Source: Botryllus schlosseri (Eukaryota). From it: 64,000 nt of DNA. The stretch is taken from the NCBI GenBank assembly GCA_051294905.1, contig CM119371.1, positions 15,874,001-15,938,000 of the forward strand, in the 5' to 3' direction. Made by a program: the position numbers and the translations under genes. Below, one piece after another: positions 1 to 64,000 of the stretch; positions within the stretch are counted from its first letter, which is position 1; every line of letters starts with the position of its first letter. Below the pieces are notes generated by a model. It was given only the letters and a program-made list of their open reading frames with translations. It searched no databases and was not told where the DNA came from.

Positions 1-743
1 CTTCATTAGGCTATCATCCCATCACTTCTGTTACTTTATATTCAGTGTCCAACTGCCCATCCTACAAGGCTACAACGACATAAGTGCCTCTTTACACTGT
101 CTTATGGCTACAGGAAGTGTGGTGTCCGAATGTCCGGTTTCAACGACTACTAAATATCGTTTCAATACCTTCCAGTTTTTTCGTTCAATCGCAATCTTTT
201 CGTGTATTCGAAAGGATGAAATATCAACATACTGATTATCATCAGTTTGCTCCAGCATCACCTATCGCAAAGTATGTCCTAGCGGCACGAGCCTGCAGGC
301 TTGAATTCACCCGCTTATGTTTTTCCATCGTTTGTAATGATGACTCCGCGTGAATTGACGTAACCTATTGATTCAATAGGCATCATATTAATCACTCGCT
401 TATATTTGAATCAGTTTTGTAATGAACTAGAACGATCTAACCCCGTGCTCGAATGAAAGATTCGATACTTTCTGTCTTGGCAATTGGAAAATATGTATCT
501 TTTGAACGGATGGTAATGGGTGCTGAATGTAATGAATGGACCCTAACATTCCCCACCTCAACCCTAATAGTAATAATATCATATTATTAATCGTTGGGTT
601 ATATGTTTCATCTGAACAAGTCACACACAATGTACATGCGATAAGACAAAATGCGATGTAATGAGCAGATAGGAGGATGTCGAACGACACGCATGCAGTT
701 GCGATCCTTTTAATCTAATTTCCACCTCGGTCTAGACTCTAGA

Positions 744-833
744 GTGCCCGATGTCGCAGTTCTTTTCTATGTTGATCTTATCGAAGCCGTGCCCGATGTC
801 GCAGTTCATTTCGATGTTGATCTTATTGAAGCC
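744..833. repeat. 45-bp tandem duplication (2 copies)
   Basis: GTGCCCGATGTCGCAGTTC...GTTGATCTTAT(C/T)GAAGCC occurs twice head-to-tail with a few mismatches. Confidence 0.85.
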
Positions 834-904
834 GCGGTCCTTTCTACTAGTTCTTTCCATTCCTTGTGAGTGCTTTCTTTCGTTGGTCTTTTTTGTCTCC
901 GTAA

Positions 905-1010
905 GAGCGGCAACGGCGAGGGAAGAGGAGCCCACATAAACCTCCGACGGGAATCGAACCGGGTCCGCCAGATTGGTGGGCGCTTATCGTTACGACTACG
1001 CTATCTCCCC
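905..1010 (-). mobile_element. tRNA-derived SINE head plus shared central domain
   Basis: The minus strand reads GGGGAGATAGCGTAGTCG (A-box-like) ... GGTTCGATTCC (B box). It continues GGAGGTTTATGTGGGCTCCTCTTCCCTCGCC, similar to the SINE copies at 8521, 24846, 26790 and 37774. The acceptor and anticodon stems do not pair, so this is not a tRNA gene. Confidence 0.7.
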
Positions 1011-1011
1011 C

Positions 1012-1530
1012 TCCCCCAACCCTAATATTACTATCCACCAATCCTAACACTAATGTCCCCTCCGCCAACCCTAATATCCCCATCCACCAATCCTAACACT
1101 AATGTCCCCTCCGCCAACCCTAATATCCCCATCCACCAATCCTAACACTAATATCCCCTCCGCCAACCCTAATATCCCCATCCACCAATCCTAACACTAA
1201 TATCCCCTCCGCCAACCCTAATATCCCCATCCACCAATCCTAACACTAATATCCCCTCCGCCAACCCTAATATCCCCATCCACCAATCCTAACACTAATA
1301 TCCCCTCCGCCAACCCTAATATCGCCCTTTCCCCCACCCTAATACCCCCCACCCCAACCCTAATATCCCTATCCACCAATCCTAACACTAATATCCACCA
1401 ATCCTAACACTAATATCCCCTCCGCCAACCCTAATATCCCCATCCACCAATCCTAACACTAATATCGCCTCCGAAAACCCTAATATCCCCCTTTCCCCCC
1501 ACCCTAATACCCCCCACCCCAACCCTAACA
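1012..1530. repeat. 49-bp minisatellite built from CCCTAA/CCTAAC telomere-like words
   Basis: The unit ATCCACCAATCCTAACACTAATATCCCCTCCGCCAACCCTAATATCCCC starts at 1033, 1082, 1131, 1180, 1229 and 1278. Variant units continue to ~1530. Confidence 0.95.
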
Positions 1531-2231
1531 TTCGTCTTTCGAAAGGCACAAAAAAAAATATATTTTGACGTTTATAATTTTTTTTTCGTGTTCATGGAAA
1601 ACATTCATCGGTGATCATGGTGAACACTTTTCGATGTCTGACTGCCATCGAAGAAGTGCCGCCTAACTGCGTGTATGGAATCGGTGTCCTGTACTCATAC
1701 TATGTTTTATTTTTTATTAAATAACTTCAACTTGGAAAATCGTCGCTGCTCACCTGATATATCAGGCAAAACGTACCGAGATTCCAGTAGGGCTCAAGTG
1801 ATGTGGCTTCTGTCAGCCCCAGTTATTGATCCCGGGATCGTACAATATTTATGAAATTTACACCCGTAAGAAGATGATCCGGTACTACGAATATGAGCAG
1901 CTTTCAAAAATATACACTGGTACCGTGATACAGGTCTTATTTCGCCAAGTTGTTATGACCGTTCTGTGGTAAAGTTGATGCAAACATACTCTGAATCTAC
2001 TTGCTCTACAAAATATGAAATATAAGAAGTAGCCTACATATCTTAGCAGTGGAACTGTCTCTCAAGACTCTGTCATTACGATAACAGCGAAATGCATTGA
2101 CAATGGCGAACTGAAGTGCGTGTATTTCACGATATTATTATCGTACAAATCTAATTTTACTTTGGGAGCGTAAAGTGACCTGACGAACATAACGTTGGAA
2201 AAAACCAGATCTGGGTGGAAAAACGCAGGAA

Positions 2232-2432
2232 CAATGTTCCCTCTAAGTTGCGCATGTGCCCAATTGCGCAGTGCTGCCACGGTCTCTGCGCACAGAAAAT
2301 CTAAGCTGCGCACCAACAATCCAAAGAGATCACCTTTTTAAATTTTTTTAGTCGTTACGCGTTGTTGTCTGAGGGACCACGCAGTGAGTTGGTGAGTGCA
2401 GGCAGATTCGTGAAAGATTAGAGGGTACATTA
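2232..2432. mobile_element. hAT-type MITE, CAATGTTCCCTCTAA family
   Basis: TIRs are CAATGTTCCCTCTAA and TTAGAGGGTACATTA. Flanks CGCAGGAA/CCCAGGCA match 6 of 8. Same family as 20930 and 55475. Confidence 0.85.
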
Positions 2433-2599
2433 CCCAGGCATGTCTGGCAAGTGAGGCTACAAATTATTTCATGATAGGCTTGCTTGTTCAGAATATTGTA
2501 AGGTATCGATTGACAATAATGACCTGTGACTGTCGTATCGTCGATTTCAGCCTTGAAGTATTGTAGCAATAGAATCGATTGTAAAGTGTTGACTTTGAG

Positions 2600-4216
2600 A
2601 TGAAGATCGCTTACAAAACATCCAAAACTCACGGTGGCTGTCTGTTGCCAAAATTGAGAGCCAACGAGGAGTTTTCCGACGTCACAATAAGATGCGGACG
2701 TATCGAAGTTATGGCTCATAAATGCGTGCTGACCGCATCCACGGAATATTTTAGAGGGATGTTCTCGAACGACACTTACGAAGCCAACACCGGAATTATT
2801 GACTTCTCTTCCGCAATGACTCCTGAGGTGATGAGGCAATGCGTCGACTTCATTTATTTGGGAGCCGTGGAGATCTCTGCGTCAATAGCAAGAGGACTAC
2901 TTGATGCTGCGGAAATGCTGCAGTTGCCGGAACTGTCTAAACTGTGCGTCGAATTTCTGGCCGAAAACATAGATCTGACAACGTTTCCGGAAGTGATCAA
3001 CTTGTCCCGTCTGTATGATAAGAATGCTTTGAATGAGCCGATACTGAGCTTCCTTGATGACAATATAAAAATGCTTGTGAAGTCTCGCCGTATCGCGTCG
3101 CTCGATTACGAAACGATGGGTTATTGTTACGATTTGTTGCAACGCGCGTCTAAATCGTACGAGGTCTGGAAATGGTTCGGGTTGTTGATTTGGACACAAG
3201 GCAATCTCGAAGAAAGAAAGAACAAGTTTCCTGATCTGTTTCTAAAAATCGATCTACAGCGCATACCAGCGGCAACGGTGAAAAAGCATATTTGTCCAGA
3301 GAATTTAATTGATGGCTCGCTGAAATGCCTTCAACACATCCGCAGTTTCTTCGCAGGCAAGCAACCTCGCACTGAAAACAGAATATCGCCGATGAGTCAC
3401 ATCACTTCGATTAATAAAGCTACGAAAGTAGTTTATCAATACGATTTGCGCAATGAGATTTGGAGTAAGGCAGGCGAAATGCCAGCAACTGTTAGTCTAC
3501 ATTGCCAGGCAGTGGAATATCGCGGCATTCTGTATATTGGCGACAGTTCGTCTTTGCACGCCTTCAATGGGACGAAGTGGACCCGCCTGGCAGTAACGTC
3601 GGAAGACCCAAGTCACGATAGCGTGATGCAGTACAACCAGATTATTTGCACGGGACAGTTTGTGATATTGATCACCATTCGTTGCACTGTGCTATGGAAT
3701 ATTGAGTCTATGGAATTGCAAGAGGTGAATCACGAAAATATGAGGCTTACGAATGGATTTTTCGTTGCGTGCGATAAAAAGTCTGTTTACGTTTTGGGCG
3801 GAAGGGAAAGATACAATGATGCGAATGAACGCAATTCTGTTTCAAGAATGCTATTGCATGAGAAGAAGTATTCGCAATATCCGTCGATGATCAAGGGCAG
3901 AGCGTACGGGGCAGGCATTTGGTACAAGGATTTTCTGTACGCTCTCGGAGGTGTCACGTGTACAGTTGAATTCCTAAACGAAGACACAAGACAATGGCAG
4001 ATTTTGAATAATCTGGAAATACAATGTCGGCATGTCAAAGCGCACCTTGCCGACAAGTTGTATATTTTTGGCGGCGTGTTGGGGACTGATGTTAAAACTG
4101 TTGATCTACGTCAGCTGGATATCCCCGCGAAAGAGCTTCAACCCTCAAAGCGTAGTGCTGGCGATATGGAAGCGTGCTGCGCGTCGTATACCAAGTATAT
4201 CAAACTTTCCAAATAA
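2600..4216 (+). CDS. BTB-BACK-Kelch (kelch-like) protein, 538 aa, no introns in the CDS
   Basis: BTB motif FSDVTI...AHKCVLTASTEYFRGMFS...CVDFIYLG...AAEMLQL, a BACK-like region (LLIWTQGNLEERK...IDL), and Kelch-like repeats (VYVLGG, LYALGG, LYIFGG). Colinear with the paralogue at 59725-61335. Confidence 0.93.
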   Translation: MKIAYKTSKTHGGCLLPKLRANEEFSDVTIRCGRIEVMAHKCVLTASTEYFRGMFSNDTYEANTGIIDFSSAMTPEVMRQCVDFIYLGAVEISASIARGLLDAAEMLQLPELSKLCVEFLAENIDLTTFPEVINLSRLYDKNALNEPILSFLDDNIKMLVKSRRIASLDYETMGYCYDLLQRASKSYEVWKWFGLLIWTQGNLEERKNKFPDLFLKIDLQRIPAATVKKHICPENLIDGSLKCLQHIRSFFAGKQPRTENRISPMSHITSINKATKVVYQYDLRNEIWSKAGEMPATVSLHCQAVEYRGILYIGDSSSLHAFNGTKWTRLAVTSEDPSHDSVMQYNQIICTGQFVILITIRCTVLWNIESMELQEVNHENMRLTNGFFVACDKKSVYVLGGRERYNDANERNSVSRMLLHEKKYSQYPSMIKGRAYGAGIWYKDFLYALGGVTCTVEFLNEDTRQWQILNNLEIQCRHVKAHLADKLYIFGGVLGTDVKTVDLRQLDIPAKELQPSKRSAGDMEACCASYTKYIKLSK

Positions 4217-4739
4217 TGAGTATTTTCCAGTGCTTGAATCATGTATTTTTCGATGCCAAAGTTATAACGTGTAGCAGTAGCAGCACCACAAACGATAGCG
4301 ACATTGATGGTTAAGATTAGATAGTTCGGTGACGTGTAAATCAGGATTTGTCAGGTTCCGAAAGTAGGCGCGAACCAGCGTTTCAATGGAACCATGGTGT
4401 CCAGGTAAATAAGCTGTCAGCTACAAACTGGTTGGTTGGGATGCGTTAGTGGACAAAGAGGCACTGAGAGTTGAAAGTGAATCCAAATTGTAGGTCTTTT
4501 GGGGCAGATTTTATTTTTATTTTCTTCACTTTCTCCGCACTTCCCGCGTATAGTCCGTATTTGGCCCGCGGGCCGTAAAATGCCCAGGTCTGCCCTACGC
4601 TAATCTACAAGCCTTCGAGGAACCCCTAATATTCAGTGAGTCACAAAACAAAAGTCCACATGTGTGCATACCATATGTGTTATAATCTGTAGGACTACCA
4701 GTAAAGCTAGGCAGTCAGACTTGTACAAAATACCCATTT

Positions 4740-4950
4740 AGTTAGTTGATGGTCAACTAACTAACGGTTTTTTGAGTAGTTCTAGTTCTAGTCGCTGATT
4801 TTAAAAATTGAGTAGTTCTAGTTGTGGTTTTGAAAATTGGGTAGTTCTATATCTAGTTGCGGATTTTGAAAATCGGATAGTTCTAGTTCTAGCTGCGAGT
4901 TTCAAAAATTGAGTAGTTCTAGTTGCACATTTTGAAAATCCAGCAGTTTG
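4740..4950. repeat. (TAGTTC)n-rich array, probably a MITE subterminal remnant
   Basis: Units such as TTTTAAAAATTGAGTAGTTCTAGTT repeat. A related TAATTC/TAATC array lies at 14940-15170. Confidence 0.6.
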
Positions 4951-5621
4951 TACAAATCTGACTACAAAGTGATATGATATGTCAGAAAGATACTCAAGTA
5001 GTTGCACAAGGTAGATTTGGTCGACACGTTCTACAGTGTTAGGATGACTCGAGTCATGACTTGAGTCACTTTTTTCGTATGACTTGACTTGACTCGAGTC
5101 ACTTTGCTCAAATGACTTGACTTGACTTGACTCATCGCATCAGAAATGTGGATTGACTCGTGACTCGGAGCAAACTTCACGAGTCAATTTCAAGTCACCA
5201 AGCAATAGATGTCGATAAAATCACAGTATTTAGAATAAGCTTGGATTGTTCACGAAACGCTGGTGTAACCCGTGAGAGCGACCAATCATTCAATGATGGT
5301 ACGTTTTACTGAGCCTCCATTGTTCTCTTATAAATATATTGACCGTAAACGAAGTGATCGAAGCTAACAGCTTACGTTCTTGTTTTATTGAAATTGAATA
5401 TGAATATAGTTTATATAGCCCTCAACCATGGCGCAGGCTCGAATTGTATCATATCATATCAATTTGTAAATGGGTAATGTATTGCATCTTATCAATTCGT
5501 TTCTCTATGCTCTATTTTGGCTGGTAACTATAAACTGAGGCTATGCAATTGCTTACGTAGATTAACATTTCTACGTAGGCTATATGTGAGTGATACAGCG
5601 CCTTCTTGTACATTCAACTCT

Positions 5622-6769
5622 TAAATAGTATATTCATATTGAAATGAACCCGAATATTTTCGGCTGACACTCGTCAGGGGTAATCGTCAGCAACTAGTAG
5701 AGAATTGGAAAGAACATTGTATATCAACAATCGTATCACAAAATATGACGTCACCAGCATGAAATTTCGAATGAGAGAGCGTTCAATGTACTATTTTTAG
5801 GTGATACACGAACTCCTTTTGTTGACAGAGTTTTGGTTGGTGTATTTTGATAAAAGTTGATTCCAAGGCACACAAATGGAATTGTGAACGGCCTCGGCCT
5901 ACGATTCGGAATCGGTCGTCTCGATAATTATTCGCACAAATCGGATTATCCAACAGATGTTTGCCGATGGCAGAATTAATGGCTTTTGATCGATCAGCAT
6001 CAATCTTGAGTGGATGAGTTAAGGGTGAGCTTTTCACATCGCGTGACGCACGTGTTCTGATAAATCTGGGGACATGTTGGTTTATGCGGTCCTGCAGACG
6101 TCTTGACGTTCTTCCCACGTAGCCACAATCACAGTGGCACCTATATTCGTACACTACATTACTTTGTTGAAGTGCAGGAAGCACGTCTTTGCGTGTTGAA
6201 GGGAGCAGTTGTGTTGTTGTAAAAATCACATTGGTTTTGACTGTATCGTAACATTTACCGACAGCAGAAATCAATTGTTTTTCAAAGCGGGTGGAAATGG
6301 GGCCAATCCAAGGTAGATGGATATAAACATCTTTTATTGTTCGTGCGGTGGGCTCTGTTCGTTTTTCTGCGTTGAATTGCGTTAATTTCCTCTCCATGCC
6401 GCGGCTGATGACGTGTTCAGGGTAACCGTTATCAAGTAAGATTTTTCGGATGTAGTCAAGTTCTAAACTCAGTTTGTTACCCGAACATATCATCAGCGCT
6501 CTATGCACGAGTGTGCCTATGAGGTTAATTTTTCTGCGCCGAGGACTAAATGAATTCCAGCGAAGGTATTGGCCAGTGAATGTCGGTTTTCTGAAAACAG
6601 ACGTTTCAAATTTGTTGGTATTGCGCTTTTCAACTAATACGTCCAGAAATGATAATGAGTTATTGCGTTCTTTTTCTATTGTGAATTGCAAGGCCGGGTG
6701 AAGCGAGTTTAAGCGAATGAGAAATTGGTCACACTCCGATTCATTCCTGAAAATGACAAATGTATCATC
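5622..6769 (-). mobile_element. 5'-truncated Penelope-like retroelement
   Basis: Encodes the RT C-terminus plus a GIY-YIG domain and has a hammerhead motif in its 3' end. Flanked by a 13-bp direct repeat TACATTCAACTCT (5609-5621 and 6770-6782). Confidence 0.92.
5648..5691 (-). ncRNA. Minimal type I hammerhead ribozyme (Penelope-associated)
   Basis: The minus strand reads GCUGACGAUU-ACCC-CUGACGA-G-UGUCAGC-C-GAAA-AUAU-UC^GGGU. It has the canonical core CUGAnGA/GAAA/UH, stem I ACCC:GGGU and palindromic stem III AAUAUU. Confidence 0.8.
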
Positions 6770-6774
6770 TACAT
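5783..6774 (-). CDS. Penelope-like RT C-terminus/thumb plus GIY-YIG endonuclease (5'-truncated, open frame)
   Basis: Motifs VDDTFVIF, LNSLHPALQFTIEKE, LSFLDV, FRKPTFTGQYL, NGYP, and the GIY-YIG segment NVVYEYRCHCDCGYVGRTSRRLQDRINQH. The first ~16 aa of the ORF-track ORF come from the host MITE and TSD. Confidence 0.9.
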
Positions 6775-7819
6775 TCAACTCTATAATCGTACATCTGTTC
6801 AGAATCAATGACCACTTCATCTGTATTTCAAACAGCTATCAAAATGCAATGACATAAGCATGCCTCAAACTTCGAAAAGGCAACTTGACTTGAATTGTGA
6901 CTTGACTCGTGACTTGACTTGACTTGACTCGAGTCACCTTCGAAAATCGACTGACTTGACTTGACTCGAGTCAAAATGTGCAATGACTCGAAATGACTCG
7001 TGACTCGAAGGTAGTGACTTGATCCCAACTCTGACGTTCTATACATGTCGCGTGAATCAGAGGTGGCCAATTTAAAATCGAAGCTGTTGGATCGCGACTA
7101 ACACAGAATGACTTCCCGATACGCGACCCGGTACCCGTTATCGGTAGGCTGTTTCTATCTGGTTACTTCGTCCCTGCGTAGCAACAGAAGATATATCAAC
7201 ATCTCGAGTTTGTATGGTGTCAGGGTAATTGCCGTGTAGCTGTAGTGTAGAGATAAGACTGTTGGACAGGACAGTCATGAAATGAGATGCTATGTCAGTT
7301 TGGTGCTATGTGAGTTCGTCTCGAGGGCGTCGATCGTTTTGCTGTTCTCAAATCATGGAAGGACGCACCGCGCAGCATATTGTCTATCATGTGCAGTGAG
7401 ATGAATATAGGATCTCAGATAGCCGGAGATCAGCAAAATTATATTCTCGGCAGGATAATACTGAGCCGACTAGGTAATTTCAATTTCACGCGGACTTTCA
7501 AACTTGTGCTAGTGTAATAGGCCTACAAGAAGAAATTATTACGAACACACGGGTTCAACCTGTGTATCGCTAAAGTGCATCGCACTAGCTCAGTGGTTCT
7601 CAACCTTTTAGACCTCGCGGCCACCCGTTCAATGGGAAATAGCTCGCGGCACCCTAAACTGCTTAGTGCAGGGCCGGCCAACCCGTGGCCCGCGGGCCAA
7701 ATGTGGCCCGCGAGAAGGTTTTGATGGCCCGCGAGGTAATTTCCATAATTTCTAATATCATCAAAAATGGATTGCACAAATTGTGAACTTGCAAGGACAA
7801 CCAAAAATTTGATTAGTCT

Positions 7820-8293
7820 GGACTTGACTCGAGTCAATCTGTGTATTGACTCGACTTGGACTAGCATGACTCGAACCAAGTCATATGACTCGAGACTCAG
7901 ACGGCCAATACCAACATTTCATTGTAATTTCGAAGAATAGTAAAGTAACCACCCTATTGGGATTTCTTCTATTGGTATGGTACTTGAAAATGCGACCATA
8001 AACTGTTAAAAGTGAGGAAAATTAGTATATTATAAACGCGAATCATTCTATGACACCGAACAGAGTTATATAATTGGGTTTAACAAGACTTGGAACTGGA
8101 AACTGAGCAATCAACACGATGACTCAGACTCGGCGAGTCATAATACCATGACTCGGACTCGAACCTCTGCTCGATGACTTGGACTCGGACTTGACTCGGT
8201 GGTGATTGAGAATGACTCGACTTGACTCGAGTCAAAACTATGAAAGTGAGATTGACTTGTGACTCGGAGTCTTGTGACTTGGTTACAACCCTG
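7820..8293. mobile_element. GACTCGAGTC-family MITE, right part (end ...GGTTACAACCCTG)
   Basis: GACTC/GAGTC motif arrays, colinear with the element starting at 20690. Used as the reference for the split host in the inversion. Confidence 0.7.
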
Positions 8294-8612
8294 TTTTCTA
8301 CAAGCTTCGCGCAACATGTTGTCACTCGATTTCTTGTTTTTAATATTGTTGCCCCTTTGTGAAAATGAAAGAACGCCTAATGTATCAGATTGAGTCTAAC
8401 TATATTCGCGATTACGAGACAAAGTATCGTTCAACATATGCGACCTTGCGTTTGCGCTCGCAGTAAGACCGTCGACTTTGAAACCTAGGCACAAAACGAT
8501 TGACGCATTTCCTATACCCAAGTGTTGGAGGTTTATCTAGTCCCCTCCTCGCCACCTCATCCGCGTAAGCGGTGTCTTTCAAAAAGCCTAGAAGTGGGCC
8601 GTGCTATACGTC

Positions 8613-9430
8613 TAGGGTTACCATATTTTTGAAATCCAAATTCCGGACGCTCTTTATCGCCCACTAGCGGATTCCGAAATGAGGTATGAGCACATTGTGG
8701 ATCAATATGACGTTACGCTAGCAAAGCTTTGTCTATCGACTAGAGGTGGCCACGATCCGGTGCAAGAGTATGTGATTGTGTGTTGTAGGCTGTAACCAGG
8801 GCCGAAGCCACATTTTTCAGCCTCCTCCCGCCCAAATAAACACTGATCTTGCGCTTAATATATGGCTTATGCAAATACATATGGTTTCTATATGCATCAG
8901 GTCGTTAAATGATTTGAATGAATTATGTCAATAATATTGGTTCTTCCATATATTACTATATAATTTGATCCTCTCTCCGCCCATATGATCAGAGTTAGCG
9001 GTAGAGCAGGCGGAGGATGATGAATTCGAAAATGCAAGGAGCGTAATTGTACATCGTTAAGTCATGTCCAAACGGCCTAAACCGACTTTATGAACATACC
9101 GTTATCTTGAAATTGCGATAACAATTAGACTCATTTCTGTAACTGAAAGTTAATTTTGTTTATTTTTGATCGCAGTTTTGCGAGGGTGGTAGTCGATCTC
9201 CACCTTTAAACCAATATACATGATACTAAATCGCGCGCAGCGCGAATAAAATTTTCATGTAGCATAAATCTGCCCGAAAATAATACTGTTTATCTTGATT
9301 TAAGAAGAATTATGAGCTTATACTTCAAAATTCCGGACATTTAGGCATATTTTAGAAATTCCTCCCGGACGCAGTTTTAACAGTGAAATTCCGGACATGT
9401 CCGGGAAATTCCGGACGTATGGCAACCCTA
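8613..9430. mobile_element. Non-autonomous hAT (Blackjack/Tip100-like TIR TAGGGTT(A/G)CCATA)
   Basis: TIRs are TAGGGTTACCATA and TATGGCAACCCTA, with CCGGAC subterminal motifs. Direct repeat TGCTATACGTC (11 bp) at 8602-8612 and 9431-9441. Confidence 0.9.
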
Positions 9431-9863
9431 TGCTATACGTCGGCAGTTACGGAATATAAATGAAGAATATCGGCCTGGTGTAAATGACCAATGACCATAG
9501 TAGTCGACAAACACCAGTGGCGGCTCGTCCTATAGGGCAACTGGGGCATTGCCCCACCTAAAATTCTGTTCAATAACAGTTCTTTACCATAGACGCACAG
9601 CAATCTATATATACCGAAATCACAGCAAAAATCGTATTCTTCTTGTCCTTTCACTTGTAAATGCCCATATATATAGCGAAGTCTCTGCGAAAATCGAATT
9701 CTCTTCGTGTTTTCGCTTTGCAAATGCCTAGCCGGGGCATGCCCCGGTAGCGCTCATAACAAGCTTTCACTGTCTATTCTCTCAAAGCTGCGCACAATAA
9801 AGAAACAGTGATTTACTCTCTCCTATTCATAAAATGACCGAGCAACCGGGGCAACATAGCCTA

Positions 9864-11241
9864 GGGGAGACCGGGGACAAATGTAACTAGGGGCAAATGT
9901 AACAATCGACCTCACCGCTAGTAGGATGGAGAAATCAGCTTGATATTTTAAGTGCGCATGCAGTAGTTATCTCTCCTATTATACCTGGAGTTACGTTGAG
10001 CTACGATGCGAAACCCCGGAATAATTTGCAAAAAACGAAATTTTTGACCCTCGAGTAAAGTTTTTCTGGTCTGGAATAATTTGTCTAGACGAATAGTACC
10101 TCAAGCAGTTACAACGTGATATGTGTAGCTGGAACAATGTTACTATAGTCTACCGTGGTGATGGAAAGAATAGGACTCGCATCGCCGGGAATGTACCATA
10201 CTGAGACACTAATCATGGTCGAGCGTGTCAGGGGCAATCGTAACACTCTGTTACTTTTGCCCCGTTACAATATGTTATCAATTCTGAATGTCTTTGTTCA
10301 TATGTTGGTATTACCATTCATCTACTGCAGAATAATCTTGCAACAGCCAGAAGTTCACCAGAACAGATACTGCCTTGCGATACCAATTCTAACATGATCA
10401 TCTGTCGAAACGGCCATACAATAGTGGTGATGTGAATCTGACGGTTCGGTTATTTTCGTGATTCAACCACCCTTTCTCATGTTGATCGACTTTTGGTGTG
10501 TCGAACTTCAATAGTCATGGCTTAATTCTCGTCCTCTGACTTTGATCATGGCCCACTTACATTTTGATATTTGATGTGAACAATTTATGTTAATTTCCTA
10601 CAGCACAGATAAATATCATTATAGCTTTGACGCCAGAAAATGTTGCGTACTCGTTTTACTATATACCATCATCGGCCCATTCAACCAAGATATGTTAGCC
10701 AGGTCGGTTTCGCACCTTCGCAGGTGACCGAATGACCAAGCCATTATGCCCGCTGAACAACAGAACCTTGGTAGAAGAGGCCGAATATGTGTAGGGAGAT
10801 GATGGAATGAATGTGTCTCTTGTACACTTTAAGCTTGAACAAGACACGAAGGGTGATATTGCATTCAGAGGCCATAAATGCGATGGGGCGCAGCCTGTAA
10901 GCGTTCAAACGTCTTTTCGTTTAGTTTCATGCAATATTACAATTTGTGCTTCCGTTTTCGTTGTTCATTTAGTTCGTGTTTAGTTTTAAATAACACTGTT
11001 ACATTTGCCCCGCAAGGGTGGTACAATTGCCCCTGGGTACGGGGCGATTGTAACATTTGAGCAGCGATTTTTGCGACCCAAAATTTCCATGATTGATTGT
11101 TGATTGAGTTCCAATTTAGTTTTCATATCAACTATCGAGTTGTTGGCTTCTTTATATAAAACTTTGGAAGTGAAATTTTTACGAGAAAAACACGTAGTGT
11201 TGGAAAATACGAAAAGTGTTACAATTGTCCCCGGTCTCCCC
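9864..11241. mobile_element. Tc1/pogo-like non-autonomous element nested in the 9515 element
   Basis: TIRs are GGGGAGACCGGGGACAAATGTAAC and GTTACAATTGTCCCCGGTCTCCCC, with TA on both sides. Confidence 0.85.
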
Positions 11242-11329
11242 TACTCGCCCTTAAGGTGTGATGTAACAATCGTATCTACATCTGAACTCGGTTACCGTCA
11301 TATGCGTTTAGTCGACCTTTGCTGGTATA

Positions 11330-11990
11330 GGTCGATTTTGATGGTGTTTCACAGCATGATAATTCTTGAAACTTGGTATGTCATGTCGTGATGGTGGTAT
11401 TTAACATTGTCCCAAGTTTCAGGGTTTCTACTTAAAGTTTAGGGTAGTAATTCCGTTTCCGAAGTTGAGTGTGTGCTGATTCGTCATGTATCGCAAACAG
11501 ATTTTACTCAAAAGCCGGTATTGGTATCCATTGATTTTGACGATGTTCCATACCGAGATCGGTCATGACATTTGGTACGGTAAGTCTTAATGTTAGTATT
11601 CAACGCGGTACCAAGTTTCAAGTTTGTCACTGTACTGTGTTAGTGGTAATTTCGTTTCCTAAATCGAGTGAGAGCTGACTCGTCATTTATCGCAAACATA
11701 TTTTACGCAAAGCCGGTATTGGTCTCCATTGATTTTAACGATGCTCCTTACCTAGATCCGTCATGAGCTTTTGCATGGCATGTCTTGATTTTAGTATCGA
11801 ACGCTGTGCCAAGTCTCACGGTTGGCACTCAATGATTAGGGCAGCAATTTCGTTATCAAGGTCGAGATGTTAAAGATGTGCGCTGATCTGACACTTAGCC
11901 TACCTAACGCATTGCGGATTTCACGCAAAAGTCGGCGTATCTGTGTTAACGCTAACTGTGTTCCATACTGAGATAAGTGATGAGATGATG
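11330..11990. repeat. Diverged ~198-bp tandem repeat (about 3 units)
   Basis: AAAGCCGGTATTGGT occurs at 11511 and 11709. CCAAGT(T/C)TCA and TCGTCAT(G/T)TATCGCAAACA motifs recur at the same spacing. Confidence 0.7.
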
Positions 11991-13575
11991 ATATCATGAA
12001 ACAGTTTACTAGCATCCTCGGTTTGCATTCAAATATTTACTTTTATTTTATATTCTCCAATGTCAATTTTGACCGTGAAATTGTGGCCTTCAGGCCATTT
12101 GCTTACAATTACAACCCCTGTCAAGCGCGATAGCTGTTTCGTTTTCGATGGCGGCTAACAGCTGATCGCTTGATCAATGATCAGCCTATTCCTCAGTAAA
12201 TTTTACGCAAAATTCGGTGTTGGTCTGTTTGTATTAATTTTGACAGTGTACCATACCGAAAACGGTCATGAGGCTACTTCTCGTTGATTTCATGTAACAG
12301 TGTACCAAGTTTTCGGCTTTCATCCACGTATTTATTCGGTAATATATTTTCCAAATGCGATTTTGCAGCAGACATATAGACCGTAAGCCGTATGTGTCGT
12401 GTGACAGCCTCCAGCACCAAGGCCAAAACTTCTCCTATGCTGTATCGGGACCGAATTTCCGAGGCTGCTATCCGTAGTTCTTCAGAATTATGTTTTGGAT
12501 TCAATATGACATTGTCCAATCTATGAGATAACAATTGCGTGTGTCCGAACTCGTTGACCTTTCCAGCTAGGCTTACGCAATCTCTCGAGTTATAGTCATT
12601 TCCATTTCTGCAGATAATTAGTCAAGTCAGGTATAGTGCGAACATGAGCCGTGTGAAATCTTTGTTCCGTACGCCGTTTACGCAGTTACCACACTTCAAG
12701 TCACAGCTCACCGGCAGACCTCTCGCGGCACATACGTTAAATCACTGTTGTCGGGAAGTTCGTGTTACCGTAGTTCGTACCACTAAGTTACTTGTTTACG
12801 TTGGAAAACTCCATTGTGACGTCATCTTGATAAAAAGTCGCTTGCAGCCCTTGCCCCACCACCCGATATTGTCACGAGCCGCCACTGACAAACACCATGA
12901 ATGCCTCAAAACCAACCAACCAATTTACGCATGTTGGTCGCAGCTTTCGATATCGATATGTCCCGGCGCCGAATAGCCGAGTCCTCGCAAATTTAGCCCA
13001 GCGAAATACAGCAGGCCCGCAATATAGTCAAGTGACAATATTATTGACCTATGAACTTCAAAAAATTTTCGCGCTTAGCGCGGCTTGTGGCCCACGCAAT
13101 AGTTCGTCAATCGAATGTGGCCCTTTGGCTGCAAAGGTTGGCCAGCCCTGGCTTAGTGCTTACACTGAGTGGCGATGTAACGTAGTTGTACGTTGCATCG
13201 CTGAAACACAAATGGGTCGCGGGTTCAAGTCTGATGAGGTATACTCCAGATGCTTTGTCAGTCTGATGCTATGTGAGTGTAAGTTCGTCTCGCAGGCTTC
13301 CTTCGATCGTTTTGTTGTTCTCAAATCATGGAAGGACGCACCATGCAGCATATAGTGTCTCTATATCTAAACATTTCATTTTCTATACTTCCATTTCTAA
13401 TTGAAATTGAGTACACATTTTCGGCATTACTTCCACTTGAATAATCATAATAATCGATAGACTGTCAAGCCGCCATCGCAGACTGTCAATCCACCATAGC
13501 ATTGCTTACATTACACCGTACGTACGATGATATCATAGTAGAGTAATTGTGACAAATAATAACCATGCTTTAGTA

Positions 13576-14593
13576 CAGAGGTCTCAAACTCAAAGGTGCT
13601 CGCGGGCCAGTTTTCCTGTTTTGACGACGCCGCAGGCCGCAGCATTTATAGCCATTATAGAGGCATTAGTCTTTCCAAGTCAGCCTTATTTGGCGGGGAT
13701 GAATAAACACTCATCGTCAAAATAAGAATGACTCTTGTACTCTTGCGTGCCTGGCACGAAAAGAATCATCACATCTATATGAATAGAATTGTTGTTGTAG
13801 GCTACTTGATATATATTAATTATAAGATATAGACATCATATGGGCGGACAAATGTATGATGCCATCATAAAAGCTATCGGGGTATAATTATGCCCCTACT
13901 ATGAATATTTCGACAGATTGATAATAGAGACTGATCTGATATCGAAACATTTTTAGGTTGAGCATTGTAATCTCAATCCAGGATTCGGGTATACTTCTGA
14001 TACGTAGGCTATTAATCTCATGGCCAAATATATTCAAATATAGGATCAGAAAAAAATATAAATATAATATAAATATATTAATGAATGTGTCCTAGTGATT
14101 GAAATATCAGAACGGCGAACGGCCCATTGTTATTACATCGTTGGAGCGTGTACCATTACGGTACTCGGTACCTTCAAGTGACCTTAATAACATGGTTTTA
14201 TAGCGACCAAATATGTAACTAAGAGATTGCAAATGGTTGTCATAACTACTCTGAGTAATTCTAAGAAAGGTTGCGTCCAAGTCCAACTCACAAATTTCAG
14301 TCACGAATCGTCTAAGGGTCCGGTTTTGTCATCATGAATTGAAAATCTGGCGAAATAGTGAATCTTCCATTGCATATGGTAGCGTTTGCAATTGACGTGA
14401 TAGTATGAAGTTTGATGAATAGTTTCAGGCTTTCGGAGCAATTTAAGGGGGGATTTTCACTATATAGCCTGAAAGGATATATGTGACACTTAAATATTGT
14501 GAAATTAATAAAAATGTAAAATGTCGTCGCGGGCCGCACAAAATACTCTGGCGGGCCGCATGCGGCCCGCGGGCCGCGTGTTTGAGACCTCTG
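13576..14593. mobile_element. hAT (Charlie/Buster-like) MITE
   Basis: TIRs are CAGAGGTCTCAAAC and GTTTGAGACCTCTG, with GCGGGCC subterminal motifs. Perfect TSD CTTTAGTA. Confidence 0.93.
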
Positions 14594-14939
14594 CTTTAGT
14601 ACAACTCCGAAGCCGTTTCTGCTAGTGCGGAATAGTGTTCTTGGGCACAGGCCAATAGCTTATTTTGAAAAAACAACAATTGTTTGAAACTGAAATCAAT
14701 TTCAGCATTTCAAAATGTTTTACTTCGCGTTCTTCCAAAATCACAAATCACATCGCCGGCCGCATGTGGTCCGCCTCTTGGTGAACCCTGGTGAGTGCAA
14801 AACGAGCCAAGCTTGGTGTACAGACATTAACCATTCTCATGCTAATGGGAACGCACTGTGATTTGATATGAACTGAACTTGATTATTGCTGTATTTATTT
14901 GTCATTCACAATTTCATTCAATTTCCACGTTTTTGCGAA

Positions 14940-15170
14940 TTCAGTAATTCTAATTCTCATCTAATTTTGAAAAAGCTGTGTAGCCCTAATTCGAATCTAA
15001 TATGGAAAAAATTTGTTGCTCTAATTCTAATTCTAATCTAATTCGAAAAAACTGTGTACCTCTAATTCTAATCTAATTTAGAAAAAAATGTGTAGCTGTA
15101 ATTCTAATTCTAATCTAATTTGGAAAAAAATGTGTAGCTGTAATTCTAATTCTAATCTAATTTGAAAAAG
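14940..15170. repeat. ~41-47-bp tandem array (TAATTCTAATCTAATT...GAAAAA...TGTGTAGC)
   Basis: About five visible units. Confidence 0.8.
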
Positions 15171-15387
15171 ATGAAAATTTTCTAGTTGTCCAAGTCTATT
15201 TGGCGCAGGGAAATCCAGTGCCAAGCCGCACGGTGCAGTCATAGTAGTTATTATGACGAATAATAGCCTGCTGGCATAAGAGGACAAAATCTCAAAAAAG
15301 AGGACAAAAGGGCGTCCTCTAAGGACACTTTCAAAAAAGTCAAAAAAGACGACAAATCCTCTTAAAAAAGGGCGCATGGTAATCCTA

Positions 15388-15565
15388 ATCATTGGTTTAT
15401 TAGCAAATTTATCAGTCCAATACACCACAAAGATGCGATACAATGAAAAGATAGGAAGGTTTCGACGCGACTTGGAGTAGTCTATGGAATCAGACACCCA
15501 CCTTGGCCTAGGCGATGTAAAGAGGAGGCATGCACACTGAATAAAAAGTGAAGAAGATAGTATTG
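15388..15565 (-). mobile_element. LINE 3'-UTR fragment
   Basis: Closely matches 40780-40952, for example GGAGTAGTCTATGGAATCAGACACCCACCTTGGCCTAGGCGATG. Confidence 0.8.
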
Positions 15566-16174
15566 TATTGATAAGATACGACAGTGGTGCTTATAGCCTT
15601 ATGAGGCTTTGTGCTCCACGACAATGGCAATTTCAACAGTTCAATACATTTTTTCTTCGCGACTTTTCTTGCTCTCTCTCTCTCTTCCACACGCATTCAT
15701 TCTTCGAATCTTTGCCGCCTATTTCCAAGCTCGGCTTCGTACTTTCTGGGCTTTTGAAGTCACTGCAATCGCAGTGATTTTAATAGGAAACATACCCCGA
15801 ATCTACCTTCTCCACCATATATAAAGCGGTCACCATTTTTGCCATGAAAACTGTTAAATAGTACTCCAAACAAGTTTGAGTATCTTGTTATTGACCCCAT
15901 CTGGCCATTAGAAACCTGGATGAACGTCGAAAATGCGAAAAAAATGATGGGGCGGAGAATATAACCAATAGCCATCTGTGCATCTGCTGAATATTTAAAC
16001 CACTCCTGAAAGTTGGCTCATTCTTTTTATCTGTGCACGAGGCTGTTACTTATTTTACCACGAATGTTACATGCTATGGATTGAAAACAATCCGGTTACG
16101 TGTTTCGATATGGTATATTTCAGCCTTGTATACTGTTGTAGCGGTAGAATCGATTGTGAGGTGTTGACTCTGAG

Positions 16175-16517
16175 AAGGAGGTAGTCTACAAAACATCTAA
16201 AATTCATCGCGGTTCTCTGTTGTGAAAATTGAAAGCCAATGGGAAGTTTTCCGACGTCACAATAAGATGAGGACCCATCGAAGTTATGGCGCATAAATGC
16301 GTGCTGACCGCATCGACGCAATATTTTAAAGGGATGTTCTCGAATGACACTTACGAAGCCAACACCGGCATTATTGACTTCCCCTCCGCAATGACTCCTG
16401 AGGTTACGAGGCAATGCGTCAACTTCATTTATTTGGGAACCACGGAGATATCTGCGCCAATAGCAAGAGGACTACTTGATGCTGCGGAAATGCTGCAGTT
16501 GCCTGAACTGCCTAAAC
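16175..16517 (+). pseudogene. Truncated BTB-Kelch pseudogene, paralogue of 2600-4216
   Basis: Colinear with the first ~114 codons of the 2600 gene. ATG is replaced by AAG (16175), there are two in-frame TGA codons before the AHKCVL motif, and homology ends abruptly at a hAT TIR at 16518. Confidence 0.92.
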
Positions 16518-17885
16518 CAGTGTTTCCCGAACTTTGTTGAGCTACCGCCCCCCTGGAAAACGAATAAAGTGCCAGCGCCCCCGACACTCCATTACCACAC
16601 CTAAATCATGAAACGAAAGTTGTTCTGCATTTATTACAGCTAATAATGAAATGGATGAAGCTATCGTCATCCACGTCATATTGGGTTGGATGTTTTGTCA
16701 TTCTAAAATTTCCAGTGTCCACTTCATTTAGGCCTGCTGTCAAGTCGGTTTATGCTGTCGTGAGTCAGAAACTTTGTCACGGCACTGAAAACACGGTCTA
16801 TCAAATAAAATATGGGCGGATGAGGGCAACGACGAAAAAGTCAACCCGACTCCACTGAGAGTATTTATATGTGATTCAATTGTGTATCCACAACGATTAA
16901 TTGGAGATATTCAACTCTGAATCGATCTCAAAATTGCTCTACACTGCAATATAATCAGCTACTTAATCATTTCATGCTCGGGAGCTTCTCAGAATGGATT
17001 GATTATCCAGTGAGGAATTTCTAATTGGAATATATCTTGGAATCAAATGACCATATCCTCATTTAATTTTCTGAGATGACTGATTTTTGTTTCACCATCA
17101 AAATCGGGTATTCTAGCTGGTAGCTCATGCAAGCTTGGAAATAGGAGCAGTTCACGTGTCGTAAAATTTCAGTAAGGTATCACGGGATCATCACGGAATC
17201 TGGACGGTGTCATTTACACCTTTATCAAGTTTCATCGTTACTATACAACGGATATATCCGACTCATAAATTTTTGATAATATGCCCGTCTAGTTGGAGCG
17301 ATATCGGTTCTCGCAACCAGAACGCCGTGTCGAAGGCAGGGATATCTAGAAACTAGATATCCGGTCTATATATCCTTGGTCGAAGGCCACGGTCGCAGCA
17401 CTTCGTTTGAAACAGAGAATAAAATCACTCAAGACAGTTTCACTTAAAAAGCCACCATACCTTGCAGTAAGCAATAACTGCTCAACTAATTCGTAGTTCT
17501 CACAGCACACAATGAACCGCGCATTGCAGAGATACTGCCGACTGCTAAATTAGTCCATTGATGGGCAGGATGAACAATGAACACTGTCAAGTAACGATGG
17601 CCTTTTCCGGTACTATACTGAATAAATAGACGAACGACCCTATATTGCCGTGACTGAATCGATTCTGCATTTTTACTTCGAATTTAGCTGCTTTATTAAA
17701 TCAATAGTTTCAATACTATACGCAACAGATGCCTCCCAAACGCACACCGCCCCATTTGCTCTCAGTGACTCCCCTACCGCCCAATTTTATAGCCAGGGCC
17801 TCCAATCACCTATTTCATGGTCAGCGCCCCCTTCACGCTGGCGAACGCCCTCAAATGGGCACTGGGCCAACTTTGGGAACCACTG
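16518..17885 (-). mobile_element. hAT Buster/Charlie-derived element with transposase remnant
   Basis: Ends are CAGTGTTTCCCGAACTT and AACTTTGGGAACCACTG, but the TSDs do not match. The minus strand at ~16990-17078 reads HLRKLNEDMVI*FQDIFQLEIPHWIINPF, resembling the Buster C-terminal WIxNPF region. A second copy lies at 36731-37773. Confidence 0.75.
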
Positions 17886-18403
17886 GTGTAGCCTATCTAT
17901 ATTATTTGTTGGCTTTTGTTTTTATTAGGTCATGCAACAAATTATTTCATATGTTGGAAATTTGAATCATCGTATTACTGAAGTTACGGTCTAAAACACT
18001 GGTTCCAAACCTTTTTGGATGTCGGAGCCTTCTTTCAAACTCTGGAGTACGTATGGGGTCGCAAGTAAACACTCACGGGTTACGTATAACCATGATTTGA
18101 AGGTCGCTAGACTACCTCTGGATCTCACCATCCAGCTAATTCAAAAGCATGCACTTAGACTCCTACAGATTCTATATCAGTTATTTTAACATTGATAGAC
18201 GCAGATAGCTCTTCTTACATTCAAGCACCTGATGCACAAGTTGAAGGGGGATTATACGCTGAGTAATACTGGTAATATTGCAATTTATGCTTGACTATGA
18301 GCCGTTACGTTGATGTCAGTAAAGTTGTGTCGCAATTTACTGTTCACAGAGACGACCTATGAACGTCTCTGACCAGCATAACTCAAGATACCGGTATATC
18401 ATT

Positions 18404-19311
18404 CAGTGTTGGGATCAAGTCACTACCTTCGAGTCACGAGTCATTTCGAGTCATTGCACATTTTGACTCGAGTGAAGTCAAGACAATCGATTTTCAAAGG
18501 TGACTCGAGTCAAGTCAAGTCACTCGATTTTTGGAGGTGACTCGAGTCAAGTCGAGTCAAGTCGAGTCAAGTCGAGTCAAGTCACGAGTCAAGTCACATT
18601 TCAAGTCAAGTTGCCCTTTCGAAGTATTAGGCATGCTTAGGACATGGCATTTTGCTAGCTGTCTGAAATAGCCTACAGATGAGTATGGTCATTGATTTTG
18701 AACCGATGAACGAATATAAGTATAATTGCATAGCCCCGGTTTATATAGTTGCCAGCCAAAATAGAGAATGAGAAAAGAATTGATAAGATGCAATACATTA
18801 CCCAGTTATAAATTGATGTGTCACAATTCGAGCCTGCGCCAATAGTTGAGGACGATATAAACTATATTCAAATTCAATTTCAATAAAACAAGAGGTTTGG
18901 TTAAGGTAAGAACAGAGAACAGAAATATACATTTTGCGATTAGATTACTTTACTATGCTTGTTTACTATACAACGTAAGGTAAGCTGTATGCTTCGATCA
19001 ATTCGATTGCGGTCAATATATTTGTGAGATAACAATGGAGGCCCAGTAAAACGCACGATCATTAAATGATTGGTCGCTCTCACGGGTTACACCAGCGTTT
19101 GGCTGGCGAACAATCCGAACATATGCAAGATACAGTGATTTTTATCGACACCGATTATACTTGATGACTTGAAATTGACTCGTGCATTTTGCTTCGAGTC
19201 ACGAGTCAATCCACATTTCTGATGCGCCAAGTCAAGTCAAGTCATTTTAGCAAAGTGACTCGAGTCAAGTCAAGTCATACGAAAAAGGTGACTCGAGTCA
19301 TCCCAACACTG
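18404..19311. mobile_element. GACTCGAGTC-family hAT MITE, complete
   Basis: TIRs are CAGTGTTGGGAT and ATCCCAACACTG. TSD ATATCATT/ATATCATC matches 7 of 8. Confidence 0.9.
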
Positions 19312-19465
19312 ATATCATCGTCATATATTGTTTTATATCATCCATGCGTTTGACGCTATAGTCTGCAAGAATGCTCTTTCCCCGTATTCAGAAGCGGCCT
19401 TGGGCGGCTTTAGACATAACTAATATTCCCTATTTTAGCATTCATGTACATACATAGATCATAAC

Positions 19466-20005
19466 TATAAGTTTTTGTTGCAGTTAAATTCATAGAAAAT
19501 TGCATTTATTTTTCACAAAAGTTGCAGTAAAAAGTTAAAAAGTTGCATTTATTTTTTCACAAAAGTTTCACTAAAAGACCGCATTTTGGTCGGTTGACTA
19601 AAAAAAAAGGCCAACTTCCCAGTTCCACTCCCGAAATACAGTTTTCCATCAACATTCTCCATTGGTTGACTAAAAAAAAGGTCAACTTTCCGGCTCAGCT
19701 CCCGAAATACCCGTTAGAGCGTTACTTCAGTGCTGATTTACGGTATTTCAGTCGAATTTGGCCGTGTATTTCACCAAAATTCTCAAAAAACAGTTACATA
19801 ATCAAGCGATCTATTTAGATATAGGCCTACTGCCAAATATTTCCAGTAAAAAGTTGATCGGAAAAAACTATCATGAAAAATCGAAAAAGTTGCACTATAT
19901 CATTCATTCAAACATCTTAAAACAGCATTCCACATAATTTCCGAGTATTTAGGAAGCTGCAGGAAGCTGTAAAAAAAGATGCAAAAGTTGCAAAAACTTG
20001 CCCTA
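19466..20005. mobile_element. MITE with AAAAGTTGCA motifs
   Basis: Right end is AAAACTTGCCCTA and the left end is degenerate. TSD ATCATAAC at 19458-19465 and 20006-20013. Confidence 0.7.
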
Positions 20006-20689
20006 ATCATAACTATTCATAGAAGCAAACAAAAATTGTCTACTATAGTTTTGTGGCATATTCAGAGGTCAATCAGAGGGAAGCTTGGAGCCGCGGTTAG
20101 GAATCACTGATCTGAAAGATTTTAGGGAATAAATTAACAATAAGAGGGTATTGCTTTGGGTAAGTCTCAGAAAGCAACAAACTCACAGTACTCGAATCCG
20201 AATCGAACATCAATTTCCGTGATTTAAGTTGAGCAGTCATAGCCGATTTTAGAGTGGGGGCCTACGTAAACTTTACATCCTCATGACTAAGATATATCTT
20301 ATCAACGATGATTATCATTTTGCTAATTTATATACCTTGAGTTTCAAAACCTTGAATATCCACCAATACAAACCGGTGTTATGCATGGCCAGTCGCGCTC
20401 CGTGCAAAAACAAGGAATGCCTGTGAAGCAGTGATAGAACCGCACTGTTCACTGACATATATTTGAACTCTTCGTGTCTGTATTATTTTGATGCCATTAA
20501 AATGACACAACGATTCGTATTCGAATCGAAATTGAACCACTCAGATACTCGACTTTCCGGTTTCCCCAGCCCCAGAGCAATTTACTTCTTGTTGCATTTT
20601 TCCTGGCCTTCCTTAAAGCTTGGCAAGCAAATTCAGTGCTGGTCCCGCACAAGGATAGATAGGAAGCATAACGAAATATATCCTGACTA

Positions 20690-21286
20690 CAGGGTTGTAA
20701 TGACGCGAGTCATGACTCGAATCGCTTTTTGATGACTCGACTTGACACGAGTCATTTCTTCAAATGCGTAAAGGACTCGACTTGTACTCTGGAGTCATTG
20801 TGCATGACTCGAACCAAGTCATATGACTAGAGACTAGGACGGCAAAGACAGACATTTCATTGTAACTTCGAAGAATAGTAAAGTCACCACATTACTGGTA
20901 TTTCGTCTAACAGTCCTGATACTTGGAAGCAATGTTCCCTCTAAGCTGCGCACGTGCGCAAATGCGCAGTGCTTTCACTGTCTCTACGCACAGAAAATCT
21001 AAGTTGCGCACAAAAAATCCGAAGTGATGACCTTTTTTAGTCGTTACGCACTGTTTTCCTAGAGTCTGCGCAGTGATTTGGCGAGTGTGCGCAGACTCGT
21101 CAAAAATTAGAGGGAGCATTGCTTGGAAGATAAGCCATAAACTGTTAGGACTGAGGATTTACGACATTATGAATGCGAGCCATTCTGTATCACTCGAGCA
21201 GAGTTGAAAGAAGTGGTTTGAACCGGATTGAACTCAAAACTGAACAGTGAACAGTGAGCACAATGACTTGGACTCAGACTCTATAG
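20690..21286. mobile_element. GACTCGAGTC-family MITE, left part (right part displaced to 31413-31567, inverted)
   Basis: Left end CAGGGTTGTAATGAC. Colinear with 7820-8130 up to GACTCAGACTC. Confidence 0.8.
20930..21121. mobile_element. CAATGTTCCCTCTAA-family MITE (nested)
   Basis: TIRs are CAATGTTCCCTCTAA and TTAGAGGGAGCATTG. Perfect TSD CTTGGAAG. Confidence 0.93.
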
Positions 21287-21637
21287 TAGGGTTGCCATAC
21301 GTCCGGAATTTCCCGGACATGTCCGGAATTTCACTGAAAAATCTGTGTCCGGGAGGAATTTCTAAAATATGCCTAAATGTCCGGAATTTTAAAGGCTTCA
21401 AGCAGGCTCAATTTTTTTTCGTAAATCAACATAAACAGTATTATTTTCAAGCAGATTTACGCTATTCAAAATTTTTCATCGCGAGTTAATGCAACGTATG
21501 TAGATATTAGTATGGGCGCCTGGCACTACTCTCGCCGAAAATGCAATCAAAATAAATATAAATAACTATCACTTACTGAAATAAGTCTGATTGTAACCGC
21601 AATTATAAGATATAACGGTACATTCTTAGAGTTGGTT
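21287..21637 (-). mobile_element. Right half of a TAGGGTTGCCATA-family element
   Basis: Reverse complement of ~9080-9430, preceded by CTCTATAG. Confidence 0.85.
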
Positions 21638-22334
21638 AAATTCGAGAGACCATTATGGCACGCGTAACTTATTGCCGATAACAACCACTATTTCCAGTCC
21701 AGACATGAACCATAAGAATTTACAGTGTAGCTACATTTAAAATGCTGCCATGCTAGAATGGATGAAAATGGTTTCATGTTATGCGGGGGAAAAGTTTGTT
21801 GCTGTTGTTAATGTGAAGCGGTGTTCTATCACTCGGACACTTGGTGTTTTGACGTGGATCTTGTATTATGATAATGAACAAGATCTAGAGCAGGTGACTC
21901 GAGTCATCACAACCCTATCGCTATGCAAGAAACAGAACTTCTTGTTGTTGTCTATAAGTTTAACTGTATTAACATATTTGATAAAAATATAGCCTAATTC
22001 GCATGTTTGGTTTACCGTTTGGCTATTCAGGAAAATGAAGAATCATTGTAGATTGCACCAATTCTATGTTTAAGCCGATATCAGGCAATTTTCCACTCGC
22101 AAATTTAAATTATTTACCCCCGTTTGTTTGAAAGCAATCTGATAATTGCCATAACCTTTAGTTAAATTCCTAGAATCGACAATCTCACCCCTAAATGGAG
22201 GGAAACGTTGATGTTATTGTCGGTGCATTCTTTAAAAAAAACATGCAACGTCTTTGGAATTGTTCTGATTGCAATATTGTATATCTGTTACGTTTTTGCA
22301 GCATAATATGTGTATACCTGATCTCCTATGAAAT

Positions 22335-23923
22335 ATGGCTCCAAAAATATGTTCCTTCCATCCACGATTCATGCTCGATTCCATGAATGTATTGAAAAAC
22401 AAAGAACAGGTTTGTGACATCACATTAGTTGCTGGCGAAGACGAAATCAAGGTTCATAAATTTGTGTTGATAGCCGCGTCGGAATATTTTTACGCCATGT
22501 TTTCGAGTGATACAAAAGAGTCAAAGACTGGAATTGTCTCATTCCCTGATACCCCTGGGGATGTTGTGAAACAATGCATCAACTTTATTTATACCGGGAA
22601 AGTTGATTTTACTTTGGATCACATCACTGATTTCATCAAAGCATCGGATTTCTTTTGCCTCCATGATTTGACGCATCTCTACGTTGAATTTCTTTCCGAG
22701 AATGTCACCGTGGAAAATGTAGCGGAGATGCTATCGGTGGCTCTAGTTTATCAGAAGGAACTTTTGAAAACCACCATTCAAATCTTTTTTCGGGAAAATC
22801 TAAAGGCATTTGTTGAGTCACAGGAGCTGCAGTCATTACCAAAAGATAACTTCCTTTACTTGCTGTCTCTTGTGAAAAACTGGGGTAAGAAATATGAAAT
22901 ATTGAAATGGAATGCTGTAGCGAGCTGGATCAAGTACGACATGGATAGACGAAAAGGCGTCTTTGATGATTGCTTCCAGTCAATTGATCTGACATTTCTT
23001 CCCCAGCAATTTATACGAGAAAATGTTGTTCCTGAGACGTTGGTGACTGATTCGAGGAAATGTTTGCACAAAATAGTGTGTCGTGATTATGCATTGGAAA
23101 AAAATCCGAAAGTGCCACCGGCTTGCAGTGAACAGGTGACTGGCATCATATCATGTGATAAGAAGTCTAGGACGGTGTACAGTTACAGCCTAATGGAAGA
23201 GCAATGGTCGGTAGTTATCAAACTTCCTCCGGTTATAAAAAGTGATTGCCTTGATGTTGTTGAATATACAGGAATGATATATGTCACAACCGGCAATTCC
23301 CTCTTCAGTTACGATGGATTTGAATGGAAAAAATTGTACGAGAATGATTCGAAGGAAGAATACAACAGGTGTATCAAATGTGGAAAATACATTGCGATGG
23401 TCACAAAAGGACAAGCAGTCCTATATGAAATTGGCGGTGGCAAGTCAACATCAATTAAAATCGAAAGAAATGGACTATGGAGTAGTAATACATTTGCTGT
23501 TAGGAGTCTCGGAGAATGCATTTATGTCATTGAATGTTTTAATAATAAGCTTGCTTTTAAGATCAATCTGAGAACCTTGCAATGTACCCAGATTTCATCG
23601 ATGCCAATTTCAGTCACGGAGGGATCTGCATTCGGTTATAACGGGATTGTGTACTGTATGTTATCAGTAACAATTTTATGAAAGTTGCGTTTTACAATGA
23701 TATAAGAAAGCAATGGGAAGTTATTCCAGGTCTCAGCATTGGAAAATGCTACTCGGGATGCAAAGTTCATATCACAGACAAGTTGTATATATATGGAAAG
23801 CAATTGGGAACAGAGATAGGTACTGTAGAACTGGAAAAATTCGTAGTGTCTGAAAAAGATAAGCAAGCTCCTACTACGAAAGATGTGGATATGAGTGTTT
23901 GTTGCCTGTCATTTTCGAAATGA
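22335..23923 (+). pseudogene. BTB-BACK-Kelch gene with one frameshift near the 3' end (pseudogene, truncated allele or sequence error)
   Basis: A 448-aa ORF carries the BTB motif (VCDITLVAG...VHKFVLIAASEYFYAMFSSD) and a BACK region. The overlapping frame 23678-23923 holds the family C-terminus (KLYIYGKQLGTEI...DMSVCCLSFSK). The frame change maps to ~23658-23662. Confidence 0.85.
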
Positions 23924-24389
23924 TGGGTGCTTATTTTTGACCAGTGATTTTCGGCTTGTGACATATCTGAATGTTGGAAGTGTTTCATTTGCAAATTAGG
24001 ACACTATAGTTTGAACGTGGTTGCCTCAATGAACTTGACTAATTTCCTGCAAATCAGTTTCATGATTTTTTTCAAATAGTAAGCAATATCTTTTTCCAAA
24101 CTACATCGCCGACCCTTCCGAGATGAAAATTTGTAAAAAAACATAACTCTCCCTTTCGGCATACCTGAAACACAATGTTTTGACATGACAAGGCCACAAA
24201 AATTATCACCGTAAATACTATTACCGTATATTAGAAAATGGTCGAAAAAAGAGTGGATTTACATCGCTTCTAGGAACTGAGGAAAATTCCGTGTGCATCG
24301 GTCTTTCGGAAACCTATCAATCTAACCACCTAGGTTATTAAAATCTGGAAAAAAATCCGTACAAAAACAGCTCTACTGCCTGTAACGCA

Positions 24390-26449
24390 AGTAGTAGTAC
24401 AGATCGCTCGTGACCTGCAATTGTTTCTTATGGGCCCTCTGGTGATTTGCCTCGAAATTCGTGTTCGTGATGGTACCCTTTAGCCCCCCCCCTATCGCTT
24501 GTGATGTGCCATTCTTTCTTATGAATTGTTTCTGATGAATTGCTCTTGTGCTGATCAAAATCTTAAAGTGAAACCTCGTAATGTACATTTCACACATTCG
24601 ACAGGGTGTGAACAGAGTTTAACACGGAATAAATGACGCCGCCCGGAGTCCAAAGTGGTATTTTCGTACTGTGTAATGTGCGTATGTTTCAATTCGATGT
24701 CGCAAATTCCGACAATAAAGTATTGTACCGGTTGTTAATCAGCAAACGAAATTGTTGTTTCATCTTTAGTCTTGGTTACTGGAAACAATTACATTTGTAA
24801 AATATTCTCTGATATCCGCGATACGCAGAGTAATTTGTACCAAATTGGCGAGGAGGGGCCTAGGTAAACCTCCAGCACTTAGATATCGGAATTCGGATGT
24901 CGACCTCGGTCGGACTCGAACGTGCTCCCATTGGTGTTGCAGTCGCGGACTATACCACTGTGTGAATAATCCGACAAACACGAGGTCAAAATTCTCAACA
25001 TTATTGATATTAGTGATTACCATGGTTACAGACTTTGAATAATATTATCCTGATGTCAAGGTGACAAATTACAATATTCTGATACGATTCAACTTCACTT
25101 GTACCGCGAGTGAGATTTCAAGTTGGTAAATTAACACATTGATTGAATATTATCATGATTCTTATGACGCAACTAAAGTCAACCCTACTCTAGAAGCGTG
25201 AAAACATATAGCGACTGTGTGAAAAATCGTAAACGGAGTTGAAAGTTGGTCAAGTCAAGTAATATTTAGTTTCAAAAAGAATAAACTCCTAAAAAGATTA
25301 GAGTTATACCGACAAGTGATAATTTTTTGGTATTCAAGTCGTCGCCGGTGCGGTTCTGTTATTCGTTACCCTCGTGAGCGCTCGTAGGATTTTACAATTA
25401 TTTTACACCTATTTGAGTATGCGGTAACCTCACAAAGGATTAGGGTTAGGACGGAAATAAGTGACAATTTGTTGGTATTCAAGTTCCCGCCGGTGGCGGT
25501 TCTGTTATTCGTTACTTATTATACTTATTATTTTTCCAGTGAAAGCGGATTCTGTGACAACTAAATACCTAAATATTACCTTGTGAGTGATCGGTATGGC
25601 TATGACACCAAGTATTGAAAGATGACTATGTATGAGGTGTTATCTTGTGAGAGAGTGATCGTAGGATTTTACAAATATTTCACACCTTTTTGAAGTGTTA
25701 GTTTGTGAGCGCGGTTCTTGTCGGTTTACCAAAATATTACCATGCGATTAATTCCTAGATTTAGCAAACTATTTCACACCTTTTTGAAATGTTAGTTTGT
25801 GAGCGCGGCTATTGTTGGTATTCAAATCGCCGTCTACGCCGGCTCTGTGGTAAACTATTACCAAATATTACCTTGCAAGTGATTCCTAGATTTAGCAAAC
25901 TATTTCACACCTTTTTACTGAAAGTACGACATGCCGTCGCAGCCTATACCCGAAAGTACGAATCACCGCCGAACCCATAGGAATAACGATATATTGGTGT
26001 CACAATCACCGTAAACGTTAGGATTAACTTGAATCGTTCATATTCAGTAATTTTGAATATGCATATTAGGTAATGGTGTCACTCATTCTGTACTTGATAT
26101 TCAACACCACTTCTTCAGAGATCCCTATACCTGTAACGTTAGTACACTACCAAGAACGGCAGGTCATCAACACGACGTATACCTGAGAGGGTGGCATCAC
26201 CCACGAGATGGCAGGTCATCAGCGATAGGGACTCGAAAAGGGTGGGGTCACCAACACGAGTTTTCACGGCAGGTCACGAGCGAGCGCTATACCTGAAAGG
26301 GGTCACCAGAGGGCCCATAAGAAACAATGGCACATCACGAGCGATAGGGGGGTCTAAAGGGTACCATCACCAACACACGAGTTTCGAGGCACATCACCAA
26401 ATGGCCCATAAGAAACAATTGCAGGTCACAAGCGATCTATACTACTACC
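24390..26449. mobile_element. 2-kb DNA element with ~150-bp TIRs, superfamily unresolved
   Basis: 24390-24525 is the reverse complement of 26312-26449 (GTAGTAGTACAGATCGCTCGTGACCTGCAATTGTTTCTTATGGGCC). AACGCA flanks both ends. Confidence 0.8.
24846..24965 (-). mobile_element. tRNA-derived SINE fragment
   Basis: The minus strand reads CACAGTGGTATAG...GTTCGAGTCC (B box), then GGAGGTTTACCTAGGCCCCTCCTCGCCA (shared domain). Confidence 0.7.
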
Positions 26450-26789
26450 AACGCAGCGCATAGGTCTGTGTGTGTCTTACATTCCCCGTATGACGTTCTG
26501 CTGTACGCTGCTAGATATCCTTCCTCAAATGACCGGGCTCAAAGTAAGTGAATCGTCGGCTTAACTCAACATATCACGATGCCTGTCTCGTAGAAGTACA
26601 TGCAGATTCTGTTGTTTACCGTCCTCATGATGTAGTGTTTTTTGAACTCAATGCAAATTTGAATGTGCATGTGTAATTGTGCATATTATTTTTGAACAAT
26701 GCATATATATATATATTTGACACCTGTAACACATCTTATCTATGTTTCTCATGGCAACCAAAGATATGCCTATTATGACAAGTCCTATC

Positions 26790-27826
26790 AGGGAAGCGAG
26801 TGGCGCAGTTGGTTAAGCGCCAGCGTCACGTCAACAATGGTGGTGGTTCGATTACCGATTCGGACTAATTACTATGTGTCGGAGGTTCTATGGCAGTGGT
26901 TCCCAACCTTTTTATCCTAATTCCCCACTTCCGATTTATTCCGAGCCTAATTCCCCACCTAAAATCTCTATGTCCATATCTACCCTTTAAAGTGCTACCT
27001 CCAATAAAATTCTGCGAGCCTTTGCTTACGTGCTATTGGTGATTGCTAATATCCCCGGAATTGATCAGCACACAATAAAATGCAGCGGTGAACTGGTAAC
27101 CGTAAACGCGCCACCGTAAATATATGTATCTCCCCCGGCGCGCAGCCAACAGAAAAATAGGAGGGGTTTGAAAAGTTTCCAAATATTGCGGGGTAGCATC
27201 AATTTTCATGAGTATTAAATGCCGAGTAATACATGGGTCGGTTAAACTTCCTGGTGTTTACGAACTTATGCGTGCTATATATATATATATAAGCCGTCGT
27301 TAACTACACTTTCGCACAATACTAAAAGAACTTGAAATAACATAACTATGTAATTTCATTTGTAACGAGTCCGAATGTGCTATCAATTAGCGAGTCCACG
27401 ATCTCACTTGAATACATATTCATTGTTCAGCAATATGAGCTCTATTACAACGAATCATAATTTTTCTATCACTACGTTTCGTGACCGATGATGGTGTACA
27501 AATGAATAAAACTATTCTGGAGATCGCGTGTTGCTATCCAGGCGATTCTCGCTAATTGGAGGCGCTGATAATATGAATCGCTGAATTGCAAATAAGCTAT
27601 GAAATATTCGGTCGGCATTTCAAAACGACATTTAATAAAGGAGAATATTACTGTAAAGATTTTTTCAAAAGTGAGTCTATTCCCTACCAGAAATCCCGAA
27701 ATTCCCCACCAGTGGGGAATTCCCCACCGTTTGGGAACCACTGTTCTATGGGCTCCTCATCGCCGACCTCACTGCAGTCGCAGTGACTTGAAAAGCACAG
27801 TGGGCCCAGCTATAAGTCGGCAGCAA
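26790..27826 (+). mobile_element. tRNA-derived SINE split by a MITE
   Basis: A box TGGCGCAGTTGG and B-box-like GGTTCGATTAC. After removing 26894-27743 the body reads GGAGGTTCTATGGGCTCCTCATCGCC...GTGGGCCCAGCTATAAGTCGGCAG. Confidence 0.8.
26894..27743. mobile_element. hAT (Charlie-like) MITE
   Basis: TIRs are CAGTGGTTCCCAA and TTGGGAACCACTG. Perfect TSD TTCTATGG. Same family as 56965-58321. Confidence 0.93.
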
Positions 27827-28065
27827 AAAGAGACGATGATAAAGCGCGCGTGACAGAGACCGCTTGAAGAGAGTGCCTGAGAGAGTGCAAGAACGAACAT
27901 TCAAGAGACAAAGAAATGCATATTCATTGTACTGTATAACTTGTAATGCCGTGGAGCACGAAGCCTTAAACAGGCTATAAGCACCACTGATGTGAATGAT
28001 ATTAATAATAACAAGTCCTATCAGATATTATTTTAATTTGATAGATAACAATGTTGGGAATACAT

Positions 28066-29320
28066 CAGAGGTGGTCAAATTAGTCAAGAAAGCTACTCAA
28101 GTAGAAGTAGAAGTAGCGACGAATGAAATCTACTCAAGTATGAGTAGAAGTACTTCTTCCATAAGCCACCTAAAACTACTTGAAGTAGAAGTAAAATTGA
28201 CTGACTTTAAATCTATTCAAGTAAGTAAGTAGTTTTGAAAACAGTCTTAATTCGTCTGCATGGACTGTCAAAAGCTGCAAATTGAGCTATGTGGTGCGGA
28301 GAGCTTGATTCGTTTTGATGCATCCATGGAGGTATCAATTTTCGACAGAATAAGCATTCTTTCGTATAATGGGATGCAAATTAGAGTATTGGTATAAAAA
28401 TGCCATACTAACCCTTTGTTTTCAAGAAGACCCCGTTTCAGAGAATATCATTGCATGGCGCCCTACCCCATATTATAAGTCCCCAAGTTTCGGCGAAAAT
28501 CAGTTCGGAGAAGTTGCATCGGATACGGTTTCAACACTTTGCGCGATTAGTATAAAAGTTAATAACAAGTATTGTGGATTGTAAAAGTTATATTTAGTGT
28601 GGCTTTATTTTCGGAAAATAGAGGCATTACTACTCTTGCTTTTATGCTTCAACATGTATATTCGGCAGACAAAAGAGCTGAAAGTAATTAGAACTCAAAG
28701 TATGATACTCGGAATTGAAAGTGAAATATTTATTTCATGTCTTTTGTCCATAAAGCTTCAAAGGTGATCTGCCAAAACAGGTGTAACGTTCAAAAAAGCC
28801 GGATTTTCCAGATTGGCAGGACACGTCATGGGCTGCTAGATTACGATATGATAGATAATTGCTAGTTTGCGAAACGGTATTTTCAAATGTTATGGTGGCG
28901 GTGGGCCATATTTACTGTGATGAAATATTTGATAAGGGCGACAATGCGGTGTGAGCGGAACCAAGCAATCCTGTACCTAAATTATATTCACTGATACTTT
29001 CGTGACAACATATTTGTCATTCCATAACTACTGTGTTCGAAGCGCAACAAAATTTCCGGGATTTACTTGACTTTTATGAATATTAAATGTTGGTACTCCG
29101 TGAAAACAGCCCCGAAATTCCTCAGGCTATCTTTCGTATTGGGAGATTAGATTACTTCTACTTGACAAACCGCAAATAGCGAAAAGTAAGTAAGTGGATC
29201 ACAAAATATTACGAAGTAGAAGTAGAGAAAATCAGATCTACTTGAGTAAGTACCAGAAGTAGAGGAAAACTACTTGAGTACTCCCAAAAAGTAGAAGTAC
29301 TTCGTTACTGACCATCTCTG
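28066..29320. mobile_element. hAT-type MITE with AAGTAG arrays
   Basis: TIRs are CAGAGGTGGTCA and TGACCATCTCTG. TSD GAATACAT/AAATACAT. Confidence 0.88.
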
Positions 29321-29415
29321 AAATACATACCTAAAAATTGAAGTTAGTTCCGGTACTTTGCAGTGATGAGCGAATATTGATTTCTGAGAAACCGAATCCG
29401 TTCGATAGCTTAGTC

Positions 29416-30931
29416 CAGGGGTTCTCAACTTCCCTTGCATAACGGGCCGCATTTTAACAGCAAAAGACGCTGCGGGCCGCAGAACAATATTACCATGTAT
29501 TTGTGGGCTAATATTAAATTTAGGCTACTCTAGCCTAATTACCAGCCGTATACGGTTATTTAGTACATTTTTATGCATTATAAAGTAATAATGGACAGCG
29601 TTCGTAAGTTTGCAGCTGCTGCTTGTTGTGAGAATATATAGTATAGGCCTATCTTCTAGCGGCGCAAGTAAATCTTTTCATGGAGGGTACATTGCATTCG
29701 TTGCCAAGTCGGTATATGCAACTTCGAACCCTACCACCAGAGAACCGAACTCCCTGTTTCAATGCGTGAGCGAGCAAGTATAAATTACGGTAACTTTTGC
29801 GTTACAGAGGCCATTATCACAATGAGCTCTGAGTGATATGAGAAGAAGTGGCATTCCGGGCCATTTCTGTGCAAACCAATCACCCCTTAGCATTTCCTTC
29901 CATGCCTGGAGCAGAAGCCGGCTTTGCCAAGTCGATATTTTTCGCTGGTCCCCTCCCCACGTTTGCCCAGCCAGCATTTCCTCTGCATATATTATGCCAA
30001 GTCGGTGGATTCGTCCGAGGCTGGGTTAAAGTAGTATACGCGGCAACGTGTTTCAGAACATGCGATAAAAGATCGACTGGCAATAATGTTACTCGTCTGG
30101 TCACGATTGAATCGGACGACTGTATCTTAGAAATTTGTCAGGTGATGTTGCCCTTGCCGCTAAGTTCCGGAAACAGCAAATATTCGCACATAATGTTAAG
30201 GTTTTATTGAAATCACACCTTCTATAGCACATTTCTTGGGTTTAGCCATATTCTAAGCAATTTTGAACGATACGTCTGTCACGTAGTCGGCAATCTCAAC
30301 AACTGTTCGCATCGCGTCAAACACTCTTTAAAAGTGTAGGCCTACTACATAGCGGGATTCTCTTGAATCCGATTCCAGCCTAATACCGATTCAAAACAAT
30401 AACAATCTGAAGTCGAGCATATATCAAGAAACGCCCCATTAAAGCAGTGGTTCTCAATCTCTTTTAGACACGCCCACCTTTTTGAAAGGGAAAAAATTTC
30501 GAACCCCCTAACGTCATATAACAAAATGCAACCAGAATGCTAGGAATACAAACGGCTAGTTTGATGGCATGGAAGGTTATGACTGTTGATGGGATAATTC
30601 TCAAATATGAAACCAGACTATACACGGTGAAATAACTATGAATTGGAGATAAATTGCGGGCAGCGCGAACATTTTTTTTCAGTCGACCTCATTTTCGCGC
30701 CCCCTTCAGATCCTTTCACGCCCCAAGGGGGCGCGCGCCCCAGTTTGAGAACCACTGCATTCAAGAAATCAAAAGAAACAGAGACGGTACGATAAAAGTG
30801 CTAAGAACCAAAATTAATTTGTAACAATACCGTGTCAGTAGTACTTGCGTTATAATGAAAGATGTCGCGGGCCGCAAAATAATCGTCTGTGGGCCGCATG
30901 CGGCCCGCGGGCCGTGGGTTGAGAACCCCTG
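29416..30931 (-). mobile_element. hAT Buster-like deletion derivative with transposase remnant
   Basis: TIRs are CAGGGGTTCTCAAC and GTTGAGAACCCCTG, with perfect TSD GCTTAGTC. The minus strand at ~29995-30200 gives frameshifted CEYLLFPE...ISKIQSSDSIVTRRV...ASDESTD, matching the Buster LSxxTVxRR and DESTD motifs. Confidence 0.88.
30445..30757. mobile_element. Nested hAT MITE
   Basis: TIRs are CAGTGGTTCTCAA and TTGAGAACCACTG. TSD CATTAAAG/CATTCAAG. Confidence 0.88.
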
Positions 30932-31412
30932 GCTTAGTCTCTTATGAACTATCCGTGTGAATCCGAACAATCCCAACCGAAAATCCATGCGAATCCGACT
31001 AAGGCCTAACAGAATCCGGAAAATCCGAATCGAATAACTTTTCCGAAGAATCCTAATTTTACAGCTGATCTGCGAGTAGTTGTTAATAAGGCTAAGGTTA
31101 GGGTTAGCTGATATATATTTGCTGGGACATAACAAATTTAGAGTGTTACCAGTCCTGTCAGAACGTGTTTGATGTTTGTGTTTGGTTGTCAAGCTGACGA
31201 TTTATTCTTTTGACTTGAAATCACGTCACGTCTGGTCAAAACTATCCAAAAATATCCGAAGGAGAAGTTACAACTATCCGAAAATAGCCGAAACAAAATC
31301 CGCGACAGAATACAAATCCGATCCTACTGTCTCAAAATTGTGCAAAATTCGGTCCGAACCCTATCTGAGTCTGTCCGATGATCATCACTGGTACTTTGTC
31401 GAACACCGTCAG

Positions 31413-31567
31413 AGGGAGTTGCAACCAAGTCACACGGTTCCGATTCACAAGCCAATCTCACTCTTACAGTTTTGACTCCAGTCTAATCTAGTCATTTTCA
31501 ATTCACCACCGAGTCCAAGTCAGTGAGTAGAAAGTCGAGTCCGAGTCATTGTGTTGTGACTATAGAG
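31413..31567 (-). mobile_element. Right part of the GACTCGAGTC MITE that starts at 20690, inverted
   Basis: Its reverse complement aligns with 8137-8293. Confidence 0.8.
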
Positions 31568-32067
31568 TAGGGCTACCATATTTTTGTGAAGCAAATCCCG
31601 GACACTCGTTAGCGCCCACTAGCGGATGTTAAAATGAGGTGTACCACATTGACCGTCAATATGACGTCACAATAGCAAATCATTGCCCATCGACTGTATG
31701 CACTAAACAGGAATGGAGTGGAACATAGGTCATGAATCGGGCCATCTGTAGTGTGGGTTCTGGTGATTGCTACTTGCTAGGGTCTACAATAGATTCCTCT
31801 ACGTGCCGGATGATATCATCTGGCGGGCCGTGTCTGGCCTGTAGGATTGTGTTTGAGAGCCCTGCGGTTGGTGCGGTTATCTGTTTAAGTGTTTTAATCA
31901 GGTCCGAAAGAACATTTTTCTCCCCTTCCCCCTTCCGTCCAAAAAAGTACTGATCTTGGGGCCACCATAGGATAGTCGATGTTACTTGTTGGGCACTTAC
32001 TATATGCATTTGGCTGTTAAATTTTATGTAAGAATTCTCTCAATAATATTGATTCTTCCATATATTA
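31568..32067 (+). mobile_element. Left half of a TAGGGTT(A/G)CCATA-family element
   Basis: Colinear with 8613-8955 and preceded by CTATAGAG. Confidence 0.85.
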
Positions 32068-32589
32068 GGCCAATGTAAAAAGCACCAACAGGTTGCACAT
32101 CCGGTGATTTCCAGCCTATTATGGTCGCGACCTCATTTCCCATTTGAAAATGATCCGTGGCATAGCTCAAGACTTGATAAGGGGATTACTAAAAAAATTC
32201 AGCTTGCCCAAACTTATCTAACGGCATAGGAAGCCGATTACGTCCAACATCATCGCGATCCCCAGATAATGGCGAACGACCGCAAGATTTGGAACCCCTG
32301 TCTGTGACCGATAAGCATCCAATCGACCTTAATAATTAATTAGACAGAACGTTTCTCATGACGTTGCAGCCAATTCCACTCTGGATTCAAGTATCTCACG
32401 ATAATACCGTGCTCTAACAAAAACAAAATCATTTTAATCTATTCAACCGTTTACTGCGTAGCTACGCTGTAAGTTGCTATGATTCAAGTTTCTCACTGCC
32501 ATGACAAGCCCTGTCAAGAACAAATCATTTTCATCTATTCAAGCATAACAAGCGTTCACACAGCGTAGTTACACTGCTAGTTGTTATTA

Positions 32590-34790
32590 GTCAAGTATCC
32601 AGGCATCTCGGTCCCCAATTTTCCTCCGTATGAATATAATTGGTCTGCGATATGAGCTTTGCATCCGTCAATGTATTTGATGGCGAAACCCCGAATATAT
32701 GGCCATTTCTTTGTTACATCATTGTAAAGTACTTCATCTGAACCATGACTGATGGCATACACACTACACCAGGGGTCTCCAACACGCGGCCCGCGGGCCG
32801 CATGCGGCCCGCGAGGTCCTATTTTGCGGCCCGCGACCTGATTTGAACATATTTCAGAAAAACGCTTAGTAAATCATTTTTAAACGCTGAAAATTATTTC
32901 AATTGAAACATAATGTTGTTGTTGTTCGAAGTAAGCCATTACACTGTGCCCAATATCACTATTCCTTACTAGTTGATACGGCTTCGACATGGTAATATCA
33001 TTCCATGGATGAAGAATTTGCTGGTACGAATGGGCATAATATTGCCTTGACGTGCAATGGCCCACCACTGCCAAGACTGAGACGCGTGAAAAACGACTTC
33101 GGGCTCTCCAAAAGACCATGCTTTACGAGGAGATAGTTGTTTAGCAAGTAGGCCTACCGTGTCTAGCTAATCCAAATATTGATTCTTTAATCCAATGGTG
33201 GCCAATCTGCGGTAGTAGAAGGGAAATTATGCGGCTGTCGACACTTTTGATAACAACCCTACGTTTTCTAAGATACCCCCTGCATCAGCTCTATCGGTGA
33301 ATCTGATCACATTGGCCGAGAAAGGATAAATATTTTATAGTAATATGTGAAACCATACGAATATTGACGAAATTCACTAATAAACATGAAAAATTTTTCG
33401 CGCTTCGCGCGACTACAGACCGGGGTGTCCTGTGGCTATTACAACATAACTACTAACGATTTCGGTCCGCATAGTAAGCCGATGTGCATAAATTGATTAG
33501 TTCGGAGTGTACCGGCAATGGACATGGACAGTTTAACGTGGGCATTTGGCCCCAGCTAGTTTATCACGACTATAACAACCGGTATGCGGCCGCAGGCTAC
33601 ATGAGTAATCGAAAAGCGGCCATGAAGAGCAAAAATGTGGGCCACCCCTGTTTTAGCGGCTACAGAGTGTCAGGTATCGTGTACAGCTCATAGTTCAAAA
33701 TATAACGAAATTGGAAATTGATGATCATGATACTTTTGTTGTATTTGTGTTTGTTCAATAAAATATTATTTCTTTTGTGGTGACTATAACCGTCGCCCAT
33801 GTTAGAGAGCACAGCATTGTAATAACGAAGAGTTATCAGATGTGGTTGCTGAACTGCTTTGCCTACTTTTATATCGATATTGATGTCCTGCGGCCCGCGG
33901 CATCTCGGCATTCGGAAAAGTGGCCCGCGACCCATTTTGAGTTGGCGACCCCTGCACTACACAGTCTCATTGAACCCAAATATACACACTCTTGACTTTG
34001 ACCAACACCACTTATTGGTAAGTTTAAAATCCGGAAACACTGCATGGTTCTCAAGCTTATCTCAAAAGCGATTTTCCGTGATAAGTTATGAGTACTTGCC
34101 ACCAACGACATACATACACTTCCGTTTACTCGCAACAGAAAAGTTATACCAATAAGTGTCAGTAATTCTTAATTTGATATTAATTGATGACAATTTTCCA
34201 ATGCCGATTTCGTACATGACTAGGCCTACACATTTTCCTGTAACCATCAACACATATTTCTCACATCCAATACATCTGTTATATTGTTCGCGAGAATTGT
34301 TCTCATATAACTTTGTCCATACGACCAATCGACCATACTTTCCATTGAAACTAAAGGTTGCATTCCCAGTTGTAATATAAACGATTCCTTTATACTCAAC
34401 TACATCAAGGCATGCGGTTGCAAGACCTGTAGGAAGTTGCGTAAACACAGACGGTTCCTCTTCAATCAGGCTGTACCAGTACGCTAATCCAGTTTTACTA
34501 TTGCAAATATTATTCCCGTTGACTTGTCATTGGGAACAATAGGTGCGTTGCATAGTTCCCCGCAAAAAAAAAAACAAGTATATCACATACTTTTGCCATC
34601 AACTTCTCTTATTCAGATACCAACGGTTCACTAATAACGTGATTCTTGAGAAATTGGAGAGGGAGAAAAGAAAGCTCAATTGTGACTAATAAATCCACAA
34701 ATGCATCTTTTCTTTCGCCCAACTCATCTTTGACCTAGGTAACGACGGCATGCCTTTTCAACATTTCAAATTCCTTTCCGCAGTTCGGTT
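32590..34790 (-). pseudogene. Fragmented BACK-Kelch pseudogene, paralogue of the 22335 gene
   Basis: Three minus-strand pieces match the 22335 protein in order: GKEFEMLKRHAVVT*VKDELGERKDAF...LSFLPLQFLKNHVISEPLV (~34610-34790), CLDVVEYKGIVYITTGN...KLYENNSREQYNRCI (34086-34448) and VYAISHG...CKAHIADQLYSYGGKLGTE (32590-32762). It has stops and frameshifts, and the BTB part was not found. Confidence 0.9.
32770..33954. mobile_element. hAT (Charlie-like) MITE inserted in the Kelch pseudogene
   Basis: TIRs are CAGGGGTCTCCAAC and GTTGGCGACCCCTG. Perfect TSD CACTACAC at 32762-32769 and 33955-33962. Related copies lie near 58818-59157 and 62125-63200. Confidence 0.92.
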
Positions 34791-34988
34791 TGGTTTATTA
34801 TAGGAGCGGGCAACATACAGCCCGCGACGGTATATTGAGCGGCTCGCGGACAGCTTCCAATCTTACATGATTACGTGGCCCGCGGCTCGAATCTACATGC
34901 ATTTGTGTGCAAACGTTTTGGACTATGAACGGTAACAAGAAATAGTGGCGTTTCCAATCTGACTTATGCTCGCATGCAGTCTTTACTA

Positions 34989-35396
34989 TAGTGCAGATCA
35001 TGGACCGGAGCCGGATTGGATATCCGGCCGGACTTTTACAATTTTGACCGGACCGGATCGGAGCCGGATCAGTACTTTTTCTGTTACGGCCGGAGCCGGA
35101 TCGGAGTCGGATCACTACTTTTTTGATCCGGCCAGAATCTTTATGGATAAGCATAACTTTTATAACTATATAACTACCAACCAACCACACGTAAATAACC
35201 ACCAAGCCAGTGTGAGCATAAACGGGGCATATTTATAAATTCACGGAACTTCCGTACCGAATAGGGCCGGATTTCTGGCCAGACTTTTTCATTTTTGACC
35301 GGAACCGGATTGGAGTCGGATCAGTACTTTTCCTGATGGGGCCGGAGCCGGATCGGAGCCGGACCAGAGAATTTGTCGATCCGCTCATCCGCACTA
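34989..35396. mobile_element. MITE with CCGGA/GATCGG arrays
   Basis: TIRs are TAGTGCAGAT and ATCCGCACTA. Perfect TSD CTTTACTA. Confidence 0.88.
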
Positions 35397-36137
35397 CTTT
35401 ACTAAGGGTTTCTACGTTCAACATGCATCCAGAGTTCAAAGAAGTTGTTGACAACTTTGATCGAACAAGCCATCTGCGGTACAGAACTTCAGAACAACGT
35501 GAAAGAATAACTTCATATTGTTAATTTATTCGCTAAAAGCTTTTCGGCTGACACTCATCAGTAGCGAACGTCAGTAATAGGGTGAAACAAATTCGAAATG
35601 TAGGAACTATTTCGTCTGTATTACGTAATAATAACATAAACAAAGCTAGTAGACAGGCGAGATACGGTAGTAACGATACAAAACAAACGTTAACGAGTAC
35701 ATATTCGGTTATAAATAACCGGAGATAACAACACAAAATATTAATGAAATATTCCAAGAGTGTAGAGGCGCTCCTTCTGGCGACAGAGAATCGGCTTTCG
35801 CAGCTTTATGATTGTAGACTTCAGGACCTTCAAATGAAAAAGAGAACGACCACGAACAACTATAGAAAATGGACTGTCATTGTAATGATTAGCACATTCT
35901 GGATGGGATAAGAGATGCTGTCCGATAGCCGAATGACAACTAGTAACTTGATCATAATCAAGCAGTGTTTTAACAGACTGGGATGATGGAGTTGAAGAAA
36001 CATTACTTATTCAAATTTGCCGTGGGACATGTTGGGGAATTCTTTGCTGCAAGCGCTGAGACGTGCGAATTACATACGGACTATCGCATCGGCACTTGTA
36101 CCCATGTCCGGCCTGTCAACTGGAGAAGTTGCCCGCC

Positions 36138-36420
36138 GATGGTTTATTAGCATTTTTCGTCGGTTCAGTAGGCCTACACCACAAAATTGCGACACAATGA
36201 AAAAATAGGAAGGTGTCGAAACGACTTGCAGTAGTCTACGGAATCGGATACCCACCTTCGCCTAGGCGATGAAAAGAGGAGGCATGCTCATCGAATGAAA
36301 AGTAAAAGAAGATGATATAAAAAGTAACCGACGAAACGATGTAACAGAAGGCGAGATCGAAGGTCAGGTCGTGTTCCGGTAATCTTGATGGCAGACTAGC
36401 ATTCATTTAGTAGAAATTGC
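36138..36420 (-). mobile_element. LINE 3'-end fragment
   Basis: Homologous to 40785-41065 (AGTCTACGGAATCGGATACCCACCTTCGCCTAGGCGATG and TCCGGTAATCTTGA). Confidence 0.8.
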
Positions 36421-36730
36421 ATGAGGGATAACAGGTGCAGGAACGTATCTATTGGTAATGACCTCAGCTTGGAAATTCGATACACGTGTCTTTTGCTGAA
36501 TAGTCAAACAAGAAGCAAAATATACAAAACAAATTATTCAGCAGTCATTGGAATACAGTTATATTTGAAGACAACAAGTGGGATTGCTTTTTCGGCTATA
36601 GTAGGCAGTGATTGCTGACGTAGCAAGATTCACAGTGCATTAAATTATTTATGTTCCAATGCCAGAATACATTTACTTAATTACAATAAAATCATGAAAT
36701 GAGAAATGCTGTCTCTACTCAGTTTATTTA

Positions 36731-37773
36731 AGTGTTTCGCAAAATTTTCGAGCTACCGCCCCCTGGATAACGAATAAAGTGCCAGAGCATCCCGACACCC
36801 CCATCACCACGCCTAAATCATTAAAAAAAATTTGTTCCTAATTTTTTACAGCTAATAATGAGACGGACCAAGCTAATGTAATAATACCACCATCCTCGTC
36901 ATATTGGGTTCCAGTTTCGATAATAATAATCATAATAATATTTCCAGTGTACGCGTCCCGTACCGCAAGTCGGTTTCTGCTTGTGAGTCAGAAACTTTGT
37001 CACGTCACTGACAACATCAAATATGGGGACACGACGAAAAAGTCAAACCGACTCCAATTAGTGTATTTCTATTTGATTGAATTGTGAATCCAGAACGAAT
37101 GATTGGAGATATGGAACTTTGACTGAACACAAAATTGTTCTACACGACAATGCAATCAGCTCCTAAATCATTTCATGCTCGGGAAGTTCACAGAATGGAT
37201 TGATTATCCAGTAAGGAAGTTATAATTGGAATATATCCTGGAATCCCATCACCATATCCTCCTGCAATTTTCTGAAATGATTGATTCATGTTTCTTCACC
37301 AAAATTGGGTATTCGAGCTGGACCGGTAGATCACGCAAGCTTGAGAATTGGAACAGTTCACGTGTCGCAAAATTTATGTGAAATATGACGGGCTTATCAC
37401 TGAATCTGGACAGTGCTATTTTCACCTTTATCAGGTTTCATCATTACTAAGAACGGAAAATGTGCCCGTCAAGTCGAAGCGATATCGTTTCTCGCAACCG
37501 GAACGCCGTGTCGAAGGCCACGGTCGCAGCGCTGTGAAAATCCACGATTGTTTGAAACAGAAAAACATCACGCAAGACAGTTTCTCGTGAACCCATCAAA
37601 CCTTGCAGCAGTGAGCAATAACTGCTCAAATGCTTCGTAGTTCTCACAGCACATAATTAACCACGCTTTTTGGGCTACTGCCGACTGCTAAATTAGTCTA
37701 TTGATGGACAAGATCAACATTGTCAAGTAACAATAGAGTTTTCCGGGCAAGCTGAATAAATAGACAGACGACC
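36731..37773 (-). mobile_element. Second copy of the Buster-derived element
   Basis: Colinear with 16519-17640. Minus-strand remnant HFRKLQEDMVMGFQDIFQL*LPYWIINPF at ~37190-37280. Confidence 0.8.
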
Positions 37774-37953
37774 TGGAGGTTTATCTAGGCTCCTCCTCGC
37801 CACCTCATCCTCATAAGCGGTGTTTTACAAAAAGCCTAGAAGTGGGCCATGCTATAAGTCGGCAGTTACGGAATAAAAATGAAGAATATTGGCCTGGTGT
37901 AAATGACCATAGTAGTCGACAAATACCGTGAATACCACAAAAACAAACAAACC
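37774..37953 (+). mobile_element. 5'-truncated SINE (shared domain plus AAAC tail)
   Basis: Reads GGAGGTTTATCTAGGCTCCTCCTCGCC...GTAGTCGACAAATACC...AAAACAAACAAACC. It is the empty-site version of 8521-12923. Confidence 0.8.
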
Positions 37954-38300
37954 TTAAATTGCGGAATTAGTGCGACACTAGCTTTCGATTAGGACCATAC
38001 ATATCAAATTTCGACACTTGGATCGCCAGGTATGGGACTATCAATTCTGCTGCTTTTAGCCGGCTCAGCAGTTCGCTTCTCGGCGTATTCAATCGTGAGT
38101 CACGTGTTGCGAATCCATCCGTTGGTTAGTAATCTAAAAATTGTATACAATGGCAGCCGAGGCCAGCATGGCGGTAAAAATTAAAAAAACTTCGCCCGCA
38201 AGGGCGCAGTCAAGGGCTTCCGCGAATGGATCCACCAAATTCCTTGTCAATATTTCAAGAGAATGCATTATAAGTCAATTATTTTATGTTGTGCTTTTGT

Positions 38301-38488
38301 CAGGTCTCAATAGCAATCTAATGTAATTGAAATTGTAATTGAGCAAAATTTTTGTCAAATTACAATTACAATTACAATTACAATTACACAAAATAAAAAT
38401 GCTTCAATTACAATTACGTTACAATTACATTGAAAAATGTAATTAATTACATTCAATTACAATTACAATTACAATTGATCCAACTCTG
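38301..38488. mobile_element. MITE remnant with (AATTAC)n array
   Basis: GTAATT motifs followed by AATTAC motifs, ending GATCCAACTCTG. Confidence 0.65.
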
Positions 38489-39520
38489 GTTACAATATGT
38501 ATTATGGTAGAAATAATTAAAATATTTTGTAGTACAACGAGAGATACTTTCCTACATTCTGGGGTAGAAAGTGCACGTTCTTACTAAGAAGCTTGCCAAG
38601 GACGTTCAACAGCAGCAGTTGTTGGCTGACAACACTCAAGTTGTGCGTTCACTGCTGGTGCTGGTGACACACCGTGTTGCTTCACTCTGACAATGTTGTC
38701 TACATCACAAATTTTCATCATGCGCTTCTTAATCGCAATTTTAGCAAACCGATTCAAATTCGGTGAAAATTGCAGATTTTAAAAGGGTTAATATAAGAAT
38801 GATGCAATGCACAAGAAGTCTTTCATCAGTTAGGATATTGCGGTACGTTGACCATAATACCATATGTCTACCTATTATTTGCTTAATTTGACCGTTTATG
38901 ATTCACAATGAGCATACGATTAGCCGTTTACAATGGTAGGCCTATAAAATAGGCTAACAGCGGTAAAATATCAAATTATAAGTTCACCGACAGTGCAAAA
39001 TCTACGATACAAACAAAATGCAGACGTCAAAAATTTTTTGACTTCATGAAAAATTATGACAAATTTTGACCTAACGCTACAATTTTGACAAAATTTTGAC
39101 AAATTTTGACATGTCAAAACAAACCGCCCTAGTAATCACCTTCCCAAATGCTACTATATGTATATGAGGGTGAGTTAGCGTACCACCACCATTGACGTCG
39201 AGGAGGCCCCCGTTTCATTCTTGGACGTAGCAAGCTCCGTAGCGTCGAAGATTTGTCTGATATTCTCCTCCTCTACAATTCGCGTTGCTCAAAGTGTCAT
39301 ATCAAAAACAAGCCCAGAGAAATACCAGATCAAGGAAAAAAACAAGGGATATAATAAAAAGAGCTAGAAAGTCTAAAAAATACAAAGGTCGAACACTGGC
39401 TTTAGCCAGAGGGGACGCCATATTGAGAGCAGACATGGGGTGATTACTTCATGAATGTAATCGATTGCGATTACGATTACTTCTGAATCACGCGATTACG
39501 ATTACGATTACAGCAAAATC

Positions 39521-42408
39521 CCTACAGGGTTGGTGCGATGACATGCAAAATAAGGTCAAAAACATGCAAAATAAGGTCAGTAGCGACATGCAAAATAAGG
39601 TCAGTCACATGCAAAATAAGGTCAGTCGCGACATGCAAAATAAGGTCAGTCCGCGCATAAATCCAAATCTATACTTCAATTACTAATCCAACTTTTTTCT
39701 TATGAAAAATAAATTCAAAATATCTTTCCTGTATAACAGCCTACTTTCAACATTGAAATTCCTTATCTATATCCTAAATCCTGAGATGTTTCAATCAAAA
39801 GATAATCATGATTATCTTGATTATGAAGTCAGTCGCATGTACAATATTATTATCAGTCCACGCATAAATCCAAATCCACACTTCAATTACAAATCCAATT
39901 CTTTTTTTTTATGAAAAATAAATTCAAAATATCTTTCCTATATAGTAATTTCATGATTGACATTCCCCATCTATATCCTAAATCTGAAGATGTTTCAACA
40001 AAATGTAATCAGACGATTCTTACGATTACGGGGTGAGTCGCATGTAGAATATTAACAGTCCGCGTATAAATCCAAATATTTACTTCAAATCCTACTTTTC
40101 TCTTATGCCACTGACCTTATTCTGCAATCTGCATGTCGCGACTGACCCTATTTCGCATGCCCCTGACCTTATTTTGCATGAGACTGACCTTATTTTGCTT
40201 GTCGCGACTGACCTTATTTTGCATGCGGCTGACCTTATTTTGCATGTGACTGACCTTATTTTGCATGTCGCGACTGACCTTATTTTGCATGTGACTGACC
40301 TTATTTTGCATGTGACTGACCTTATTTTGCATGCAGTCCGCGCAAAAATCATAATTCCAAATCCAACTTTTTTCTACTGGAAATCAAAATATAAATTTTG
40401 TTACCTACACTACTTTTAACATTGAAATATCAAAATTCGAATGAAAATTCAGATATATGTCCCCGTGAAAATTGAAATTCCAAATATAGGGGAAGACTGG
40501 GAGCAATGTTACAGTGGTGGGTTGTTTCAGCCGTTACGAAAAAGTGGATATAAATGGTCAGGCCATTGTGTCATTATACCGCCTGCGTCACAAAATCTTC
40601 ATCCGTTGTTTCTGACTTTGTTTCGTTGGAATTCTTTGTAAAAATTTGCCTATCTGGAATGTTTCGAGTGTTTCATAATCTTAGGAATCTTATAATCAGC
40701 CATACTCATTCCGCGTTAAACATGATGAAAATTCTATACTCTCCGCGAATAGAGTCCCTGAATTTCTATGTCATCATCATCATCGGTTTATTGGCAATTT
40801 TATCAGTTCAATACACCACAATAACGCGATACTATGAAAAGACAGGAAGATACCGAAGCGACTTGGAGTAGTCTATGGAATCAGACACCCACCTTGGCCT
40901 AGGCGATGTAAAATAAGGCATGCACACTGAATGAAAGTAGAAAAGATAGTATAGAAAAAGAAAGCGACAAGAAACAGGGCGGCATGTCATGGAAATCTAG
41001 ATCGATAGGTCAGTCGTTGTCCGGTAATCTTGAGGATGGTCTGTATTTATTTAGTAGTAATTGCTTGTATTTCGACTTGAATGTGGACATGCTTGTCGAC
41101 TGTCGGATGGCCGGCGGAATACTGTTCCACACATCAGGTCCGGGATATTTGATAGAGCGATGATCTTTTCGGTCGATCATATGATATTTGGACGCGCGTG
41201 TGTTGTACTTGTGCGCTTTTGAATCCGAGGTAAAGTCATTTAAGTATTCGGGGCAACGACCGCAGTGGAACTGATACGTAAACGTGGCGATTTCTAGTTT
41301 CCGAATATCTTCTATGTTTAGGACACCGAATCTCTTCAGCAGAGACTTGTTGGATGGGCAGCCAGGCCCCTGGGCCCAGCCAGGCCCCTTGATGATATGC
41401 AAAATAAGGTCGCAATAAGTCGCTACACGCAGAATAAGGACAGTCTATGCAGAATAAGATCAGTCACTTGCAAAATAAGGTCAGTCGCATGCAAAATAAG
41501 GTCAGTCGCATGCAAAATAAGGTCAGTCACATGAAAAATACGGTCAGTCACATGCAAAATAAGGTCAGTCGCATGCAAAATAAGGTCAGTCGCGACATGC
41601 AAAATAAGGTCAGTCACATGCAAAATAAGGTCAGTCGCATGCAAAATAAGGTCAGTCACATGCAAAATACGGTCAGTCGCGACATGCAAAATAAGGTCAG
41701 TCACATGCAAAATACGGCCAGTCGCGACATGCAAAATAGGGTCAGTCACATGCAAAATAAGGTCGGTCGCATGCGAAATACGGTCAGTCGCCACACGCAG
41801 ATTGCCGAATAAGGTCAGTGGCATAAGAAAACAGTAGGATTTGAAGTAAACATTTGGATTTATACGCGGACTCTTTATATTCTACATGCGACTCACCTCT
41901 CGTAATTGTAATGATCGTGTGATTACATTTTGTTGAAACATCTTCAGATTTAGGATATAGATGGGGAATGTCAATCATGAAATTACTATATAGGAAAGAT
42001 ATTTTGAATTTATTTTTCATAAGAAAAAGAGTTGGATTTGTAATTGAAGTATGGATTTGGATTTATGCGCGGACCGATAATAATATTCTACATGCGACCG
42101 ACTTCGTAATCAAGATAATCATGATTATCTTTTGATTGAAAAATCTTAAGATTTGGAATATAGATAAGGAATTTCAATGTTGAAAGTAGGCTACTATACA
42201 GGAAAGATAATTTCAATTTATTTTTCATAAGAAAAAAGTTGGATTTGTAATTGGAGTATAGATTTGGATTTATGTGCGGACTGACCTTATTTTGCATGTC
42301 GCGACTGACCTTATTTTGCATGTCACTGACCTTATTTTGCATGTCGCGACTGACCTTATTTTGCATGTTTTTGACCTTATTTTGCATGTCATCGCACCAA
42401 CCCTCCTC
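39521..42408. mobile_element. Foldback-like element with ~0.8-1.0-kb modular inverted arms
   Basis: 39526-40335 is the reverse complement of ~41445-42404 (ends AGGGTTGGTGCGATGACATGC and GCATGTCATCGCACCAACCCT). The arms contain 21/24-bp CATGCAAAATAAGGTCAGTC(GCG)A tandem units. GCAAAATC is duplicated at 39513-39520 and 42409-42416. It is inserted in a (GATTAC)n MITE. Confidence 0.88.
40772..41365 (-). mobile_element. CR1/L2-clade LINE 3' end (ORF2 C-terminus, 3' UTR, (GAT)n tail)
   Basis: The minus-strand ORF reads LLKRFGVLNIEDIRK...HKYNTR...SIKYPGPDVWNSIPPAIRQSTSMSTFKSKYKQLLL, the typical WNxLP C-terminus. A CATCATCATCATC tail lies at 40772-40784. Confidence 0.88.
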
Positions 42409-44859
42409 GCAAAATCGGGTAGTAGTCGATTACGATTACGATTAAATTGGAAAAGTAATCACGATTACTCACGATTACATTTATTTTGCATCGTAGTAGA
42501 TATATTGGACGGCAATACATGGATTGCGCTGGAAAGGCCCAATGATATAACAACTGTCTTTAAAAAAGATGGACGTTTCCTTGTTACGTCATAATGTACC
42601 CATTGTCCATTTTATAGAGGACGGTTTATCGCACCCAATGATTTGCATTCTTGCCAGGTCCATAACTGCCGCACCCCCAATTCCCCAATAGGGTGGGGAG
42701 CGTGGTTGGAGGGGACTCAAAAGTATTTTGTAAACCAACATAAATTATAGAGCATTTTCGAGAGATTTCATTAACTTGGAATTTCTCTTTGAGCTTTGCG
42801 ATTTAAATGTCTCTAGATAGCTTGATTTCGAAATGCATACGTCTCCCCCTCCAGAAATAAAGCATGCATAATTCATAGTAATAGGCATTTAGGTGCCAGT
42901 CAATACTGCTCCTCGACACATCAAAAGACATATGCAGTTTCGGCCAACATGAGGCTCCACGAAGTGTGCTATTAAAGAAATACATTGGCCAAAACTTAGG
43001 GTATGTATCCATTGTTAATAGCCGCGTTGGGTGGGCGTGACTAACATTCCATTCCTTCCAATCTGAGCCCACGATGCAAATGCCACGCGGGCACCCACAG
43101 AGCATTAGACATGACAATTTTTGTGTGCGTCTCACGCAAGTTTTTCATTTAGTCTGCTGTTTGGGCCACTACAATCAATGTCTTTTGGCTATATAATAGA
43201 CAGGAGTTCACGAATTAACAACATACAATAAAGTAATTATTGCAAGACACCAGATGTTATATTTATGAATTACGCCCCCCTCCCCTTAGCTACTTATCAA
43301 TTTGAACGTGGATAGCGAAACGTTGTTTGCATTTTTGATGTGCAATGAGAATATCACTTCCAAGGCAGTTCATTTCTCGTCATCATTGATCATGCATTCT
43401 ACGTTAGTCGCGCGGATGCAATCTTTACATTTGGAATATTGCATAGATCTTTAAATAGTACTTTGGAATTACACTAAACATATGGCGATTGGCATTTGAA
43501 TTTTCATATTGTCTAGGGACGTATCCGCAGATAAAAGACTATATGGATCTGTGTCAAATCTCAGAGTTTAATTATATTGGAGTTCTTTGGGGTGAGGGTG
43601 ATTTGGTTCGATTCTTCAGTAGTTAAAAGTTAGACTGATAAAAATCGAATGCCTGGCAGTAACAGTGTCGCGGAGTCATCGTTATGTCAAACAAAGCACA
43701 CAGTTTTAGTTAAAGTCCAGTTTGCGTTGAATTCCAAGGTATAGAAAACCCGAGTCGCTACTTCTGTCATCAGCAACAGTTCGCAACGATTGCCATAGAA
43801 TCGATCATCTCTCATCACGAACATACGGGCAGTATCCTTTTGTACTTCAGCAAACGTATCGAATTAGGGAATTGGTGATATTGGTACTTACTACGATGCA
43901 TGCATGGTCAGTGGTCACTGTGCACTGTGTGCAGTTCCATTCGTCCTCGACGCAATACAAATAAAGTGTCGGTTTCGAAACTTGAAATAATTGATTGTTA
44001 TTTATCAACACAACAGCAAGCCCAGGTAACCGTATGGCGTATAACCACGTCGATATGAAACTGTCCGTTCCAATCCACCCTTGTTTCAGTTAGCTGGCAA
44101 TCTTTCGATGCATGAAAGCTTGGAATTATGACATACCAAGTTCAGAATTAATACCCAGGTGGCCAATTTCGAGCTAGTTCAAGACGTGGGCCACAAAACA
44201 TTTTCAAACCGGAAAATATACCATGACCAAAAATATATGTGATATATGAAAGGGAAAGAATGACGGTTTACCGTATAAGGTGGCTACGAATACATTGCAC
44301 GTTAGCCTATACATACATTGACGCTAAATGATTGCTGAAATTTGCGTTCTAGGTATTTCTAAGAGTCTCGGAACTTAATTAGTTATCTCATGATTCCGAT
44401 TGCCTCTTTCCACGTAATCAGCACACCGCAATCAATGTAGACGTACAGTATAGTCGCCATCAAAAGACTCTTCATTAACGTTGCAACGTCTCTGCGGACG
44501 CACCAAATTAGAAGTTACACCTGCGTCGAGAACGACAGTATTTTTTGTAAGCAAGAAAAATGGTAAAGTGCAGCAGTAACAAGTCGCAAAACCGTACGGA
44601 CGGAAAATGGCATGTGAAACTGCGCAATAGGATTTTTAAATCTCGAATGTCGTCGATCGGTACGAAGAAAATGAACGTCAAAGCTGTACCGCAGTTTGCA
44701 GAATACTACATCGCCGAGGAAGCTGTGAGGTAAGACTTGCAATAATGCTATACAGGCCTTGTCCGTTATCGTAACTGATATCACTAGCGCTGAGATCCCT
44801 CAAGTCATACGCATCGAATGTACAGTATATACAGTACTGTGAACGGGTATGGTGTATTC

Positions 44860-46158
44860 TAGGGATGGTGTGAACCTCCGAAAGGTTCAGGTTCGTGTGA
44901 ACGCGAACCTTTTTCAAAGGTTTTATGTGAACGCGAACGTGAACCTCATGACGTCACGCGACGTCATATTGCTAATTTCAACCCTACATTTCCGTGAGGG
45001 GATAGCCTATTTTAATGTACACGATACATATAGCGACGACTCGGGACACACAATGCCACAATTCTGAATTATTGAGGTTCGAAACGTCGACAAAAATATG
45101 AACTGGGGCGATCAAATAGTATCAATATCTTCCGTCGCTTTGCCAGCAATTTCAATGTGGACTGGCAAGGGAATATAATCTTACGCCTTAACGATCTATA
45201 TAGGCTAGACTGGACAATATTCGGCGTCTTGAGTATTGCTAAGATGATATTGAGCAGAGTGTAAAACGGGTTTCTTACAGCTACCGATATTACCCCATTA
45301 ACAAGTTATGCAGCAGTAGTAGGGTTACCATATTTTAGAAATCTGAAAATAGGACACTTTTCAAAATTTTCAGACTTGCAACACCGGAGGAAAATCCTGA
45401 AAAATGGTGAATTTTTTCCACTTCGTGGTCGGTTAACTAACAAAAATAGGTCAACTTTCCTGTTCAGCTCCCGAAACAGTGCTGATATACTGTATCTCCG
45501 TCAAATTTTGGCCCTATGTATAACCACCAAAAATTTCAAAAAGGGCAGTTGGGCGTCCTCCGGGACACCTTCAAAAAAGTAAAAAAGAGGACAAATCACT
45601 TAAAAGAGGACGTATGGTAACCCTAAGCAGTAGAGAACACTCCAATCGCACGGATTTGGTTCTTGTGATACAATAATCATATGAAATCAAGATTGAACGC
45701 GTACGCCTGCTAAATTTCTTACACCGGACATCGATATCAATTTCATTGATTGGTTAAATAAGCATCATTCGCTGACTACCTAAATGTAGTGTATTTCGCT
45801 CTTGATGTTGTGTGATTGCGGGTCAAGCTCGCAGCAGAGAGTCACTAAATATTCACAAAATGGTAGCTGGATATTTCGAGCGAACTTATGTAACAAAGCA
45901 AGTGAATTTTTGAGAATGGCAAGGTGCATGCCCGTTTGGGGTTGATTTTTTTATACTGCCAGCGCCATGCATAGAGTGGTGCGAAGTTGTAATGCAAATA
46001 ATTCCAACCAAACATGCTATAATGACGTGAAAATGATAATCTATGAAAAAGTTTCACAGTGCAGAACCTACCAAGGTCCGTTTGTGAACGTGAACCTCTA
46101 AATTTCTGAGGTTCACACACAGAACGCGAACGTGAACCTCACGCTCACACCATCCCTA
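44860..46158 (+). mobile_element. GTGAAC-array hAT MITE, copy 1
   Basis: TIRs are TAGGGATGGTGTGA and TCACACCATCCCTA. Perfect TSD GTGTATTC. Confidence 0.93.
45320..45625. mobile_element. Nested TAGGGTTACCATA-family MITE
   Basis: TIRs are TAGGGTTACCATA and TATGGTAACCCTA. Perfect 8-bp TSD AGCAGTAG. Confidence 0.93.
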
Positions 46159-46204
46159 GTGTATTCTGCCAATTTCAAACTCAACGTGATGGTAAATCCG
46201 ATAC

Positions 46205-47191
46205 AGGGATGGTGGGAACGGGGGAGGTTCACGTTCGTGTTTTGTGTGTGAACCTCAGAAATTTAGAGGTTCACGTTCACAAGCGAACCTTTCACTGTGA
46301 ACCTTTTTCATATATTACAATTTCCACTTCATTAAACATCTTTGATTGAAATCTATTGGATTTCAAATACGGGCCACTCCATGCAAAGAACTGGCAGCAT
46401 AAAAATCAACACTAAACGAGCATGCACCTTGACAATCTTGAAAATCTTACTTGCTTTGTAACAAAAGTGTGCTCGAAATATCCAGCTATACCAGTTTGTG
46501 AATATTTAGTGACTCTCTGCTGCGAGCTTGACCCGCAATCACACAGCACCACGATCGGAATACACTACATCTAGGTATAGTCAGCGAATGATGCTTATTC
46601 ATATATTCAACCAATTAATGAAATAGATATCGTTGGCTGACGTAAAAAATTCTAGGACGCGTACGGGGTCAATCTCGACTTCATATGTAGAAACCAATCC
46701 GGTGCGATTGAAGTGTTAGCAACTGCTGTATAACTTGTTAATGGGGTTATATCGGTAGCAAGTATAGTAACCCGTATTACACTCTGCTCAACATCAACGC
46801 AGCAATACTCACACCGAATATATTGTCCGTTCTGGCTTAGACCCTTAAGGCGTATAAGCTTATATTCCCTTGCAAGTAATTTTCCAAATTTTTGGCAAAG
46901 CGACGGAAGATAGCGACTTTATTGTATATGATATCATTTGATTGGTCCAGTTCATACATTTGGCGACGTTCAAAACGCAAATGTGTACTTCAGTATTTTG
47001 GCGTTATGTGGCCCGCGTTGTCGCTAGGTATCGTGTGCAATAGGCTGTCGCTCTACTGAAATGGAGGGTTGGAATTAGCAGAATGACGTCACGTGACGTC
47101 ATGAGGTTCACGTTCGCGTTCACACAGAGCCTTCCAAAAAGGTTCGCGTTCACACGAACCTGAACCTTTCAGAGGTCCACACCATTCCCTT
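46205..47191 (-). mobile_element. GTGAAC-array MITE, copy 2 (inverted)
   Basis: Reverse complement of copies 1 and 3. Flanks TCCGATAC/TCCGGTAC. Confidence 0.88.
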
Positions 47192-49740
47192 TCCGGTACA
47201 CGTTTCAAACCCGTTCTTGTTAAAGAGAGGATGACCTATCAAAACCAGTGGTTCTCAACCTTTTTGACCTTGCGATCCGGTATTACATCAATAATAAATG
47301 TGGCGGACCTGCGAGTCTTTTAGAATCAAAATTAAACCAAATTCCATTACCACAAAATGTATGCAACTAAATGATATCAATATTGGGTACTTGATATAAT
47401 GCTGCCTTATGATATTAGACGAGTTCGACGCGGATATATGGTCGTTTCAGCAAGGCGAAGTGTTGGTAAAATCCACCAATCACAGAAAAATGCGAGTTTG
47501 CTGTTGAGCCGCTATTCTAATTCTAAATGTCGCTAAACATGGTTCGATAAGCAATTATGATTAATCGTTCAAATCCTTGTTCGTGTTCACAACAATTCGG
47601 TATATGCGGCCTTTAATGGCACCGACGCCAGATTCCACGAACGATGTCAATTTACAAGTCCTTTTACCTATTATGCTTAACATGCGTGTTTTCTGATATC
47701 ATGAACTTTTATTCGTAAACGGGCGCATTTTCGGAAGTTACAGTTGACTCGGCTTAATTCGGACACTTTGAACATAATTATTAGAGAATCAACTTGTATG
47801 GCTCATGGCCATGGTCAAGCGTAAGGGAAGACGACGCATTAAAATACGTTACTGTCGTCGAACTATTGGAATGTGGCCTATCGAAATTTAACCAACTTTC
47901 CTGAAACGTCAGGGACAGCTGGATCGGATTCTGGTTCTATTGCAGATTTTGTTTCGGATAGCTTAACTTTGCTTCGGACGTTTTGGGATAGTTCCGACCA
48001 GACGTCACTTGATTTCAAGTCAAAAGAAGAAATCGTCAGCTGGATAACCAAAACGAAAAGTGTACCCCTTGTGATAGGACTCCTATCACTAGAAGGTTGT
48101 TCTGCCAAAAGGTCCAAGCAAGTGTAAATCAGTCAACTCTAAGCTTACCCTTTATAAAGGCTACGCCCTAAATGTATCTAGTTATTGTTACTTTATTCGA
48201 ATATTTCGGATTCTCCTGAATATATTGATGCGACTGTTCGTATTCGGACGGATAGGGGTCCTCGAGACTCGAGCTGTTGGATGGATCCGGATTCCCAGAA
48301 ATCAATGTCCGCTCATCACTGAACGGCGTGCGATATAGCCTACGTCAGTGGTTCCCAACCTTATTCGTCTCGTGCCCCCCTTGGCCGATGTTTTCAAACA
48401 TTAAGTACGCGTGGAAATATAATATGTTTCCAGAAAGTCTTAATTGATCCATTAACACCGTATAGCAGGGAGAGGGAGTTATTTTCCCCGTTGAGCCAAA
48501 TGTGAACGAGAAAATACGCAGGCTGGACGACAAGAAAGTTTGAACTGTATTTTGCAGCGTACAGTTTTATTTTAAAAAGTAGGGAACTACATTGTTAAAA
48601 CATCTTACTAGGTGGACTCGTCAATATGAACAGGACGTAGTACATTCTGTCTTCGTCCTATAACATGGGTCGGGAACCTTTTTCGCCGAAGGGCCTTATT
48701 GGTCCGTTATTTTGAACTGTACGTCGCAAAGAGCCATACACGTCGTAACTGTTACATCACCATTGAAAATTCGTTACGGTTTGCAGTGGTTCTCAACCGC
48801 CGGTCCGCGACGACCTTTCTGCCGGTCCGCCAGTTATCTTAAAATGTTATACTTCAATTTCAAGATGCAAAATGTTGAAGGCTTGTCAATTTTTTAAATG
48901 AAGAACACATCGAATTTAAACATAATTAGAACTTCGTGAGGTAAGTTTAGCCCTGGTATATTCGATTTAACTTAGACCTGGGCAAAGCATAAGGCCCTTG
49001 GGCTAAATGCGGCTCGTGACAAGATTCTAACTTGCCCGAGAAAAGTAGCCTGGAATTTAGAACATAAAACCTACTTTTGAATACTAATGTGTGAACTAAA
49101 ACCGAAGGCTGCATAAACTGAATCGGAAATGCGTTTACTTTAAATCCTGTTTTTCATCTGTGTTGTACATTAGTGATTTTGCAGCCTACGTATAGGTCGT
49201 GCAATTTGGATTCAAAATACTGCTTGTATAGCAAAGTATACCGTAACAATTATAGTCAAAAGTAACGGTTTCAGATAGTTCAAAACTTTGTGTTGCCACT
49301 GTTACATCACGAATTAACCAGTCTGTGATTTGTATTGTTATGACATGCGTTTTCAATCCATAAACCGTAAAACAAGTCAATTAGTGCACGTGAGCACTGA
49401 GCAGGGGTCACCCGAAAACGATGAACAGGTATATGCTAAAAATAGAGGTGGAGGCTTGAGGCTGACATTTAAAAAAGACTTGAAACAATAAATATCTGTT
49501 TACTCGAATGAGAGAGAAACGAGCCATTTTCTTTGTGGTGAGCAGGTAGCCGTGTTTGGAGATATATTCTGAATCGGCATTATGAGAAAAAACGCACTGA
49601 AATACTAACACTCGTTGCTGGCTGAGTCCGAGAAAGCGCGAATTCCAGAACATTTGCCAGAGAAACTCTAGAAACGACAAAGTTGGATTTCACGCTACTA
49701 ACAGCCCGGGACCAAGACCAGCATGTAATATCCCAAATAC

Positions 49741-50721
49741 TAGGGATGGTGTGAACCTCTGAAAGGTTCGGGTTCGTGTGAACGCGAACCTTTTTGAAAG
49801 GTTCTGTGTGAACACGAACGTGAACCTCGTGACGTCATGTTGCTAATTCCAACCCTATCTTTCAATGAAGTGATAGTCTATATTATTGTACACGATGCCT
49901 AGCGAAGACTCGGGCCACGTAATGTCGCATTGCTGAAGTACATATTGGCGTTTTAAACGTCGCTAAATGTATCAACCGCGGTTATCAAAGGATATATTAA
50001 TCTCATAAAATCAATACATTCGTCGTTTTGCCAACAATTTCGACGAGGACTTACCAGGAAATATAAGCTTACGCCTTAATGGTCTTAGCCAGACCGGACA
50101 ATGTGTTCGGAATCTGAGTATTGCTACATTGATATTGAGCAGAGTGTAAAACGGGTTTCTATACTCGCTACCGATACCATAAACAACAAGTTATATAGCA
50201 GTAGCCAGCACCTTAATCGCACGGATTTGGTTTTAATGATACAGTAAAGACATGAAGTCGAGATTGACCCCATACGCCTGCTCGATTTTTTACATCAGAA
50301 AACGATATCAATGTCATTGATTGGTTTAATAGGCATCATTCGCTGACTACGTATATCGCTCGTGATGTTGTGTGATTGCGGGTCAAGCTCACGGCAGAGA
50401 GTCACTAATTATTCACAAACGGAAAGCTGGATATTTCGAGAAATTTTTGGTAACAAAAATGCAAGTAAAACTTTTAAGGTTGTCACGGTGCATGCTCGTT
50501 TAGTGTTGATTTTTTATGCTGCCAGCGCCATGCATAGAGTGACCCACAGTTGAAATGCAATGAACTTGAACCAAAGATCTTATAATTAAGTGCAAATTAC
50601 AATTTACCAAAAAGGTTCACAGTGCAGAACCTACCAAGGTTCTGTTGTGAACGCGAACCTCTAAATTTCCGAGGTTCACACACAGAACACGAACGTGAAC
50701 CTCACGTTCACACCATCCCTA
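49741..50721 (+). mobile_element. GTGAAC-array MITE, copy 3
   Basis: TIRs are TAGGGATGGTGTGAAC and GTTCACACCATCCCTA. Perfect TSD CCAAATAC. Confidence 0.93.
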
Positions 50722-51051
50722 CCAAATACATTTCAACGTCTCCGTAAATAAAAGAGTACAGAGAAATGTGATTTAACTGAGTTAAGAGTGATTCGTGCTT
50801 CAAATGGTTTTGCATATTGTCACTAAAAAAATCGAAATAATTTTTGGTAAATTAACTCTCACTTTCTTATAGCCTAAATTTAACACATCCACTTAGCTAA
50901 CAGCTTGTGTAAACAATGTAATTCACTGCTCTTATTTCAAAAATAAAATACGTCACGGAATATAGTCCAAACTTTTGGCCCGGCCCGCGAAGCTATTTTT
51001 TGCTTCTCACTTCGCACGCTTAAAAAACCAATGCTCACCCCAGATTCAACA

Positions 51052-51525
51052 GGAAGTTCAAGCCGTCTCCGATGCTAAATCAGCATGTCCCTAGATTCAT
51101 TAGAGCACGCTCGGTGAAAAGCTCACCCTTAACTCGTCCGCTCAAGAATGATGCGGAACAACCAAAGGCCATAAAGTCTGCAATTAGCAGACACTTGTTG
51201 GATAATCCCGCATGTGCGAAAAATTATCGAGACGACAGATTTCGCATAGTCGGAAAGGGTCGTTCACACTTTCATTTGTGTGCCTTGGAGTCGACTTTGA
51301 TCAAAATACACCAGCCAAGGCTGTGCCAACAAAAGGAGTTCGTGTATCATCTAAAAATAGTACATCGAACGCTCTCGTATTCGACATTTCATGCTGGTGA
51401 CGTCATATTTTGTGCTACGAGTGTTGATATACACTGTTCTTTTCAATTCTCTACTAGTTGCTGACGATTACGCCTGACGAGTGTCAGCCGAAAATATTCG
51501 GGTTCATTTCAACATGAATATACTA
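51052..51525 (+). mobile_element. Heavily 5'-truncated Penelope-like copy
   Basis: NQHVPRFIR...AISRHLLDNPACAKNYRDDRFRIVGKG...LESTLIKIHQPRLCQQKEFVYHLKIVH matches the C-terminus of the 5783 ORF. The stop TGA is mutated to CGA and the 3' UTR is the same. Confidence 0.92.
51460..51503 (+). ncRNA. Minimal hammerhead ribozyme, copy 2
   Basis: Reads GCTGACGATT-ACGC-CTGACGA-GTGTCAGCC-GAAA-ATAT-TC^GGGT. The core is identical to copy 1, with one G.G mismatch in stem I. Confidence 0.72.
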
Positions 51526-53219
51526 CTCAATTGTATATTGAAGTTCTGTTCCTCCAAGAAACTGTTCACTTAATAATTAGTATAATTACGAACAAAACTC
51601 TCAAAACGTTTCTCTCTAGTACCGTACTGCAAAACAGTTTCTTGGCTGGACATTTTGGGATGATTTCAATTTTTGATGGTCCACCGGTCCGCCACATATT
51701 TTGTCGAATTATTACCGGTCCGCGAGGTGAAAAAGGTTGAGAACCACTGGTTTAAAGCACAGACCTGGCAACAATCAATATTTGAAATTTAATATGGAAA
51801 CAGTGACTTGTAACTTCAATTGTTACGGTATAAGTTGCTGTATCGGCTTCATTTTGAACGTGGATTACTCGCACGAGGCAGGTACGGTACCGTAGGGTTG
51901 CATTTCAAACAAAAAATAATCGATTTAAAACAATCATGTTCAAAACAAACCCATTGTTTGAAACATGCTTTTCCTTGTGTTTTTTGTTTTGGTTTTTAAG
52001 CCATGACGTCACGAATATACGATTCTGGCGCCATAGTGGTTTGACATTGATTAATTGACGAAATAACTGCACTATTGCTGTTGAACCGACTATTTTGAGG
52101 GTTCCAACCATTCCACATCGATATACGTCGGCTATATCGGGTGGAAATTGTCCGTAGGCTCATATGATTTTGAGATTTGAAAAAATGAAAAATTTTCAAG
52201 GACTTTGTTCAAAACATGTCTCGAGCAATGTTCCCTCTAATTTTTCACGAGTCTGCGCAGACACGCCAACTCACTGCGCAGGTCCTTGGACAACAGTGCG
52301 CAATCACCCCCCATAGGGTGATAAATTTACCTTCTGGGGGGCTTCGCCCCCCAGACCCCCCTCAGGCTCTGCGGTTTCCGAGTCTTATCATCTACATTGG
52401 GGGGACATTTAGCGGTCTTGTCGAACGCGCGAAGCGCGAAAAAATTATATAACTCGTGATTGAATCGGTCAATATGTTCGGGAATTGTATATATATTGCT
52501 ATCAATTTTTATCCTCTCTCTGCTCACATAATCAGAGTTACCGGTAATAGAGTTGATCGAGTGAGGTGTGTTGGAATAGATAGGCCATCTAAATAAAAAT
52601 AAAGCACCTTCGGGCGTACCCATTGGTATAATGACTTCGTTACATGATGCTATTTCGTGACCTCCTATCTGCTATGTCAAAAGATATCGAAATCGCCCAA
52701 AAGTACTAAATTAAAAGACGTAGGCTACACAATTTCAAATTGGTATTTCTTTACTGGCAAATAATGTTCCCTCGATATGGCTTTTGTCTTGTTGTGGGAC
52801 TCGGATCACCAGGACAGAAACATTCGGTGCCAGCCATTTAGGTGCCTATGGACAATTTAACATATGTTTATATACAAAAGGCGAAGAACTCTAATTTTCC
52901 CTAGGTATGCGGGATCGATTACGTCACAAAGGGCTGACGTCATAGTGCGTCAGAATTGACAATTGAAACGACTCGCAAGCGTTCAATATCACCTCTGTCA
53001 CTTGTATATGTTGACAAAATTACGATACTATGAACCAGACGCGTCGCCAGCCGGCCCCTTGCTGTATTGATTGAATTCATTTCAAATTTAATTTACCAAG
53101 GTAGTATCAGTTTATTTTGGTCAACTATACAATATACATGCACCATGCCGATAATACACCGACGGGATCAGCATCCTCGCGCAACGGACTCGCACCTATG
53201 ACAAATATGTATTCGACAT

Positions 53220-53269
53220 ATCACGCGACCATAAGATTACTAGCATCACGCGACCATAAGATTACTAGC
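53220..53269. repeat. 25-bp perfect tandem duplication
   Basis: ATCACGCGACCATAAGATTACTAGC occurs twice. Confidence 0.9.
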
Positions 53270-53636
53270 GAGTCCGGCTGTGCACTGTGTGCAGTGTGCA
53301 CTGTGTGTTGTGTGCATTGTGCAGTCAATTAGCGAGCTTGCAATCTTCCGCAACATATTCGTCAACACGCGCGCCGACAATCAGGAAATTTCAATCACTC
53401 CGCATCGAGAACAAACGAACACGCATCTTTGGCGACGGCTAATAAACCAAAGTTACGGAATTATTTTGCCAAATGGACTCTATTCATTAGTGATTCTGTT
53501 GTCATAGGAGTCAAGAAATTTCGATACCAAGAGCCTGCAGGACATTTTCTGATCGTTCTGTGTTAGTATTAGCATTAATCAAAATCAATTACGATGCTGT
53601 CTGTTCACGGTCAGTATGTATTTCAATCAATTCTCT

Positions 53637-53784
53637 CCATGTACAATGTCTGAGCCACTCTGACATCACAATCACAGAAGACGGCGTCCCGACCTACGTA
53701 TCAGATATCACCATGTACAATGTCTGAGCCCCTCTGACATCACAATCACAGAAGACGGCGTCCCGACCTACGTATCAGATATCA
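53637..53784. repeat. 74-bp tandem duplication
   Basis: CCATGTACAATG...GTATCAGATATCA starts at 53637 and 53711, with one mismatch. Confidence 0.93.
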
Positions 53785-56700
53785 TATTCCTACGGAGCAG
53801 GAGATGACAATCGCCATATTTCGCGCCTATAGAGATTGACTTCTTTAGTATCAACGTCTCGGTCTAGTTGCCTCGCGTTGCGTCTTCTAATTGCTCGCGT
53901 TAGATCAATGTATTTTTTCGAATGTACTAATATAGAATCAATGCGTAAATGACGATTATACGTGAACTTATGAAAAGCTTGTCAACGAGTCCGGAAGTGC
54001 TGTCAATTAGGAAGTCCCCGAACAATTAACGCGCTTATCGACGCGTATTACGTGGCGTCTTTTATAACCCAAGCCTTGGCACACATCTTCTGATGGCTAT
54101 GTTCTGTTCAAGTATTAGCGGAAATCACGCACGCGCATGCTTGCCGACAGTCGATATCATTCAGGTTCGCGATGTCAATCTTTAATCGCAATCGAGATAT
54201 TGGAGCCTAAGCATACTAGGCCCGAGACGGAATGGTTAGGCCAGAGATGTTATATTTCGTACCCGGCCTATTGTAGACCCAATTGTACAGGCCAGCGATG
54301 GTAAAGTGCGCACAGGGCCTATTGCAGATGCGATTCTTCAAGCCAGAGGAACTAGGCTTGTTGGAGACGCGATTAATCAGGTCAGCGACGATTGCCGAAT
54401 GCTTGGCAATCAATGACAAATTCGCAATAATCTTAGCGGGAGACCGCGTTGCGTTACATCGTGCAAAAACGATTCTCGCGAATTGGAAACACGCTTCTCG
54501 CTAATTGACGTGCACAAAACTGATAAATACGACTACGGTAGCTGAATTGCAACTGAATATTAACGTCAAAATGTTGATTTCAAAAGGAAGGATTTCGCAA
54601 GGCGCTCAGCAGCGCTACGAAATACATTGCTTATTTCTAAATCCATCAATTCACCAGCCAGTCACCTACATGCCTAACCGAATTCTGGGTATATGGCATA
54701 CCCCAAAAATTTCCTAGGTATGCACGGCATACCTAGCATACCCGAGTTCAGCGCCTATAATATATCGAAGTTTTCGGTCAGCACTAGGGCAGTCCTTTTC
54801 GGCCAAGGTTTGCTCGCTGCTGATCGTTCTGGTGCACTTCTCGGAGTCGCATGTTACATAGTCTATAACTTTATGTCTTGGCGCGTCGTGGTGCAGTAAT
54901 AGCCGACGCCGAAGTGCCCAACTGCCCATTTCTATAAATCATGCGTATTTATTTGTCGGGAAAGAGTACCCAATCACCAAGATATCTGACAATATTAAAT
55001 CGCGCGTTGTGGCAATCTTTTTATTTTTATATTCGGAAAAATACACCATGTTTTATAATAATTCACGAAATAATTTTGGGTGCCCTTCGAGCTCGACCCC
55101 TCCAATTGGGGGGTTTGGGTGCGGCAGTTACGGTCCTGAGTAAATCTTACGCAATGTTCATGCCACGCGGGGAAGACTATTCGTTAGTTTCTCGCAGATT
55201 AACTTCAAGCTAGTCCATTGTTGTTTATAACTTTGTTAAACTATAGAGACTGTAGTCCTACAGTCTCTCATATTATTTCGTCATTCCTAGAAAATAATGC
55301 GCTATTGAAATGACGTCAAAATCGCTCACGCGTACGAGACCATACTAAAAAAATCTCTTCGTGAAGCGCACGTGATTGCAAATTCTCATTTCTTTAGGGA
55401 GCGCAATATCGACATTTGCGGGTCGCACTTGTACCTCGGTTTCAGACTTCAGTGATAACACTATTTGCCCCTGGCAATGTTCCCTCTAATTTTTCAGGAG
55501 TCTGCGCGCCTGCGTGGTCCATTAGACAAAAGTGCGCAGCAACTAAAAAAAAGCATCACTTCGGATTTTTGGTGCGCAGCTTAGTTTTTCTGTGCGCAGA
55601 GACCGTTTCAGCACTGCGCATTTGCGCACGTGCGCAGCTTAGAGGGAACATTGGTCTCGAGCAAAGTGTTTTAAAACACCGTTTGTTTTAAATGCAACCC
55701 TAATGGTACGTAATACAACACATAAAGAAGATATGACTTCGTAGTAAAGGAATTTGCGGATCAATTTCTCTAGTAGTTTCTGATCACATATTACCATTAA
55801 TAAATAGATTTGATGGTCTAAATTGCAAGGAGCTTTTCGCGGACCTCTAAGAATCGCGTCGGAGGCTGCATTTGGCCACCTGTCGCACAATGCCTAGGTC
55901 TGCCTTGTATGCTATGGTTGAAATTTAGTAAATCAACCTGCCACCCACGCATTAACAAGGACTTCTGCTGCTCCAACTTGCAATGCGAATGAATTTTTCT
56001 CAGTCACAGGCCAACATTGGCGACAGCGACGGGTTCGTCGTCACATTCGCACTGGCGGTTGGTAAACGGAAATCCCGTCAATTATCAGTGTCGCACCTAC
56101 CCGCGCCTTGTCAAGCCTACTCACGACGAACTGCTGAGATCATGGCGTCGCGTTCAAAATAAGCGTATCAGCGTCGAACGAGAACGGGTTCTTATGAAGG
56201 CAAAAGCCGCGAGAATTGGATATCTGATGAGAAGTACCGACGAACACACCACCGTGTGAATTTCACTCGATTTTATTGAATGATGCTATTCCTGAAGTAA
56301 ATACACCAACCACATTATGTAAAATCTTGTCTCCAGTGTCAGCACCCGATGCAGTAGACTTACTCGACCACTTGTTGACCTTTGTATGTCGATAATATAG
56401 TGTTCATGCGTTGCCAGAGAGAAGCTACGACAATGCAACTTTATGTGGCACTATCTCGTTGCATTATCGCCCAACTACCCCAGTGTCCATCGTTGGAATG
56501 TTGGTACGCAATAGTCAAACTGTCCATACGCAGATTGAGAATGAATAAAGACCAACGTCTCAGCTTGAATTGAGCAACCACACAACGACAATGCAAGCTT
56601 ATCTGATATTATTACAATATTGCATTTCTGAAAAGTGTAGTTCATTTTCCAAATTAGGAATGAACGACATTTGATAAATGCGAAACCGGCAAACAAGGTA

Positions 56701-56964
56701 TCAGATCAGCCGAAGCGTCATTTCAAAACGCCACCTACTATAACGCAAGGTTGGTGTCTGGCCACCACGATGAAGATTTGAAGTGTCGGGACATGGAAAT
56801 GAATAGGAAGAAATTTTCGTTAAACTACAAGTGACCGATAGTGCTATGTGATAAACTTATACATACAGATACGTCCAGCCGAATATCTTATAGATCGTTG
56901 TTTGTATTTTGCGTGACGCATGATTTCACGTATCACTATTTGCCTACACCTATTGGGTATAGAT

Positions 56965-58321
56965 CAGTGTTCCCAAACGGTGAAGCATTCCGCACTGGTG
57001 GGGAATTCAATGGTTTCTGGTGAGGAATAGACGCATTTGTTCAAAATTATATAGAGGACAGTCTACATATTCACGGAGACGCATGCGCAATTACCGTTAC
57101 CAGTTAACTGCTCTGGAATGCGTGTATCGAAAATTATATTGCGTGTTGTTCACAAAACCTCGTTTTTAACTCTGGATGGCCAATTATGGCGCACAAACGC
57201 ACGACTAGTTTGACGTGAAATAAGGCTTTCGCGAAATTTTGAGCGTTACTGGTATCATTTCAATATACGTTTTATGCTGCAGTTATAAGCGATTGTCTTG
57301 CCTACTGGTGTGGTTGTGTGTCGTGTGTAGTCAATCCAGCAAATAGCTGCTCCGTGATGACAAAAGTGCTGGGTAGTGGCCTGTGGGGACAGGACCGTAA
57401 CTGCCGCACCCTAAACCCCCCGCGATTTAATATTGCCGAATATCTGATTATTGGGTAGTGGGTACCCTTCCCTCACTAAAATACCTAGAATTTATAGAAA
57501 TGAAGACTTCGGCGTAGGCCATTACTGCGCCACGACGCACCAAGACATGAGGTTATAGGCCATGTAACATGCAACTCCGAGAAGTGTGTCACAACGATCA
57601 GCAGCGAGAAGACCTTGGCCGAGAAGGAATGCCCTTGTGGTGACCTAAAACTTCGATATATATACAATATACAATTATACATATATGTTCAATTGGCTAA
57701 ATGGCTGGCGCCGAATGTTCCTGTCCTGCCGATCTAAAGATTCTGAACCCCACAGGACAAATGGCAAAAATTATTTGCCAGTAAAGCAATACCAACTTGA
57801 AATCGTGAGTGCCTTTTAGTTTTAAAGATTTCCACATCTTTTGACATAGCATATATAGGAGGTCACAAAATAGCATAATAGCATAATGTAACGAGGTCAA
57901 TATACCAATGGGTCCGCCCGAAGATGTTCAGTTCTTATTAAGGGGTACCACCTTTTCCAACACACCGCGATCAGCTCTACCGGCCAATCTGATTACGTGA
58001 GAAGAGAGGGGATAAGAAATTGATAGCAACATATAAGCAATACCCGATCATATTGGCCGATTCAAACACAAATTATATAAATTTTCCGCGCCTCGCGTGC
58101 CCAGTCGAAATAAGGCGACGCACTAAACAGTAGACCCAACGTAGCGGATAAGTTGCAGGGGAAAAGCGTACAGGCTCAGCGGGCTGAGGGGGTTCTGGGG
58201 GCCTAAGACCAACGGTTTTTTTTGGCGGGGCTGAAAGAGTGCTGTTACGGTACTGGTGGGTAATGAAGGCTCGGAATAGATCTGAAGTGGGGAATGAAGA
58301 CAAAAAGGTTGGGAACCTCTG
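56965..58321. mobile_element. hAT (Charlie-like) MITE with an internal repeat fragment
   Basis: TIRs are CAGTGTTCCCAAAC and GGTTGGGAACCTCTG, with perfect TSD GTATAGAT. 57390-57660 is an inverted relative of 54760-55140. Confidence 0.88.
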
Positions 58322-59724
58322 GTATAGATAGAAATCGTTACAAAAGACACATAGGCATATTGTTATAGTCTTGACAGACGGAGGTTGAAGAGTTACTAAT
58401 TGCTGTCATTGCGCGGTGCAAATATAATCGCGAACTTTCCACACAGACCGTGAGTAGGTGTTTTTATCAGCAAGCCAAATTGAGAGGTGAGTCAAGGAAG
58501 GTTTTCAAATCAAAAGTTGGGGTCGCAACCATCAAAAAGTTGGGAACACACGTACTGCGGTATATGAATCAAGTATTCACCAGTAAACGAAACAGATTCC
58601 AGCGTTGGGCACAAGTCAATAAATTAACACCTTGCTGTACTTGTGATATCTCAAGGCTAACAAGTGTTACGCAGGAATGCACGACGACGTACACTAAAGT
58701 ATAAATGGAATGGCGTGTCAGAAAATAACTTCCCATGCAGTATAGTATGGCCATGGCCATTTATTCATGAATTAGACGAGCATATAGGCTAATACCTTCC
58801 AATACGCATACGGGAATCAGGGATCGCCAGCTCAAAACGGGCCACTGGCCACTTTTAACATTTCGTAGAGGTCGCGTGAATTCAATATGAAGGTAAAATG
58901 GCACTGTCCACGCCATTACACGTCAAGACAATATACTCATTCATATCAGTTGATTCTCTCTCCATGGAATGTTGCTGCCATCGCAAAAGCCGTTTCAGCT
59001 AGTAAGGAATGGTGATGTTGGGCACATGAAAATAGCATATTTTGAAACAACAACGACAATATTTGAAAACTGCAAAATGCTTTATTTAGCGTACTTCCAA
59101 AATCAGATCACGGGTCGAAAAATACAATCTCGCGGGCCTCGTGTTGGTGACCCGTGGTCTACGTCATCAGCGCTGACACTCAAGTAGAAGTAGAAATAAC
59201 CCTGCGAATTTCCACCCAATTCCAAGTGGATGTATCAAGTTCCGAGACAAATAGAAGACGAAAGATTTCAAACTAGTGAAGGAAGCTGATTTAAAAAGTA
59301 GATTGGTCGCATGCCTTTAGCAATGGAAGTTGACAGATACAACCTCACGTCTAACGCAAAATTTCAATAATGCCACTGCCAATAAATAAAAAAAAGTGGA
59401 AACATCTTCAGCTAATATTATATACGGGGTTACCAGATTCTTATGGCAATTTCAGTCACAAAAGTAATGCAAACTTATCACGGAAATACTTTCTAGTTTC
59501 TACTTAACATAATCCAAGTAGTTTGACCCTAAAACTATTCAAATAGAGGTAACATAAAAACTTGAGTACGCATTGCACGGATGCAGAACGTAGCTGAGTA
59601 CACTGGACTTCTGATTCATTTCTCGCGATGTGCATGCGATGATCACGCATAGCTATTTATTATTGCAGTGTTGCTATGAATGAAATCTTGAACCAAAACT
59701 TATTCAAGCACTGAACGATAATCT

Positions 59725-61335
59725 TCAACGCGATAGTTTGATGTATTTGATGTACGACGCGCAGCACGCCTCCATGTCGCCAGCACTGCGCCGGGTAGGC
59801 CGCAGGTCTTTAGCTGTAATTTCCAGCCGACAAAGCTCAAAGGTTTTGACCTCAGTTCCCAGCTCGCCTCCGAAAATGTATAGCTTGTCGGCTAGGTAAA
59901 CCGTGGCGTTGCGGCATTGTATCTCAAAACCGCTCAAGATCTGCCACTGTCTTGTCCAGGTATTATGGAATTCAACTGTACGCGAGTAACCTCCCATGGC
60001 GTACAAGAAACCGTTGTACTGGATTGCAGCGCCGTACGCTCGACCCATGACCATGGAAGCGACAGCACCGTAGCGCTTTTCCATCAACTTAAATTTTGCA
60101 ACAGTTTTGCTATCTCCAACGGCACCTGTCCGTGCAACTCCACCAAGAAGGTAAACTGTAGTATCAAATCCCAAAAGGAAGAATCCTTCCGTAAATACCG
60201 TCATCGAGCGATGATGCAGTTCATGAACACGATGTGAAAAAATATCGAACATGACAGTGTGGCTAACGGTAATCATAATCACCCATCGCCCGGCGCATGC
60301 GACCCTACTATAATGAGAGATCGATAGGCGATCCTTTGCTGTTCGGTGCAGACACTTCCACCCTACCTCGGAAAATGAATGCAGAGACATACCATCGCCC
60401 ACGTAGAGTATCCCGTTATATTCCGCGACCGATTGATGCCAGTGGATTGCTGATGGTAACTCTCCTACTGTCCACTCCTCGTCACTCAAATCGTATTGAT
60501 ATACTAATCTCGTTGATTTATTAATGGAGGTTATATGACTCGGTGACGTGATACGTTTCTGCACCCTGGGCAACATACAGATACAAAATCGTCGGACATA
60601 CTTTAGGCTCGTCATACACCCGTCAATGATGTTCTCGCTGGCAATATGTTTCTTGATAAAATCACGAGAAAGGTATTTTAGTTCGATGCTTTGAAACAAG
60701 TAGTGGAACAATGTTTCTCTTTTCTCGATATCTACATTCGTCCAGACCATCAGCCCGTGCCATTTTAACTCTTCCGTCTTGGGAGAGGCTCCTTGCAACA
60801 ACGCGTAACAGTAGAGAACCATATCGTGATCGAACCATTTGAAATCTTCAGATTTTACGACCTCTTCCAGATTAGCGTTGAGAAATCTCCCGAGCTGCTT
60901 ATTTATTTGTGTCTTATTTTTATGGAACAAACACATGCCAATGACTTCACTGAAATTGTTCAGATCAATATTTTCCAACATAAATTCCACACTGAGATCG
61001 AATAAATCCGGCAGCTGCATCACTGTCCCGGTATCCATCAGGCCTTTTACTGTAGCCATGGACAGCCTCACAGACCCCAAGTAAATGAAATCGACTAATT
61101 CCTTAACAACATCGGGATGAATTGGCGATAAGTCTATGATTCCGGTTTCGGCTTCGTGCGTGTCGTCTGATAACATCCGTCTGAAATATCCTGTTGACGC
61201 GGCCAGCACACATTTATGCGCCATAACTTGGTAATCGCCGCTTTTTATCGTTATGTCGCAAAAGTCACCGTTGGATTTCAAATTCGACAGCAGATTTGCG
61301 GTATGCGATCGAGACTTCTTGTAGACGAGCTCCAT
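59725..61335 (-). CDS. BTB-BACK-Kelch (kelch-like) protein, 536 aa, no introns in the CDS
   Basis: BTB motif FCDITIK...AHKCVLAASTGYFRRMLSDD and Kelch-like VYLLGG, LYAMGG, LYIFGG. The C-terminus RSAGDMEACCASYIKYIKLS is nearly identical to that of the 2600 gene. Confidence 0.93.
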   Translation of the reverse strand: MELVYKKSRSHTANLLSNLKSNGDFCDITIKSGDYQVMAHKCVLAASTGYFRRMLSDDTHEAETGIIDLSPIHPDVVKELVDFIYLGSVRLSMATVKGLMDTGTVMQLPDLFDLSVEFMLENIDLNNFSEVIGMCLFHKNKTQINKQLGRFLNANLEEVVKSEDFKWFDHDMVLYCYALLQGASPKTEELKWHGLMVWTNVDIEKRETLFHYLFQSIELKYLSRDFIKKHIASENIIDGCMTSLKYVRRFCICMLPRVQKRITSPSHITSINKSTRLVYQYDLSDEEWTVGELPSAIHWHQSVAEYNGILYVGDGMSLHSFSEVGWKCLHRTAKDRLSISHYSRVACAGRWVIMITVSHTVMFDIFSHRVHELHHRSMTVFTEGFFLLGFDTTVYLLGGVARTGAVGDSKTVAKFKLMEKRYGAVASMVMGRAYGAAIQYNGFLYAMGGYSRTVEFHNTWTRQWQILSGFEIQCRNATVYLADKLYIFGGELGTEVKTFELCRLEITAKDLRPTRRSAGDMEACCASYIKYIKLSR

Positions 61336-62575
61336 CGTTTAGCCTTTTTTGCTTTAATGTATTAGGGAATATTGTAAGACTGAAATAGACAATGGCATAA
61401 TGTGAATCTCCGCAACCCATCGTCTACAACTGGATTGGAATGTCAGGCATAAGGCGAGTTCACTCCCAATTCTCGTGCGATTCCAAATTGCGACTCCGAC
61501 TCAGCTCATAAATATTTTATGAACTGTAATTCCGGCTCAATTTGAATACCTCTAATCCGGTGGTTCCCAACCGGTGGCTAATTCTGCACTTGTGGAGAAT
61601 TGAGGGGTTTCTCGTGGTGACCAGACGCAGTTGCAAAATAAATACATAGATACACATATAACACGAGACATAACACCACGATGACGGTAACCACTTTGCA
61701 CTGTGGCCTGGACGGTATGAGTCACTACTTTTAAGGCGTGTGGATCATAAAAACTCATTTTGAATTCTGGATAACCAATATTGCGGTCAAAAACACGTTT
61801 AGCACGAGCAACATGACGTGCAATAAAGCCTTCGCATAATTTTGTGGGATACCAATACACAGGAAGTTCTATGTTGCAGTAAAATGCGATTGTTCATGTC
61901 CACTGTCAGGCATCCCAGGGTTTATGGACGTATAAGCAATAAGCTAATAACTTGTCCGTGACATCCGGCCACTCCGGTGAATTAAAAGTTTGATAAAAAG
62001 TATAATGACCAAAGTTAAAACAAAGTACCAGCAGTTAACTCGACTTCGGATTCACGCTAATTAAAAAAAAAAAGATCAACCACCACAATCATTGGTTTTC
62101 TCACACGGGTCGTCCCTATCAATCCTTACCAAACAACTCCAACTCAAAACGGATCGCGGGCCGCATGAATCAGTATCGATTTGAAATAGGCCACATAGAT
62201 TAACAACCACGGTTTGAAAACTTTACGCCAGTACAGTGCCGTGCTCTCTAACACAGGCGACGAGCATAGTTACCACAATATAAATGATATCTTAACAAAA
62301 GAGTACAAATACAACATTCCTCAATTATATTCTATTTTTAACCATGAGCGGCGCACGATACCTGACAACACCTTTCGACGGCTGAAGAATCGATATTGGG
62401 GCTAGCTAGACACGGTACTTGCCGGAAAACTATCTCCTCGTAAAGATTGATCTTATGGGGAAGCCCCAGGTCGTTTTCGAAACGACTTGGTCTTGACAGT
62501 TTCTGGGCCATTAAACGGCAAGGTAATTTCCCCTATTTCATATCAGCTAATTCTCCTTACATGGAGTGCTATTAT

Positions 62576-63018
62576 TTGGGTTGCATTTAAACAAATGGTT
62601 GTTTAAAACACTTTTTTGGAAACATGTTTTAAAGAGTGTATTAAACAAAGGCATTTTTTCAAGAAAATGTGTTTTTTTTAAGTTGTAACATCATGCCATA
62701 ATTGTGTAAATACTTTCCAAAAAACATGTTGTATGAGCCTTCGGACAATTACCACCCGGTATAGCCGACGTATACGATATGGGATGGTTGGAACCCTCAA
62801 AATAGTCGGTTCAACAACTATAGTATACGTAGATATTTCGTCAAAGGAGCTGTAGTTACCATATATTTCCAATTGTCAATGCCTTTCCGTTATGACGTCA
62901 CAACTGAATACTCGTGACGTCACGGCGTTAAAAAAAAAACAGTAAACACATGTTTTAAAAATGGACTTGTTTTAAACATGTTTGTTTCAAATTGATTTTT
63001 GTTTTAAATGCAGCCCTA
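62576..63018. mobile_element. TAGGGTTGCATTT-family MITE
   Basis: Ends are TTGGGTTGCATTTAAA and TTTAAATGCAGCCCTA. Flanks GCTATTAT/GCTATTTC. Confidence 0.8.
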
Positions 63019-63923
63019 GCTATTTCAATAGCTGGAGGCGTATTAGCTAGTGAGGGATAGTGATGTTGCGCACATGAGAATAACACATTTTGAACAACAA
63101 CAACAATATTCTGCAACGGAAATCAAGTTTAGCATTCCAAAATACTTTAGTTGGCGTTCTTTCGAAATCTCAAATTAGGCCGCGTGTTGGTAACATGGCT
63201 CTAAGCAATACCGAATTGTGTTGTGGGAAGGGTTGTATAGATTGATTTGAGGGATGGGGAAGAAAAACCCGAAAGAAATCAGAATTGGGGATCGAAGGAA
63301 AAAAGGTTGGGATCCACTACTGACTACTGTATTCCAGTTTCCAATACAAGTCACACTATAGGATATATTAGACTACCATCCTATTGGAAGCGGGTGAAGT
63401 TGTTCTGCTACTCTGACACCCGACCTTTCACTAATTGAATGACGGACTCTATATCATACTCGAGATCGAGGGTGGCCAGTAACGGAGTATTTCTGCTTTC
63501 ACGGAGCACGCAAGTAAGTTTTGCACACTGGCACTATACTTCATAAAGAGGTTACTGGTTATGCTGACTACTCTCAGTGACAATTATTTGTTAGCCTACA
63601 CTTTTGACTTTAGAAAGTATAAAATTGTTTTAAGGCAATCAGTCTGCTTAACTTTAAAGGGTGAAATCGTGATGACGACTGGGTGCATTAGTATCAATGT
63701 ATATATATATTCGAAGATAGCAACTGTTTGTGATGTCATTAGTGTTTTGCGGTTAGTCTCGAAGATATGCATCATACAATACCAGAAGTATGGCGGTATC
63801 CATACTGAAGGTATGCGATCCATCAATCAAATCTACTTGTTTTTTAAACTAAACACTGACGAAGTGCTGTTACGACCCTGCAATGATTGCTCAGCCTGGA
63901 CTATAATACATGCAATGTAAAAC

Positions 63924-64000
63924 CAGGGTTGTAATGACTCGAGTCATGACTCGATTCGAGTCCGACTCGAATCAAGATTTTCTGATGACTCGACTTAAAT
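63924..64000. mobile_element. Left end of a GACTCGAGTC-family MITE, cut by the window edge
   Basis: CAGGGTTGTAATGACTCGAGTCATGACTCG, as at 20690. Confidence 0.8.

Follow-up and report, generated by a model that had tools for sequence, protein, structure and literature searches.

A compact type I hammerhead motif with a predicted six-pair knot in a Penelope-like element of Botryllus schlosseri

How might a hammerhead ribozyme operate with a stem II of a single base pair? The question is raised by a short motif in a 64,000-nt stretch of Botryllus schlosseri DNA (contig CM119371.1 of assembly GCA_051294905.1; hereafter the window, whose coordinates are used throughout). The initial annotation described a minimal hammerhead near the 3' end of a Penelope-like element, with a palindromic stem III and a 6-bp pairing between loop II and sequence just upstream of stem I. 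We recovered the motif sequence exactly as written there, 44 bases at 5691-5648 on the minus strand. Our preferred reading, to which we assign a probability of about 0.7, is that this is a compact type I hammerhead with a six-pair knot, whose cleavage after C5652 likely requires that two copies pair via stem III.

The motif lies in an element referred to here as copy A, which has the following parts and borders.

5622..6769, minus strand: copy A, a 5'-truncated Penelope-like element, recognized by its ORF remnant, flanking duplication and RT plus GIY-YIG protein relatives
5783..6769, minus strand: open ORF remnant with the C-terminal part of the RT, the thumb and a GIY-YIG endonuclease with CxC..H..H
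5622..5637, minus strand: first bases of the element's ORF, which recur in the 3' pLTR and break off at the element end
6770..6782, no strand: target-site duplication, 5' side, 13 bp
5609..5621, no strand: target-site duplication, 3' side, 13 bp

The 13-bp duplication bounds the insertion, so copy A is a 5'-truncated element of ~1.15 kb that extends from a short 3' end back to a point inside the RT active-site motif. A protein search with the ORF remnant returned 637 matches, annotated with RVT_1 and GIY-YIG domains, and RVT_1 was detected in full-length relatives; Pfam gave no match on the window's ORF remnant. The endonuclease CCHH residues (C12, C14, H33, and H72) are invariant among 19 aligned sequences, and the linker between RT and endonuclease, inspected by eye in the ORF translation, is without a CX2-5CxxC zinc finger. 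Penelope/Poseidon elements are defined, in the available part of PMC8557442, by an RT with a GIY-YIG endonuclease, carrying CCHH, at the C terminus and by the lack of a CX2-5CxxC finger in the linker. By these domain criteria copy A fits a Penelope/Poseidon-type EN+ Penelope-like element.

The motif is held in the 3' pLTR, which adjoins the endonuclease coding end. Likeness between copy A and a second copy in the window (copy B, below) stops at 5626, 26-30 nt beyond the predicted cut site, in agreement with the ~30 nt originally proposed for the distance from the site to the element end. Other genomic copies continue into a longer tail (copy B; loose read ends at 5624-5629), and an optional longer tail is known for Penelope-like elements (PMC11167929). 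An uninterrupted BTB-kelch ORF of 543 aa is encoded at 2585-4216 on the plus strand, ~1.4 kb from the insertion. At the 5' end of copy A (6782-7034) is a dispersed repeat with short CAAGT/GAGT units, distinct from the element, which recurs at about 5080-5170, 7818-7875, 8210-8293, 18403-18718, and 19192-19277; the Penelope copy is inserted at the edge of this repeat.

From 5' to 3' on the minus strand, the motif has the following parts.

5686..5691, minus strand: predicted pseudoknot leader strand, GCUGAC
between 5686 and 5681, minus strand: linker GAUU between leader and stem I
5678..5681, minus strand: stem I, 5' strand, ACCC
5671..5677, minus strand: catalytic core C3-A9, CUGACGA
5662..5670, minus strand: one-pair stem II, G10.1 (5670)-C11.1 (5662), with a 7-nt loop; G-C in 10 of 10 family rows (below)
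5663..5669, minus strand: loop II, with unpaired U 5669 and then the leader-pairing GUCAGC (5668-5663)
5652..5661, minus strand: G12-A14 GAA (5661-5659), palindromic stem III AAUAUU (5658-5653), and C17 (5652)
5648..5651, minus strand: stem I, 3' strand, GGGU

The type I core elements CUGAnGA, GAAA, and UH are present in order, and the predicted scissile bond lies between 5652 and 5651. Stem I is open-ended, with four Watson-Crick pairs in copy A. The compact-core pattern has three matches in the window versus an average of 0 in 100 shuffles, and all three lie directly behind the coding end of a Penelope-type endonuclease, so the motif is not attributable to chance. The full core, the pLTR position, and the endonuclease ORF with its relatives bear out the earlier identification of a type I hammerhead in a Penelope-like element. 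The Rfam check that had been suggested for it, run on 3000-12000 of the window and on eight related loci, matched no hammerhead family up to E 10. Similarly, the published descriptor for minimal hammerheads (min-HHRs; PMC4209133) matched 0 of 79 related loci and nothing in the window.

Two further Penelope-like 3' ends, each with the motif, were identified in the window, and no target duplication was found for either.

51075..51525, plus strand: copy B, same family as copy A (85% identical), with the same knot and a longer tail
35520..36106, minus strand: copy C, a second family with a broken endonuclease (51% identical) and its core at 35561-35555

Stem I of copy B is broken by one change. 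Copy C has a longer stem I, the palindrome AAGCUU, and five of the six knot pairs. Additional relatives were fetched by endonuclease protein similarity only, yielding 79 metagenome-assembly loci (L numbers below) from the best 80 of 375, and we infer that these loci are host-animal DNA. They were first scanned without any pairing rule, and the same build was seen in several families. For covariation analysis we used 10 rows, each standing for one family: two rows come from the window and eight are fetched loci, and all are hand-picked representatives. The endonucleases of the 10 families are 41-61% identical, except for L002 and L003 (81%). Left out of these rows were near-identical copies of the L004 and L017 families, L026 and L125 (both with the hexamers of L004), and copy B. 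L125, which was fetched later than the others, also has six of six knot pairs. In full-length L002 and L003 the motif is present in the 5' pLTR.

A strict parse was passed by 52 of the 79 loci, with 57 instances, of which one (L001, minus strand) is probably spurious. All six knot pairs are present in 45 of the 57, most from one family. Among the 27 loci that failed, some lie at contig ends, some are truncated or mutated, and others hold true motifs in which stem I is bulged or the A run is longer (L003, L017, L018, and L021); no motif was found in the stretch inspected of L054, L078, or L079. Protein scans identified no relative on viral contigs and, among prokaryote genome contigs, two short contigs with relatives, one carrying a degenerate-core motif; both are presumably host contamination. 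Ten loci (L010, L015, L029, L030, L032, L035, L038, L056, L058, and L064) carry a second, opposite-strand motif upstream of the endonuclease. In these loci there is an inverted 5'-truncated copy typical of such elements, which gives two motifs of opposite polarity per insertion.

Across the 10 rows, core positions G5, A6, A9, G10.1, C11.1, and G12-A15.1 are invariant and H17 is never G, and stem I has 4-8 contiguous pairs in eight rows and is bulged or mismatched in L003 and L050. In 40 of the 57 census instances the core has U3.G8, not the canonical pair; in the largest family (L004; e.g., L007 3571 and L008 1165) most copies have U3.G8 and some C3-G8, and L001 (1310) has a compensated U3-A8 core pair. 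A CUGACGA that also occurs upstream in copy A, at 5690-5684, was rejected as the true core, as it is not kept in copy C, L006, L050, L002, or L003.

The six-pair helix between leader and loop II is marked by covariation. The leader/loop hexamers of the 10 rows are GCUGAC/GUCAGC, ACUGAC/GUCAGC, UCUGAC/GUCAGA (two rows), UCCGAC/GUCGGA, UGACGC/GCGUCA, GGCUAG/CUAGCC, UCCAGU/GCUGGA, UCUAGC/GCUAGA, and UGCAUU/AAUGCU. Six pairs form in eight rows and five in two, and seven different hexamer pairs are fully paired. In the alignment of leader with loop II, 95.6% of 68 cells are paired, with double-sided changes at all six knot pairs (18 such cells). The covariation score is 0.737 versus 0.244 +/- 0.054 for shuffled alignments and was reached by 0 of 500 shuffles, whereas slid leader registers all score at most 0.184. 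The leader register of this alignment (A3) was set by hand, and related sequences can beat the shuffle control.

Because the register was chosen by hand, register-independent tests were added. In a swap test with fixed rules (the last six loop bases, a leader ending 6-11 nt before C3, and Watson-Crick pairs only), a row's own leader fits its own loop in 7 of 10 rows, versus 3 of 90 for foreign leaders. All three foreign fits share an identical loop hexamer, and the per-position background is 0-0.8%. With G-U pairs allowed, the counts are 8 of 10 and 7 of 90. A pattern scan of viral contigs (44 loci, 29 unique core-pattern matches) was used only as a control: six Watson-Crick leader pairs occur in 0 of the 29 unique matches and six including G-U in 2, and none of the 44 loci combines a stem I of at least 4 bp with a leader helix of at least 5. 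Compensatory changes at every one of the six pairs across 10 families, together with the swap test, substantiate the 6-bp pairing that the initial annotation had proposed from a single copy.

Loop II can also pair with the core, and this pairing could instead be its main role: an off-switch, with the leader acting as a decoy that frees loop II or being a by-product of core duplication. In copy A the leader GCUGACGA repeats the core CUGACGA, and in 7 of 10 rows four to six of six core:loop pairs can be drawn. At minimum energy, copy A folds into three inactive hairpins (-12.2 kcal/mol), one of which pairs loop II with the core, and copy C is likewise inactive, with loop II paired to the core. 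However, as a conserved helix the core:loop II pairing was rejected: only 64.4% of cells are paired, and its score was reached by 177 of 500 shuffles. Its energy is near zero in L006, L050, L002, and L003, the leaders of which are unlike the core, and in all 10 rows loop II pairs more stably with the leader than with the core. We consider an off-switch very improbable.

The alignments support a six-pair leader:loop II helix that replaces helix II and is conserved across families. In 9 of 10 rows the arrangement is the same: one unpaired base, six pairs, and a linker of 0-5 nt. Because the leader runs in the same direction as the 5' strand that helix II lacks, the knot would stack on G10.1-C11.1, with one base crossing the helix and the linker tying the top of the knot to the end of stem I. 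In this way the knot would hold stem I alongside, supplying the helix I-II contact that speeds hammerheads.

Several known hammerheads share parts of this build. Perreault et al. 2011 report, in the available part of PMC3088659, that ~40% of hammerheads use a pseudoknot between stems I and II. One of their tested examples has, like copy A, a 1-bp stem II and a 6-bp knot; it cleaves at >1.2 per min, and breaking the knot leads to loss of activity, with the rate down by orders of magnitude (PMC3088659). This example is a metagenome type II hammerhead, unlike the type I motif here; the repeat-associated eukaryotic type I motifs in the same study have a weak palindromic stem III, which the available text does not join with a knot (PMC3088659). 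The PK hammerhead of Zhan et al. 2024 (PDB 8YDC; PMC11300833) is similar in that its crystal structure has a single G10.1-C11.1 pair and a six-pair pseudoknot, formed with 5' sequence, in place of helix II. In that structure the knot does what we propose for it here. As described in the available part of that paper, the 5' strand there forms the loop of an additional 5-bp helix (helix IV), which the ribozyme needs and which comes with an A-minor triplex linker; noncanonical pairs make up two of the six (PMC11300833), whereas all six are canonical here. Our motif also differs in the absence of a conserved helix IV, the linker of 0-5 nt, the dimer-type palindromic stem III, and its location in an animal retroelement. 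As a candidate in our alignment, helix IV was rejected, with at most two pairs in 8 of 10 rows and three or four, half of them G-U, in the other two.

The min-HHRs of Cervera and De la Pena 2014 (PMC4209133) resemble the motif in other respects. As far as the available part of that paper describes them, they are type I, are located in pLTRs, and have a short stem I, G10.1-C11.1, a palindromic 15.2-16.2, predicted dimer cleavage, and occasionally a U3-A8 core. They differ from the motif here, which has one pair and no extra base: a local helix II, never shorter than 3 bp, is present in all 56 motifs of their Fig. S3, most of which carry an extra base after A9; no pseudoknot is described in the available text (PMC4209133). 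According to the accessible portion of a 2017 review, Penelope min-HHRs lack tertiary interactions (PMC6155905). Hammerheads in the 5' UTRs of chryso- and fusariviruses (PMC13725137) are also type I, with a helix II of 0-2 bp and a cut a few bases before an ORF, and their cleavage has been linked to cap-independent translation. They differ in being viral, monomeric, and slow, with a long helix III, and are reported to lack loop-loop contacts (PMC13725137).

The motif would work like both a dimer-type Penelope hammerhead and a PK hammerhead. Judged by sequence, it is a full member of neither the Penelope min-HHR nor the PK hammerhead description, because its helix II falls below the 3-bp minimum of the min-HHR descriptor and the PK helix IV is absent. 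Luense, Weinberg and Breaker reportedly described in 2017 small hammerhead variants with a diminished stem III, Penelope association, and dimer cleavage, the last of which is predicted here. In the literature searched we found no description of a knot combined with a dimer-type Penelope hammerhead, and the alignments of Luense et al. may contain the variant.

The segment A15.1-U16.1 reads AAUAUU, AAGCUU, or AACGUU in 8 of 10 rows; in the L017 family the palindrome is longer and its A run varies, and in L072 it is imperfect. A two-base loop cannot close a hairpin, and the palindrome changes between families yet stays a palindrome. These features uphold the palindromic stem III first noted for copy A and point to pairing between two copies. 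Such pairing has been shown for other Penelope hammerheads, which have a dimer requirement (PMC4209133). It is conceivable, at a very low probability in our judgment, that the knot allows a monomer to be active, stem III then being reduced to A15.1-U16.1 over a 4-nt loop. Such a one-pair stem and loop can be drawn, and hammerheads of the PK type are fast (PMC3088659, PMC11300833). Nevertheless, the central two bases remain self-complementary through UA, GC, and CG, a pattern that only intermolecular pairing explains.

Dimerization also bears on the knot itself. The AAUAUU duplex is very weak (-0.2 kcal/mol), and the motif is predicted to dimerize anyway, so the six pairs might form in trans, between the leader of one dimer partner and loop II of the other, with no intramolecular pseudoknot. 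Covariation would be the same for pairing in cis and in trans. On the other hand, the unpaired base, six pairs, and 0-5 nt linker of 9 of 10 rows match the intramolecular geometry of the solved PK hammerhead, and we regard the trans arrangement as improbable. We retain the intramolecular knot with stem III as the contact between two copies.

Potential promoter elements precede the leader.

5718..5723, minus strand: weak TATA-like box, TATACA, 32 nt upstream of the pseudoknot leader

Nine of 13 rows (six with a canonical box and three with TATACA, including copy A) have a TATA-like box at 30-35 nt before the leader, against a shuffled background of 0.2-5% per row, and CCAAT boxes occur upstream of it in several rows. 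Given this spacing, the motif is probably the structure with which the transcript opens and functionally its 5' end, and we infer that transcription starts a few nt before 5691. A palindromic TGACGTCA is present in the pLTR of copy A (5746-5753, minus strand), and TTATTACGTAAT is shared ~55 nt before the leader by copy C, L002, and L003, three TATA-less families; both resemble bZIP factor sites. The four rows without a TATA-like box have AT-rich stretches that may be introns. Upstream of the motif, the pLTRs of L002, L003, L050, and L072 are long and AT-rich, and their polypyrimidine-AG ends fall within or close to the leader and stem I. These stretches are possibly introns, the removal of which would change the ribozyme, by analogy with D. 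virilis Penelope, for which intron removal altering the ribozyme has been reported (PMC4209133).

On the other side of the motif, the ORF AUG of copy A is at 5637-5635 (minus strand), 14 nt 3' of the predicted cut, and across families an AUG follows the cut by 3-52 nt (offsets corrected for H17). In relatives, the peptide after this AUG matches the N-terminus of full-length RT ORFs, for example the 847-aa RT ORF of L002. We propose that transcription beginning a few bases before the leader would give a full-length tandem transcript with one motif at each end. Pairing of the two end motifs via stem III would lead to cutting and a unit-length RNA that starts, with a 5'-OH, 14 nt before the AUG and ends in a cyclic phosphate. 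This uncapped RNA could circularize (the model of PMC4209133), whereas uncut RNA would remain a template for insertion. Copy A, being solo and truncated, lacks a cis partner; unless it pairs with another transcript, it is probably inert. The RNA from which it was copied extended 26-30 nt beyond the site and must have been uncut or religated.

Two RNA runs under the same species label cover the family of copy A heavily, on both strands, over 5623-5770. At 5772 many reads pass from the element into a different sequence that they have in common, a possible non-autonomous subfamily, and in one run 394 of 6869 reads have a one-base insertion in loop II at 5669. No pile-up of molecule starts or ends was found at the site in ~6% and 3% of the respective runs, a weak test, as these are ordinary cDNA libraries with reads from many embedded copies.

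The inactive lowest-energy folds of copies A and C, the weak stem III duplex, and the frequent U3.G8 core also weigh against cleavage. The read result, together with the prevalence of U3.G8, would be compatible with a motif that adopts the drawn fold but serves to bind protein or depends on protein, cleaving little alone. The anole Penelope element requires its own protein for cleavage, can insert in vitro without cleavage, and has no RNA-seq reads ending at the site (PMC11167929); published min-HHRs are slow in vitro (PMC4209133). We nonetheless give this possibility a small chance, as the invariant core positions, an H17 that is never G, and the compensated U3-A8 pair of L001 point to selection on catalysis. 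The dimer-dependent ribozyme remains our preferred reading.

Three families have a further structure between the cut site and the AUG, where the Rfam histone 3' UTR stem-loop (RF00032) matches with 27-33 bits, just below the gathering score of 34 (E 2.9e-6 to 4.4e-4).

L003 296-340, plus strand: histone-like stem-loop (RF00032)
L006 1319-1365, plus strand: histone-like stem-loop (RF00032)
L002 152-198, plus strand: histone-like stem-loop (RF00032)

Rfam identified no such stem-loop in the window's families. Among the three loci there is one compensatory pair change, and the stem-loop is followed by ACCCA or ACCAA and then, just before the AUG, by an AGAG-containing purine run, which may be a histone downstream element. 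A similar hairpin occurs inside coding sequence (L006 1385-1420 and L026 453), and for this reason the histone-like stem-loop may be of chance or duplication origin. No histone stem-loop in Penelope-like elements was found in the literature searched.

Penelope hammerheads have been described as stripped-down and slow, without helix I-II contact, and their purpose is open. The motif described here is a variant that spans families and has a tertiary helix backed by covariation. Since neither the published descriptor nor Rfam detects it, invertebrate genomes probably contain more ribozymes than have been counted. Clean mutants are possible, in which the six pairs or the palindrome are broken and restored. 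With these one could ask how fast a Penelope ribozyme is, whether it is gated by dimerization, and whether a cut near the AUG controls translation or circularization. A 44-nt ribozyme with two inputs would also be a handy engineering scaffold.

A broader proposition, which we consider unlikely, is that transcripts of an animal Penelope clade begin with the smallest natural pseudoknotted hammerhead. If true, a fast, dimer-gated enzyme would remove the capped first 40-45 nt and leave an RNA with a 5'-OH, its start 3-52 nt ahead of the AUG. By cutting, the enzyme would then switch the RNA between an insertion template (uncut) and a cap-independent message or a circle; a histone-type stem-loop between cut and AUG, present in three families, would there bring the histone mRNA machinery to the uncapped message.

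Follow-up and report, generated by a model that had tools for sequence, protein, structure and literature searches.

Of 252 human–chimpanzee inversions in one survey, 63 carry an L1 or Alu element at one breakpoint only; the parts of that paper drawn on here use the matching of target site duplications (TSDs) to find the ancestral state, and suggest microhomology or breakage (PMC2603318). In Drosophila mojavensis, 4 of 14 breakpoints lie between pre-existing duplicated genes, according to the portion of PMC3355041 used here. For ascidians, inversion polymorphisms, small ones included, have been reported in Ciona (PMC8186479), in a text that by word search contains neither 'breakpoint' nor 'transpos'. 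Here we describe a locus of the ascidian Botryllus schlosseri, lying in a stretch of 64,000 nucleotides that was analyzed as a whole (the window). Judging from its sequence, the locus is best explained overall by a real chromosomal inversion of ~10.7 kb with one break inside a transposable element, a reading we hold to be very probable.

Self-comparison and a motif scan of the window revealed an intact 818-bp element with TAGGG ends at 8613-9430 (plus strand), which we use as the reference. A related copy is present as two separated parts, each adjoining one copy of an 8-bp TSD:

21287..21638, minus strand: right part of the TAGGG-ended non-autonomous element (self-comparison, BLAST, motif scan)
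31568..32067, plus strand: left part of the element, secure extent (BLAST, self-comparison)
21279..21286, plus strand: TSD copy 1, CTCTATAG
31560..31567, minus strand: TSD copy 2, CTATAGAG (that is, CTCTATAG on the minus strand)

In the motif scan, the element ends fell at 21287 (plus strand), the reverse of reference position 9430, and at 31568 (plus strand), corresponding to reference position 8613. BLAST aligned 21282-21637 with reference 9437-9080 at 76.6% identity; over the right part, identity to the reference is 83% overall and 95% across the terminal 105 bp. On the other side, 31568-31695, 31895-31958 and 31997-32067 align with reference 8613-8955. The left part is 78% identical to the reference and spans 500 bp versus 343 bp, with ~157 bp extra. 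Comparison of the right with the left part revealed no overlap beyond short matches of 29 bp or less (E ≥ 0.13). Copies related to 31568-32067 are found at high depth in all four sequencing runs compared. The two TSD copies are exact reverse complements (8 of 8 bases); on the plus strand of the window, CTCTATAG occurs once and CTATAGAG three times. The initial annotation had described two complementary, non-overlapping halves that both point rightwards and are flanked by the same 8-bp TSD, and these data bear it out.

How often two independent insertions would share a target by chance was estimated from related elements. A scan of metagenomes with the terminal-repeat pattern gave 61 loci with 27 distinct target 8-mers. 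These loci share only the terminal ~25–115 bp with the element and probably come from another organism, and they are informative for TSD length and target bias, not for the junction; a metagenome scan with a pattern from the end of the left half returned 0 loci. An exact 8-bp TSD was present at 10 of the 16 related metagenome sites having both ends, and positions 4–5 of the target showed a T-A bias. With the profile from the 27 related-element sites, the chance that two independent sites are identical is ~3e-4, a figure in which the continuity of the host element (below) is not counted. The terminal inverted repeats are 13 bp long, and an exact 8-bp TSD also flanks the TAGGG element at 45320-45625; with such short terminal repeats and an 8-bp TSD, we take the element to be a hAT-like MITE. 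No hAT transposase partner with the same ends was evident among the 20 window ORFs considered. The reference element itself is flanked by an 11-bp duplication (8602-8612 and 9431-9441), versus 8 bp in its relatives, and an empty site at ~37849-37860 holds one copy of those 11 bp.

The TAGGG-ended element lies within another MITE, and this host is split as well:

20690..21286, plus strand: left part of the host MITE, with its CAGGG end (alignment, motif scan)
31413..31559, minus strand: right part of the host MITE (self-comparison, alignment)
7800..8293, plus strand: host MITE, reference copy (its centre and right part)

When 20680-21286 and the reverse of 31395-31559 were put together, retaining a single TSD copy, the product aligned through the join to reference ~7800-8293, in register, with 426 of 527 aligned columns matching. 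The proposal that the host was split in the same way as the element thus holds. In contigs carrying other copies of the host family, all four runs show an opposite-strand join of 21253 with 31515 or 31561. The family is therefore normally continuous at this point; these contigs do not represent the ancestral allele of the locus. The host's own TSD is partly kept (about 5 of 8 bases), and the outer flanks agree in part with a single insertion site; no older element running across them was found. A further nested insertion, at ~20927-21121 inside the left part, is bordered by an 8-bp duplication. Separately, 26 bp from an end of the host family stand alone, reversed, at 21892-21917, and no partner end or matching flank was found for this stub.

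A second link between the two breakpoint zones is provided by a short repeat unit:

21703..21774, plus strand: third copy of a ~100-bp unit
32384..32599, minus strand: two tandem units of ~100–107 bp, 69% alike, directly after a truncated Kelch pseudogene

The ~75-bp piece at 21703-21774 matches the reverse of 32522-32596 and of 32458-32489 (E 2e-5), and no other homology links 19500-22300 with 30000-32760. Its score against the reverse of 32068-32620 is 53, a value reached by 0 of 500 shuffles (maximum 39) and well above the best of 502 unrelated tiles (38). The ~100-bp units escaped Tandem Repeats Finder. Reversal of 21636-32332 brings all units into one orientation, with starts spaced 107, 100 and 124 bp. 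That the third unit thereby joins the tandem units is an indirect test of whether the far-site flanks belong together, and indicates that they do. Since all copies of the unit are only ~69% alike, whereas the TSD and ends of the element have diverged far less, the units would be older than the inversion rather than a product of staggered breaks. In keeping with this, no young inverted duplication was seen at the two breaks, where the shared piece is 69% alike and the overlap is 3 bp or less.

The positions that we propose for the breaks are as follows:

21636..21638, minus strand: near breakpoint, TAA (minus strand), common to 32330-32332; probable place, within a bracket from 21638 to ~21700
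21639..32329, no strand: putative inverted segment, ~10.7 kb, or 10.4 kb with the far break at 32067
32068..32332, plus strand: probable continuation of the left part, with a nested MITE inside, ending at the far breakpoint
32102..32300, plus strand: nested 199-bp MITE with CAGGG-type ends

The two 8-bp flanks of the nested MITE differ, giving no matching TSD. Once this MITE and the 8 bases after it are removed, 25 of 29 aligned bases match reference 9047-9078, the very end of the supposedly lost part of the element, adjoining the start of the right half. On this reading the last bases of the left part are TAA (32330-32332), the reversed right part opens with the same three bases, and the two join without a gap relative to the reference.

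Several tests of this refined far break were run, with different outcomes. In a random-place test designed after the match had been seen, with seven excision registers allowed in test and null alike, the score of the reference 9047-9078 match was reached against the final 50 bases of the gap by 0 of 3000 places and against the whole gap by 11 of 3000, none of them ending beside reference 9080. A post hoc test at fixed coordinates gave 3 of 5000. An unanchored scan for the right end was not significant and placed the best end elsewhere, and in global alignment under three gap settings the score was reached by 887–1969 of 5000 random places and 532–1074 of 5000 shuffles. Depth arithmetic is compatible with a far break at 32067 and at 32330-32332 alike. 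A break at 32071, in a short palindrome, had also been considered and was dropped once the match beyond the nested MITE was seen. On the sequence match we regard 32330-32332 rather than 32067 as the probable far break, within a safe bracket of 32067 to ~32385. The initial annotation had the inversion run from ~21640 to 32067 (~10.4 kb), with ~120 bp lost at the break. The inversion itself is upheld by the split element, TSD and host and by the third unit. Its far limit probably needs moving to 32330-32332, so that the segment would measure ~10.7 kb with little or nothing lost. The supposed loss is doubtful, as the end of that reference part probably recurs either side of the nested MITE, even though one test design was not significant.

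Together, the split TSD and the split host support a polarization of the inversion, telling the ancestral from the derived orientation. In the sequence of events that we propose, the host MITE would have inserted first, and the TAGGG-ended hAT-like MITE would then have inserted into it, duplicating CTCTATAG. Two breaks would have followed, one within the element and the other in an AT-rich spacer ~270 bp past the end of the decayed Kelch copy, and the intervening segment would have been rejoined reversed. Most likely the breaks were repaired by end joining across the three shared bases (TAA), losing few if any nucleotides; an overlap of 3 bp says little about the repair pathway where the DNA is AT-rich. 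No inverted repeat pair spanning both breaks was found in the window. The inversion appears to postdate insertion of the element, whose TSD is unmutated. The element would be a passive marker of the inversion, not its cause.

The segment carries a Kelch gene, and a decayed relative lies just beyond the far break:

22335..23923, plus strand: BTB-BACK-Kelch gene inside the inversion
32595..34785 (about 32590-34790), minus strand: Kelch pseudogene, truncated at both ends (protein and DNA comparison)

In the gene at 22335, the BTB and BACK domains score above Pfam cut-offs and the Kelch match is weak. The best protein database match (3 matches among 2767 candidates) is a kelch-like protein of Styela clava, at 30%. 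A frameshift near 23650-23660 leads to a stop at 23679-23681; removal of five bases there would give 527 aa. In run X8, from another sample, two versions of the 784-base span 23123-23906 each have 779 letters, with 5 gap letters. This suggests that the frameshift is private to the present allele, on the basis of the gap count rather than the gap position. The two X8 versions have identical ends and similar depth, and are 99% and 87% identical to the window; the pattern may reflect a very divergent allele or a converted paralogue. Contigs 87–90% identical to the gene were present in all four runs, pointing to closer paralogues or very divergent alleles elsewhere.

Relative to the 22335 protein, the pseudogene begins only at residue ~183 and is missing the C-terminal end, and its reading frame is broken by stops and frameshifts. 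An insertion of ~1.19 kb, accompanied by an 8-bp duplication, occupies ~32770-33955. Identity to the 22335 gene is 39–52% for protein and 68–74% for DNA. Within the window it is the closest relative of that gene (52%, versus 35% and 27% for others, over 128–129 residues). Undoing the inversion had been said to place the gene head-to-tail with its closest paralogue, ~1.2 kb away. The order after reversal is indeed head-to-tail, but the two are ~1.0 kb apart, and the partner is a pseudogene that is closest only within the window. This arrangement fits an old tandem duplication, and on its own adds little proof. The 5-bp frameshift (23650-23660) lies at about the position of the pseudogene's MITE insertion (~32762-32770/33956-33963); its extra bases look like an excision footprint, and one target may have been used twice. 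Other single-ORF BTB-Kelch genes and a BTB fragment (2600-4216, 16163-16516 and 59725-61332) form a dispersed cluster of mixed orientation in which the fragment is 80% identical to the 2600 protein.

The near break lies ~700 bp upstream of the 22335 gene, with a possible splice acceptor at ~22300. A more consequential version of events would have the inversion still segregating, triggered by a transposase cut at the nested MITE ~30 bp from the far break, and cutting the gene off from an upstream exon, promoter or co-transcribed partner. We consider this improbable. If true, it would mean an expression-altering allele in the fast-diversifying BTB-Kelch family.

Among readings that compete with a real inversion, an assembly or library artefact would mean that only the assembly shows the segment reversed. 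In favour of an artefact, neither junction is bridged by any of the 15 joints listed (of 2791) or the 32 pieces listed (of 224,074), and the best run contains only 0.56 of the sampled window words, so the runs compared probably do not include the source reads. These comparisons have a limited reach: the stretch or part of it is contained in 8 of the 11 runs listed, four runs were compared, at 85% likeness, and the small-share runs X5 and X6 contributed only repeat-family joints and depth. Because 85% likeness is too loose and repeat copies swamp the tables, the missing 21638-32333 joint is no evidence either way. Against an artefact, both reciprocal junctions are present and fit within a few bases, whereas a chimeric molecule usually yields one junction, not both. 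The breaks offer no near-identical inverted repeat to mislead an assembler, and the window has no gap and zero N. An artefact is thus unlikely, and we infer that the assembly depicts the real chromosome.

The duplicated TSD and the in-register host would also be expected if the whole host-plus-element compound had undergone inverted duplication or transposition, followed by complementary decay, the intervening DNA never having been inverted. Both copies must then have lost exactly complementary parts of element and host, leaving halves without overlap. Moreover, the unit at 21703-21774 goes unexplained, and the host's outer flanks behave in part as a single insertion site. We judge such a history very unlikely.

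Less likely still is that two inverted copies of the element recombined ectopically and that the second pair of halves was subsequently deleted. Textbook cases of TSDs matching across breakpoints arise in this way (PMC2775673 and PMC3355041, in the parts drawn on here), and the element family is abundant in the four runs compared. Such an exchange should leave two complete chimeric copies as well as two TSD pairs that have been exchanged, but a single set of halves and a single TSD pair are present, and no remnant of a second copy was seen after 21638 or 32332. With no homologous partner at either break and no second chimeric copy or TSD pair, ectopic recombination fails its defining tests. 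Aberrant (alternative) hAT transposition is the least probable source of the inversion: a nested MITE with unmatched flanks ends ~30 bp from the far break and a host-family end stub sits at 21892-21917, but the reverse complement of that MITE's right flank is absent from the plus strand of the window, 21638-21645 matches neither of its flanks, and, with neither junction at an element end and no new split 8-bp duplication at the locus, the mechanism fails.

Several other repeats were recorded in the window. An internal segment of the TAGGG-ended reference element (8905-9040) is shared with three other repeats (~33255-33390, 52445-52550 and ~57950-58080), at least one of which has CAGGG ends. 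An element at 39526-42404 has inverted repeats of ~810 bp (93% identity), tandem units of ~21–22 bp inside, and a central ORF-like stretch at 41010-41444. ORFs at 5783-6835 and 51024-51525 are 85% alike over ~460 bp and resemble parts of Penelope-like elements, namely their reverse transcriptase end and GIY-YIG endonuclease. Complex repeat pieces lie in both orientations at 44856-47188 and 49737-50721, one of them split by the 306-bp TAGGG element at 45320-45625; this set may record another rearrangement.

A real inversion at this locus would be a clean case of one that can be oriented and placed in time from a single sequence, by means of nested transposon scars. It illustrates local reshuffling of a Kelch gene cluster and is of modest importance in that respect. 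Applied genome-wide, scanning for split TSDs could count small inversions without an outgroup.

Both the type of event and the TSD logic are already known from the parts of PMC2603318 cited above, and the rearrangement is neat but ordinary. As in the human–chimpanzee cases described there, an element spans one break and the other break lies in non-homologous DNA. Unlike in those cases, the element is a DNA-transposon MITE nested in a MITE, and orientation was read from one ascidian genome with no outgroup. In the portion of PMC3355041 that covers Drosophila inversions formed by breakage and end joining, the breaks likewise share no homology and one lies between duplicated genes. The Botryllus locus differs from them in that it has no long inverted duplication from staggered cuts (its shared unit, 69% alike, is as old as the tandem units next to it), spans a much shorter segment, and has a pseudogene as one of the two duplicates. 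With the Galileo and BuT5 inversions, as presented in the parts of PMC2775673 and PMC3355041 used here, it shares a TSD found as reverse complements at two breakpoints. In those inversions there are two chimeric copies, and two TSD pairs have been exchanged, whereas here one element was cut in two, leaving one TSD pair.
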